64,000 bases of DNA from Anthoceros angustus. Lineage: Eukaryota > Plantae > Anthocerotophyta. The notes beneath the pieces are model-generated. The model saw nothing but the letters and a program-made list of their open reading frames with translations, was not told the DNA's origin and did not search any database. Below, one piece after another: positions 1 to 64,000 of the stretch; position 1 is the stretch's first letter; each line of letters opens with the position of its first letter. A program made the translations under genes and the position numbers. The stretch lies in the NCBI GenBank assembly GCA_010909165.1, contig MU008151.1, positions 868,001 to 932,000 on the forward strand, read 5' to 3'.

Positions 1-854
1 GCAAAAAAAACCGTGAGCAACAGCAGCACCAACTTGCTCAATAGATTGCCGAACCCCACTGTAGAAACCATTAACCTGGTCAAATATAGCAAGAGCATCT
101 CCTTGACACTTCAGCCACGTGTGCCATTGTGCAGTTGAAGGATTTTCTCACCTGGTCGACACATCCATGGCCTTCTGGAAAGGTGCAGGATTACCGCATT
201 AACCTGACTATCGTCTGCAAATGCAGCGACGAGACGTCCACGAGCCATTAGAAGGTTTATTACTCAGCTTCACCCAACCTCAACCGCAAACTCAGCATAA
301 AATACAGTGTTCAGCTATTTCGAGAGAAAACAGTACTCATAGCCTGCTATTCACTTGTGGAGAAACACCATGGGTTATATCCGCAATATCATTGCACTTC
401 CCTTCCCCATACGCCGACTTTGGAGAGCGTGTTGTTCCCTTTCACATTCACTGGCTGGCAGACCCTGATGAGCTTAGATTCATGAAAGATCATGTTATCG
501 AAAATTATAAGTAAAAGGGTTTCTAGACTGGATTCAGTTTCCATGGACACCCAACCCAGCCCAGCCCAGCCCATCATTCATCACAGGGACCGTGCACGGG
601 AGCCGTTTCCCGTTCCGTTCCGGTGTCCCGATCTCGACTGACCCGGACAAATTACCATTCCATTTACTTATTTTAGCATGTTTAAGTTTGGGCTGTTTCG
701 CCGTTCATGTGGGAAGTTTCGCTGCGTGGGGCCTGCCTGCCAGGGCTGAAGGCCGCGGGATGTGGTGTGGCCTGGAGGAGCTCAGCACCTGCCTGGCCCT
801 CATTCCATTCTAGCAGTCCGGGAAGCATAGCACAGCATAGCAGCATAGCAGAGC

Positions 855-3800
855 ATGGCGGAAGAGCATGAGGCGGAGGATTGGCGCGCGCTGCCGGTTC
901 AGCTGCAGCAGCTGCTGCTAGATCTGGGCCGGAATGCCGTGTCCGAACTACCCGATCTGCATAATGATGAAGAGTATGGCGGCTACTTCACTGATCGAAT
1001 CCGTGGTGATGAGGGAAGGCACTGGCGAGTGCGCAAGCGGGTGTTGACAGCCATTGCCAACTGCCGCAGTCTCGAGAATCTGGGTTTACACCAGGTGGGC
1101 CATCGGCTTGGATCGGGAGGATGAAGTGTCGGTTCTGTTGGGGGCCTGGCGTCCAACCCTTCCCTGGAATATCTGGGTGGTGGCTGTGAAGGTTTTGGAA
1201 GGCAGGCGGCTTGCGAGGCTCTGGGCCAGCTTGTTGCATCCAGTAGCAGCTTACGAAGGCTTTCATTACAGCATGTCGGGCTTGATGCCGCGGGACTGGG
1301 TGCCCTGGCCAAAGGCTTCAACAAGGACTCTGTCCTGGAGAAGTTGGTCTTAAGAGGGAACAAGTTGGGAGGTGCTGAAGGGGCACAGCACCTGGCCCGC
1401 ATTCTGGCCACGGCTCCCCGTCTCCAGGATCTGTCACTGGAAGGCATCGGCATGGATGTGGCGGGAGCCCAGTGTATTGCAAATGCTCTTCCGCTCTGTG
1501 CCACGCTCCGGTATCTGGCGTTGGACGATTCCCTAGGTCCCATTCCCGGTGGCCTCGGGCCCATGGGCACTGTGCTCGAACTTGCTTTCACCCGCGCTGA
1601 TGCTCATGAGAATGCTCCATCTCTGGCGTCACAGACCTTCATTTGGGTATCCTGGAGAACGGGGAGGCAGGCCTGGCAGACGCCCTGGCCGGAATGCTGC
1701 GTACCAACGATCGTATCGAGAAGCTTGTCACCACTCCATATGCTCTCATCCACGGCCTGGACGGGCTACGCCACAACTCCACCATATCTGAACGTCGTTT
1801 CAATGCATTCGAAGAGCCATCAGCTGCGACGGATGTGTGGATGCGCCTTGTCCAGTTGCTCCCGGAATGCAAAGCACTACGCGTCCTGAACTTGCAGTTT
1901 CTCAAGGGCCACGCCTCGTTCAAGAAAGAGTTGCTGAGATCCTTGGAGGGCAACGCATCTCTGAAAAAGCTCGACATTTCTTTCTGGGACGCCCTGGATC
2001 ATGACATGTTTAGAGACTTGATGAACTGTATTCAAGTCAACAAGACGTTACGGAGATCAACATCCAGGACAACATGGGAAGCGGAAGGAAAGGACGCAAT
2101 CATCAATGCAGCCTTGGCAGGCAATGCCACTCAAGAGGCTTACTGGCCTTTGCTCGTGGGCAGGCAAGGGCCTGTGATGCCCAAGGCTGGGCGCCTCTTC
2201 CTGTGCGGTGCCCTTTGGCAGGAAGACCACTCTCCGCACCACCATGATTCGCGCATGGAGACGACAGATAGCCGCATCACCCGAGTTCCAGCTCGGCCAA
2301 GTTCTAGCTCGACTGAAGGGAAAAATATTTCGGGCTTGGCGACGGATGGCTTCCGTCACCGGTACCAGAACGGAAGGCATAGAAATCGAGGTGTTGCGCA
2401 ACGACCATGATATGCAAGTTACCATGTGGGATCTGGCTGGACAAGCTCACTACCGAGCTCTGCAAGACTACCTTTTCCGACCTTCAACCAAGCATGTATC
2501 TTCCTGTTTGCGTTCAGCCCATTTGATGATCGGAAACCTCCCCAACTGGATCGGAAACCTCCCCAATGCATCCGTCTAATGTCCTGCAGGACAGGTTCAG
2601 AAGGAGCTTGGCGTACTGGCTTAGGTTCATCAACTCCAATTGTCGCAACGTGGGCTCTACTTTGCCTCAAATATTTGTGGTGGCAACTCATGTGGATAAG
2701 ATGAAGCGTTCTGATGCTGAAGCATTACCCAATCTCCTTCAACCCGTTCTGACAGAGTTGGCCACCGAGTTTGAACAGGTTGTTCACGTGGAAACAAAAC
2801 ACTCTTCTCCATGGACGCTCGATCTGCCAAGAGTGTGAAGCCCTTGCTGGACGCACTCATGGAATCGTTTCGAGCTCTATTTGCAATAAACTGTTTTGGG
2901 TACCTGAGGTATGCAACCGATTGAGTGCTGATTTGACTGCCTGGGTATCCCAACATCCAGCTCAACCGATGGTGAGGAAACAGCAACTTCAAACTTTGTT
3001 CCAAAACGAGCTACAGTCAGTTCCAAAACGAGTCGGTTCCACAAAGGTGGGGTTCAAGATGAGGGGAACGATTGGGAGCCATTCTTGCCTATTTGCATGA
3101 TGTGGGTAGTATCATCTGTTTTCAAGATACAGATGTTGTGGTGATAAATCCACACTGGATCAGTCACAATTTTTAGGGCGACTCATTCACCTTCTAACCA
3201 GAGCTTCTCCTAGAGGTTTGTCGCATTCCTCAGATGGATTTGTTGCTCAAAGTCTGCTTTATTCCACCTTGGATAAGATTCTCAGAGGCACACAAACGGA
3301 GGGGATTGAAAGGCAACATCTGGTATCGTTGATGACCACTCTCAACTTATGCTATGAAGAGGATCCGACTCGACGTGTCGGATTCTTCGTTCCCTTCACC
3401 ATGGCCGCCGGTAATGGTGACGCTCTTCCTGGGAGACGAAAGTTGAACTGGGAAACTGCTGATACAGCAAGCAATTACAACTACCTCGGAAGGAGGTTAC
3501 AGTGCCTTGACAAGACGAAGACGTTTCTTGGTCCAGGCTTTTTCCTAGATTCCAAGTACGATAACTACCAACATGTGTTTTGTTTTGATGGTGTGTGTCT
3601 TCAACCTGTTTACTGACATTGTGGAGGTTTGCGTATTGCAGGTCTGCCTTCGAAAGGATTTGTTAACCGGATTCCATGGCATGCAACCTCATCAATATCG
3701 TATTGAACGCAACCTCATCAACTTTTGTGTGATGGTATGGATGTGTTTTGGAAAGCAGTGGGGATATCGGAGAGGACACCGGAGACATCGGTGACCATAT

Positions 3801-5175
3801 TGATATTCTGGTGAGGTCATCCAAGAGCAAAGATGAAACTATCGAGTTTCTCAAGGAACATGTGGTTGCAAAGTTGAAATCTTTTGTGCTTCCCTGAAGG
3901 CAGTCCGGGAGTCGAGCTTGTGGAAGGAATTATCAGGACCGAGTGTGTCGAAAACCTCACACTCTGTATCTACCGGCATAACAGTCAGTGCTAACGCAGG
4001 ATTTGCTCAAGTGTGTTTTGCAGACCAACAAGACTGTACAGGGAGATTTTCTCCTCAATGGATCTGGCCGACTTCAAATGGTGGTGGCCAGAATGTCCTG
4101 AAGCCTCTTTGGAGTGCCTTTGAGGGAGCTGATGAGCTCTTAAGCACTGGTGAAGTCTTGGATGTCTTGCAAAGGCGACGAACAGGTCTCCGTCAAACCA
4201 TATCCAGCATAGATGCAGCTGTAGAGGAAGTCCTGCCTACAGAGGAAGGGGTGCTCGCACAACAAGACGCACCACTTCAAACGTCTCGGTTTGCCTACCT
4301 CCGACGTACTATATCCCTCCCTGGAACTAGTCACTCGGAGACGGGGGAGCAACTGTTGCAAACCTTCAATCATGGGATGAGAGATTTGAAGCACGACGTG
4401 AAAATGGTGGATACACGGTTGAAAATGGTGGAGACAGAGGTGAAAGCAGTGGGAGTCAAAGTGGATAGAGTTGGCGAGACTTTGCAACGTGAGATAAGCG
4501 ATATGAAGACCTGGCAGGAAGATACTCTACAACTCTTGCTTTCGAAGATGGATGAGATTATGAATTTCTCTGTAGAATTAGAAACCAGTCAGATACCCAG
4601 ACGTCCCTACTTCACCACTGCAGATGTGGGTCTGGCACAGAGATTGATTGCAGGGGTGCGTGTGGGCAAAGCGGCTAAGCTCCATTTCATGTGCGAAAAC
4701 ATCTTTGGGAATCACATCGTGCTGGGCCAAACTGGATTTGACTTGACATTGGAGGATGCGAAGTGGAGGTGGATCAGGCCCTTAGCAATCAACGGTGCAA
4801 AGCTATTGCTCTTCCTGGCCAAGGCTGGCCTACACGTGGCTGCCGGCATTGGGGTGCGGTTCCCGACCCTGCTACCAGCTTGGATGGAGCGGTTTCTGTG
4901 GCTGCGGCCTTTGGGAATCAGCCCTGTCCCATTTAAATCTGGACCTAACAGGACCAGCTGCGAGCCAGAACACTCCCGTGCAAGAGGCATGGATTGCTCT
5001 GAAGAATCTGTTGCAACCGTTGCTGAGGGATCAAATGGCTGACAAATTCCAACTGCACAAGGTGCAATATCGGAAACGGCAGGATGGAGGACGAGGAGTG
5101 GCATGGGTTTGCGAACGGTGTATGCGGAGGGAATTACGAGACAAGTCTATCAGCCGCTCTGACGGGAGCAACTAG
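855..5175 (+). CDS. TORNADO1-like LRR-Roc-COR (Roco) protein, copy 1; intronless, frameshifted in this sequence
   Basis: Stitched ORFs give RI-type LRRs (SLRRLSLQHV, LEKLVLRGN, LQDLSLEGI), Roc G1 RLFLCGAPLAGKTT (after restoring two homopolymer bases), G2 RTEGIEI, G3 MWDLAGQ and G4 VVATHVDK. The COR region (YWLRFINSN, LCYEEDP, FLGPGFFP) and the C-terminus (KLHFMCE..., KFQLHKVQY...VAWVC) are collinear with Arabidopsis TRN1 as recalled. Stop at 5173-5175. Confidence 0.85.
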
Positions 5176-6201
5176 AATGTCGTGTGTTGCAGCCTAACTT
5201 TGGCATTTGCAGGATGACTCTAGGAGCCATCTGCATCATGTGATTGGATAATGGTAGGTAGACAGGCATTAGAATGTAGAGCCTAATCCTGCTGTATCTT
5301 ACATCACTCTTTGCGAAATCCCACCTTTGTCGAATTCGTCCTTTTTTGGTTGTTCAAGCCTCTGACTCTTCCAGAACTGTGGAGGGCCCCTGGTTGGTGA
5401 AGGGAGGGATCCTCCAGAGTGAGCATGCATCAGTGGCCAGGAATGACATCGTGCCCTGCACCTTGGAGTAATGACTAACACAAATTTGATCTGTGCATCT
5501 GTAGATTTTAGGGGTACCAACGTCTTGGGAAGAACAGCCAACCCGATGTCAACCAAAAATCTATCCTACCCAAAATCTATCCTAACAAGCCAAAGGTGTT
5601 TGTCAGTAATGTTTTCGGGATCACTTTCTTCGTACAGTACCGTGCAGCAGCTCGAACCCTGCCATCTCATGACAGGTACAGCTGCTGATCCTAATTCTGC
5701 AGTCCAGAGGAAGCTCACGACATCACTAGAACAAAAAGTCACTGGATGTTTGAATGCGAATTGAACAACTGCGAAGGACTGCACTGTACTTCCTGCCAAG
5801 CGCTGGAAGGTTGATTGGACTGCGAGGTTTTGCAGGTTTGTCACTTTACTCCCTTCATTGACAAGTTCTCCACCTCACTTCAGAGTGAGTGGATGCTCAA
5901 TGCTCCCCTCGGCTGTAACGAAAATTCATGAACCGACAAGAAATATTTAGGCTACACAATTGATGGCAGTTGTCCATGTGGGGATCAGCTTTGGGAGCTT
6001 GTGGACAAGGGGTCGGGCTTCCTTGATCCGGAGGCAGTGGGAACTGGGACGTTTCAGCCTATGTCTGGGATCGAATAGGAGCTGTGCTCTCTGTACGGAT
6101 GCTCTTCGTCTTCGCATGGCATAGGAATCTATCTAAACTGGACATCAGTCGTGATGGTGAGGAAATGTGTACGGAATTCAGGTAACATGTAGCCCGAATT
6201 C

Positions 6202-8220
6202 GTGACATGGACTGCCATGATCGCAGGGTATGCTCAGCATGGACGAGGTCAAGAAGCGCTGGATTTGTATGCCTCCATGCAGCAGGACGGCTTGTATCCA
6301 GCCAATCACGTCACGTTTGTGTCCCTGCTAAAAGCGTGCGCCATTGTGGGTGCTTTGCATCAGGGCATGCAGCTCCATTCCTTGATTCGGAAAAGAGGGC
6401 TGGAGAATGATGTGGTCATTGGCAGCTGCCTGGTTGACATGTACGCAAAATGTGGGAACTTAGAGGATGCTCGTAAACTTTTGACAACCTGCCCACTAGA
6501 AGTGTGGTGACATGGAATGCCATGTTTGCAGGGTATGCGCAGCATGGACTTGGTCAAGAAGCCCTTGATCTTTATGCAAGCATGCAGCAGAGGGCAAGAC
6601 ACTACCTGATCGTGTCACGTTCGTGTGCCTCCTCAAGGCTTGTGCCAGCCTCAGGGCTCTGCAGCAGGAAAGCAGCTGCATTCTCTGATTCAGGAAAGGG
6701 TACTGCACACTGATATGGTTGTGGAAGCTGCCTAGTCGACATGTATGCCAAGTGTGGGGACATTGAGCTTGCTCGGAGGGTCTTTGACGAGTTGCCCAGA
6801 AGAGATGTTGTGACATGGAGTGCAATGATTGGAGGATATGCCAATCATGGCCTTGGCCAAGAAGCTCTTGATCTGTATGCAGTTATGCAAGAGGATGGCA
6901 TGGCTCCAGCAAATCACATCACTTTCGTGTCCCTCCTGAAAGCATGTGCCATTGTGAGAGCCTTGCAACAAGGAAAGCAGCTTCATCTGCAAATTGAACA
7001 AAGAGGATTAGAAAGTGATCTGGTTGTTGGCAACTGCCTGGTCGACATGTATGCAAGATGTGGAAGCTTAGAGGATGCACGCAGAATTTTGACCGGCTCT
7101 CTAGTAGAGACGTGGTAGCTTGGAATGCAATTCTTGGAGGCTATTGTCAGCAGGGGCTTGGTCAAGATGCGTTGGATCTTTATGCAAGTATGCAACAAGA
7201 GGTGCTGTCTGTGGGTAATCATGTTACGTTTGTCTGGCTCCTGAATGCATGTGCCAGTGTTGGAGGTTTGCATCAGGAAAGCAGCTTCATGCTGTGACCC
7301 AAGATAAGGGACTAGATTGTGATGTGGTTGTCGGCAACTGTCTAGTGGACATGTATGCAAAATGTGGGAGCTTGGAAGGTGCTCGCCAAGTGTTTGAAAC
7401 GTTGCCTGTGAAAGATGTGGTGACATGGAATAGTCTGCTGAATGGTTATGCCAAACATGGGGATGGCCACAGGGCAATACAGTTTTCGAAGAAATGCGGA
7501 GGAAGGTGTGGAGCCCAACGGTGCTACGTTCATTTCTCTGCTGGTAGCTTGCAGTCACAAGGGGCTGGTGAAAGAGGGCCAGCGGTATTTCAGGATGATG
7601 AAGGAGCAGGGCATTGAGCCAACAGACCAGCATCATAACTGCATGATTGATCTTCTTGGGCGGTCAGGGGATTTGGAGGCTGCTGAAAAATTGTTGCAGT
7701 CAGTGCCTTTGAAAATGATGTTGTGGGGTGGACTTCTTTGCTGAGTGCGTGTAAAAGCCATGGTGATGTAGAGCGTGGAAGGCGATGTTTTGAACGTCTG
7801 GTACGTTTGGAGCCCCAGACTGCAGCTGCTTATGTGCTACTGGGGAATATCTATGCAAATGCAGGCATGTGGGGTGATGTAGAGGAAATAGAAAGGTTGA
7901 GAAAGTGCGCAGGTGCTTGGAAAAAGCCCGCAAAGGCTGGTATTGAAGTGAACAATAAGGTGCACGAGTTCACCGTGGGAGACGAGAGGGTGACGTTGCT
8001 CGAAGTTGATTAGCATGAACGTGAGGGTGCAGGATGAAGGCGGGCACGTGCCTTTGACTGACCTGGTTCTGAAGGCAGTTTCAGAGAGTGAAAAGGAAGA
8101 TGCATTGTGTGGACATGCGGAGAAGTTGGCATTAGCATATGGCCTCCTTAACACTCCGGAGGGACAACTCTAGTGGTAACTAAGAACCTTCGCATGTGCC
8201 ATGACTGTCACAGTAGCACC
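6202..8220 (+). pseudogene. 5'- and 3'-truncated PLS-PPR with E1/E2 and a partial DYW:KP domain (duplicate of 45663-47686)
   Basis: PLS motifs (VTWTAMIAGY, VTFVSLLKAC, DMYAKCG), WKKPAKAGIEV, GHAEKLA at 8111-8131, KNLRMCHDCHSST; then an abrupt switch to DJ-1 5' sequence. Confidence 0.85.
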
Positions 8221-8431
8221 GAACACAGGGATGCCGATGCTTGCCACCTTCACGCTGTCGCCCATCGCATTGCTCTTGGAACAGCTGCAGCCTGGATGGA
8301 AGTTGGGAAGAACTGAAATGGGATTTGAAAGGCGTGGAATGGAGTGGAATGGATAGCCCTGGTAGCCAGGCTATATGGCCACACGCCTGCCTGGGGATGG
8401 ATACTATAGCCTTATGCTTTGATGGAGTCAC
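8221..8431 (-). pseudogene. 5' stub of the InhA-like gene
   Basis: Matches 48861-49066; the rest is deleted. Confidence 0.7.
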
Positions 8432-8962
8432 ATCCTGACGAAGTCATATCCTTGCGAAGTCCCATCCCGAAGAAGCATCCCTGATTGACGTGTTCCAGAG
8501 GAGGACACAGGCAGGTGGCCCAGCCTTGCATTATTGCTGGACATTGACGAGTTCAGTCATCACTGCGTACATCGCAGCCCGCCAGTTCGCACTCTCTCGT
8601 TCCTTGCAAGTACTTGTCAGGCCAGTGCCAGCTTGCTTTCAAGCTCACCTGTTGTGGACGGCATCTCCGTCATGGGCGCAAGTCTGTGAATACCGAATTT
8701 TAAACTATGTTTTAGAAACGTGATGCTTTCTCCAGGGCACGCAAGAAAACGTGCATGATATCGTCAACATGTGCCGGGCAATGACTCTTGATGCCTACCC
8801 AACCTTGACAAAGCTGTCATTCCTATGGCCCCCTTGACAGTTTCTTATCACCTGTTCAAATCTTGCCCAGGTAGAGAAGACTTCAAACCACCTCAGCCTC
8901 CCACGTGAATGGAGCCTCCTTAGTGTCTTCCAGTGCCATCCCCGTACTGCCCGGTATGCTGC

Positions 8963-9262
8963 AGGTTAGTTATCATTAACGGAAGTAGACCTAATTGTTG
9001 GAAGCATTTTTTGAACATTGACGTTAGGTTAGCTGAATGTTTGAAGACATGAGATTGGCAGTTCATAAACGACGAGGGTAGAGGCATAGGGGAGGTGTGT
9101 AGGATACTCTCTGCCCACATACACGATGACAACGACTAATTTCAAGCCGTATTACATCTTGAAAAGTAGAATGGTAATGGAAAATACTTTAGTTCCGTTT
9201 GATAATAATTTGGTAATAGGCTTGGTAATAGTTCGCATGGGCGATTTGTTAAGACATTGGAT
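8963..9262. mobile_element. Left half of the same TIR element family (also at ~49632-49950)
   Basis: Matches 25364-25660. Confidence 0.6.
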
Positions 9263-9618
9263 AGGGATAGATCCACAACAGGCAAGCCTAGATGAAAGGC
9301 TGTGTCAAGTGTTTTCCAAAACGAGCCACCGAGCAAGTAGAACCTGAGACTAGGTGCTGGGAAGTGGAGGACTAGGTGCTGGGAGGAGAAGCAGAAGTAA
9401 TTCCTCCTACCATGTCCGGCAAGAAATCCTGATCGAGTCTTTGCAGACTTTTCAAACGAGCTCAATGTGCGAAATGAAGCCCTGAGCAGGATCTCCTCCA
9501 GATGGGGCTTTCCCAGAGCAGGATCCCCCCCCCTCTGTCACAAGTTTAGAGTTTATAATATAACACAGTTGGACGACCAGAAGGCTTTCCCCCCTTTGTT
9601 GGCGCTGGCATCCAGGAG

Positions 9619-10234
9619 GAGTTTCTCAAGGAACCTGTGATTGCAAAGTTGAAATCTTTTGTGCTTCCCTCACGGCAGTCCGGGAGTCGAGCTTGTGGAA
9701 GGAATTATCAGGACCGAGTGTGTCGGCCTCACACTCTGTATCTACCGGCATAACCAGTCAGTGCTAACGCAGGATTTGCTCAAGCGTGTTCTTCCAGACC
9801 AACAAGACTGTACAGGGAGATTTTCTCCTCATGGGATCTGGCCGACCTCAAATGGTGGTGGCCAGAATGTCCTGAAGCCATTTTGAAGAATGCCTTCGAG
9901 CCAGCTAAAGAGCTCTTAAGTGCTGGTGAACTCTTGGATGTCTTGCAAAGGCGACGGACAGGTCTCCTTCAAACCATATCCAACATAGATGCAGCTGTAG
10001 AGGAAGTCCTGCCTGCAGAGAAAGGGGTGCTCGCACAACAAGACGCACCACTTCAAACGTCTCGGTTTGTCAGCATCCGACGTACTATATCCCTCCCTGG
10101 AACTACTCACTCGGAGATGGGGGAGCAACTGTTGCAAAACATCAATCAAGGGATAAGAGATTTGAAGCAAGAGGTGAAAGCAGTGGGAGTCAAAGTGGAT
10201 AGAATTGGCGAGACTTTGCAACTTATCCAACATG
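9619..10234 (+). pseudogene. TRN1-like COR/coiled-coil internal fragment
   Basis: Matches 3846-4490 and 18220-18844 (PGVELVEGIIRTECV...LLDVLQRRRTGL...DRIGETLQLIQH); both ends are joined to unrelated sequence. Confidence 0.8.
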
Positions 10235-10235
10235 G

Positions 10236-10352
10236 TGCTCCCAAGGCCAGGGTGAGCCTGCTGGTGCTCTCAAGGCCAGGGTGAGCCCCTACTGCTGGTG
10301 CTCCTGGGCCAGGGTGAGCCCCTACTGCTGGTGCTCCCAAGGCCAGGGTGAG
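10236..10352 (+). repeat. ~33-bp minisatellite, 4 copies (3 copies at ~50911-50998)
   Basis: gccagggtgagcccctactgctggtgct recurs at 10243, 10275, 10308 and 10342. Confidence 0.85.
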
Positions 10353-10619
10353 GAGATGGCCAGCGCCGCAGCCGAGCTGGGATGTCGCTGCAGCAGCAGT
10401 CCGCAAGGTTTAGGGTTACCGGACGATGATGGACAGGATGCTGCCGGGATTGCGGACGCTGCTGGCCCTGGCCATGCGGATGCCATCTCTGCCATGCTTC
10501 CTGAGCTGACTCTGTAGATCGATGCTACAGTCCGGGTCTACCGTATGCTAACTCAACCTTTCGTCATGTGGCTCGCACAAACTGTCAGCCTCATCTGCAG
10601 AGCGGTGATTACAGATGAG

Positions 10620-11000
10620 CATCACACAACGTCCATGGCTGTCCATTGCTTGCAGGCAATCATTGAACACCCTGCGAGCATCGTCCAGACTGCCACACTT
10701 CCACACATGGCAGACAGGAGCCAATAAACTCATCACCTTCTCGGGTCCTTGGCTGACAGGAGCAAGGCACACTAGTGTGAGGCCAATACTTCAAGGTGGA
10801 GTCGTTTCGCTGCAGAAGGGCAAAGATTCACATGCCGATACTGTCGGCAAGGGCTTTGAATGGGATGTCTATGGGGCAGCACGCACTGCTTTATATGTAT
10901 GCAAAGTGTGGGAGCATCATGGTTGCACAACGGGCTTTTGATAGACATATGCAGCAGAATGTGGTGGTAAGGAATGCAACGCTTGCAGCATACGATTGAG
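10620..11000. pseudogene. Short PPR S-motif shards in both orientations (duplicated at ~51290-51650)
   Basis: Minus: KCGSLDDARRVFN; plus: ALLYMYAKCGSIMVAQRAFD. Confidence 0.6.
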
Positions 11001-12294
11001 TTACGTAATCCTTTTCAATCTATTTATAAAGTTTTGATGTATTTAGAGCCCTTTACAAACAACTAAAATGCACATAAGCTTTAAAGGCGTTTTTAGATTT
11101 AAAATCTGTTGCGGGAAGAGACCTAGACTCTAGGCTTGAGTTGAGCTGCCCAGTCTACCATTACAACAAGTGAGGTGGCCTTCGCTTCCTACACGCCTGG
11201 CATCCCAAACACGGTTTGGCAGCTGTGTTAGGAGGCTCAGCTCGCATCGTCGCGATCGGATCGAAGGAGTCGGGAAGGGCTGGCCAAGGTTGGGGTAGGC
11301 AAGGCAAGGTAGCAGGGACGGGTGCGAGGCGGGCTGTCAGGGCTTCGCAGGTTGCTGCTTTCAGCAGCAGCGGGGGCTGAATGGAAGCCTGGCCCTCGGT
11401 TGTGGTGGTGGGAGGCCAGGTCAGTGGACTGACTCCCTCATTGGGGCAGCTTAACCTCACGTGATGCCTCTTTGTTTGCTGGTTTCCAGCTTGGTGCGCG
11501 TCTAGAATTCTGGTTCCTCTGACTCTGACTGTTTAACCTCGCAACAGAGTTCTGGAAAGTCGTCTGTGCTGGAGAGCATCGTGGAAGGATTTCTCGCCTC
11601 GAGGCTCAGGTGTGCATCTTCTTACACTGGATCACGGACGTGGACAGATCGAATTAGATGCAGGTTGGATCTAAAATGCATCTTTTCATGCTGTCGTTTT
11701 CTCGAAGCCCCGGCTGGATTCAGCATTAGGATGGTGATAGATCTTCAATTCACCTCGGTTTAGGATCGCGGCAAAGTGGGCCGGGTAAAGCAGATGTATT
11801 GCAAATGGCTTCCAACATGATCAGTGCGACGGTGATTTGTAGGGATTGTAACGAGGCGTCCCCTAGTTTTACAGCTGCACAAGATGGACAATGGTTCCGA
11901 ATATGGCGAATTTGTATGGCGCCGAAGAGAATGTTTACGGATTATGGTAATGTTGTGTACTTGCTTTTGATGTGGAGGTCTTCAGGATCTTGCTTGTTGT
12001 GCTTTGTGAGGGGACGCATGTTTCACTCTTTCTTCTTAGGGTTAGGGTTCTTTCACTTTTTTTTGCAAGTGTGGACGGTGAATATCGAGAAACTTGCATA
12101 TTCTGTTTAGGTCTTTCCATGATTATAGACGACTTTTGCAAGTTTCGACCTGACGAGTGAGTACGTGGTTGCAGCTGCTTTTAGGAAAGAAATATCTGAT
12201 GAGACCGACAGAGTCACTGGGCGCAGCAAGCAGATCTCTCCCGTTCCGTGTCAACTGAGCATATATTCTCCTCATGGTATGTCTACCCAGAAGA

Positions 12295-15000
12295 TTTACA
12301 TCTCAAATTGGAAGGATTTACTTGTGGCCCTACGGTCAAATGAACGATGAAATCTAATTGTGAAACAAGTCGACAGTATCTTTCACCCTTGTGATCATAT
12401 GCACGTGCTAGTAGTGAAGACGATCTCTATGCAAGGTTTGAAGTTTGTCAGGATGAGGCATAACAGGTTGCTACTCTATGATGTGATGCAGTGCTGAACT
12501 TGACTCTCATTGATCTTCAAAAGTTGTTGTTGGTAAGTGCTGACCATGCCTGTAGAGGCTAATTTCGGATGAGCCAGGGGCTAAATTGGAGCTAATTACT
12601 TTTTCTGTGTCACCTGCAGAGGGACAGCCTGACAGCAATATGGTTCGGTCATACGTGGAGAAGGTACCTTCCCGATCCTTGATGCCTTAATGCGATCATG
12701 GCTTCGTGTGGGTTCTCTTGCTCACCAGACAGAGCAGAGCCGCGGACTCGCCTTCCTGCGCCACGAAGAACTGGTTGCCGTAGCGGAATTGCAGCTCGAT
12801 GAAGAATTGGCGAGGCAGCAGGGAGTTCACAGCAGGTCCCACGTTGAAGTCGAGGATGTGCGGCGACGTCAGGTCCTGGATCATCACCACGATGGTGCGC
12901 TCGTCTGGACTCCACAGGCTCCGCAGCGCCTGCCCCGATGTGGCCGGGGTAGGCTCGGTTGTCGTCACCTCCCGGTGCGCTGCTCCACAACTGCTCCAGC
13001 TGCTTGCAGGCAGTCTGTTAAAAATAATAACCTGCGAGCATCGTCCAGGCTGTCACACTTCCGACACATGGCCACCAGATAGGAGCCAGTAAAAACTCAT
13101 CTTCGTTCTCGGGTCCATTGATGGCAAGGACGCCCGTATGCCCTCTCCAGAGGATTTCAATATCTAACAAGAACAACTTACCTTACGCCCACTGGAAATT
13201 CACTGATATCTGAATCATTGAAGGGAACGATGTCCATATGTCGTTCCCAGTTGATTTTCCATACGCAAAAACAACAACGATATGTAAGCCCACTGGAAAT
13301 CTACTGGAAAGGATTCCTCCAGCTCCTCGAGAGAAAACAGCACTCATACCCTGCTACGGTATTCACTTCTGGAGAAACATCATGGGTTATATCCGCAATA
13401 TCATTGTACTTGGAACCCTTCCCCATACGCTGACTTTGGTGCGCGTGTTGTTCCCTTTCACAGGCTGCCAGACCCTGATGAGCTTAGAGTCATGAAAGAT
13501 CTGATCATGTTATCGAAAATTACAAGTGAAGGGTTTCTAGGCTGGATCCAGTTTCCGTGGACACCCAACCCAGCCCATCATTCATCACAGGGACCGTGCA
13601 CGGGAGCCGTTTCCCGTTCCGTTCCGTTTACATCTCAAATTTGAAGGATTTACTTGTGGTCAAATGAACGATGAAATCAAATTGTGAAACAAGTCGACAG
13701 TATCTTTCACCCTTATGATCATATGCACGTGCTAGTAGTGAAGACGATCTCTATGCAAGGTTTGAAGTTTGTCAGGATGAGGCATAACAGGTTGCTACTC
13801 TATGATGTGATGCAGTGCTGCACTTGACTCTCATTGATCTTCAAAAGTTGTTGTTGGTAAGTGCTCCTTATGCCTATGACCATGCCTGTAGAGGCTAATT
13901 TCGGATGAGCCATGGACTAAATTGGAGCCAAATTGGAGCTAATTACTTTTCTGAGTCACCTGCAGAGGGACAGCCTGACAGTAATATGGTTCGGTGATAC
14001 GTCGAGAAGGTACCTTCCCGATCCTTGATGCCTTAATGCGATCATGGCTTCGTGTGAGTTCTCTTGCTCACCAGACAGAGCAGAGCCGCGGACTCGCCTT
14101 CCTGCGCCACGAAGAACTGGTTGCCGTAGCGGGATTGCAGCTCCACGAAGAATTGGCGAGGCAGCAGGAGTTCACAGCAGGTCCCACGTTGAAGTCGAGG
14201 ATGTGCGGCGACGTCAGGTCCTGGATCACCACGATGGTGCGCTCGTCTGGACTCCACAGGCTGCAGCGCCTGCCACGATGTGGCCATGGTAGGCTCGGTT
14301 GTCGTCACCACCCGCTGCGATGCTCCAGCTGCTTGCAGGCAGTCTGTTAAAATAATAACCTGCGAGCATCGTCCAGACTGTCACACTTCCGAAAGCGTGG
14401 CTTTTGCAAAAAAAAAACCGTGAGAGCAACACCAGCACCAACTTGCTCAATAGATTGCCGAACCCCACTGTGTAGAAACCATTAATCTGGTCAAATATAG
14501 CAAGAGCATCTCCCTTGACACTTCAGCCACGTGTGCCATTGTGCAGTTGAAGCATTTTCTCACCTGGTCGACACATCCATGGCCTTCCGGAAAGGTGCAG
14601 GATTACCCGCAGGGATTAACCTGACTATCGTCTGCAAATGCAGCGAAACGAGAGGCGCTCACACGAGCCATTAGAAGGTTTATTACTCAGCTTCACCCAA
14701 CCTCAACCGCAAACTCAGCATAAAATACAGTGTCTGGCTATTGAGAGAAAACAGTACTCATACCTGCTATTCACTTGTGGAGAAACACCATGGGTTATAT
14801 CCGCAATATCATTGCACTTCCTTCCCCATACGCTGACTTTGGTGCGTGTTGTTCCCTTTCACATTCACTGGCTGCAGACCCTGATGAGCTTAGATTCATG
14901 AAAGATCATGTTATCGAAAATTATAAGTAAAAGGGTTTCTAGGCTGGATCAGTTTCCATGGACACCCAACCCAACCCAACCCAGCCCATCATTCATCACA
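12295..15000 (+). repeat. Tandem ~1.3-kb units upstream of Roco copy 2 (equivalents at 52950-55558, period ~1.6 kb)
   Basis: tttacatctcaaatt(g/t)gaagg recurs at ~12295, 13627, 52950 and 54525; the units share long identical blocks. Confidence 0.85.
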
Positions 15001-15265
15001 GGGACCGTGCACGGGAGCCGTTTCCCGTTCCGTTCCGGTGTCCCGATCTCGACTGACCCGGACAAATTCCATTCCATTTACTTATTTTAGCATGTTTAAG
15101 TTTGGGCTGTTTCGCCGTTCATGTGGGAAGTTTCGCTGCGTGGGGCCTGCCTGCCAGGGCTGAAGGCCGCGGGATGTGGTGTGGCCTGGAGGAGCACAGC
15201 ACCTGCCTGGCCCTCATTCCATTCTAGCAGTCCGGGAAGCATAGCACAGCATAGCAGAGCAGAGC

Positions 15266-18200
15266 ATGGCGGAAGAGCATGAGGCGGAGGATTGGCGCGC
15301 GCTGCCGGGTAAGCTGCAGCAGCTGCTGCTAGATCTGGGCCGGAATGCCGTGCGCGTACTACCCGATCTGGATAATGATGAAGAGTATGGCGGCTACTTC
15401 ACTGATCGAATCCGTGGTGATGAGGGAAGGCACTGGCGAGTGCGCAAGCGGGTGTTCACAGCCATTGCCAACTGCCGCAGTCTTGAGCACATATTCATTC
15501 GGGCCGAGTGGGCCATCGGCTTGGATCGGGAGGATGAAGTGTCGGTTCTGTTGGGGGGCCTGGCGTCCAACCCTTCCCTGGAAGTACTGCTTCTGATCGG
15601 CTGTAAAGGTTTTGGAAGGCAGGCGGCTTGCGAGGCTCTGGGCCAGCTTGTTGCATCCAGTCGCAGCTTACGAACTTTCAGCATGGTTGGGCTTGATGCC
15701 GCGGGACTGGGTGCCCTGGCCAAAGGCTTCAACAAGGATTCTGTCCTGGAGTACTTGACAACGAGGTGGGAACAAGGTGGGAGGTGCTGAAGGGCACAGC
15801 ACCTGGCCCGCATTCTGGCCACGGCTCCCCGTCTGAAGAACTGTCACTGGCATCGGCATGGATGTGGCGGGAGCCCAGTGTATTGCAAATGCTCTTCCGC
15901 TCTGTGCCACGCTCCGGTATCTGGCGTTGGGTGATGGCGTTGCATTGCGGGGTCCCATTCCGGCGGCCTCGGGCCCATGGGCACTGTGCTCAAACTTGCT
16001 TTCACCCGCGCGGATGAGGATGAGAATGCCTCCATCTCTGGCGTCACAGCTTTCTTTGGATATCTCGAAGGATGGGGAGGCAGGCCTGGCAGACGCCCTG
16101 GCCGGAATGCTGCGCACCAACGATCGTATCGAGATGCTTCACCACTCCATATGCTCTCATCCACGGCCTGGACGGGTTACGCCACAACTCCACCATATCT
16201 GAACTTCGCTCCGGGATCAGATGCGCCAGCTGCGACGGATGTGTGGATGCGCCTTGTCCAGTTGCTCCCGGAATGCAAAGCACTGCGTGTCCTGGACTTG
16301 CATTGCTCAGGGCCACGCCTCGTTCAAGAAAGAGTTGCTGAGATCCTTGGAGGGCAACGCATCTCTGAAAAGCTCGACATTTCTCTGGGACGCCCTGGAT
16401 CATGACATGTTTAGAGACTTGATGAACTGTATTCAAGTCAACAAGACGTTACGGAGATCAACATCGGGGACAACATGGGAAGCGGAAGGAAAGGACGCAA
16501 TCATCAATGCAGCCTTGGCAGGCAATGCCACTCAAGAGGCTTACTGGCCTTTGCTCGTGGGCAGGCAAGGGCCTGTGATGCCCAAGGCTGGGCGCCTCTT
16601 CCTGTGCGGTGCCCTTTGGCAGGAAGACCACTCTCCGCACCACCATGATTCGCGCATGGAGACGACAGCCGCATCACCCGAGTTCCAGCTCAGCCAAGTT
16701 CTAGCTCGACTGAAGGGAAAAATATTTCGGGCTTGGCGACGGATGGCTTCCGTCACCGGTGCCAGAACGGAAGGCATAGAAATCGAGGTGTTGCGCAACG
16801 ACCATGATATGCAAGTTACCATGTGGGATCTGGCTGGACAAGCTCACTACCGAGCTCTGCAAGACTACCTTTTCCGACCTTCAACCAAGCATGTATCTTC
16901 CTGTTTGCGTTCAGCCCATTTGATGATCGGAAACCTCCCCAGGTGCATCCGTCTAATGTCCTGCAGGACAGGTTCAGAAGGAGCTTGGCGTACTGGCTTA
17001 GGTTCATCAACTCCAATTGTCGCAACGTGGGCTCTACTTTGCCTCAAATATTTGTGGTGGCAACTCATGTGGATAAGATGAAGCGTTCTGATGCTGAAGC
17101 ATTACCCAATCTCCTTCAACCCGTTCTGACAGAGTTGGCCACCGAGTTTGAACAGGTTGTTCACGTGGAAACAAAACACTCTTCTCCATGGACGCTCGAT
17201 CTGCCAAGAGTGTGAAGCCCTTGCTGGACGCACTCATGGAATCGTTTCGAGCTCTATTTGCAACTAAACTGTTTTGGGTACCTGAGGTATGCAACCGATT
17301 GAGTGCTGATTTGACTGCCTGGGTATCCCAACATCCAGCTCAACCAATGGTGAGGAAACAGCAACTTCAAACTTTGTTCCAAAACGAGCTGAAGAGTCTC
17401 CACGAAGGTGGGGTTCAAGATGAGGGGGAACGATTGGGAGCCATTCTTGCCTATTTGCATGATGTGGGTAGTATCATCTGTTTTCAAGATACAGATGTTG
17501 TGGTGATAAATCCACACTGGATCAGTCACAATTTTTTAGGGCGACTCATTCACCTTCTAACCACAGCATGTCTCCCGTCTACTAGTAGTTTGTCGTATTC
17601 CTCAGATGGATTTGTTGCTCAAAGTCTGCTTCATTCCACCTTGGATGAGATTCTCAGAGGCACACAAGCGGAGGGGATTGAAAGGCAACATCTGGTATCG
17701 TTGATGACCACTCTCAACTTATGCTATGAAGGGGATCCGACTCGAGGTGTCGGATTCTTTGTTCCCTTCACCATGGCCGCCGGTAATGGTGACGCTGTTC
17801 CTGGGAGACGACAGTTGAACTGGGAAACTGCTGATACAGCAAGCAAGTACATCTACCTCGGAAGGAGGGTACAGTGCCTTGACAAGACGAAGACGTTTCT
17901 TGGTCCAGGCTTTTTTCCAAGATTCCAAGTACGATAACTACCAACATGTCTTTGTGTCGATGGTGTGTGTCTTCAACCTGTTTACTGACATTGTGGAGGT
18001 TTGCGTATTGTAGGTCTGCCTTCGAAAGGATTTGTTTGGATTCTATGGCTTGCAACCTGAGCAGTATCGTATTGAACGCAACCTCATCAAGTTTTGGTGT
18101 GATGGTATGGATGTGTTTTGGAAAGCAGTGGGGATATCGGAGAGGACACCGGGACATCGGTGACCATATCGATATTCTGGTGAGGTCATCCAAGAGCAAA

Positions 18201-19513
18201 GATGAAACTATCGAGTTTCTCAAGGCATGTGATTGCAAAGTTGAAATCTTTTGTGCTTCCCTGAAGGCAGTCCGGGAGTCGAGCTTGTGGAAGGAATTAT
18301 CAGGACCGAGTGTGTCGAAAACCTCACACTCTGTATCTACCGGCATAATCAGTCAGTGCTAACGCAGGATTTGCTGAAGCGTGTTTTCCAGACCAACATG
18401 AGTGTACAGGGAGATTTTCTCCTCATGGGATCTGGCCGACTTCAAATGGTGGTGGCCAGAATGTCCTGAAGCCTTTTGAGAATGCCTTTGAGCGAGCTAA
18501 AGAGCTCTTAAGTGCTGGTGAACTCTTGGATGTCTTGCAAAGGCGACGAACAGGTCTCCTTCAAACCATATCCAACATAGATGCAGCTGTAGCGGAAGTC
18601 CTGCCTACAGAGAAAGGGGTGCTCGCACACCAAGACGCACCAGTTCAAACGTCTCGGTCTGCCAGCGTCCGACGTGCTAAATCCCTCCCTGGAACAACTC
18701 ACTCGGAGATGGGGGAGCAACTGCAAACCATCATTCAAGGGATAAGAGCTGTGGAGCTCAGCGTGAAAATGGTGGAGACAGAGGTGAAAGCAGTGGGAGT
18801 CAAAGTGGATAGAATTGGCGAGACTTTGCAACTTATCCAACATGAGATGAGCGCTATCAGGGCTGAGCAGGAAGCTACTCAACAATTTTGCTTTCTAAGA
18901 TGGATGAGATTATGAATTTCTCTGCAAAATTAGAAAGCAGTCAGATACCCAGACGTCCCTACATCACCACTGCAGACGTGGGTGTAGTACAGAGGTTGAT
19001 TGCAGGGGTGCGTGTGGGCAAAGCGGCTAAGCTGCACTTCATGTGCGAAAATATCTTTGGGAATCACATCGTGGAGGGCCAAACTGGATTCGACTTGACA
19101 TTGGAGGATGCGAAGTGGAAGTGGATCAGGCCCCTAGCAATCAGAGGTATCAAGGTTTTGGTTTTCCTAGTGAAAGCTGGCCTACATGTGGCTGCCGGCA
19201 TTGGGAATGCGGTTCCCGACCCTTCACCAGCTTGGATGGAGCGCTGTATCTCACTGCGGCCTCTCTGGACGCAGACCTGTCCAAGGTAGATCTCAACCTG
19301 ACAGGTCCATCGGCGGACCAGGACATTTCCGTGAAGGAGGCATGGATTACCCTGAGGGATCTGGTCAAGCCGTTGGTAAAGGATCACATCGGCGAGATAT
19401 TCCAACTGCATAGGTGCAATTTCGGAAAAGGCCTGAGGAGGACGAGGAGTGGCATGGGTGTGCCCAACGTGTATGCAGAGGGAATTGACAGACGTGTTTA
19501 TGAGAAACTCTGA
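15266..19513 (+). CDS. TORNADO1-like LRR-Roc-COR protein, copy 2; intronless, frameshifted
   Basis: Same start (MAEEHEAEDWRALP), same Roc motifs and COR/C-terminal motifs as copy 1; upstream region duplicated from 1-854. Confidence 0.85.
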
Positions 19514-20239
19514 TGGGAGCTACTCAAACGACGTGTGTTGCAGCATCACCCCAGGATTTTGGTACATGACTGGAGGAGCGATCTGCACCACGTGATTGGG
19601 TAGTGGTATAAGGATGTGTAGCCCAATCCTGCTTTGTTTCACGTCAGTCTTTGCTGATGGCCACCTCTGAATTCATCTTTTGAGTGGTTCAAGATTGTGA
19701 CTCTTGAACACGTTCCAGAATTCATGAACAACAGCAGGCCCCTGGTTGGTGAAGGGAGGATGCTCCGGTCTGAGCATGCATGAATGGCCAGGAATGACAT
19801 CCTGCCCTGCTCCATGAGTAATGGCTAATTCAAACTTCATCTGTGCTTCAGTATCTTCTAACAACTGGCGAGCCGGGGACAAGCAAGAAGCCTGGCTGCA
19901 AGAGCTTGACTGATCAGAGCAGTCCCACTCAGTTCCCCACGAAATGGACCTGTAGGCACCGGACCATGGGTTGTGAAGGCACTGGCTGCATATTTGTTGT
20001 CGTTTCATGAATATTCTTTACATCCGAGGGAATCACTCTTCTGAAGAGGCTGCCTACCAATTTCTGGTGGGTGCATCTCAGCTGGGTATTCTGTGGTGGG
20101 AACTCCGTTATCTATGGCTACAGCACCAATGCACTGTAGACGCATCGACTTGCTATGGGATTGGTGTGTGCAATAGAATGTGTGTGTTGTTTGGTGACTT
20201 CTTCTCAAAGTTCGGCATTTTGGAAACAGCAGAACCACA

Positions 20240-21281
20240 TTCGTATCGAGCCTTCCATGTATTTCCAAATGGGCATCTGGGGCGCTCTGTATTTGGGGAT
20301 TTTGGGTCGCCCAACTCATGTACTAATGCGAACGGGATTGTCATTCCTTGTTCTGTCATTCCTACGTCTCTTGAAGGATTCGATTACTGCAAGAAGACGT
20401 CACTTCACATCTTATTCACCTGGTTGCCATCCTGGTCCTAATGCAGGGATGAAATGGTAGGCAAAGCGCCCTGGATTTTGGCTAGCCTCGGACTGTGTCC
20501 CTCGATGTGACCATTTTCCTACTGATAACGTGCCTGTTACTCGTCCAAAGGCAGGTGCCAGATGAGGGCTCCTCTGTGGTGGGTTTCAAGTCAGGTCATT
20601 TTCGGCACTGTGCTGCCCTGCAGCAGGAGCTAGGATGGCGGCAGGTGCACGCCCGGATTTGTGTTGAAGGAAGGACGATTTCTCTGCCTAAGTCTGTTTC
20701 CTTCAGGAGTCCTGCGGAGGCCCCAGGAAACTGTCGTGACCTGGCGGGACCCTGTCTACTCCAGTTTACAGGGTCCAGCCCTGAAACTGATCCCTGATGG
20801 ATCCTCTCCTGGCTGGGTAGGATAGATTTTTGGTTTGTAAATGTTCTAGAGATGTAGTGAGCTTCCTCTTGACTGCAGAATTAGGACCAGCAGCTAAAAT
20901 ACGTTCGAGCCGCTGCACGGTACTGTACGAAGAACCTGATTATCATGAAAGCGAGATTATGAAGAAACTGATCCCGAAAATATTCACCAGAGGAGGTTCG
21001 ACCCTGCATTCTATCAGCGATTGTCTCCAGGTTCTTGTCTCGAGGTTCTCGAACAGAAGGATGTCAGGAAGGCATGGTTGTACCCAATTCCGTGACATTT
21101 GTGTGCTCTTGCTTGCATGTGAAAATGTGGCAGCCTTGTGTGTAGGAAGACAGCAACACGCACAAAACCGTTCATCCTCTTCAAGACGGGGTGGACGGCC
21201 CAAATCATTCCGGGCCAGGCAGTCCAGCAGCCGCCGCCGCCGATCCGGCAGCGCGCGCCAGTCCTTGGCCTCGTCCGCCAT
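20240..21281 (-). pseudogene. Degenerate inverted TRN1-like N-terminal LRR region
   Basis: Minus strand begins MADEAKDWRALPDRRRRLLDCLARND (cf. MAEEHEAEDWRALP...DLGRN); further down LFPKCRTLRR (cf. LLPECKALRV). 20820-20940 is the reverse complement of a segment at 5570-5760 and similar to 22160-22270. Confidence 0.6.
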
Positions 21282-21649
21282 GCTACACCGTGCTTTCGCA
21301 GCGATGTAAAAGGTGGTCTCTGTGGCGAACGCGTGGGAAACGTCCACGCCCCGAACGGGAAAAGACTGGCTTCGCACCGGACTTCCTCCATCCAGTCTCT
21401 GCAGGCAAAGGGATGGACCAAGTCAGGAAAAGGAGAGTCGTCTCCTCGACTCAAGGCAGCAAATTAGGTGCTAGGTGATGCCGTGTCCTCAACCTAATGA
21501 CTTAAGTACATACTTTACCCTAAGATGCTTGGTTTCCACTTCGGAGAAGCTGGGGACTCAAGGACCATCTTTCGCTTCGCATCTACGCAGAGGCAGACGT
21601 CATCATCCTCAACCCGCCTGTTGCAGCCAGGTGAGGAGCAAGCCGATGC

Positions 21650-21850
21650 GGTGCAGTTGCTCACAAGACGTGCACACCAAGGTAGCATATGCTAACCCGA
21701 ATCGGAACCTTGACAACCTGGCTGCAACCACCTGCAACACCCTAATCCACGCTGGCATATGCCTCACCATCTCATGCAGAATCCACCATTCCCTGCAGCT
21801 TGCACGTCGGTGACCGTGTTGATATTTTGGTGAGGTCTCGCAAGGGTCAT
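21650..21850 (+). pseudogene. Divergent TRN1-like COR fragment
   Basis: cgtcggtgaccgtgttgatattttggtgaggtc (VGDRVDILVRS) matches GDHIDILVRS of the full copies. Confidence 0.45.
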
Positions 21851-22779
21851 CGAGTAAGACCAAACAATCGCGCTTCACCCTCGGCACTCGCGCTTTGTGC
21901 CCTTCCCTGCGTCCGGAGCTAGGAGACTGGCCGCCGGGCATTCTGGGTAGGAGCTGCTGCGCTGTTTTGCAACACACCTAGGTGTGCTCGTCTTTCCTGC
22001 TCGTACAACTTGCAATTGCTAGCAAGCTTCAAGGGGTGTAGGACGTAGTGGCGTGCTTTTGAGACGTGTGCTTGAACATGCTGAAGAAGGGCAGCTGTAC
22101 GTAGCTCAAGTTTGCAGGCTGCAGCCTGAATCTGATCCTGATGCATCGTCTAGACTTCTGCCTGGATAGGATAGATTTGTGGTTGGTGAATGTTCCAGAG
22201 ATGTAGAGAGCTTCCTCTTGACTGCAGCATTAGGGTTATCAGCCGTACTTGTCAAGAGATGCAGGGTTCGAGCTGCCGCACATCGAGAAAGCGATCTCGA
22301 AAGAAATGATGCAACACCTTTCTCGAAAGCAATGATGACAAACACCTTTGGCTTGTTTGCCAGAGATGTACATAACTGTTTCCACTGATGGGTCTATCAC
22401 TGGACACAGTTTTGCGGCAGACAAGCCAAAGGTGTTTTGTTTTATCATTAATGCTTGTCGAGGCACCCACAACTATCAAGGGCTAGGACGTCGAGGAGAC
22501 CATGTCTTAGAGAAGCAATCTCGTCAGCAAGAGAGCTGGGAAGGTTCGACCCTGCTTTCTGTGAGTGACTGTCTCGTCGTTTTCTCTCCCAGTCATGGGA
22601 GAAGTATGTTTCAGAGATGCCGAGAAAGGCACAAAATTTATCCTCGCTTTGGTGGAAGCCCTCGTTGAGGCCTCTCTAGTTGGCAGATTGTAGGACAGCG
22701 GCTGCAAGCTGATGTGTTTGTAGCTGGCAGTTTGACTCAGCGTCTAGTACAGTCCTCCGTTCGGCCAACTGAGCTAAAG

Positions 22780-23345
22780 TTGGCCCGCATTCTGGCCACT
22801 GCTCCCCACCTCCGCCGTCTGGTGCTGAAAGGTATCGATATTGGCACGGATGTGGCGGGAGCCCAGGTAGTTGCAGATGCTCTTCAATAATGCAAAGCAT
22901 TGGGTGAGCTGAGCTTGGCGCATATCACTGGCCACGCCTCTTTCAAGAAAGCGGTGCTGAGATCCTCTGCGTGCAATGCATCTCTGACTGAGCTCGACAT
23001 TACGGCCTGGGATGACCTGAACGATGAGATGTTCGCAGACTTGATGCATTCTCTTCCGGTCAACAAAACACTGCGGGTCATCTGAATGCGTGGGACATCA
23101 TGGGAATGAGAGGAAATGACGCAACCATCTCCCGAGCCTTGGCACCCAATGCTACGCAAGAGGCTTACTGGCCTCTGCTCTCGGACGAGCCAGAGCCTCG
23201 GATGCCCACGGCTGGGCGCTCTTTCCTGTGCGGTGCTCCTTCGGCAGGAAGACCGCTCTCCGCACCACCTTGATCCGCGCATGGCCAGATTCATGCTTCG
23301 AGGTCGGGCAAGTTGGGCTGAAGGAGAAAATGTCGCAGGCACGGG
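22780..23345 (+). pseudogene. TRN1-like LRR-to-Roc fragment with an internal LRR deletion and stop codons
   Basis: LARILATAPHLRRLVLKGI...CKALGELSLAHITGHASFKK...NASLTELDI...LFLCGAPSAGKTALRTTLIRAW; in-frame TAA/TGA codons present. Confidence 0.75.
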
Positions 23346-24699
23346 GAAGGTGAGGAAGGGAAGGCGTGTTTCTGTCCTTTCTATCCAGGGTGATTTGGTA
23401 GTGGAGAGCGTCAGCGGGAAGCGTGGCTTTTGCAAAAAAAAAAAACCGCGAGAGCAACAGCAGCACCAACTTGCTCTACAGATTGCCGAACCCGACTGTG
23501 TAGAAACCATGAACCTTGTCAAACACCACCAGTTCAACAGTGATGAAGGCCACGGGGAACTACATCGAGTGCAGCAAATGCATAAAATGGTCAAGCTTGA
23601 AGGGCTGCTACACAGACAAGAGCGTCTCCTTGACACTTCAGCCATGTGTGCTATTGTGCAGCTGAAGGATTTTCTCACCTGGTCGACACATCCATGGCCT
23701 TCTGTAGCCGTCCCAAAACCGCTCCTGGAAGCGCGAAAGTGCAGGATTATCCGCAGAGATTGACTTGACTATCGTCTGCAATGCAAAGAAACGAGAGGTG
23801 CTCACAAGCCATCGCAAGGTTGATTACTTAGCTTCACCGAACCTCAACCGCAAACTCATGTTCAGCAAGTGTGCCCGCGCAAGGAGTCGCGCCAAGATGC
23901 CACGGTCTGCTGGATCGAGCACGGCAGCTCGAGGCTCAGCTCCGAGGACAACAACAGACGGAGCTCAATGCAGGGTTTCCTGCGAGTCTGGCCTGGGTCA
24001 GTACAGCCTGATTCTGGTTACAACATTTGCAGCCTAATTGTCACGGCGTACAACTTGGGCAGCCCGACATGAAGGCATCTGGTTTGCCTACGCTGCTGAA
24101 CACATCCACGGCCTCGTGCAGCCTACCTCCAGATGCATACATGCGCAACATATGGTGGTCCCCAAGTATGCATTTCACTCTTGCCCAAGTTTGACAGAGA
24201 GGTGGTCGCCCTGGCCCTCACAAGGTCATACCTTATATGGAGGAAGTTGGTTTCAAGGAACGGCACTGTGGCTTTCGATAGAGTCTTGGTTGGGAGATGT
24301 GTATTATGTGTAGAGGACTTGCATCTGCCTCTTGCCGTGGAATGATGCACTTTGTTCTCAGTGATGATGGAGCATTTGCAGAGGCCTGTGTTGCTGTCTG
24401 CCTGTCCCACATGGGCTTCTGACGAGAAAAATTCTCCAGCAAGGCGATCGGATCATGTGAGAATTTTGCCCTTTTTTACCCCATTTGCTTATTGTGGAAA
24501 GAGGTGTGCTGGATAACGTAGATGTGAGCGACTTGCTGTGAGACATATGGAATGCCCTGATGTCTTGTATGCAAGATTTTGTGAACTGAAATGTGCTATG
24601 ACCTTTGCCTTCTGGTGTGAATAGGAATCTGTTCCAGAGGCTGCAGCACCAACTTGCTGCGTATCCTTCTTTTCCTTCACAGTATGCTGGGTTCAGACA

Positions 24700-25000
24700 T
24701 GAGTCGCTTGTTGTTTATGGTTCAATGGAGCAGGAGGGTCTTAATTTCGCTGACCATGTTATCGTTGGTTGCCTTCTAAGGGCTTTGTAGCAGATGTCAT
24801 GGTGTCTGACCTTCCAAGTGGAGCTCACTGAATAAGCCTGAGGCTGGCAGGCGTACAAGACCATAAATGTGTGTTCAAACTGACTTCATGTGGAAGAAAG
24901 CTTTATGTGAAGGACAGGTTTCTGATAGCATTGTCGGACATGTATAGGTCCCTTGAAGAAGGAAAGCAATTGCACCTTTTGATTCTTAGAACAGGACTGC
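24700..25000 (+). pseudogene. Highly degenerate PPR remnant
   Basis: VYGSMEQEG...DHVIVGCLLRA; ALSDMYRSLEEGKQLHLLI. Confidence 0.45.
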
Positions 25001-25363
25001 GGATACCATACAGGTGTGCAGCTACTTGTGGATACCATAGAGGTGTGCAGTTGCCTTGTGAACAAAACATAAGAGTCTTGACCGGCAAAGTGGATCGAAT
25101 CGAAGAGATTTCTCGAAGGTGACATATTGCTGATACTGGGAATGCTAACACAATGTTGATACCAGGACTGCTATATGAAATGAGAAATGCTATGTAAGAT
25201 GATGAATGACACGATATAGGAGTAAGTTATATCGTATTCTGAAGGGGATCATGTTATATATTATTGTGACACTGAAATTTGTAATCTCTTATTCAACTTC
25301 TGATGATAAGAAATGCTAACTGTTTAAAAGAATGTTTTGAGCTCTTCAAGCGAAAGCTGCAGG

Positions 25364-26135
25364 TTAGTTATCATTAAGAGAAGTAGACCTAATTGTTGGA
25401 AGCACTTTTTGAACATTGATGTTAAGTTAGCTGAATGTTTGAAGACATGAGATTGGCAGTTCATAAATGACCAGGTTAGAGGCATAGTGAAGGTGTGTAG
25501 GATACTCTTTGCCCACATACATGATGACAACGACTAATTTCAGGCTGTATTACATCTTGAAAAGTAGAATGGTAATGAAAAATACCTTTCTTTGATAATA
25601 GTTTTGGTAATAACCTTGGTAATAATTTGCATGGGCCATTTGTTAAGATATTGGATAGAGATAGATTTGAATAGAAACTGTAGATATAAGTTGGGATATG
25701 AGCTATTGGTAATTGGAGTGTGCATAATTAGGGACTGGAATGTGTGGAGTATTTGTTTGCCACTTGATAATTGTCGACAGTCTATACCCCAAATGTCAAT
25801 AGCTTATATCCAAAGTTAAATCACTAGTTCACATCCAAATCTATGTCTAATCGATATCCTAACAAGTCACCTCTACAAACAATTGCCAAGCTTTTGGCAA
25901 AAGTCAAAGGGAAGTTGGGTATTTTTCATCCCATTCTGGTTTTCAAGATGTAATAAAGCTTAAAATTGGTTATTGTCGTCGTGCACATGGGCAGAGAATA
26001 TCTTATATATTTCTACTATGTCTCTAACCCGTTGTCAATGGACTGTCAATCTATCGATGTCTTCAAACATTCAATCAACGAAGGCGTCTTAAAAATGCCC
26101 CAAACAATTAGGTCTATTTCCTTATCAATAATTAA
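25364..26135. mobile_element. Putative non-autonomous TIR element with ~220-bp imperfect terminal inverted repeats (Mutator-like architecture)
   Basis: 25364-25586 aligns to the reverse complement of 25917-26135 (tagacctaattgtt, tgaatgtttgaagacat, tattacatcttgaaaa, tgaaaaatacc); AT-rich and non-coding; no TSD found. Confidence 0.65.
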
Positions 26136-26514
26136 TTTTTAGTTTTGTTTCAAGAGATCACAAACTTCTCTCATGTTGTCAGAAGATCAAATTCGAGATC
26201 CCGAATTTTCCCTTCACAATAGAAAATAACTTGTCCCTTGGTTATGTTACTTCATCCTTATCCCATTCCACCATGTCAAACAAGATTATTGAGATCCTTG
26301 GCAGTTTTGCTTAACCTATGTCCGATATCGAAAGGAAAGGCAGGAAGGATTCAAGTACTGGAAACGGCCATAAAGGAGATCCAAATGCAGCAATTACTAC
26401 CACAAGTGTGAAGGCAGTTGATAATGCCTAATGAGTGTTACTCTTAGTTTGGTGGTTGGTGGCATAATGATTTTGTTCGCAACTTTATAATCTCAAATGC
26501 AATATGTGGGAAGC

Positions 26515-27100
26515 AAAAAGAGGGCTGAGGATCGTAATCTAGTGTAACATGACTCCATTGGCCAGGAGTTGGCCGCCAAAATCTTGCACAGGGGGTGAGG
26601 TGAGTCAGGCGGCACGTGTTCACCACAACTTGCTCAATAAGTGGCAAATTCACGTCACCCACCTCATCCACGGACACGACTCGCTTGGATGCACGCAGAC
26701 TCGACCCTCCCCATCCTCGTGTTTGGTGGGTGGGTATTGGCCCCTTCAAGCCCTGCAGCTGCCAGGACCAAAGCTCCAGTGCACACAGACGTGGTGTACT
26801 AGCATGGTGTGCTGGGATGTCCTGTGGGCCTGCAACATGTACGCAATCCAAAACTTACCTCATGGACGAGCTGAGAGGACGCCAACAAGATTGCTACAAG
26901 AAGGTGTGAGCAGCTTACTCCTCGCCTCTTGGACCCAGAGGCTGTGAGGGTCGGCATTTTGGTGTCTGACCTCTTTAGCACCTACCCAAAGCACTTGCAT
27001 ACCCTCCAGCCTTCACACTGCAACGGAAGGCCCGACAATGTCCGGGCTAGTGAAGCCCGGATGCAGAGCCATGCTTATCGTTGCCACCTTTCCGGGAGAT
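26515..27100 (-). pseudogene. Degenerate InhA-like DJ-1/PfpI paralog
   Basis: KVATISMALHPGFTSPDIVGP...YTTSVCTGALVLAAAGL...DYDPQP, with stops and deletions. Confidence 0.7.
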
Positions 27101-27359
27101 CCGTTGCGCAACCGCAACTTGGCCCTGGAAGAAATCGGACTCGAGGAACCCAGGATGTATAGCCTGAAGTGCAGCATCCTTATCTAGCATCATAAGCATG
27201 CATGCTCAAGCCTGCCAGGTGAACGAGTGGCAATGCACATGGTCAAGATACAGTGAACACATTCAGACTTCAGAGTTGACATAATCGTCAACCCACTCCA
27301 ACTCACCAACCCTTGGCCTCTTCCGAGTGCATGCATACATGCACGTGTCCAAGCCTTGA

Positions 27360-30300
27360 TCACGCCCGATCCCCACATGAACATGAGCCATCTGCAAACC
27401 GGTGCACACGGTGGGCATCTCTTACAATGATCTCTCGCTTCTCCAGGCGTGACATTATCTTGGTGCTCCCATGGCAGTCATTGCACATACGAAGGTTCTT
27501 GGTCACGACGAGAGTTGTGCCATCTGGAGTGTTTACAAGGCCATATGCCAATGCCAGTTTCTCCGCATGTCCACACAATGCATCTTCCTTTTCGCGGTCA
27601 GACATGTTAGTCTTGAGCACCAGCTCCTTGTGTGGCACATGGCCTCCTTCCACCTTCAGCCTCAGATTCATGCTCCTCAACGTTGAACCAATGTCAACCC
27701 TGTCTTCCCCACAGTGAACTCGTGCACCTGGTTCTCCACTTCAATGCACGCCTTGGCAGGCTTCTTCCATGCACCTGCACACTTCCTTAATCTTTCCACT
27801 TTCTCTACATCCGTCCACAATCCAGCATTTGCATACATGCTCCCCAAGAGAACATATGCTGACGCATCTTCAGGTTCCAGGGACACAAGGCGTTCAAAAC
27901 ATCTCCGTGCTCGATCTAGGTCACCGTGGATCTTGCAGGCACTCAGCAACGATGTCCATCCCACTACCTCGTTGGTGAAGGCCACAGATTGCAGCACTCC
28001 TTCTGCTTCCTCCAGGTGGCCTGAGCGGCCCAGAAGATCAACCATGCAATTGTGATGGTAATCAGTGGGCACAATACCATGCTCCTCCACCATCGTTTTA
28101 AAATATTGTCGGCCCTCGTTCACCAGCCATGCATGACTGCATGCAACCAAAGAGAGCTAAAAGTAGCTTCGTTAGGCTTCAGCCCTCGTCTACCATCTCT
28201 TCAAAACACTTTATCGCCATATGCCCGTCGCTGTGTTCGGCATACCCATTCAGCATGGCATTCCAAGTCACCACATCTCTGCTAGACAGTCTACTAAACA
28301 CTTGGCGGGCGTCCTCCAGGCTCCCGCACTTTGCATACATGTCCACCAGGCTGTTCCCCACAACAACATCACCCTCCAGTCCCCTTTCCCGAATCAGAAA
28401 ATGCAAGAGCTTCCCCTGATGCAAAGCGCCTACACTTGCACACCCTTTCAAGAGCCACATGAATGTGACGAGATTGGCTGGGATGATGCTCTCCTGTTGC
28501 ATACCTCTGTAAAGTTCCAGGACTTCTTGTCCACAACCGTGTTGAGCATACCCTCCAATCATGGCATTCCATGTTACGACATCCCTTATCGCCATTGTGT
28601 CGAACACTTTGCGAGCATCCTCTAAGCTACCACATTTTGCATACATTTCCACCAGGCAGTTACACACAACCAGATCATGTTCAAATCCTCTTTCCTCAAT
28701 CAGGGTGTGCAGCTGTTTCCTGATGCAATGATCTCTCACTGGTACATGCTTTCAGGAGGCACACAAACGTAACTTGATTAGCTGGAGTGACCCTTCCTCC
28801 TGCATGCAAGCATAAAGCTGAAGGGCATCTTCACCCAGCGCATGTTGCACATATCCAGCGATCATGGCAGTCCACGTCACAACATCTCTTGCAGGCAATC
28901 TGTCAAACACCCTCCGAGCATCCTCGATGCTCCCACATTTTGCATACATGTCCACTAGGCAGCTGCCAACACCAACCTCAGCTTCCAGTCCTTTTCGCTG
29001 AACCAGCAAATGGAGGTGCTTCCCCTGATGCAGATCTCCACACTAGCACATGCCTTTAAAAGGCACACGAAAGTAACTCGGTCTGCTGGAGTCATGCCGT
29101 TCTGCTGCATCGTTCTGAAAAGGTTCAGGGCTTCCTGACCAGACCCACGCTGAGCACATCCTGCAATCATAGCAGTCCAAGTTACCTCGTTTCGTACTGG
29201 TAAACTTTCAAAGACTGTGCGTGCGTCCTCCAAGCTCCCACATTTGGCATACATGTCCACCAGACAGCTGCCAACAACCACATCAACTTCCAACCCCTTT
29301 TCCTGGATCACCAAATGGAGATGCTTACCACACTGCAAATCTCCGATGCTGCCACAAGCTTTCAGAAGGCCAGCGTATGTAAAGTGATTCGCAACAGTGA
29401 GGCCCCTGCTCCATACTTGCATAAAGTTTCAAAGCTTCCTGACCACGTCCATGCTTAGCATACGCTGCTATCATGGTATTCCAAGTCACGACGTCCCTGG
29501 TGGCCATGAGGTCAAAGACTCCACGAGCATCCTCCAGGCTACCACATTTTGCATACATGTCCACCAACGAGTTGCTCACGAATATGTCTGGTTCATATCC
29601 GCCACCGACGATATCACCATGGACCTGCTTTCCACTTGCAAGATCCCCTGCAATCGCACATGCTTTAAGAACTGCCACAAAATATAGTTATTAGGCTTCA
29701 CGGAGCAGTCTTGCATCCGTCGATAAAGGTTGATAGCCCCAGTAGCCTGCCCATGGTCAGCATGCGCCTTGATAATGGAAGCCCACACGAAGGAGTTTGG
29801 CAAATCCAAGTTGGTCAGCACTTGCGTTGCTTCTTCCAACATGGCATGAGAAGCATACATTCGGATAATGTGATTGGCCAGAAAAGTGCTAGCCCCATTC
29901 CCGCTTCTCAAAGCAAGGGAGTGAACACGCCTGCCAAGAGGCAAATTTTTGTGCCCTATGCACCTCTTCAGGACCGTATAGAGAAGACGTGTGTCAACAC
30001 AAGTTCCTTGCTGCACCAGGCATTCCAGAGCTCCAATAGCCTCACTTAGCTCTCCCTCCTCACACAGTTTACTCCAGGTTTCGATCTGCTTATCTCGTTC
30101 ATACCTCCTGGCTAACCCCCAACGGCTAGCACCAGCACCCGACATTGAGGAAGAGCCAGCTGATCCAGCTCCCAGTTGAGCGTCAAACGAGGCTAGCTGC
30201 ATCTCCAGCCAAGCAGGATTGTAACGGTTGTTTAGCCATAGGGGCTCCTTGGTCACCTTGTGCCTGAAGTCGGGATGGCGGGGACTCTTCTTTTCCTGCC

Positions 30301-30765
30301 TATTGTCCCACCACTGGGCCGGATGTGAGAAGAAGTCTTGCCACAATTGGTCCTGTCTATGTTTCAGTGAGGTTGTCCGATCACTACCATTGGCTGCACA
30401 AGGACGAGCTTGTGTGTCACACTGCCCTGCACTGCCGGGTGTGAGTGGTTGGAAAGAGCGGGACAACGCTCCGCTCTGCAGAGCAACCTCTTGCTGTAGT
30501 GCCATCCCTCCGCTGACGAGAAGCGGCTGCAGAGCCATTCCAGCCACCGCGAGCGTCTGGTGCACAGCTTACCGTGAAAACCCACGATTTGCCATTGCTG
30601 AACGGGGATCCCACCCAGCCAGCCTGCTTTCGCCCCTTTCGCTCATCGACAAGTCGTCGTTGGGGCCCAATTTCGGCGGCTGGGCAGAACGGATGGTGCT
30701 GCAACGTACTCCGTGCTCCGCCTGCATTCCCATTCCCATTCCCAATCCCATTGCATCATCGTCAT
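27360..30765 (-). CDS. Organellar RNA-editing factor: N-terminal extension + OSB-type PDF motif + ~21 PLS motifs + E1/E2 + complete DYW:KP domain
   Basis: WQDFFSHPAQWWDNRQEKKSPRHPDFRHKVTKEPLWL; P-L-S triplets; AWKKPAKACIEV; CGHAEKLALAYG; NLRMCNDCH; ends CSCGDRA* at 27360. Several 1-nt frameshifts; exact start uncertain. Confidence 0.88.
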
Positions 30766-31295
30766 TTTGTGTGCATAAGTCTGTCTAGATTTCTAGACCT
30801 CCGCGCAGTTGGATCACTGCGAATAAGGGACATTGCATAGTAGGTACACATTGATGCTATGTAATCATTCCCAAACTCTGTGCAGGCTTTAACCCCATCT
30901 TCGGAGCTCCTGCTACACCGAAGTCAGGACGGTTTCCTTATGCGGGGCGTACAACTGATGTGACGCAAACTGAGGGTCTGCAATCTCTTTGAACGTGCCA
31001 AGAAGGCAAGCCAAAGAGCATGTATTCCCAGGAGATAGGTGACGATGGATGCTGGGTTCGCATGGCTGGTATGGGCCGTCCTGTCAGAGTGTAGGATGAT
31101 AGAAACTGAAGTGCCTTTCACAATGTATACGACAAGGCTATCTTAATCGCGCATTATCTTTCGAACTACCGTGAAACTGTATCGCCAGATGACTTTGGAG
31201 AAGAGAATCCAGCGGAGAGCCCGTAGCCCATAAATTCAAGTTCAATTTTGTGATGAATGGTGCCGGATGTGGCCCGGGTACTCTATTTTCGAATA

Positions 31296-32926
31296 CCGTG
31301 AAACTGTATCGCCAGATGCGGCAGTCGGCGATGAAGCCTAACAACCATATATTCGTGGCAGTCCTCAAGGCCTGTGCTGTGGCAGGGGACCTGGCTTCCG
31401 GGAAGGAGGTGCATACCGATATCCTGGAGAGTTCTCATGAGCCTGATGTGTTTGTTGGCAGCTCCTTGCTGGATATGTATGCAAAGTGCGGCAGTTTAGA
31501 GGATGCTCGTGCTGTGTTTGATGATTTGCCTATGAGAGATGTGGTGACATGGACTGCCATGATCGCAGGGTATGCTCAGCATGGACGAGGTCAAGAAGCG
31601 CTGGATTTGTATGCCTCCATGCAGCAGGACGGCTTGTATCCAGCCAATCACGTCACGTTTGTGTCCCTGCTAAAAGCGTGTGCCGTTGTGGGTGCTTTGC
31701 ATCAGGGCATGCAGCTCCATTCCTTGATTCGGAAAAGAGGGCTGGAGAATGATGTGGTCATCGACAGCTGCCTGGTTGACATGTACGCAAAGTGTGGGAA
31801 CTTAGAGGATGCTCGTAAATTTTTTGACAACCTGCCCACTAGAAGTGTGGTGACATGGAATGCCATGTTTGCAGGGTATGCGCAGCATGGACTTGGTCAA
31901 GAAGCCCTTGATCTTTATGCAAGCATGCAGCTAGAGGGCAAGACACTACCTGATCGTGTCACGTTCGTGTGCCTCCTCAAGGCTTGTGCCAGCCTCAGGG
32001 CTCTGCAGCAGGGAAAGCAGCTGCATTCTCTGATTCAGGAAAGGGTACTGCACACTGATATGGTTGTGGGAGCTGCCTAGTCGACATGTATGCCAAGTCA
32101 CCACATCTCTGCTAGACAGTCTACCAAACACTTGGCGGGCGTCCTCCAGGCTCCCGCACTTTGCATACATGTCCACCAGGCTGTTCAACGCACTTATTGC
32201 AGGGAATGCCCGGCATGGAGACAGTGTAGTGGTCTTTGACTTGGTTCGCAGAATGAGAGAGGATGGCATACAGCCAGACGAGGTCACATTCCTCAGTGTG
32301 CTCACAGTATGCAGCCATGCGGGTCTTGTGCACAAGGGGCGAGAGAACTTCGAGGTGATGAGGCGACAGTACAGCATCCCTCCTAGAGCCGAGCACTACA
32401 CTTGCATGGTGGATCTCCTGGGTCGAGCAGGCCAACTCGACGAGGCACTATCATGGGCAAGATCAATGCCCGTAGTCCCCGACGCTGCAGTTTGGCACAC
32501 TTTACTGAATGCTTGTCAAAAGTGGAGCAATGTTGAGGTGGGACGCTTTGCTTTCCATGAAGCAGTGAAGTTAGACGACAAAGATGCCGCAGCATATGTG
32601 TTGATGTCGAACATATACACCGGTGCTCAGATGTGGGAAGAGGCTTTGGAGATGCAGGCAAGAAGGACGGGAATCGGGGCATGGAAGCAGGCAGGCCAGA
32701 GCGGGTGGACAGACATGGAAGGGTGGTGCACACTTTTATGGTTGGGGATAAGGAGCATCCTGAGAGTGAAGTAATATATGCAAGCCTGGAACAGCTGGTC
32801 TCCAGAATGCAGAGAGAAGGTTATGTACCACACCTCGACTTGTCTTTGGAGGAAATGTCTGATGTTGGAGAGGAAGGGTTTTGCCTTGCAGGAACTGGTT
32901 GCCGTAAACGGGACCGGGACCTGTGA
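31296..32926 (+). pseudogene. Chimeric PPR: KP-gene-derived PLS array + 94-bp antisense patch + WW-lineage P2-L2-S2-E1-E2 and truncated DYW
   Basis: 31296-32098 matches 45415-46216; 32093-32186 matches 28263-28356; 32187-32926 encodes NALIAG...CSHAGLV...WKQAGQSGWTDMEG...HPESEVIY...GYVPHL, with no HxE motif. Confidence 0.75.
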
Positions 32927-33459
32927 ATGCATACCCAGGGTGCAGGCTGACAGCGTTGCCAGCCCCGAGCTGCTCCGTCACAAGCACAGGTATGAATGCT
33001 GAACACGTGGAGGAACGAACACCGTGGCAGGAAGGGCCGAACCAACACATGGAATCACAGGAACCCAAGATGTAAGTCCCTTTACAGCCTAATTGCAACC
33101 TTTGAACAGACAAGACTTGGGTCATGCTCCACCGTAACTGATCCTTCTGTATGTGATGCTGCAGACAACTATGGAGACCTTGCATGCCGCTTAATGGCAA
33201 TCCGAATGCAAGGTGCACAGAATCTGTTGGAAATGTGTTTACAATCGAAACATTGATTTTGCAACTGTTTCCATTGTATACACCCAATTGATAGCTTCAA
33301 TTCTGATCAAGCCCCCATCTTAGTGACGGGGTTGCATACAGTGTCCACTTCGAGACTCCAATATCAGAACTTTTCAAGCCGTGAAAATGTACAGACTGCG
33401 ACGTACCTCTTGTCAGATGATATGAGAAACCGAGGTATCAATGATTCTGTTGAAAATTT

Positions 33460-36400
33460 TCAACCCTCCACCAGAAATGCTTCGTCCTCGTCATCAGATA
33501 TGTCCCATGATGAGTCCAGATGTGGCACATACCCTTGCTTTTTCGTTTCGGGAACAAGCTGTTTCAACCTTGCATATATGCCGTCACTCTCAGGATGCTT
33601 TTTATCCCCGACCAGAAAACTATGAACCAGACCATCTCCGTTTGTCCACGAGCTGTGGCCCGGCTGCTTCCATGCCCCGACTCCTTTCCTTCTTACCTGC
33701 ATCTCCTGCGCTTCCTCCCACAACTGGGCACCAATATATATGTTGGACATCAGAACATATGCTGCAGAATCTTTTCATCAAGCTTTACTGCTTCGTGGAA
33801 AGCATGGGATGCCACCTCCACATTGCTCCACTTTCGACAAGCGCCCAACAGAGTGTGCCAAACTGCAGCTTGAGGCTGTACTGGCATTGTCCTAACCACC
33901 GCAAGTGCCTCATTCAGTTGGCCAGCCCGGCCTAGCAGATCAACCAAGCATGAGTAGTGCTGCATGGTGGGAGTGATGCCATATTGCCTGGTCATAGTCT
34001 CAAAGTATTCTTGTCCCTTGTCCACTAGACCCGCATGACTGCAGACTGCTATTACACTAAGAAACGTGATGCCATCTGGCTGTAATCCATCCTCTCTCAT
34101 TTTGTGAATCAACCCAATGACCAGTTCACTGTCTCCCAGACGAGTGTATCCAGCAATCAGTGCATTCCAGGCGACAATGTCTCTTTCCAGCAATGCATCA
34201 AACACCTGTTGTGCATCACCCATGCTGCCGGACTTGAATACATGTTTATCAAACTGATGGCTACAGACGCATCAGCTTGAAGCCCTTGTTCTTTTATCTC
34301 CGCATGCAGCTTCCTTCCACATGCAACGCTGCCACTCCTGCACAGGCTTGCAGAATGCAGACAATGTGACACAATCAGGATAAATGGTGCTTTCTTGCTG
34401 CATAAGGCTGTACAGACGAAGGGCTTCCTGACACTTGCCCTGCTGGGAGTATCCTGCTATGATGGCATTCCAAGTCACCACTGTTCTTTCGGGAAGCCTG
34501 TCAAATACGCTCTGAGCATCCTCTAGGCTGCCACACTTTGCATACATGCTCACTAGGCTGCAACCTACAACCACATCAGCTTCCAGTTCTCGTTCTTCAA
34601 TCTGCCAATGAAGCTGCTTCCTTCTCCAGGGCCGTGGTACCTACACTTGCACAGGCCTGCAGGAGACACGAAAATGTCACAGAATCAGGTGGACCAATGC
34701 CTTTGTTTCGCATCGCACTGTAAAGACAAAGGGCTTCCTCAACCATGCCTAGATGGGAATATCCTGCAATCATTACATTCCATGTCACCACATCTTTCTG
34801 AACAAGTCTATCAAACATGCTCTGCGCATCCCCAGGCTTCCACATTTTGTGTACATGTTTATCAAATTGTTGCCTACGGTCAGATCAGCTTCAAGGCCTT
34901 GTTCCTTAATCTGATCATGAAGTTCCTTTCCCTTGTCCAGAGCCAAGAATCCCAGGATGGCACATGCCTGAAGGAGGCACACGAATGTCACAGAAGTTGC
35001 TGCAGCCACACCCTCTTGTTGCATGGCAGTGTACAGGAAAGGGCTTCCTGGCCCAAGCCCCGCTGGCAGTACCCTGCTATCAAAGAGGTCCATGTCACCG
35101 CATCCTTTTCTGAAGTCTGTTGAATACTGTCTCAGCATTCTCGAGGCTGCCACACTTTGCATACATATTTACCAGGCTGCCACCTACAACTGCGTCAGCT
35201 AGCAGTCCTTGTTCTACAATTTGTGCATGAAGCTGCTTCCCTGTTCCAAAGCCAGAGTTCCCACACTTGCACAGGCTTGCAGCAGGCACACAAATGTCAC
35301 AGAATCAGGTGAAACGATTCCTTCTTGCAGCATGGCACTGTAAAGACAAAGCGCTTCCTGACCCATGTCCTGCTGGGAATATCCTGCTATCAAGGCATTC
35401 CATGTCACAACATCTTTTGACTAAGTCTGTCGAAGACAATGTGGGCATCCTGTAGGCTGCCACACTTCACATACATGTTGACGAGGCTGCAGCCTACAAC
35501 CATGTCCCGTTGAAGTCCTTCTTCTTCAATCTGTGCATGGAGCTGCATTCCCTTGTCCAAGCTGGGCTGCCCAGACTTGCACATGCATGCAGGAGGCACA
35601 CAAATGTTACAGAATCGGGTACAACCATGCCTTCTTGTTGCATGGCACTGTGAAGGTCAAGAGCTGTCTGACCCATGCCCTTGTGGGAATAACCTGTTAT
35701 CATGGCATTCCAGGTCGCCACGTTTTTCTGATGGAGTCTGTCAAACACTCTTTGAGCATCTTCCAAGCTGCCACACTTTGCATACATGTTTATCAAACTG
35801 TTAACCAGTAACATGTTGACCTGAAGCCTTTGGTCGCCGATCTTTGCATGAAGCTGCTTACCCCTTTCCAAGCTGGGGTTCCCATGCTTGCACAAGCCTG
35901 AAACAGGCACACAAACGTCACAGTATCAGGTGCAACTTTTCCTTCTTCTTGCATGGCACTGTAAACACGAATCGCTTCCTGACCCATTCCTTCTGGGAAT
36001 ATCCTGCTATCATGGCATTCCAAGTGGCCACATTTTTCTGATTAAGACTATTAAACACACACTGAGCATCCTGAAGAGTGCCACACTTTACATACATGTT
36101 TACCAGACTGCAGCCGACAACCACATCCATTTGAACTTTTCGCTCCACCATCTCTGCGTGAAGCCGCATCCCCTTCTTCAAAGACAGGGGCCCTAAACTT
36201 GCACATGCCTGCAGGAGGCATGCAAATGTCATGGAATTGGGTGCAATGATGCTTTGGTCTTGCATAGCACAGTAAACCTGCAGGGCTTCTTGACCCATGC
36301 CCTGTTGAGAATATCCTGCGATCATGGCATTCCACGTTACTACATCTTTTCGACCAAGTCTGATAAACACTCTATAAGCATCTTCCAAGCTGCCACACTT

Positions 36401-37412
36401 TGCATACATGTCCACCAAACCATTACAAACAAACAAATCAGAGCCAACACCAGTGGCAACCGCATGAGCATGCACCTGCTTCCCCGTTGTCAAGTCTGCT
36501 CCCTTGCACAAGCCTGCAGAGCTGCTACAAAGACATGACTGTCTGGCTTCACAAGTGATGTGCACATCATGCGCTGATAGAGTTGTATGGCCTCTGCAGC
36601 TTCTCCTTGTCGAACATGGGCAGAGATTATGGATGACCACATGAATGCATCCGGTTCGGCAACAGAGTCGAACACATCCATGGCATCTTGCAACCTCCCA
36701 AGAGAAGCATACAAGCGCAGGATGTGGTTGCACAGGAACGTGTCCGACTCGTACCCCGCTTCCACGGTGAACGCATGGACACGGCGACCTAGAACGAGGT
36801 CCTTTGTGTCCACACAATTCTTGAGAACAGCATAGAAAAGAGGTTTCGAAATGCAACCATCCGTCTGCACCAGAAGACCCAAAGCCTCAACAGCCTGACT
36901 GAGATGGCCATCATGACATAGTCTCCTCACGGTTTCCGCCGCAACGCCCCTTCCGCATCCTGCAGGCCTGTGAGGGGCAGGATCATCCGGCAAGCTGGAG
37001 CTGGATGTAGTGCCCATGTGCACATCCAAACCAGCCAGCTTCTCATCTCCCCGGCTGGCTTGTGGTAGTGGCCATCCTTTAGCCAGAGGACTTCATGGAG
37101 GCTTCCAGTATGAGTATGTGCCCCGGTATCCCATCCAAGTGTCTGATCCATCAAAACCTCTAGTCGCAAACCAGATGCTTTTCCAGCCAAACATTGATCT
37201 GGACGAGCTTTAACCTTCCTTGCAAGAGTGCTACTGCTGCTGCTGCTGCTCCTGCTCCTGCTATTGCTGCTCCTGCTAATGCTACTGCTGCTCCTGCTAC
37301 TGCTGCTACTGACGGCCCCGTTGCTCGACAAAATCCATGTCGGTTGAACGATATCTCTTCTGCCTATTAACACACCAAATTGTCCTTGTCGAGTCCTCAA
37401 AACGATCTCCAC
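33460..37412 (-). CDS. Long PLS-PPR (~30 motifs) with E1/E2 and a WW-lineage DYW domain truncated before the catalytic HxE (E+-like); frameshifted; start uncertain
   Basis: Ser/Arg-rich N-terminus (37225-37310), VRRLCHDGHLSQAVEAL, repeated S-P-L triplets, AWKQPGHSSWTNGDG...HPESDGIY...GYVPHLDSSWDISDDEDEAFLVEG*. Confidence 0.8.
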
Positions 37413-38051
37413 AGGAGCTCCTGCACCATCTCAAGCTCTGAGCCCTTTTCCCTCGTCTCACATCACATTCTTCCATCTTCCGGCTTCTCCAAACTGCGCT
37501 TTCCTTTTCTTTCTGTTTGAAGTTGCAAATCTATGTACTTTGGTTCATGAAGCTCATACATAGAGGGTTTATGATCCGGTCCCCCATCCGGAGTGATCAG
37601 CAGAACACTTCCTACCAAAGTTCGTTCGAATGTGGGAGGTTGTCTACCACTGGCAATAACCCCGAGGCCCAAGGTCGATACTGGATGGTAATGCCGAGGC
37701 CCAAGGAAGCCATGGTTATTTTCTCCCTATATATGTGTATCGGTATCTACCAATTCCTATTCCTACTGATCGTCTCATTCCTATTCCCATTCCCATTCCC
37801 ATTGAGACCCAAGAAGCCCACGACTTTTCTCCTCAGTCTAACATCATTCCCACTCGAGGTCCAAGGAACCCACAACTTTTCTCCCTGAACGAGGCCTAAG
37901 GAACCCACAATTTTTCTCCCTATACAAATTTCAGCGGATTGTCCTAGGCCTCTATCTATCATCGTTCCTCTCGAGACCCAAGGAACCCACAGCTTTCTCT
38001 CCTTCTCTCCTTCTTTCTAAGGCTTAACTAGTACATCATCCTCGAATTGTC

Positions 38052-39259
38052 ATGTTCACCACAGCGTCAACAGAAGCATCAGGAGCAACCGCAGCAGGGG
38101 CCAACCGCGCACTTCACAGGATTGATGACAGTTTCAGCACTGGATCCAGTACTAGTAGCTTCACGGGAAAGCGTGCCGCTAGGATTTGTCTCAAGAACCT
38201 GTGTCCACGGGAGATTCGGCGGCTGGGCAGCGTCTCCACCAGTATAATTGCTATGCAGGCAGATAAGCAGCAGCAGCTGGTTAGGAAGACGAAGGATTAC
38301 AACAACGACATGCAGCGGCAAATGAGGAATCCTTCGAGTACCACCACGATTTGGGTGAGCATCCTCCACCAACCTACGTACAGAGTGTGCACTCCGCGAC
38401 ATCGGGCGATTCTGATCACTGCTTTCGTGTTGCAATCGCTCAGGGATGCACTTGACGCGCATCACCAGCAACATCATCGTGGGGTCACAGCCGCAGAGCC
38501 CGGCCGATATCGATCGTCTTCATTCGGATCACGACGTGGGCGCGATCTTGAGCTTGCAGCAGGACCAGGACGTGCAATATTGGGGCATTGACATCGACTC
38601 GGTGGTGCGAAGGTGCAAGCATCATGGCATCCTCCATGTGCGGAAGCCGGTGAGCTTAACGTTCTCGTTGGATCGTCGCTGCTGGGCCCGTACCTCACTT
38701 GCTTCACCTTGGCCGATCTCAACAGCATCTCTTGTGACCTGCGACATTGATTTCTTTCGTTAAACTTTCTGCAGGCCAGAGATTTCGATGCCCAGTCTTT
38801 GCGGCAGGAGCTGCCCAAGGCCGTGTCTGCCCTGGAACGGGCGCTATCTCAACTCGAAGGCCGAACCGTTTACGTGCATTGCACAGCAGGCCTTGGCAGG
38901 GCACCCGCTGTTGTCATAGCCTACCTCTTCTGGTTCCACAACATAGATGTACGTAAACCCATGAGCTCACATCCTTCAAGATCAGCCCTTCCCTTACTTG
39001 CATCCGTTCTCACATACTCACACTCCTCTCCCTTAACTTTCTCCCTCTGTACGTGCAGTTGGAAGCCGCATACAACATGGTCACCTCAAAGCGGCCATGT
39101 GGTCCCAAGAAGGATGCCATCAGAGGAGCGACTTATGACTTGGCTAAGAACGATCCTTTGAAGGCTCCATTCGAACATCTTCCAGACTACGCTTTCACAG
39201 GTGTCGCCGACTGGGAAAGACGATTGATTCAAGAGAGAGTTCGCTCTTGCTCGGCGTGA
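38052..39259 (+). CDS. LSF2: Phosphoglucan phosphatase LIKE SEX FOUR 2; introns 38355-38443, 38650-38774, 38949-39058
   Basis: DYNNDMQRQMRNP(F)EYHHDLG, IVGSQPQ, YWGID, DFDAQSLR..LPKAVSALE, active site VHCTAGLGRA, KRPCGP..AIRGATYDLAKNDP, DWERRLIQERVR. No carbohydrate-binding module. One 1-nt loss in exon 1 (~38335). Confidence 0.92.
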
Positions 39260-39501
39260 AGCTTGAATGCTAACCAGTTGGCCACTACCATGTACATGGC
39301 TTCTTTCCGGCACTTAATCAGTTCCAAACATATGCAAACTCGTTAATTACTTACTCAAACATATTCAAACTTGTTAATTACTTACCTCAAACATATTATT
39401 CAAACTTATACTTCATGTGCTCCAACGTTAACATGTATACAATGAATACTTACTTAGCCCATGGAGTGTTCAAGAGAATGTAATAATTTCAAACCCAAAT
39501 G

Positions 39502-39703
39502 TAGTCCCTAATTAATTGTGAATATGCTGATTTCACACAACATAGTCCTATTAATTGTGAATCTACTGATTTCACAAACATAGTCCTATTAATTGTGAAT
39601 CTAGTCCTATTAATTGTGAATCTAGTCCTATTAATTGTGAATCTAGTCCTATTAATTGTGAATCTACGATTTCACACAAACGTAGTCCTATTAATTGTGA
39701 ATC
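39502..39703 (+). repeat. 21-bp tandem repeat tagtcctattaattgtgaatc, 7 copies, some separated by a ~18-bp linker
   Basis: Directly visible. Confidence 0.9.
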
Positions 39704-40062
39704 TAGATTGTTTCCATTTCTATTAACATAGACTATATAATATCTGGATAGATGTTAGATACCTTGGCCATAAGACATTTAACATGGAGAGGCTCGCACC
39801 CTTGTGTGAGGTCGGCACGTCCACATAGTAGTGAACAATTGCAAAGTACCACAATAAGACGCAAAGGATGGTACCCATCTCAATATTGATCTAACTACAA
39901 CACACCATCTCAATATTGATTCTTTCATAGCTTATTTAACTATAAAATTCTTGCTTGACTACAGAATTTTTATCTCAGATGGTATATATACACCCCACTC
40001 TTCAACACCCATCCCATTCTTAAACATCCCATCTTAGTACTATTTCCCAGGTTGCGTGACTG

Positions 40063-40125
40063 CAGTTTTAAGGTTGCTGGACTGCACAGTTTTAAGGTTG
40101 CTGGACTGCACAGTTTTAAGGTTGC
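40063..40125 (+). repeat. 24-bp tandem repeat (cagttttaaggttgctggactgca), ~2.6 copies
   Basis: Directly visible. Confidence 0.85.
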
Positions 40126-40449
40126 TTGCCTAGTTCGTCTCAATACAGATGCCTGCAGGCACTTTGTTAGAAAGACATTCAAGGTTTCAACAATTGAAGA
40201 GGGGAAGTTAGTTTGTCTCAAACAAACATGTACCGCATTGTTTTGTACAGAGCTTGGGATCCAAAAAGGACGTAGCCGATTATGGTGTTGGTCGTGTGCT
40301 TGCCAATTCTCGTACTTCTTCTTGCCAATCATATGCTTGCCAATCATATGCTTGCTTGGGCCTATTTCACTTCATCGACTGCAGATCGAAAGCAAGAGCT
40401 TGAGCCGAACATAGAAAGTGAAATATCGCACATTCTGAATATACAACAG

Positions 40450-42300
40450 CGTCTGTTTAGAAAGGGGTTTCTCCTGTCAAAAGGGTTTTGGAAAAATCCC
40501 AACCCTATTTCGCCGGAAACTGAAGTTGGTTTGGTTTTTGTTGGTTTTTGTAGGTGTTCATCCATCGGTTTCGGGCATTCTCGGCTCCGGCACCACTTCC
40601 TGTCGAGTCATTTACACCGCGCTGGCGCCTTATACTCAGGTTCATGGCGATTTAGTCGGTGTGATGAAGGGCCAGTGACCTCATTGTTCCATAATTTCGT
40701 CATGTCCGTAGTTTCTGCATTTTGTGTGGTTTTGTATGTTTTGTATACCGGAGGGCCTAGGCGCATAAGTGTGCTCTAAACAACGCTATGTGCAAACTTG
40801 TGCATGCATGCAAAAAGAACGCGAAAAATGATCTTCTAATGGGAAGCATGTCCTTTTGGCGGTCGAGGATGTCGGAACTCCGACAAAATAACAAGTAGCG
40901 AGACATCGGCGGAGGTTCACCTAGACCACTCTTATATACCTATCCTATGCCCTAATGCGATGAAGAACACTCTATCCCCTTTTTATTCTTTACGGTGTTT
41001 CCGTCTCTTTCGGCGGTGACCTAGTACCGGGTTATCATCAAACATGCCAAAGGGGCCCAGCTGGGTGAACAAGTGCATGCACCAGGGGGCAAGGGGGCCC
41101 GGGTGCGCGCACTTGTGCGCACCATGGGCAAGGGGGCCTGGGCGTGCACACCAGGGGGCAAGGAGGGCCGGGTGCGCGCACTTGTGCGCGCACTAGTGCG
41201 CGCACGGGTGCGCGCACTTGTGCGCGCACCAGGGGGCAAGGGGCCGGGTGCGCGCACTTGTGCGCGCACCAGGGGGCAAGGATGCCCGGGTGCGCGCACT
41301 TGTGCGCGCACCCGGGGGCAAGGAGGCGCAAGTGTGCACACAAGTGCACGCACCCAAGGTCAAGAAGGGCCTGGGAGCATGAACCCAAATGGTTCATGCC
41401 TCCTAGTGCATTCCCAGACGGTTCATCCAAAGAAAAAAAGAGCAAAAAGGCTTAAAAAATCCTAAAACCCCTTAAAAATTACAAAAAAGTCCAGTTTTTT
41501 GAGGCAAGTGCGCGCACAAGTGCGCGCACTTGCTCTAAAATTTTGACAAATTTTTGCATTTTTTGTATTTTTTGATATTTTTGTTGTTTTAAAGGGTTCC
41601 TTTCGACGTTTTCAACCTTTTTTGTGCAGCACCCTAGTGTGGATATGTTCTTATCTTTACTTAACCCTCATCTTTTTCTAGTAGTTAAAACTTTGAACTA
41701 GTAGTGAGAACCTTTTGCATCTTTTGAATCTTGAGACGTTTGGCGTGGGCCCAGCTCTAAGTGCAGACCATGCCACTCTCATTCTCGCACTAGACGTGGA
41801 TCAAGAGCATCAGGCCAAAGAAGATATTATTGTCCCAATGTCTAAGGAACAAAGTCCTGTAAAATTCTCGGAGCGAGAGTATAGTCATAGGATTGACTAG
41901 TATGAATGAAAGGTAGGTGCGCAAACAAGTTTGCGCACCAGAATTACAGCAAGCCCTAAAAACTCTAAATGTTTGTATCGTCCAACACCGCAATGATTGC
42001 GGATGTTGGAAGCTTAGATGTAAGTGCGCGCATAAGTGTGCTCTAAAATTGACAAATTTTGCATTTTTGTCGATTTGAAAAAAGCCGAGCGAGAATGAGA
42101 CTTTAGGTTTTGCCACGTACTTGCAATCTACAGTCTCAAATAACGTGTATCAAAACAATTATTCAAAAGGTTGCGGGTAACATGTCTGCAGAGAAATATC
42201 AAAAGCACGATTATAGTGCGGATTTTTCAAGTGCAAAAGGGGTCCGGCCAAGTCCGTGTGCAAAAAGGGGTTTCAGGAGAAACCCCTTTCTAAACAGACG
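40450..42300. mobile_element. Putative non-autonomous DNA transposon bounded by a perfect 27-bp inverted repeat, with internal palindromic arrays
   Basis: cgtctgtttagaaaggggtttctcctg (40450-40476) versus caggagaaacccctttctaaacagacg (42274-42300); GTGCGCGCAC arrays inside; no coding capacity recognised. Confidence 0.5.
41075..41350 (+). repeat. GC-rich minisatellite of paired GTGCGCGCAC palindromes and ccagggggcaagg spacers
   Basis: About ten exact GTGCGCGCAC copies here; two more at 41507-41529. Confidence 0.9.
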
Positions 42301-42469
42301 TTATACCATGTCCGTCTATGCCCTAGCTATAGTCTACCTCTGGAAACCTATTTGGAGAAGACAAGGCTATGGCATCGATCGCATGCGACTTGTATTTTTT
42401 TGCCTTGATCCCGACGTGATAGCCGCCTACTTCATCGACCTTGCGTATATAGTGTGTCACTCGTGAAAC

Positions 42470-42870
42470 CTTTTAGTATCCCCAACAACAAACCAAAGGC
42501 ACCGTCCCTCCATGTTTGTCCACCAACTCTAGCCAGCTTGCGTATGCTTGGCTCTCCTGCAACATGCTAACTAGATCGCAACCAACAACCACATCGTGTG
42601 AATCGCTCACCAATCATCCATGAAGTTGCTTCCTTCCCTCTCCGACTGAAACCAACACTTGCACATGCCTGTAGGGTCGCCACAAACACATGGCCATCTC
42701 GCTTCACGCTTGACCTCCGCATCTAGTGATCTGATTGTATAGTCTCATTAGCTTGTCCTGTTGCACATGGGGCGAAATTACGACCACATGAAGGCACTCG
42801 GTCTCTTGACCATAACAAACACCTCCATGGCTTCTTGCAACTTGGTATAAAGCGAGTGATAGCTAATGTC
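42470..42870 (-). pseudogene. Collapsed remnant of a PPR-DYW:WW gene
   Basis: Minus strand: LQEAMEVF...AFMWS...HVFVATLQACASVG...DVVVGCDLVSM joined to QAG*SWWTNMEGR..FVVGD (WW codons at 42520-42525). Confidence 0.6.
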
Positions 42871-44590
42871 AATCATCTAATGTTACCAAACCTTCCTCTT
42901 GAAGAGTGTCATAGTAACCATTAGGTTGTTTATCGATAACCATAAGTTCATTGAAATTCAAGCTGGTTAGGACCTTCCGATCGGATACTACCGAGATGGG
43001 GTGCCACCGTCCGTTCTAGATTCGATACTCCTTAGTCCCGTAAGCACATATTTTGTTGCATGAACTAGAGCACTTTCCACCCATGCCTATTCTCACGCAG
43101 TAGTCTATGTATTACATTTTTGTCGAGGGAAATAACACTTTTGACTATGGATATATTAGACCGTGAACTAACTTACATACTTAAGACATTTCTTATGGAG
43201 TTTAAAGGTCTTTGGATTCAATTGTGCATGCATTAAAGAATGTGCATCACTAATTATGTAGTACCCTAAGTGTGTATCAATAGTGTGGGGAACGTTCTTG
43301 TGAAAATATGATTTATTGGGTTTCGTTTAAGGAAGCATGTCTTTGTTGGGTTTTGGTGAAAGAAATGTTGCATGGACTCGTGAAGCTCATGAATATTTAT
43401 AGCTCGGTGTACAAAACTCAACATTAAGTGACAAGGGTTAAATCTCCACACAAAGAATAGCCCATCCTTCCCAAAAGCATCTCATCTAAGATGTTATAAG
43501 GTCTGGCTCTATAACCCAGTCGTCCTACCCTTTTTCAGTGAATTCGATGCTCTCGATTATGTTATTATGTTTCTAGGGAATCAACAGCGTAAATCTACAA
43601 AGCCCAAAAAATGCAGTTCATTATGAGACGAAGACAAACTTAGATAAGTGTTTTAGCAGTGATATGTTGAAACAAGGACAAAACCCAAGCGAGCCCAATA
43701 ATATGTTGAAACAATGGACAAAGCCCAAGCGAGCCCAATGGCGGACCGGTAAGTAGAATGGAGAAGGCGTGTATTGGCGTGTGACACGGGACAGATCCAC
43801 ATGATTCTCAATCATGGAGAGCAAGATAAAGACATATCCACTGTTACACCGTCTACACTAACAAGCTGTTTACATGAAAATGAAAATGATTAATAGAGGT
43901 TGTGTGAAGGCGTAGGTGAAATGAGTAAAAATATAAGCAAAGTAAGGGCCTCTCCGCCACCATTCCAGGACTAGACTCATGGCCCTGGCCGACAAGGCTG
44001 GCCCTGATGCAATCAAGGACAGGATTGTAAAACTCTGTCAGGACATCTCCCTTCTCATACCGCAAACAGACGCTGTGGGATGGATGAAATTTTGCGCAGG
44101 TGATAGGATACAGCGGCGGCTTCTGGGTAGAACTGCCCTGGCAGCCTTTCTTTTCTTCCACATCCCATCCAGTGTGCTCACTGCAGCTAGCTAGCCACCA
44201 TCCATGTACCATATGTCCAGACAAATCAGTTGATGAGAACCCGCAATCCGCAGAAATTGTGAAAAATGTGCATTATCTTCAATAAAGAAAAATGAATCAT
44301 GGCAGCACCTAGCTAGCATGCTATCTTGCTCGTGCTCACTTGCTCCTTTCAAGCCTTCGCGCTACAGGCTAGGAGCATTCCAAATTTAAAGCCTCATTCA
44401 ACACACCACCTTACGCATTGTGCACTCAACCCATGCAGTTCACTCCTCACCAATGTTGCGGGTTCAAAGAGTCCTCATGACTCTAGAGGGCACAGACGTA
44501 ACGTCTTGCAAGGAAGGAAGGAAGGAAGAGTGGAGTGGAGTGGAGTGGAGTGGGTTATAGGGTGGAGTGATCGTGTGTCCATGTCTGTCG

Positions 44591-47500
44591 ATGTGCCATG
44601 AGCTCTTGGCTAGGGTTATGGCTGCCAGCTTCCTGCACCCAAAGTGGGCTCCTGGGAATGTTGTGATCAAGCAGCAAGACGTATGGATCTGTGGTGGTCG
44701 CAATGGTCCACCCCAGCTCTGGTCCCCCTGCCATGTCACCTGGTGTGGGAAGTTTGAAGGACAGGCTGCTATTGCTGGAGCCAGCTACCGTCATGAAGGC
44801 AAAACGCAACAAGAACAGCAGGAGCTTTTGTGGCAAGCTTTTTCTCGGATCCCGCACAGTGGTGGGATTGCAGGCAGGCTAAGAGGAGTCCCCGCCATCC
44901 GGACTTCAGGCACAAGCGCTCCAAGAAGGCCTGTGGATAGACAATCCAAGGAATCCTGGCTGGCTGCAGGCTCAGCTAGCTGCGTGGGATGCGCAAGGGC
45001 ATGCTGGGACCAGCTCTTCCTCAGGGAGCCAGGCTGGCCCGTGGAGACATGGAGAGGATGAGTCGGAGGTGGATATCTGTCGGAGGCTGTGTGACAAGGG
45101 CCAGCTAGGTGAGGCTATTGAAGCTTTGGACCTCCTGGTGCAGAGGGACTGCGTTCTGACACCAGTCTTCTCTATTCTGTGCTCAAGAGGTGCATTGCAC
45201 AGAGGATTTGCATAACGGGAAACGTGTCCATGTCCTCTCTGTTAGAAGTGGGAAGGAGACGGACAGGTTTCTGGGCAACCACATCATACGGATGTATGCC
45301 TCTCATGGCCTGGTGGAGGACGCGGTGAACGTGTTTTCCAAGATAGCTGCTCCAAAACCTTCGCATGGGCTTCCATTATCAAGGCGCACGCGGATCATGG
45401 GCAGCCTGCCGAGGCCGTGAAACTGTATCGCCAGATGCGGCAGTCGGCGATGAAGCCTAACAACCATATATTCGTGGCAGTCCTCAAGGCCTGTGCTGTG
45501 GCAGGGGACCTGGCTTCCGGGAAGGAGGTGCATACCGACATACTGGAGAGTTCTCATGAGCCTGATATGTTTGTTGGCAGCTCCTTGCTGGATATGTATG
45601 CAAAGTGCGACAGTTTAGAGGATGCTCGTGCTGTGTTTGATGATTTGCCCACGAGAGATGTGGTGACATGGACTGCCATGATCGCAGGGTATGCTCAGCA
45701 TGGACGAGGTCAAGAAGCGCTGGATTTGTATGCCTCCATGCAGCAGGACGGCTTGTATCCAGCCAATCACGTCACGTTTGTGTCCCTGCTAAAAGCGTGC
45801 GCCATTGTGGGTGCTTTGCATCAGGGCATGCAGCTCCATTCCTTGATTCGGAAAAGAGGGCTGGAGAATGATGTGGTCATTGGCAGCTGCCTGGTTGACA
45901 TGTACGCAAAATGTGGGAACTTAGAGGATGCTCGTAAACTTTTGACAACCTGCCCACTAGAAGTGTGGTGACATGGAATGCCATGTTTGCAGGGTATGCG
46001 CAGCATGGACTTGGTCAAGAAGCCCTTGATCTTTATGCAAGCTTGCAGCAAGGGGCAAGACACTACCTGATCGTGTCACGTTCGTGTGCCTCCTCAAGGC
46101 TTGTGCCAGCCTCAGGGCTCTGCAGCAGGGAAAGCAGCTGCATTCTCTGATTCAGGAAAGGGTACTGCACACTGATATGGTTGTGGGAAGCTGCCTAGTC
46201 GACATGTATGCCAAGTGTGGGGACATTGAGCTTGCTCGGAGGGTCTTTGACGAGTTGCCCAGAAGAGAGGTTGTGACGTGGAGTGCAATGATTGGAGGAT
46301 ATGCCAATCATGGCCTTGGCCAAGAAGCTCTTGATCTGTATGCAGTTATGCAAGAGGATGGCATGGCTCCAGCGAATCACATCACTTTCGTGTCCCTCCT
46401 GAAAGCATGTGCCATTGTGAGAGCCTTGCAACAAGGAAAGCAGCTTCATCTGCAAATTGAACAAAGAGGATTAGAAACTGATCTGGTTGTTGGCAACTGC
46501 CTGGTGGACATGTATGCAAGATGTGGAAGCTTAGAGGATGCACGCAGAATTTTTGACCGGCTCTCTAGTAGAGACGTGGTAGCTTGGAATGCAATTCTTG
46601 GAGGCTATTGTCAGCAGGGGCTTGGTCAAGATGCGTTGGATCTTCATGCAAGTATGCAACAAGAGGTGCTGTCTGTGGGTAATCATGGCACGTTTGTCTG
46701 GCTCCTGAATGCATGTGCCAGTGTTGGAGGTTTGCATCAGGGAAAGCAGCTTCATGCTGTGACCCAAGATAAGGGACTAGATTGTGATGTGGTTGTCGGC
46801 AACTGTCTAGTGGACATGTATGCAAAATGTGGGAGCTTGGAAGGTGCTCGCCAAGTGTTTGAAACGTTGCCTGTGAAAGATGTGGTGACATGGAATAGTC
46901 TGCTGAATGGTTATGCCAAACATGGGGATGGCCACAGGGCAATACAGTTTTCGAAGAAATGCGGAGGAAGGTGTGGAGCCCAACGGTGCTACGTTCATTT
47001 CTCTGCTGGTAGCTTGCAGTCACAAGGGGCTGGTGAAAGAGGGCCAGCGGTATTTCAGGATGATGAAGGAGCAGGGCATTGAGCCAACAGACCAGCATCA
47101 TAACTGCATGATTGATCTTCTTGGGCGGTCAGGGGATTTGGAGGCTGCTGAAAAATTGTTGCAGTCAGTGCCCTTCGAAAATGATGTTGTGGGGTGGACT
47201 TCTTTGCTGAGTGCGTGTGAAAGCCATGGTGATGTAGAGCGTGGAAGGCGATGTTTTGAACGTCTGGTACGTTTGGAGCCGCAGACTGCAGCTGCTTATG
47301 TGCTACTGGGCAATATCTATGCAAATGCAGGCATGTGGGGTGATGTAGAGGAAATAGAAAGGTTGAGAAAGTGCGCGGGTGCTTGGAAAAAGCCCGCAAA
47401 GGCTGGTATTGAAGTGAACAATAAGGTGCACGAGTTCACCGTGGGAGACGAGAGGGTGACGTTGCCTCGAAGTTGATTAGCATGAACGTGAGGGTGCAGG

Positions 47501-47788
47501 ATGAAGGCGGGCACGTGCCTTTGACTGACCTGGTTCTGAAGGCAGTTTCAGAGAGTGAAAAGGAAGATGCATTGTGTGGACATCGGAGAAGTTGGCATTA
47601 GCATATGGCCTCCTTAACACTCCGGAGGGGACAACCTAGTGGTAACTAAGAACCTTCGCATGTGCAATGATTGTCACAGTAGCACCAAGATTATGTCACG
47701 CCTTGAGCAGCGCCAAATCATCGTCAGGGATGCACACCGTGTTCACTGCTTTGTGGATGGCAAATGTTCTTGTGGGGACTGGCATTGA
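44591..47788 (+). CDS. Organellar RNA-editing factor: N-terminal extension + OSB-type PDF motif + PLS array + E1/E2 + DYW:KP; frameshifted
   Basis: LWQAFFSDPAQWWDCRQAKRSPRHPDFRHKRSKKALWIDN (two homopolymer bases restored); PLS triplets; WKKPAKAGIEV; 1-nt loss at the H(A)E codons (47581-47588) relative to copy 6202-8220; NLRMCNDCH...CSCGDWH* ending 47788. Confidence 0.85.
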
Positions 47789-48039
47789 GACAGTTCAAGT
47801 ATTTGGAACCAGGATGATTGCGAAGCACGGTGTGGGTACAGGCCGGGCATTCCACGACAATTGCGAATGGTTTGCTGCATTGGAAAACTGCAGGCAGCTC
47901 TGGAGATAAAAGGAGACAGCAGGGACTATCTGCTCGCTGTGACATGAGTACACATTTGTTGGGGCTCGGGCCCCGCCCTCTAAATTGCTGGCTGGCCATG
48001 GAAGCATCGTGGGAACTCCTTGAACCTCCTATCGATGTC

Positions 48040-49066
48040 TCACAGCCCGGAAAGAACATCCTCAACCGCCTGCTGGGCCAACTCGATCTTGGCCGGAATG
48101 ATGCAATCAAAAGGGGCTGAGGATCGTACTCTATTGTGAGCTGGATAGCTCTGGCCTTGCCTTCGCCAGCGAATTTTGCACAGAGCGTCAGCCCGAAGTC
48201 AATTCCAGATGATACTCCGGCGCATGTGGAGATCTTGGAGTTCTCCTGCAGCCCGCCCAGCATGCCTAGTAAGTTTGTTCAATCACTATCTAAGCAGCAA
48301 GTGGTATGCAGTCATGTAGTGCACGGTGTCGGTGTGCTCACCTCATCCACCCACACGACCCGCTGCGGGACGTAAGTGGCTCCATATTCCGGCCTCTGGA
48401 TCTCCTCCCTTGCTATCCAATGTGTGGTGACGTTGGCCCTTTGAGCAGCCCTGCAGCTGCCAGGATCAATGCTCCTGTGCACACAGACGTCGTGTACTTG
48501 GATGTCTGGTGGGCCTGCAATTAGCACATTTCTGCATTCCTGAGATGTCCATTGGATGAAGGAAACAGAGTTGGTCAGTCAGGACTCACCTGCCGGACCC
48601 ATTCGATGATGGCCTTCCATTGCCCTTCCTTCTACCCATCGGCTTTGGAAGTTTCGTACACCGTCAAGCCTCCAGGAACAAGGATGATGACGTCCGGGTT
48701 GGGCAAGGTTTGGTATGATCTAGTTGCAGTGAGACTGACCATCTGGCTGTCTGCCGTGTATTGCTGGCCCTCCTCGGCACCCACCAAATACACATGCACG
48801 CCTTCCAGCTGCCACAGAGATTCGTAAGGCCCAATTACGTCCAGAGCAGTGAAGCCCTGGAACAGAGGGATGCCGATGCTTGCCACCTTCACACTTTCGC
48901 CCATCGTATTGCTCTTGGAACAGCTGCAGCCTGGATGGAAGTTGGGAAGAAATGAAATGGGTTTGGAAAGGCGTGGAATGGAGTGGAATGGATAGCCCAG
49001 GTGGCTATATGGCCTCACGCCTGCTTGGGGGATGGATAGTACAGTCTGATGCTTTGATGGAGTCAT
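48040..49066 (-). CDS. DJ-1/PfpI-family protein of the isonitrile hydratase (InhA/ICH-like) subfamily; two introns (48515-48589, 48246-48341)
   Basis: IGIPLFQGFTALDVIGPYESL...PDVIILVPGG...YTTSVCTGALILAAAGLL...TTHW...AGVSSGIDFGL...AIQLTIEYDPQP; GT-AG introns with in-frame exon junctions. Core ATG at ~48904, upstream in-frame ATG at 49066. 3' end approximate; a few frameshifts. Confidence 0.82.
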
Positions 49067-50292
49067 ATCCTGACGGAGTCATATCCTTGCGAAGTCACAT
49101 CCCGAAGAATCATCCCTGACTGACGCGTTCCAGAGAAGGACACAGGCAGGTGGCCCAGCCTTACATTATTGCTGGACACTGACGAGTTCAGCCATCACTG
49201 TGTACATCGCAGCCCTCCAGTTCGCACTCTCTTGTCGCGGGCAAGTACTTGTCAGGCAGTGCCAGCTTGCTTTCAAGCACACCTGTTCTGGACGGCAACT
49301 GTTTTGGACGGCATCTCCGTCATGGGCGCAAGTCTGTGAATACCGATTTTTAAACTATGTTTTAGAAGCGTGATGCTTTCTCCAGGGCAAGCAAGAAAAC
49401 GTGCATGATATCGTCAACATGTGCCGGGCAATGACTCTTGATTCCTACCCAACCTTGACAAAGCTGTCATTCCTAAGGCCCCTTGACAGTTTTTATCACC
49501 TGTTCAATTCTTGCCCAGATAGAGAAGACTTCAAACCACGTCAGCCTCCCACGTGGATGGAGCCTCCTTAGTGTCTTCCAGTGCCATCCCCGTACTGCCT
49601 GGGATGCTGCAGGTTTGCCTGGGATGCTGCAGGTTAGCTATCATTAAGGAAGTAGACCTAATTGTTGGAAGCATTTTTGAACATTGACGTTAGGTTAGCT
49701 GAATGTTTGAAGACATAAAAGATTGGCAGTTCATAAACGACGAGGGTAGAGGCATAGGGAAGGTGTGTAGGATACTCTCTGCCCACATACACGATGACAA
49801 GGACTAATTTCAAGCCGTATTACATCTTGAAAAGTAGAATGGTAATGGAAAATACCTTAGTTTTGTTTGATAATAATTTGGTAATAGGCTTGGTAATAGG
49901 CTTGGTAATAGTTTGCATGGGCGATTTGTTAAGACATTGGATAGGGATAGATCCACAACAGGCAAGCCTAGATGAAAGGCTGTGTCAAGTGTTTTCCAAA
50001 ACGAGCCACCGAGCAAGAAGAACCTAGAGACTAGGTGCTGGGAAGTGGAGGACTAGGTGCTGGGAGGAGAAGCAGAAGGAATTCCTCCTACCATGTCCGG
50101 CAAGAAATCCTGATCCAGTCTTTGCAGACTTTTCAAACGGAGCTCAATGTGCGAAATGAAGCCCTGAGCAGGATCCTCCAGATGGGGGTTTCCCAGAGCA
50201 GGATCCCCCTGTCACAAGTTTAGAGTTTATAATATAACACAGTTGGACGACCAGAAGGCTTTCCCGCCTTTGTTGGCGCTGGCATCCAGGAG

Positions 50293-50909
50293 GAGTTTCT
50301 CAAGGAACCTGTGATTGCAAAGTTGAAATCTTTTGTGCTTCCCTCACGGCAGTCCGGGAGTCGAGCTTGTGGAAGGAATTATCAGGACCGAGTGTGTCGA
50401 AAACTCACACTCTGTATCTACCGGCATAACCAGTCAGTGCTAACGCAGGATTTGCTCAAGCGTGTTCTTTCAGACCAACAAGACTGTACAGGGAGATTTT
50501 CTCCTCATGGGATCTGGCCGACCTCAAATGGTGGTGGCCAGAATGTCCTGAAGCCTTTCTGAAGAATGCCTGTGAGCGAGCTAAAGAGCTCTTAAGTGCT
50601 GGTGAAGTCTTGGATGTCTTGCAAAGGCGACGAACAGGTCTCCTTCAAACCATATCCAACATAGATGCAGCTGTAGAGGAAGTCCTGCCTACAGAGAAAG
50701 GGGTGCTCGCACAACAAGACGCACCAGTTCAAACGTCTCGGTTTGTCAGAATCCGACGTACTATATCCCTCCCTGGAACAACTCACTCGGAGATGGGGAG
50801 CAAGTGTTGCAAACCATCAATCAAGGGATAAGAGATTTGAAGCAAGAGGTGAAAGCAGTGGGAGTCAAAGTGGATAGAATTGGCGAGACTTTGCAACTTA
50901 TCCAACATG
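50293..50909 (+). pseudogene. TRN1-like COR fragment (duplicate of 9619-10234)
   Basis: Near-identical to 9619-10234 within the duplicated block. Confidence 0.8.
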
Positions 50910-53900
50910 GTGCTCCCAAGGCCAGGGTGAGCCCCTACTGCTGGTGCTCAAGGCCAGGGTGAGCCCCTACTGCTGGTGCTCCCAAGGCCAGGGTGAGGAG
51001 ATGGCCAGCGCCGCAGCCGAGCTGGGATGTCGCTGCAGCAGCAGTCCGCAAGGTTTAGGGTTACCGGACGATGATGGACAGGATGCTGCCGGGATTGCGG
51101 ACGCTGCTGGCCCTGGCCATGCGGATGCCATCTCTGCCATGCGTCCTGAGCTGACTCTGTAGATCGATGCTACAGTCCGGGTCTACCGTATGCTAACTCA
51201 ACCTTTCGTCATGTGGCTCGCACAAACTGTCAGCCTCATCTGCAGAGCGGTGATTACAGATGAGCATCACACAACGTCCATGGCTGTCCATTGCTTGCAG
51301 GCAATCTATTGAACACCCTGCGAGCATCGTCCAGACTGCCACACTTCCCACACATGGCAGACAGGAGCCAATAAACTCATCACCTTCTCGGGTCCTTGGC
51401 TGACAAGGAGCAAGGCACACTAGTGTGAGGCCAATACTTCAAGGTGGAGTCGTTTCGCTGCAGAAGGGCAAAGATTCACATGCCGATACTGTCGGCAAGG
51501 GCTTTGAATGGGATGTCTATGGGGGCAGCACGCACTGCTTTATATGTATGCAAAGTGTGGGAGCATCATGGTTGCACAACGGGCTTTTGATAGACATATG
51601 CAGCAGAATGTGGTGGTAAGGAATGCAACGCTTGCAGCATACGATTGAGTTACGTAATCCTTTTCAATCTATTTATAAAGTTTTGATGTATTTAGAGCCC
51701 TTTACAAACAACTAAAATGCACATAAGCTTTAAAGGCGTTTTTAGATTTAAAATCTGTTGCGGGAAGAGACCTAGACTCTAGGCTTGAGTTGAGCTGCCC
51801 CAGTCTACCATTACAACAAGTGAGGTGGCCTTCGCTTCCTACACGCCTGGCATCCCAAACACGGTTTGGCAGCTGTGTTAGGAGGCTCAGCTCGCATCGT
51901 CGCGATCGGATCGAAGGAGTCGGGGAAGGGCTGGCCAAGGTTGGGGTAGGCAAGGCAAGGTAGCAGGGACGGGTGCGAGGCGGGCTGTCAGGGCTTGCAG
52001 GTTGCTGCTTTCAGCAGCAGCGGGGGCTGAATGGAAAGCCTGGCCCTCGGTTGTGGTGGTGGGAGGCCAGGTCAGTGGACTGACTCCCTCATTGGGGCAG
52101 CTTAACCTCACGTGATGCCTCTTTGTTTGCTGGTTTCCAGCTTGGTGCGCGTCTAGAATTCTGGTTCCTCTGACTCTGACTGTTTAACCTCGCAACAGAG
52201 TTCTGGAAAGTCGTCTGTGCTGGAGAGCATCGTGGGAAGGATTTCTCGCCTCGAGGCTCAGGTGTGCATCTTCTCTTACACTGGATCACGGACGTGGACA
52301 GATCGAATTAGATGCAGGTTGGATCTAAAATGCATCTTTTCATGCTGTCGTTTTCTCGAAGCCCCGGCTGGATTCAGCATTAGGATGGTGATAGATCTTC
52401 AATTCACCTCGGTTTAGGATCGCGGCAAGAAGTGGGCCGGGTAAAGCAGATGTATTGCAAATGGCTTCCAACATGATCAGTGCGACGGTGATTTGTAGGG
52501 ATTGTGACGAGGCGTCCCTAGTTTTACAGCTGCACAAGATGGACGATGGTTCCGAATATGGCGAATTTGTCCATGGCGCCGAAGAGAAGGTTTACGGATT
52601 ATGGTAATGTTGTGTACTTGCTTTTGATGTGGAGGTCTTCAGGATCTTGCTTGTTGTGCTTTGTGAGGGGACGCATGTTTTACTCTTTCTTCTTAGGTTT
52701 AGGGTTCTTTCACTCTTTTTGCAAGTGTGGACGGTGAATATCGAGAAACTTGCATATTCTGTTTAGGTCTTTCCATGATTATAGACGACTTTTGCAAGTT
52801 TCGACCTGACGAGTGAGTATGTGGTTGCAGCTGCTTTTAGGAAAGAGATATCTGATGAGACCGACAGAGTCACTGGGGCAGCAAGCAGATCTCTCCCGTT
52901 CCGTGTCAACTGAGCATATATTCTCCTCATGGTATGTCTACCCAGAAGATTTACATCTCAAATTGGAAGGATTTACTTGTGGCCCTACGGTCAAATGAAC
53001 GATGAAATCAAATTGTGAAACAAGTCGACAGTATCTTTCACCCTTGTGATCATATGCACGTGCTAGTAGTGAAGACGATCTCTATGCAAGGTTTGAAGTT
53101 TGTCAGGATGAGGCATAACAGGTTGCTACTCTATGATGTGATGCAGTGCTGAACTTGACTCTCATTGATCTTCAAAAGTTGTTGTTGGTAAGTGCTCCTT
53201 ACGCCTATGACCATGTCTGTAGAGGCTAATTTCGGATGAGCCAGGGCTAAATTGGAGCTAATTACTTTTCTGTGTCACCTGCAGAGGGACAGCCTGACAG
53301 CAATATGGTTCGGTCATACGTGGAGAAGGTACCTTCCCGATACAATGATGCCTTAATGCGATCATGGCTTCGTGTGGGTTCTCTTGGTCACCGGACAGAG
53401 CAGAGCCGCGGACTCGCCTTCCTGCGCCACGAAGAACTGGTTGCCGTAGCGGGATTGCAGCTCGACGAAGAACTGGCGAGGCAGCAGGAGTTCACAGCAG
53501 GTCCCACGTTGAAGTTGAGGATGTTCGGCGACGTCAGGTCCTGGATCACCACGATGGTGCGCTCGTCTGGACTCCACAGGCTCCGCAGCGCCTGCCCCGA
53601 TGTGGCCGGGGTAGGCTCGGTTGTCGTCACCACCGCTGCGCTGCTCCAGCTGCTTGCAGGCAGTCTGTCGTTAAATAATACCCTGCGAGCATCGTCCAGG
53701 CTGTCACACTTCCGAAAGCGTGGCTTTTGCAAAAATAAACCGTGAGAAGCAACAGCAGCACGAACTTGCTCAATAGATTGCCTATCCCACAGTGTAGAAA
53801 CCATTAACCTGGTCAAATATAGCAAGAGCATCTCCTTGACACTTCAGCCACGTGTGCCATTGTGCAGCTGAAGGATTTTCTCACCTGGTCGACACATCCA

Positions 53901-56900
53901 TGGCCTTCTGGAAAGGTGCAGGATTACCCTGATTCTGGTTGCAACATTTGCAGCCTATAATATAAACTCATCACCATTCTCGGGTACAGTTATGATCCAT
54001 TGATGCCAAGGACGTCCATATGCCCTCTCCAGAGGATGTTCATATGCAACAACAACAACAACAACATTTGCAGCCTATAACATAAACTCATCACCATTCT
54101 CGGGTACAGTTATGATCCATTGATGCCAAGGACGTCCATATGCCCTCTCCGGAGGATTGATGGCAAGGACGTCCATATGCCCTCTCCAGAGGATGTTCAT
54201 ATGCACCAACAACAACAACAACTTTATGTATGTCCATTGGAAATATCTGGAAAGAGAAAATGAGTCATACCGCTATTCACTTGTGGAGAAACACCATGGG
54301 TTATATCCGCAATATCATTGCACTTCCTTCCCATACTGCGGTTTGGGAGGCGTGTTGTTCCCTTTCACAGTGCCGACTGATGAGCTTAGAGTCATGAAAG
54401 ATCCGATCATGTTATCGAAAATTACAAGTAAAGGGTTTCTAGGTGGATCCAGTTTAGTGGACACCCAACCCACCCCATCATTCATCACAGGGACCGTGCA
54501 CGGAGCCGTTTCCGTTCCGTTCCGTTTACATCTCAAATTTGAAGGATTTACTTGTGGTCAAATGAATGATGAAATCAAATTGTGAAACAAGTCGACAGAT
54601 CTTTCACCCTTATGATCATATGCACGTGCTAGTAGTGAAGACGATCTCTATGCAAGGTTTGAAGTTTGTCGATGAGGCATAACAGTTGCTACTTTATGAT
54701 GTGATGCAGTGCTGAACTTGACTCTCATTGATCTTCAAAAGTTGTTGTTGGTAAGTGCTCCTTATGCCTATGACCATGCCTGTAGAGGCTAATTTCGGAT
54801 GAGCCATGGACTAAATTGGAGCCAAATTGGAGCTAATTACTTTTTCCGAGTCACCGCAGAGGGGACAGCGTAATATGGTTCGGTGATACGTCGAGAAGGT
54901 ACCTTCCGATCTTGGATGCCTTAATGCGATCACGGCCGTGTGAGTTCTCTTGCTCACCAGACAGAGCCGCGGACTCGCCTTCTGCGCCACGAAGAACTGG
55001 TTGCCGTGGCGGGATTGCAGCTCCACGAAGAATTGGCGAGGCGGCAGGGAGTTCACAGCAGTCCCACGTTGAAGTCGAGGATGTGCGGCGTCAGTCTGCA
55101 TCACCACGATGGTGCGCTCGTCTGACTCCACAGGCTCCGGCCACGATGTGGCCATGGTAGGCTCGGTTGTCGTCACCACCGCTGCGATGCTCCAGCTGCT
55201 TGCAGGCAGTCTGTTAAATAATACCCGCGAGCATCGTCCAGACTGTCACACTTCCGAAAGCGTGGCTTTTGCAAAAACCGTGAGAGCAACAGCAGCACCA
55301 ACTTGCTCAATAGATTGCCGAACCCCACGTAGAAACCATTAATCTGGTCAAATATAGCAAGAGCATCTCCTTGACACTTCACCACGTGTGCCATTGTGCG
55401 ATTGAAGGATTTTCTCACCGTCGACACATCCATGGCCTTCCGGAAAGGTGCGGGATTACCCGTAGAGATTAAGTGACTATCGTCATCGCAAATGCAGGAG
55501 AGGCTCACACGAGCCATTAGAAGGTTTATCACTTAGCTTCACCCAACCTCAACCGCAACAACAACAACAACAACTTTATTTATGTCCACTAAGGATGGGA
55601 GAACCATCATGGGACGAGATAGTACAGAAAAAGAGGTTTAAAACCGAGTACACTTACGTCGTCTGAACTAGAGAAGCACTGTATGAGGGAAGCGTAAAAG
55701 AAGGCAAAGACTACAAGGAGTCCAACAAGGACTGCCAAGATCAAGAAGCTCGAGAGACATAGTCCGAGAGCCTAGGAATGTGGAAAGAAAAATCTGCGAG
55801 AAGCCGGCACATTCAAAAGAAATGTGAGACCGAATATCGGCATAGGCGGGACAATAAAGAGGAAGTGTGATTGATTCGGGATCCAAGGAGCAAAGCTTGC
55901 ATCCTATCGTCTTGGGAGGGTAGGCTTGAGCCAGCGGTCGGTCTCAATCCGGAGGTGGTGGGAGCTAACACGAAATTGACCTATGAGTGTCGGAGTTTGA
56001 AGGAAAGGGGAGTTGGGAGGAGGCGGGGTAGGAAATTTACGGAGGAGGATTAACTCGGAGCTCGTCTTTGTAAAAGCGGAGTCTAGAAGTGAGAGGGGAA
56101 AAGGAAAGAGGGGACCGGTGAGGCGAAGGTATCTTAATTTAAGGGCCTGCGAATGGAGTGGTTGGGGGATGTGAGAAAGGGGAGTTGGGAGGAGAGGGCC
56201 AAGCGAGTCGAAAAAGGTTCAAACTCGAATCTTCTAAGCGGTTGGCGGCTTGAGAAAGCCAAAAGAAGCTTGTGGGTCAAGATTGAGAGGCGGAGGACCT
56301 AAAGGCAAGGAGGAGGTAAGGGGATCCAAAATGGGATTAGCAATATCAAGGAGGTGGAGGCGGTAAAGAAAGGATGAGAGACGAAAAAGGCCATCAAGTT
56401 CGAGGGAAAAGGCGCAAATTCGAGAAAGGAGGATGGGTAATGGAGTTGAGCGCTTACAAGCAATGTGAGCGGAGAAAGGAAGATTGAACCCTTTCCACCT
56501 TCGCCCAAGAAGAAGGGAAAGATCCGGCCCCAAATTTCAGCGCCATACAAGGCGGAGGGAATTACCATAGTGTTGAGCAGTGCTTCAAGATTGATATCCC
56601 AAGATTCATCCTGTATAAAGAACGGCGCAGCATGAGCCCATCCCTTGGTAGCGGGAGGAGGCGGAGGAGGTCCAGTTAAATTTAGGACCGAAAATAGTGA
56701 TACCAGATAAGTATAGGATCGAACCATCTCCACCTCCGACCATCATAATAAAATTTGCAATCACCCTTGTAATCCCGAGTGTTGAACCGCATAATCTTGG
56801 TCTTGCAGATTGACAAAGAGACCCTTGGTTTTACAAAAAGGGATAAAACATCCGATTGCTTTTGCGAGGCCCTCAGAATGAGATAAAGAACAATATCATC

Positions 56901-59019
56901 CGCATATAGGAGGATAGGAATACTTTCGAAATAGCCGAGCACCGTGGTCGCCGGATCAAGAAGCCATTCCTCAAGCTCATCAATATACAACCCAAAGAGA
57001 TTTGGGGACAAAGGGTCGCCTCATGACGCCAAGTTGGATAGGGATCCGTGGGAAGACAAACCACGGGAGTCTTGATTCGAGCAAAGACCCTTTGTAGAGA
57101 AGGGTAGCATGCCACAAATGAGGAGGCATCTTAAGAGATTGAAGTCTCAAACAACTTATCCCAAGGCACGAGTTGAAAGCACGCTTAAAGTCAACAAAAC
57201 AACAAGACGTGCTTCTTGGATGTCGAGCCCCTTCAACAATAGCCGGAGGGTAAAAGATGATCCAAAGTATTGACCGGGCAAACTTGGCCCCGAGCACGCA
57301 CCTTAGCCTCCTCACCAGAAGTAGTCAAGATCTCCAAACTAGAGCTAAAGATCTTAGCATAGATAGACTCCACGGTGATAAATCGGTAATTAGAAGGGAG
57401 ATAAGGGTCCACCTTGAGAATGGAGTGGAATGGATAGCCCTGGTAGCCAGGCTATGGCCTCACTGCCTGGGGATGGATACTAAAGTCTGATGCTTTGATG
57501 GAGTCACATCCTGACGAAGTCATATCCTTGCGAAGTCCCATCCCGAAGAAGCCATTCCTCAAGCTCATCAATATACAACCCAAAGAGATTTGGGGACAAA
57601 GGGTCGCCTCATGACGCCAAGTTGGATAGGGATAGATCCACAACAGGCAAGCCTAGATGAAGGCTGTGTCAAGTGTTTTCCAAAACGAGCCACCGGGACG
57701 TTGAGCAGAGAGATAAGGGTCGCCTCATGACGCCAAGTTGGATAGGGATCCGGGAGGAGGCGGAGGAGGCGGAGGGAATTACCATAGTGTTGAGCAGAGA
57801 GATAAAAGAACAATATCATCCGCATATGGATTACCATAGTGTTGAGCAAGCTTCAAGATTGATATCCCAAGATTCATCCTGTATAAAGCAGTAAAAACAC
57901 AGAGCCCATCCCTTGGTAGCGGGAGGCGGAGGAGGTCCAGTTAAATTTAGGACCGAAAATAGTGATACCAGATAAGTATAGGATCGAACCATCTCCACCT
58001 CGACCATCATAATAAAATTTGCAATCACCCTTGTAATCCCAGTGTTGAACCGCATAATCTTGGTCTTGTGATTGACAAAGAGACCCTTGGTTTTACAAAA
58101 AGGGATAAAACATCCGATTGCTTTTTGAGGCCCTCAGAATGAGATAAAGAACAATATCATCCATATAGGAGGATAGGAATACTTTCGAAATAGCCGAGCA
58201 CCGTGGTCGCCGGATCGAAGAAGCCATTCCTCAAGCTCATCAATATACAACCCAAAGAGATTTGGGGACAAAGGGTCGCCTCATGAGCCAAGTTGGATAG
58301 GGATCGTGGGAAGACAAACCACGGGAGTCTTGATTCGAGCAAAGACCCTTTTGTAGAGAAGGGTAGCATGCCACAAATGAGGAGGCATCTTAAGAGATTG
58401 AAGTCTCAAACAACTTATCCCAAGGCACGAGTTGAAAGCACGCTTAAAGTCAACAAAACAACGATGACGTGCTTCTTGGATGTCGAGCCCCTTCAACAAT
58501 AGCCGGAGGGTAAAAGATGATCCAAAGTATTCGGGCGGAAATGCAGCGAGCACGCACCTTAGCCTCCTCACCAGAAGTAGTCAAGATCTCCAAACTAGAG
58601 CTAAAGATCTTAGCATAGATAGACTCCACGGTGATAAATCGGTAATTAGAAGGGAGATAAGGGTCCACCTTGAGAATGGAGTGGATATCATTCTCACACC
58701 AAGGATCGAACCGAAAGACAAAGCATCATTAAAGCGAGAGGCAAGATGCGAGGAGAAGGAGGTAGAGTCAAAACCGGAATAAATCCCGTGGATACCATTA
58801 GGGTCGATGCTCGAGCTTCCGGATAGCACAGACACAGATTGGCGTGAAAACCCGAGACCGGATCGAGAGGGAGGCGGAGGGATGTGGTAAAGACTATGAA
58901 CATAGGAGAGGAGTTCAGAGTGGCTTTGAGAAGAATGGGTGAGCGGGTGTGGAATTCCTTCCAAAAGGCGAGCCAAGGACGTTGAGCGGAGAGATAAGAC
59001 GGTGTGTTCGGCTTGGATG

Positions 59020-59985
59020 CCGACCTCAATGGTGGCCAGATGTCCTGAAGCCCATCTGGTGCCTGTGAGGAGCCAGGGACCTCTTGGATGTTTTGCAAGG
59101 TGGCGGACAGTCTATCCCTCCGTGTAACAAGTGAGCTTTATTGGAAGAAGTTACTGCAGCTCGCCTCAGTGCAGAAATATGTAACGAAAAGGAAGCAGGC
59201 AATCGGAGCGGTTGCGCGTACTCATGGAAGAAGACAGACCTGGAGGAGCGGGGGGCGTGTTCTCAGACCTTCAAATCAAAACTGATGTTGGTGAACGAGG
59301 ATCTCACAGCAGAAGCAGTTGTGGAGACGAACTTTCAGGGATGTCGAGAAAGGCACAAACTTTATCATAGCTTGATGGAAGCCATCATTGAGGGCTCTCA
59401 AACGGAAGATGTGCTGAGCATTCTAGCAAGCGTGATTGGCAAGATCACGGAGCTGGGTGCTCACAAAACCAGGATGAGAAGATTCCTGTGCCAGTTGCGC
59501 AACACTAGATGCTACACTGGTCTTAACCATTCCATGCTCCTCACATGCCTGGCCAGCGTAAGTAGGGTGCGGGGTCTTAATTAACCAACCTGCATGCCTT
59601 CAATCAAGTGTCAGATATCGTCTTCAGCGACACACTGTTGGTGCATCAAACCTTGTTGGTCTTCTCTTCTCCTTTTCTACATTCCTGTTTGGCAAGAGAC
59701 GTCTCACAGCGTCCTTGTTTGGATGAACAGATGATGGCTCATAAAGGCTATGGGTAGAGGCAGAACGTGCGTGTTTGTACAGCTGCAGCGGTTGGTTTCA
59801 AGAAGCAAGTCCAGATTGGCGGTCTTTGGTTCTGATTTTTACATCCTGTAGACCGCCAGGATGTATTTTCATCTTCAGGCAAAGCTGGGACAGGATGTCA
59901 CTCAAATCGCACTGCAGCTCCTGCCTTCATGTCACAAATGGCTTCTCTTCAAGTGTCGGTGCCTCGACAAGCTTGCATAAAACAG
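59020..59985 (+). pseudogene. TRN1-like fragments embedded in the LINE complex
   Basis: 59035-59110 is a condensed match to COR sequence at 9838-9965; 59335-59400 matches 22605-22680. Confidence 0.55.
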
Positions 59986-62900
59986 CGATAAAACATCCAG
60001 CAGTTCTCCGGGAATGAGATAAAGAACAATATCATCCGTGATATAGGAGGATAGGAATACTTTCGAAATAGCCGAGCACCGTGGTCGCGATCAAGAAGCC
60101 ATTCCTCAAGCTCATCAATATACAACCCAAAGAGATTTGGGGACAAAGGTCGCCTCAACGCCAAGTTGGATAGGGATCCGTGGGAAGACAAACCACGGGA
60201 GTCTTGATTCGAGCAAAGACCCTTTTGTAGAGAAGGGTAGCAGATGCCACAAATGAGGAGGCATCTTAAGAGATTGAAGTCTCAAACAACTTATCCCAAG
60301 GCATGAGTTGAAAGCACGCTTAAAGTCAACAAAACAACGAGACGTGCTTCTTCGATGTCGAGCCCCTTCAACAATAGCCGGAGGGTAAAAGATGATCCAA
60401 AGTATTCGACCGGGCGGAAACCGGCTTGGCCCCGAGCACGCACCTTAGCCTCCTCACCTGTGAAGTAGTCAAGATCTCCAAACTAGAGCTAAAGATCTTA
60501 GCATAGATAGACTCCACGGTGATAAATCGGTAATTAGAAGGGAGATAAGGGTCGCCACCTTGAGAATGGAGTGGATATCATTCTCACACCAAGGATCGTG
60601 GAAACCGAAAGACAAAGCATCATTAAACAGAGGCAAGATGCGAGGAGAAGGAGGTAGAGTCGAACCGGAATAAATCCCGTGGATACCATTAGGGTCGAGT
60701 CGTACCACTCGAGCTTGACAGCACGGCAACTAGATTGGCGTGAAAACCCGAGACCGTGATCGAGGAATCAAAAGGTGGAGGCGAGGGATGTGGTAAAGAC
60801 TATGAACATAGGAGAGGAGTTCAGAGTGGCTTTGAGAAGAATGGGTGAGCGGTGTGGAATTCCTTCCAAAAGGCGAGCCACCGGGACGCTCAAGCAGAGA
60901 TAAGACGGTGTGTTCACTTGGATGAATTGGGACTTTTTCATGGAGATGAAGGCTTTGTAAGGCTTGACATTAGCTTTGTTAAAGAGCGGAATGATGGGAT
61001 CCGGGGAGGAGATTAAGTTGGCGCAAAGTGAGATGCAATTGAGAGCGCATGCGCTTACAATCCGCATCAAACCAGGGATGGCGGGGGAGTTGGTTTGCAT
61101 GGGGAGGATTGCAAAATTTGAAAGGAAAGGTGGAGCGGGCAGAGGTGAGAACAGCAGAGGCGGAAGTGGCAGCGCGGCAAGAAAAAGGGAGGGTGGGGGA
61201 ATGGAAGCAAGGGAGGAGCGGAGCAAGCTGGAAAATTGGGGTACAAGGTCTTGTGGAAAGGTGAACTGTGGAGAGACAGGGAGGGGAGGGGGGATCCCGA
61301 GGGGCGGAGGAACAAAGATCAAAACAATCAAGAAGATGGTCGACTCCAAACATGTGGAGTCCAGAGTCCAGAGCCTAGAAATACGCGAGAGAAGGCCGAC
61401 GTCACCAATAACATAATCCAACCTGCTAGAAGAGGAACCATCACTGCTGAAGAAAGAATTACCTGCGCTGTCCGGCCAACGGGGGAGTCCGTTGAAAATG
61501 ACCATGTTGTGGGATTCAGCTAGACGTAAAAGGGCAACACCATAGGAATTTAGTGGATGGGTATCAGACGAAGACCGATCGAGCCCGAGGTCGACAGGAT
61601 CCAGCTGAGAAATTTTGTCGAAATCCAAGGAATCATAGATAGCAGCTTGTTGACAGCCGGTCCAAGCGTTGAAGTCCCCAACGAGAAGAATATCAGCAAT
61701 AGGGGAAAACTCGGAGATGGACTCGAGAGATCCGCATATGGATTACCGCCGAGCATATTTGGAGGACCTTGAGGGAAGTAATGACGCCAACATATAAGTC
61801 ACGGTGAGAAGAGAAAAGAGCGAATTGAACCCGGAGGATGAGCTAAGCTCGTCATGACGAATAAGGGAGATAAAAGGAGTCAAGGACTCCCGAAAATAGC
61901 AAGCAATACCCCCGAAAGCCTTGGGAGAGTTGCTGGAGACATGGTGTCTAAAGGTAGAAAAACATGAATATCCGGAGAACGGCCTAAGGGGGCGGGTATG
62001 ATGCTCATGAGTCTCTGATAGAAACACAATATCCCGGCAATCCCGGCCCGTGAGGAGATCAAGCATTCCGCCAGGGTGTAGATTGATAGATCCGTTGCAA
62101 TTCCAAGAAGCCAGGCGGAGGATGCCATCACGGGCCCCGCATCCCTACGGGACATGCGCGGCAGTCTTGGGTTCCCGTATAACTAGGTCGTCATCAATGA
62201 AATAAGCCACCATACCCTCTGATTTTGCCTTCTTACAGTCAAGCAACAATTGCTTCTTGCGTTCCCATTGGAGAGGAGTAAGGTCAGGGTTGACAAATAT
62301 ATCTTGGCCTTTCAAGTTTGTGCGTGCACGTAACACAACGTCCTCAAGAGTAAAAACGCACAATATAAGTGGGGATCGAGAATGGTCCTTACCCACTCTC
62401 CAAGCGTGTTGGAACCGAACATCGACCTTGATAACATCACCAAAACCCTTACAGACTTTCTCGAGTAGTTCCCGATATCCATGTCGGAGGTTTCGAGATC
62501 GCTTATCGCGATCGCGGACTCAAATGGTAGCGATATGATGGCGAGTTCGTCGCGGCCGTGACGGCAAAAGATCGGGTCGTAGGGGCAAGGGGCCTATCCA
62601 CCTCTTGAATAACCTCATCATTCTTGGACATGCCAAGACGGATAGAAGTTAATTTGTCTTCAACAATAATTTCAACCTTCTCCAAAAGGCCGTAGGTCAA
62701 ACGTGGTAGCCGGAGTAGAGTGTGGAATTGTGGTCACTCAACGTGCTTAGAGATCATATTAGCCTTTCGAAATCTTCCTGAGCTCCTTAAGAGATGTCTC
62801 AAGATCGATCTTTGGGCGTCATATCCATGCGGAAAGTGTCTAGAGAAGTCGCAATAAGGTGTTCCCATTCAAGGCTCAAAACATCACTGTGTTTGCCGTA

Positions 62901-63344
62901 ATTCATTGAGGAGGGAATCATTGGGTCTGGAGGGCCTCAAACCTATCGATAGATCCGAGTGCTTAGCAGAGAAATCTTGAGTCTAGCCTCCAAGATAGTA
63001 ATGACTCCATGAAAGAAAGTATTTGTCCTCCAAAACGAGAGTCACCCGCCTCAAGACTATGAACCCCGAGAATGACCGCCATGTCATATTGCACCTTAGA
63101 TTCAAGAGAGGACGCTTTAAGGCCATCCTGGAGCCATTACCGCTTGCCAAAATACCGTAGTAGAACACCGAAGAGATTAGCACGCCATAAGCAAGTTGCC
63201 CAATTACTGCACTTGGCCTGGGGCACAAGACGACCAAAGGGGAGCCCCAAGGCCGAAAAACCCCGAGTAGGGACCTAAAAGCCCTACCACCACACCGCAC
63301 TCACGAATCCTGCAAAGACGGCCCAAAAATCGCGGACCCTCTCA

Positions 63345-63500
63345 CCACGCTCCGCACCGCACCGCCCGATCCGCACCCTACGCCCGCACCGCACCGCCCG
63401 CCTGCACCCACGCCCGCACCGCACCGCCCGCACCCACGCCCGCACCCCACGCCCGCACCGCCCGCACCCACGCCCGCACCCACGCCCGCACTCACGCCAC
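63345..63500 (+). repeat. (C)CCGCA-based tandem repeats at the LINE 5' end
   Basis: acgcccgcacc/ccgcaccgc units, directly visible. Confidence 0.85.
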
Positions 63501-63755
63501 GCGCAAGGCTGGCCCGCAAACTCAAAGATAAAATATGTGTTCACTATTTCAGAGAAACAGATTCATAGCCTGCTATTCACTTGTGGAGAAACAAAGATGG
63601 GTTATATCCGAATATCATTGCACTTCCTTCCCATACGCGACTTTGAGAGCGTGTTGTTCCTTTTCATATTCACCGGCACTGATGAGCTTAGATTCATGAA
63701 AGATCATGTTATCGAAAATTATAAGTAAAAGGGTTTCTAGACTGATTCGCCATGG

Positions 63756-63876
63756 ACACCCAACCCAACCCAACCCAACCCAACCCAACCCAACCCAACC
63801 CAACCCAACCCAACCTAACCCAACCCAACCCAACCCAACCCAACCCAACCCAACCCAGCCCAGCCCAGCCCAGCCC
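63756..63876 (+). repeat. (CCAAC)n(CCAGC)n microsatellite in the Roco upstream region
   Basis: More than 20 pentamers here; only 2-4 at the paralogous sites (~552, ~13565, ~14966). Confidence 0.92.
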
Positions 63877-64000
63877 ATCATTCATCACAGGGACCGTGCA
63901 CGGGAGCCGTTCCGTTCCGTTCCGGTGTCCTGATCTCGACTGACCCGGACAAATTCCATTCCCATTTACTTATTTTAGCATGTTTAAGTTTGGGCTGTTT

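Follow-up and report, generated by a model that had tools for sequence, protein, structure and literature searches.

Plant intracellular immunity is viewed almost wholly in terms of NLR receptors. The resistance clusters that encode NLR and RLP receptors are tandem arrays with pseudogenes and gene fragments, in which the number of repeats varies. In such clusters (for example the Cf-9/Cf-4 homologues, lettuce RGC2 and the Xa21 family), a homogenised framework and frequent exchange go together with hypervariable residues at the solvent-exposed positions of the xxLxLxx stretch of each leucine-rich repeat (LRR).

Two described systems are built on Roco proteins instead. A 2014 review describes ROCO genes as confined to flowering plants (PMC4104024), and TORNADO1, the only plant Roco that has been studied, is a conserved developmental gene that acts in leaf patterning (PMC4104024, citing Cnops et al. 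2006). The LRR-ROCO genes of the brown algae Ectocarpus and Saccharina, on the other hand, have been published as a diversifying family of candidate immune or pathogen receptors (PMC3341825, PMC11378527). Our search for literature on expansions of Roco or TORNADO1 genes in hornworts or bryophytes found nothing. Here, we describe a locus in the hornwort Anthoceros angustus and compare it with these systems. The analysed stretch of DNA, hereafter the window, comprises 64,000 nucleotides, and all features below lie on its forward strand.

Two Roco copies in a partly homogenised duplication

The window contains two intronless Roco copies. Copy 1 (855-5175) was delimited by three-frame reading, tblastn, Pfam matches to Roc and COR-A, BLASTP against TORNADO 1 and a count of frame switches. 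It consists of an LRR region (about 855-2160), a Roc domain (about 2170-2840), a COR domain (about 2850-3750) and a TORNADO1-type coiled-coil and C-terminal region (about 3760-5175). Copy 2 (15266-19530), recognized by tblastn, its COR-A match and a frame-switch count, has the same architecture, and its codons 1-174 are open. Homology is unbroken from 855 to 5175 in the three-frame reading and in tblastn, without gaps the size of introns, and there is thus no layout of one exon per LRR.

The preliminary description had called these genes TORNADO1-like (TRN1-like) Rocos, an identity that several matches uphold. In tblastn searches with four proteins (P0001, P0005, P0020 and P0021) as queries on both copies, the copies are collinear with liverwort Roc-COR proteins, and their Roc region aligns to the Roc domain of P0005, P0020 and P0021. 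Full-length relatives of about 1400 amino acids exist in Riccia and Marchantia. The COR-A model (PF16095) scores 39.8 bits in 17188-17937 of copy 2, above its cut-off of 35.3, and has a weak match in 3218-3616 of copy 1, while the Roc model (PF08477) reaches 19.7 and 18.8 bits on broken pieces of reading frame, against a cut-off of 27 bits. In BLASTP, the C-terminal region is collinear with that of TORNADO 1 from Ipomoea batatas (24% identity over 279 residues, E 3e-17). No piece has a Pfam match to NB-ARC or NACHT, the switch module being Roc-COR, nor did Pfam find any further domain on the pieces, kinases included. A library of representative proteins held no relative above 45% identity, and the in-frame 174-residue N-terminus of copy 2 had no match among proteins of 96-304 amino acids. 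The multi-copy status of the genes, together with the 24% identity, suggests an expanded clade that is paralogous to angiosperm TRN1.

Both copies lie within a duplicated segment of 5.5 kb, in which 3-5503 matches 14410-19853 by self-BLAST (90.3% identity). The similarity is unevenly distributed. A recently homogenised tract (240-3200, shared with 14662-17563) covers the upstream region, the LRR framework, Roc and part of COR; here the copies differ by only about 1-2% substitutions outside the blocks described below, and a MAFFT alignment shows 240-1040 and 1906-3200 to be near-identical, much as had been noticed by eye for the LRR spacers and the stretch through Roc. Divergence then rises stepwise near 3200 and again near 4350. 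The silent divergence (dS) accordingly differs between the two parts, being 0.015 in the LRR spacers at the 5′ end and 0.20 in 4353-5040 at the 3′ end, which supports the earlier suggestion of sequence exchange between the copies. In the conserved C-terminus, comparison of the two copies gives a dN/dS of 0.8-1.0; the C-terminal halves of both are evolving in a near-neutral manner.

Variable blocks on the strand face of the repeats

Within the LRR zone at 1041-1905, 127 of 882 alignment columns differ between the copies, and these differences are packed into 11 dense blocks of 6-27 nt that follow each other at intervals of 72-110 nt, with a period of about 88-93 nt. The preliminary description had reported dense patches about one LRR apart, and the statistics agree: the variance/mean ratio in 12-nt bins is 3.62, while none of 5000 shuffles exceeded 1.32, and the difference columns have an autocorrelation peak at 91-94 nt and a Fourier power peak at 88 nt. 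The blocks have diverged about 40 times as much as the intervening spacers.

The blocks are given here with their copy 2 counterparts in brackets. Block 1, at 1073-1094 (15484-15507), reads SLENLGLHQ in copy 1, which is short by 2 nt, and SLEHIFIRA in copy 2. Block 2, at 1170-1188 (15584-15605), corresponds to strand residues 6-10 of structural model 1 and the turn after them, and has a third variant in an RNA contig (G to A at 1177 and G to T at 1180). At block 3, 1258-1277 (15675-15688), which was defined from the alignment, model 1 and the contig differences, four variants occur in the species: each window copy has its own, and a DNA contig and an RNA contig supply two more, both in frame. 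Block 4, at 1341-1355 (15752-15767), is LEKLVLR in copy 1 and LEYLTTR in copy 2, with 1 nt more in copy 2; block 5, at 1424-1442 (15835-15848), is 5 nt shorter in copy 2; and block 6, at 1525-1550 (15931-15964), is LDDSLG in copy 1 and, with 9 additional nt, LGDGVALRG in copy 2. Block 7 lies at 1598-1605 (16012-16019). The last four blocks were placed on model 2: block 8, at 1635-1660 (16050-16073), on strand residues 7-9 and the loop after them; block 9, at 1722-1727 (16135-16138), on strand residues 36-39; block 10, at 1794-1820 (16205-16226), on strand residues 59-63 and the following loop; and block 11, at 1879-1904 (16285-16308), on strand residues 90-92.

Where the reading frames allow it, the peptide pairs listed in the preliminary description were reproduced. 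They include, beyond those above, LEYLGGG/LEVLLLIG and RRLSLQHV/RTFSMV, and the block peptides retain their hydrophobic core positions, as in L..I.I, L..L.L and L..F.M. Blocks 2-11 of copy 1 are all in frame with the LRR core residues kept. In six blocks of copy 2 the length change is not a multiple of 3, and a search for compensating frame shifts in copy 2 found returns to frame to be no commoner than expected by chance. Between the two copies, the blocks have a dS of 0.59 and a dN/dS of 0.8, and they also contain indels; since their synonymous sites are as saturated as the non-synonymous ones, the blocks are either old or were replaced wholesale, and do not reflect recent point substitutions. 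Between an RNA contig and copy 1, six of the seven differences listed within blocks 2-4 change a residue.

The location of the differences on the fold was taken from two AlphaFold models of the LRR region (pLDDT 79.8 and 77.5). Because Pfam gave no match at E <= 0.01 on the LRR pieces, we assigned the type of LRR by a fold search, in which the modelled region matches the LRRs of ribonuclease inhibitor (RI), NLRP1 and NOD2 (TM 0.71-0.74 for the NLRP1 LRR; rmsd 1.6 over 113 residues for RI). The repeats are thus of the RI/NLR type, with 28-33 residues each. Differing columns per codon amount to 0.06 in helices and 0.13 elsewhere, but reach 0.66 in strands and 1.25 in the four residues that follow one (Fisher odds ratio 8.8, p 5e-13). 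The predicted structures therefore bear out the initial claim that the variation sits on the beta-strand and the adjoining turn, and it is not uniform along the repeats but clustered and periodic. The variable face in the models is the concave one, which is presumably the ligand-binding face.

This distribution bears directly on the simplest account of the locus, in which duplicated pseudogenes have merely decayed neutrally. Although both copies are broken (see below) and their 3′ halves have a dN/dS near 1, such decay is not periodic, and would not be expected to give blocks with some 40-fold spacer divergence that track the beta-strands. We rejected plain decay because the differences are periodic, as well as on the mapping to the fold, and, provided that these two patterns are not artefacts, regard it as barely credible.

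Frame breaks, further family members and the origin of the blocks

Both copies are interrupted many times. Reading through them requires at least 12 frame switches in copy 1 and at least 10 in copy 2, and the Walker A motif (P-loop) of Roc (2207-2230), of the form GxxxxGK[ST], is intact in neither window copy as assembled, two bases being missing in both. RNA contigs from the same species have a C behind 2210 and a G behind 2220, which together give G-A-P-L-A-G-K-T; an intact Walker A is therefore present in the family, though not in the window copies. In the contig table these two inserts stand at 422.6/430 and 430/430 for X2, and at 71/893 and 143/681 for X1. At least 98% of RNA depth has the intact P-loop, while in DNA most copies appear to be broken. 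A second break in Roc is likewise common to both copies (2470-2480, at place 2473 in the contig difference table); it is kept by a 376-nt DNA contig of depth 300, and an extra C occurs at this place in about half of RNA depth. The frame switches in both copies, the Roc breaks that they have in common, their near-neutral C-terminal halves and the retention of the 2473 break by a DNA contig indicate that the two copies are probably pseudogenes, that is, dead or dying members of the family, with assembly noise on top.

The noise is considerable: an unrelated PPR-DYW gene of 2.5 kb cannot be read with fewer than 7 frame switches, which is a similar density of breaks. Between duplicates, moreover, a homopolymer indel occurs every 250-300 nt. 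As the assembly is noisy, many of the breaks may be errors, in which case the copies may be intact. More broadly, reads of different paralogues could have been piled up into chimeric blocks of the wrong length, so that the family would be truly variable but the particular block sequences and breaks seen here would not be real. In line with this, single-base insertions are about as numerous as substitutions among the differences between the RNA contigs and the window, and almost all of the listed indels are bases missing from the window. Similarly, the length changes that are not multiples of 3, in six copy 2 blocks and in block 1 of copy 1, together with the finding that, of the 31-mers in each LRR region, only 22-30% are present in same-species short-read contigs, mean that some block sequences may be garbled consensus.

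We examined this further with short-read DNA and RNA contigs (Logan) of four runs, of which 417, 163, 1493 and 566 contigs map on 4.9 kb. The letters of copy 1 at blocks 3 and 5 are in no contig of the short-read runs. However, Logan contigs drop minority paths, so a variant missing from them need not be absent, and we did not count such cases as evidence of artefact. Other sequences were recovered exactly: a 155-nt DNA contig equals 860-1014 of copy 1 with zero differences, and the variant of copy 2 at 1598-1604, in block 7, is present in both DNA and RNA contigs. Moreover, context-dependent errors on identical sequence cannot give periodic differences, and blocks 2-11 of copy 1 are in frame and retain the LRR core residues. 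We therefore consider it unlikely that the blocks and breaks are artefacts of assembly. With regard to the concern that the patches derive from consensus or polishing, the contigs show the variability of the family to be real, while the exact sequences of the blocks are verified only in part.

The contigs also extend the family, whose members beyond the two full copies are represented by tables of contig differences. Among the DNA and RNA contigs are third and fourth variants of blocks 2, 3 and 4 that stay in frame, and place 1328, in a conserved spacer, is crossed by 10 contigs in the same species and by as many as 25 in a related one. These further variants and the at least 10 distinct contigs across one spacer show that the family is real, has multiple copies and varies on its concave surface, and the presence of the extra variants in RNA libraries likewise agrees with the family proposed initially. 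Copy number was not taken from contig depth, which is unreliable for this purpose, the depths being sums of contig means; the single-copy depth could be about 140, judged from copy-specific contigs, or lower.

Additional pieces of Roco genes lie in the window itself. A fragment of a more diverged paralogue, found by self-BLAST and alignment, extends from LRR unit 5 to the start of Roc (22781-23340). It is truncated at both ends, and over 22781-23284 has 78-79% nucleotide identity to copies 1 and 2 and is about 370 nt (four repeats) shorter than they are. This piece had been described as a third copy that differs at the same positions; it does differ at the strands, but it also differs elsewhere, and is a mere fragment of greater divergence. 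A C-terminal fragment (9619-10222) is about 92% identical to 3844-4488 and has a twin at 50293-50897. At the far end of the window, 63514-64000 resembles the Roco upstream regions at 284-698 and 14707-15112 in self-BLAST, and a further Roco gene probably starts just past the window end. The surrounding DNA is repeat-rich and duplicated, with PPR genes and gene fragments.

The silent divergence of the spacers and the saturated blocks could also be brought together in a diversification system, in which silent, broken copies would act as cassettes, and gene conversion would transfer their strand blocks to one or a few Roco genes that are expressed, either somatically or in the germ line. Parallels would be the chicken immunoglobulin genes, whose conversion is templated by pseudogenes, and the way in which lamprey VLRs are assembled. 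The apparent majority of broken copies in DNA alongside the near-exclusive intact P-loop in RNA would fit such a system, as would the gene fragments scattered through the cluster and the repeat number, which varies between copies. On the other hand, ordinary exchange and selection in clusters like those of resistance genes yield the same picture. A search for donors with 22 block variants, allowing 1-2 mismatches, found no match elsewhere in the 64 kb for any block, we looked for a conserved motif flanking the blocks and found none, and no candidate enzyme was seen. Transitions make up 53 of the 92 substitutions, and no single-base bias was noticed. We thus regard a cassette system as very improbable; if it did exist, a land plant would have a non-NLR generator of combinatorial repertoires, possibly a somatic one.

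Proposed reading and comparison with known systems

The reading that we consider probable as a whole is that of a Roco cluster whose framework is homogenised by exchange, whose strand and turn blocks are under diversifying selection, and whose copies in the window are dying. The window would be part of a cluster of a multi-copy TORNADO1-like family in a hornwort-like land plant, each protein of which would join a sensor of RI/NLR-type LRRs to a Roc-COR module as its GTPase switch, and end in a coiled-coil C-terminus of the TORNADO1 type. Repeated sequence exchange, by gene conversion and unequal crossing-over within tandem duplications, would keep the helical framework and Roc-COR near-identical throughout the family, synonymous sites included, while 4-9 residues per repeat (the beta-strand and ascending turn) would differ block by block between paralogues without loss of the hydrophobic core positions. 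Block divergence would most likely stem from diversifying selection that acted over the long term on the binding specificity of functional members, with exchange between members then reshuffling the blocks. A few intact members would supply the RNA. The LRR face may thus sense ligands, and the family is a candidate for a role in immunity or symbiosis.

The variable face could instead serve a purpose other than immunity, such as binding endogenous developmental partners, self/non-self or mating recognition, or the control of selfish elements. Nothing found here ties the Roco family to microbes, the cluster sits among repeats, PPR genes and gene fragments, and TORNADO1, the sole studied plant Roco, has its role in leaf patterning (PMC4104024, citing Cnops et al. 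2006). Multi-copy clusters that undergo birth and death, contain pseudogenes and vary in repeat number and, to an extreme degree, on the concave face are nevertheless typical of receptors that track fast-changing ligands, and the brown-algal LRR-ROCO precedent has been interpreted likewise (PMC3341825). A non-immune role seems to us quite unlikely.

If the immune or symbiotic reading is true, Roco GTPases would be variable receptors in a second case after brown algae and for the first time in land plants, and the family would offer a concrete candidate for pathogen or symbiont recognition in a lineage that hosts cyanobacteria. The sharp contrast between blocks and framework also raises the question of mechanism, namely how the framework can be homogenised without the blocks becoming alike.

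The proteins resemble TORNADO1 (TRN1/LOPPED1) in their N-terminal RI-type LRRs, Roc, COR and long C-terminal region with a coiled coil and a conserved hydrophobic block, and in the lack of a kinase. Unlike TORNADO1, the family described here occurs in a bryophyte-like plant and is multi-copy and clustered, with pseudogenes and a hypervariable LRR face. With the animal NLR LRRs and ribonuclease inhibitor it shares the repeat fold alone, with no NACHT and no detectable sequence kinship. The evolutionary mode would be that of NLR/RLP clusters and brown-algal LRR-ROCOs. Like the former, the Roco cluster is tandem, with a homogenised framework, variable strand faces, pseudogenes and fragments, and variation in repeat number, but its switch is a Roc-COR GTPase instead of NB-ARC, and its LRRs are of the animal NLR/RI type. 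The closest precedent for the immune-receptor reading is that of the brown-algal LRR-ROCOs, which likewise combine LRRs with Roc-COR, undergo fast birth and death, and vary at concave-face LRR positions. In the algae, each LRR of about 23-24 residues is encoded by one exon, and diversity arises by exon shuffling and alternative splicing, whereas the hornwort copies have no introns, RI repeats of 28-33 residues, short variable blocks within continuous coding sequence, and a TORNADO1-type C-terminus.

Block pattern in the LRR region of two Roco genes

The window consists of nuclear DNA of a plant, in which PPR-DYW genes occur. Of the protein matches to the C-terminus of the window's Roco genes, a Nothoceros (hornwort) transcript ranks first, and proteins of Riccia and Marchantia come next. 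Read in three frames and compared with full-length relatives by tblastn, each of the two TORNADO1-like copies is a single continuous intronless gene (copy 1, 855-5175; copy 2, 15266-19530), in which LRRs are followed by Roc, COR-A and a C-terminal coiled-coil region. COR-A exceeds the Pfam cut-off (39.8 bits), Roc (PF08477) scores under the cut-off on the broken pieces in a region collinear with Roc-bearing proteins, and the coiled-coil region is collinear with TORNADO 1 of Ipomoea batatas (E 3e-17). In neither copy did domain searches find a kinase, NB-ARC or caspase domain.

In alignment, the copies differ by only 1-2% over 240-1040 and 1906-3200 (copy 1 coordinates), chiefly by single bases and 1-nt indels. 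Over 1041-1905 their differences are concentrated in 11 dense blocks, each 6-27 nt long and placed 72-110 nt from the next, and the intervening spacers match as closely as the remainder of the 240-3200 tract. In this LRR zone 127 of 882 columns differ, with a variance-to-mean ratio of 3.62 in 12-nt bins (at most 1.32 in 5000 shuffles), and the dominant period of the differences, 88-93 nt, corresponds to one RI-type repeat. The preliminary description, which held the copies to be nearly identical outside dense patches about one LRR apart, is thus borne out: the block pattern is real and non-random, and is positioned as stated there. While dS is 0.015 in the LRR spacers, the gap-free codons of the blocks have a dS of 0.59 and a dN of 0.47.

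To place the blocks on the LRR fold, two stop-free pieces of copy 1, 1146-1613 (pLDDT 79.8, pTM 0.79) and 1616-2212 (pLDDT 77.5), were modelled from shallow alignments of relatives. In a fold search the first model resembles ribonuclease inhibitor and the LRRs of NLRP1, NOD2 and NLRP3. Each of blocks 2-11 begins inside, or at most two residues from, a predicted beta-strand, as does a small CA/GG change at 2065-2066. Differing columns per codon amount to 0.66 in the strand and 1.25 in the four residues after it, versus 0.06 in the helix and 0.13 in other fold regions, so that mapping onto predicted structures also upholds the earlier placement of the patches on the LRR strand and turn. For the strand zone against the rest the odds ratio is 8.8 (p 5e-13), with codons that are not mutually independent. 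Hydrophobic core positions are mostly retained in the block peptides (for example, L..L.L becomes L..I.I or L..F.M), which speaks for block sequences that would have been shaped in working proteins.

Family membership and integrity of the copies

When the window is compared with itself, 3-5503 aligns to 14410-19853 (90.3% identity), within a larger repeated layout of Roco copy 1, PPR and other sequence (6202-14712, with a second occurrence at 45663-55558), Roco copy 2, and sequence from upstream of one more copy (63514-64000). Roco gene fragments lie at 9619-10222, 22781-23340 and 50293-50897. Head-to-tail repeats of about 1.33 kb, the final part of whose unit is the Roco 5′ region, occupy 12295-14960, directly upstream of copy 2, and recur at 52950-55558, ahead of what is presumably the next copy; the same Roco upstream sequence occurs in pieces at 23419-23858 and 63514-64000.

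Conserved Roco parts are also present in sequencing runs of four related organisms. The Logan short-read contigs placed on 700-5600 number 417 in a same-species DNA run (X1), 163 in a same-sample RNA run (X2), and 1493 and 566 in DNA runs of two relatives (X3 and X5). Place 1328, in a spacer, is crossed by 10 X1 and 25 X3 contigs, which implies many distinct paralogues. The contigs carry additional in-frame variants whose positions coincide exactly with the blocks. In block 3 (1258-1277), where the window copies have L-R-R-L-S-L-Q-H-V and L-R-T-F-S-M-V, we read the contig letters as L-R-T-L-S-A-P-F-V in DNA and L-R-T-L-S-V-P-H-V in RNA, and the same RNA contig carries single residue-changing letters relative to the window at blocks 2 (1170-1188) and 4 (1341-1355). 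The Roco genes of the window belong to a real multi-copy family.

The preliminary description had allowed that the patches might be artefacts, and the contigs answer this in part. One DNA contig, 155 nt long, is identical to copy 1 over 860-1014, and the letters of copy 2 at 1598-1604 are found in DNA and RNA contigs, whereas at other blocks the window's own variant is absent from the contigs. Since Logan contigs drop minority paths, these variants are not thereby disproved. Among 31-mers of either LRR region, 22-30% are present in the same-species runs. The exact block sequences are in part provisional.

As assembled, neither copy is intact: reading through takes at least 12 frame switches in copy 1 and at least 10 in copy 2. 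The LRR region has only three breaks in copy 1 and many in copy 2, six of whose blocks change length by +1, -2 or -5 nt (blocks 4, 5, 8, 9, 10 and 11, at 15752-16308, by +1, -5, -2, -2, -5 and -2 nt); all six changes equal +1 modulo 3, with a chance of about 1 in 32. In Roc, both copies lack two bases of the P-loop and another base at 2473. The RNA contigs have an additional C behind 2210 (422.6 of 430 depth) and an additional G behind 2220 (430 of 430), with which the P-loop becomes the canonical G-A-P-L-A-G-K-T, and half of the RNA depth has an extra C at 2473. Assembly noise as the source of the frame breaks is favoured by an unrelated PPR-DYW gene that requires at least seven switches in 2.5 kb, by one homopolymer indel per 250-300 nt between duplicates, by RNA-versus-window indels that are nearly all bases absent from the window, and by the absence of the same P-loop G at 23247 in a diverged fragment. 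Real lesions are favoured by the intact P-loop being a minority in the DNA run (71 of 893 and 143 of 681), by retention of the 2473 break in a 376-nt DNA contig at depth 300, and by a dN/dS of 0.8-1.0 across the conserved C-terminus. We consider it fairly probable that the shared Roc breaks are real pseudogene lesions with assembly noise on top, and the two window copies are probably non-functional.

A 20-nt tandem duplication at 2545-2566, which breaks the Roc frame, occurs in copy 1 only and is absent from copy 2 and from DNA and RNA contigs; it is either a private mutation or a head-to-tail duplication artefact. The PPR-DYW gene (45330-47800; partial duplicate at 6202-8220, 98.7% identical) has a break density like that of the Roco genes. 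Either duplicated pseudogenes have accumulated across the whole region, or indel errors occur in this part of the assembly at about one per 350-400 nt.

Exchange and selection as possible origins of the pattern

Silent divergence is mosaic along the copies, with a dS of 0.015 to about 3200, about 5% substitutions over 3201-4350 and a dS of 0.20 beyond. Copy divergence rises sharply at two points, to about 5.5% at 3200 (from about 1%) and to about 17% at 4350, and it is at these steps that exchange tracts end. The low silent divergence to about 3200 implies that the 5′ 3 kb, promoter included, was homogenised by exchange. If the framework is common to all members, exchange with any member would visibly alter the blocks alone, and block-sized conversion tracts would be unnecessary. 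The point to explain is that saturated strand differences are maintained across the whole family. The standard candidate explanation, and the one we favour, is diversifying selection acting on the binding specificity of functional members, which would keep the strand blocks different. Synonymous sites in the blocks are saturated too, so either the blocks are old or they were replaced as wholes. Neither donor sequences for the blocks nor signals flanking them were found within the 64-kb window.

The fragment at 22781-23340, previously described as a third copy, is indeed Roco paralogue sequence, but a diverged fragment that lacks about 370 nt present in copies 1 and 2. Repeat 6 is joined straight to repeat 11, and the same P-loop G is missing as in both copies. 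The absence of four repeats implies unequal exchange between repeats, so that repeat number varies.

Between 4041-4350 and 18409-18718, a poorly conserved linker ahead of the coiled coil, the correct frame is free of stops, and in it the copies are separated by 25 non-synonymous changes against 2 synonymous ones (dN/dS about 4.5; p about 0.02 in a binomial test). Judged by these substitutions, the linker may be a second fast-evolving protein region.

Comparison with known Roco systems

By architecture and C-terminus, the family nearest to the window's Roco genes is TORNADO1, a developmental gene (PMC4104024). A 2014 review places ROCO genes in flowering plants only (PMC4104024). Several TORNADO1-like Roc-COR proteins, 800-1480 aa long and listed as hypothetical in their annotation, occur in liverworts (our handles P0003, P0005, P0006, P0010, P0011, P0014 and P0049; Riccia and Marchantia), and these matches together with those in hornworts contradict that statement, which is out of date. 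Our literature search found no report that Roco or TORNADO1 genes have expanded in hornworts or bryophytes. For brown-algal LRR-ROCOs an immune-receptor role has been put forward, with the concave face under positive selection; each repeat is one exon, and these exons are shuffled (PMC3341825, PMC11378527). This exon shuffling is absent from the Roco genes of the window. By analogy with this published case, a putative immune-receptor role may reasonably be inferred for the Roco family of the window.
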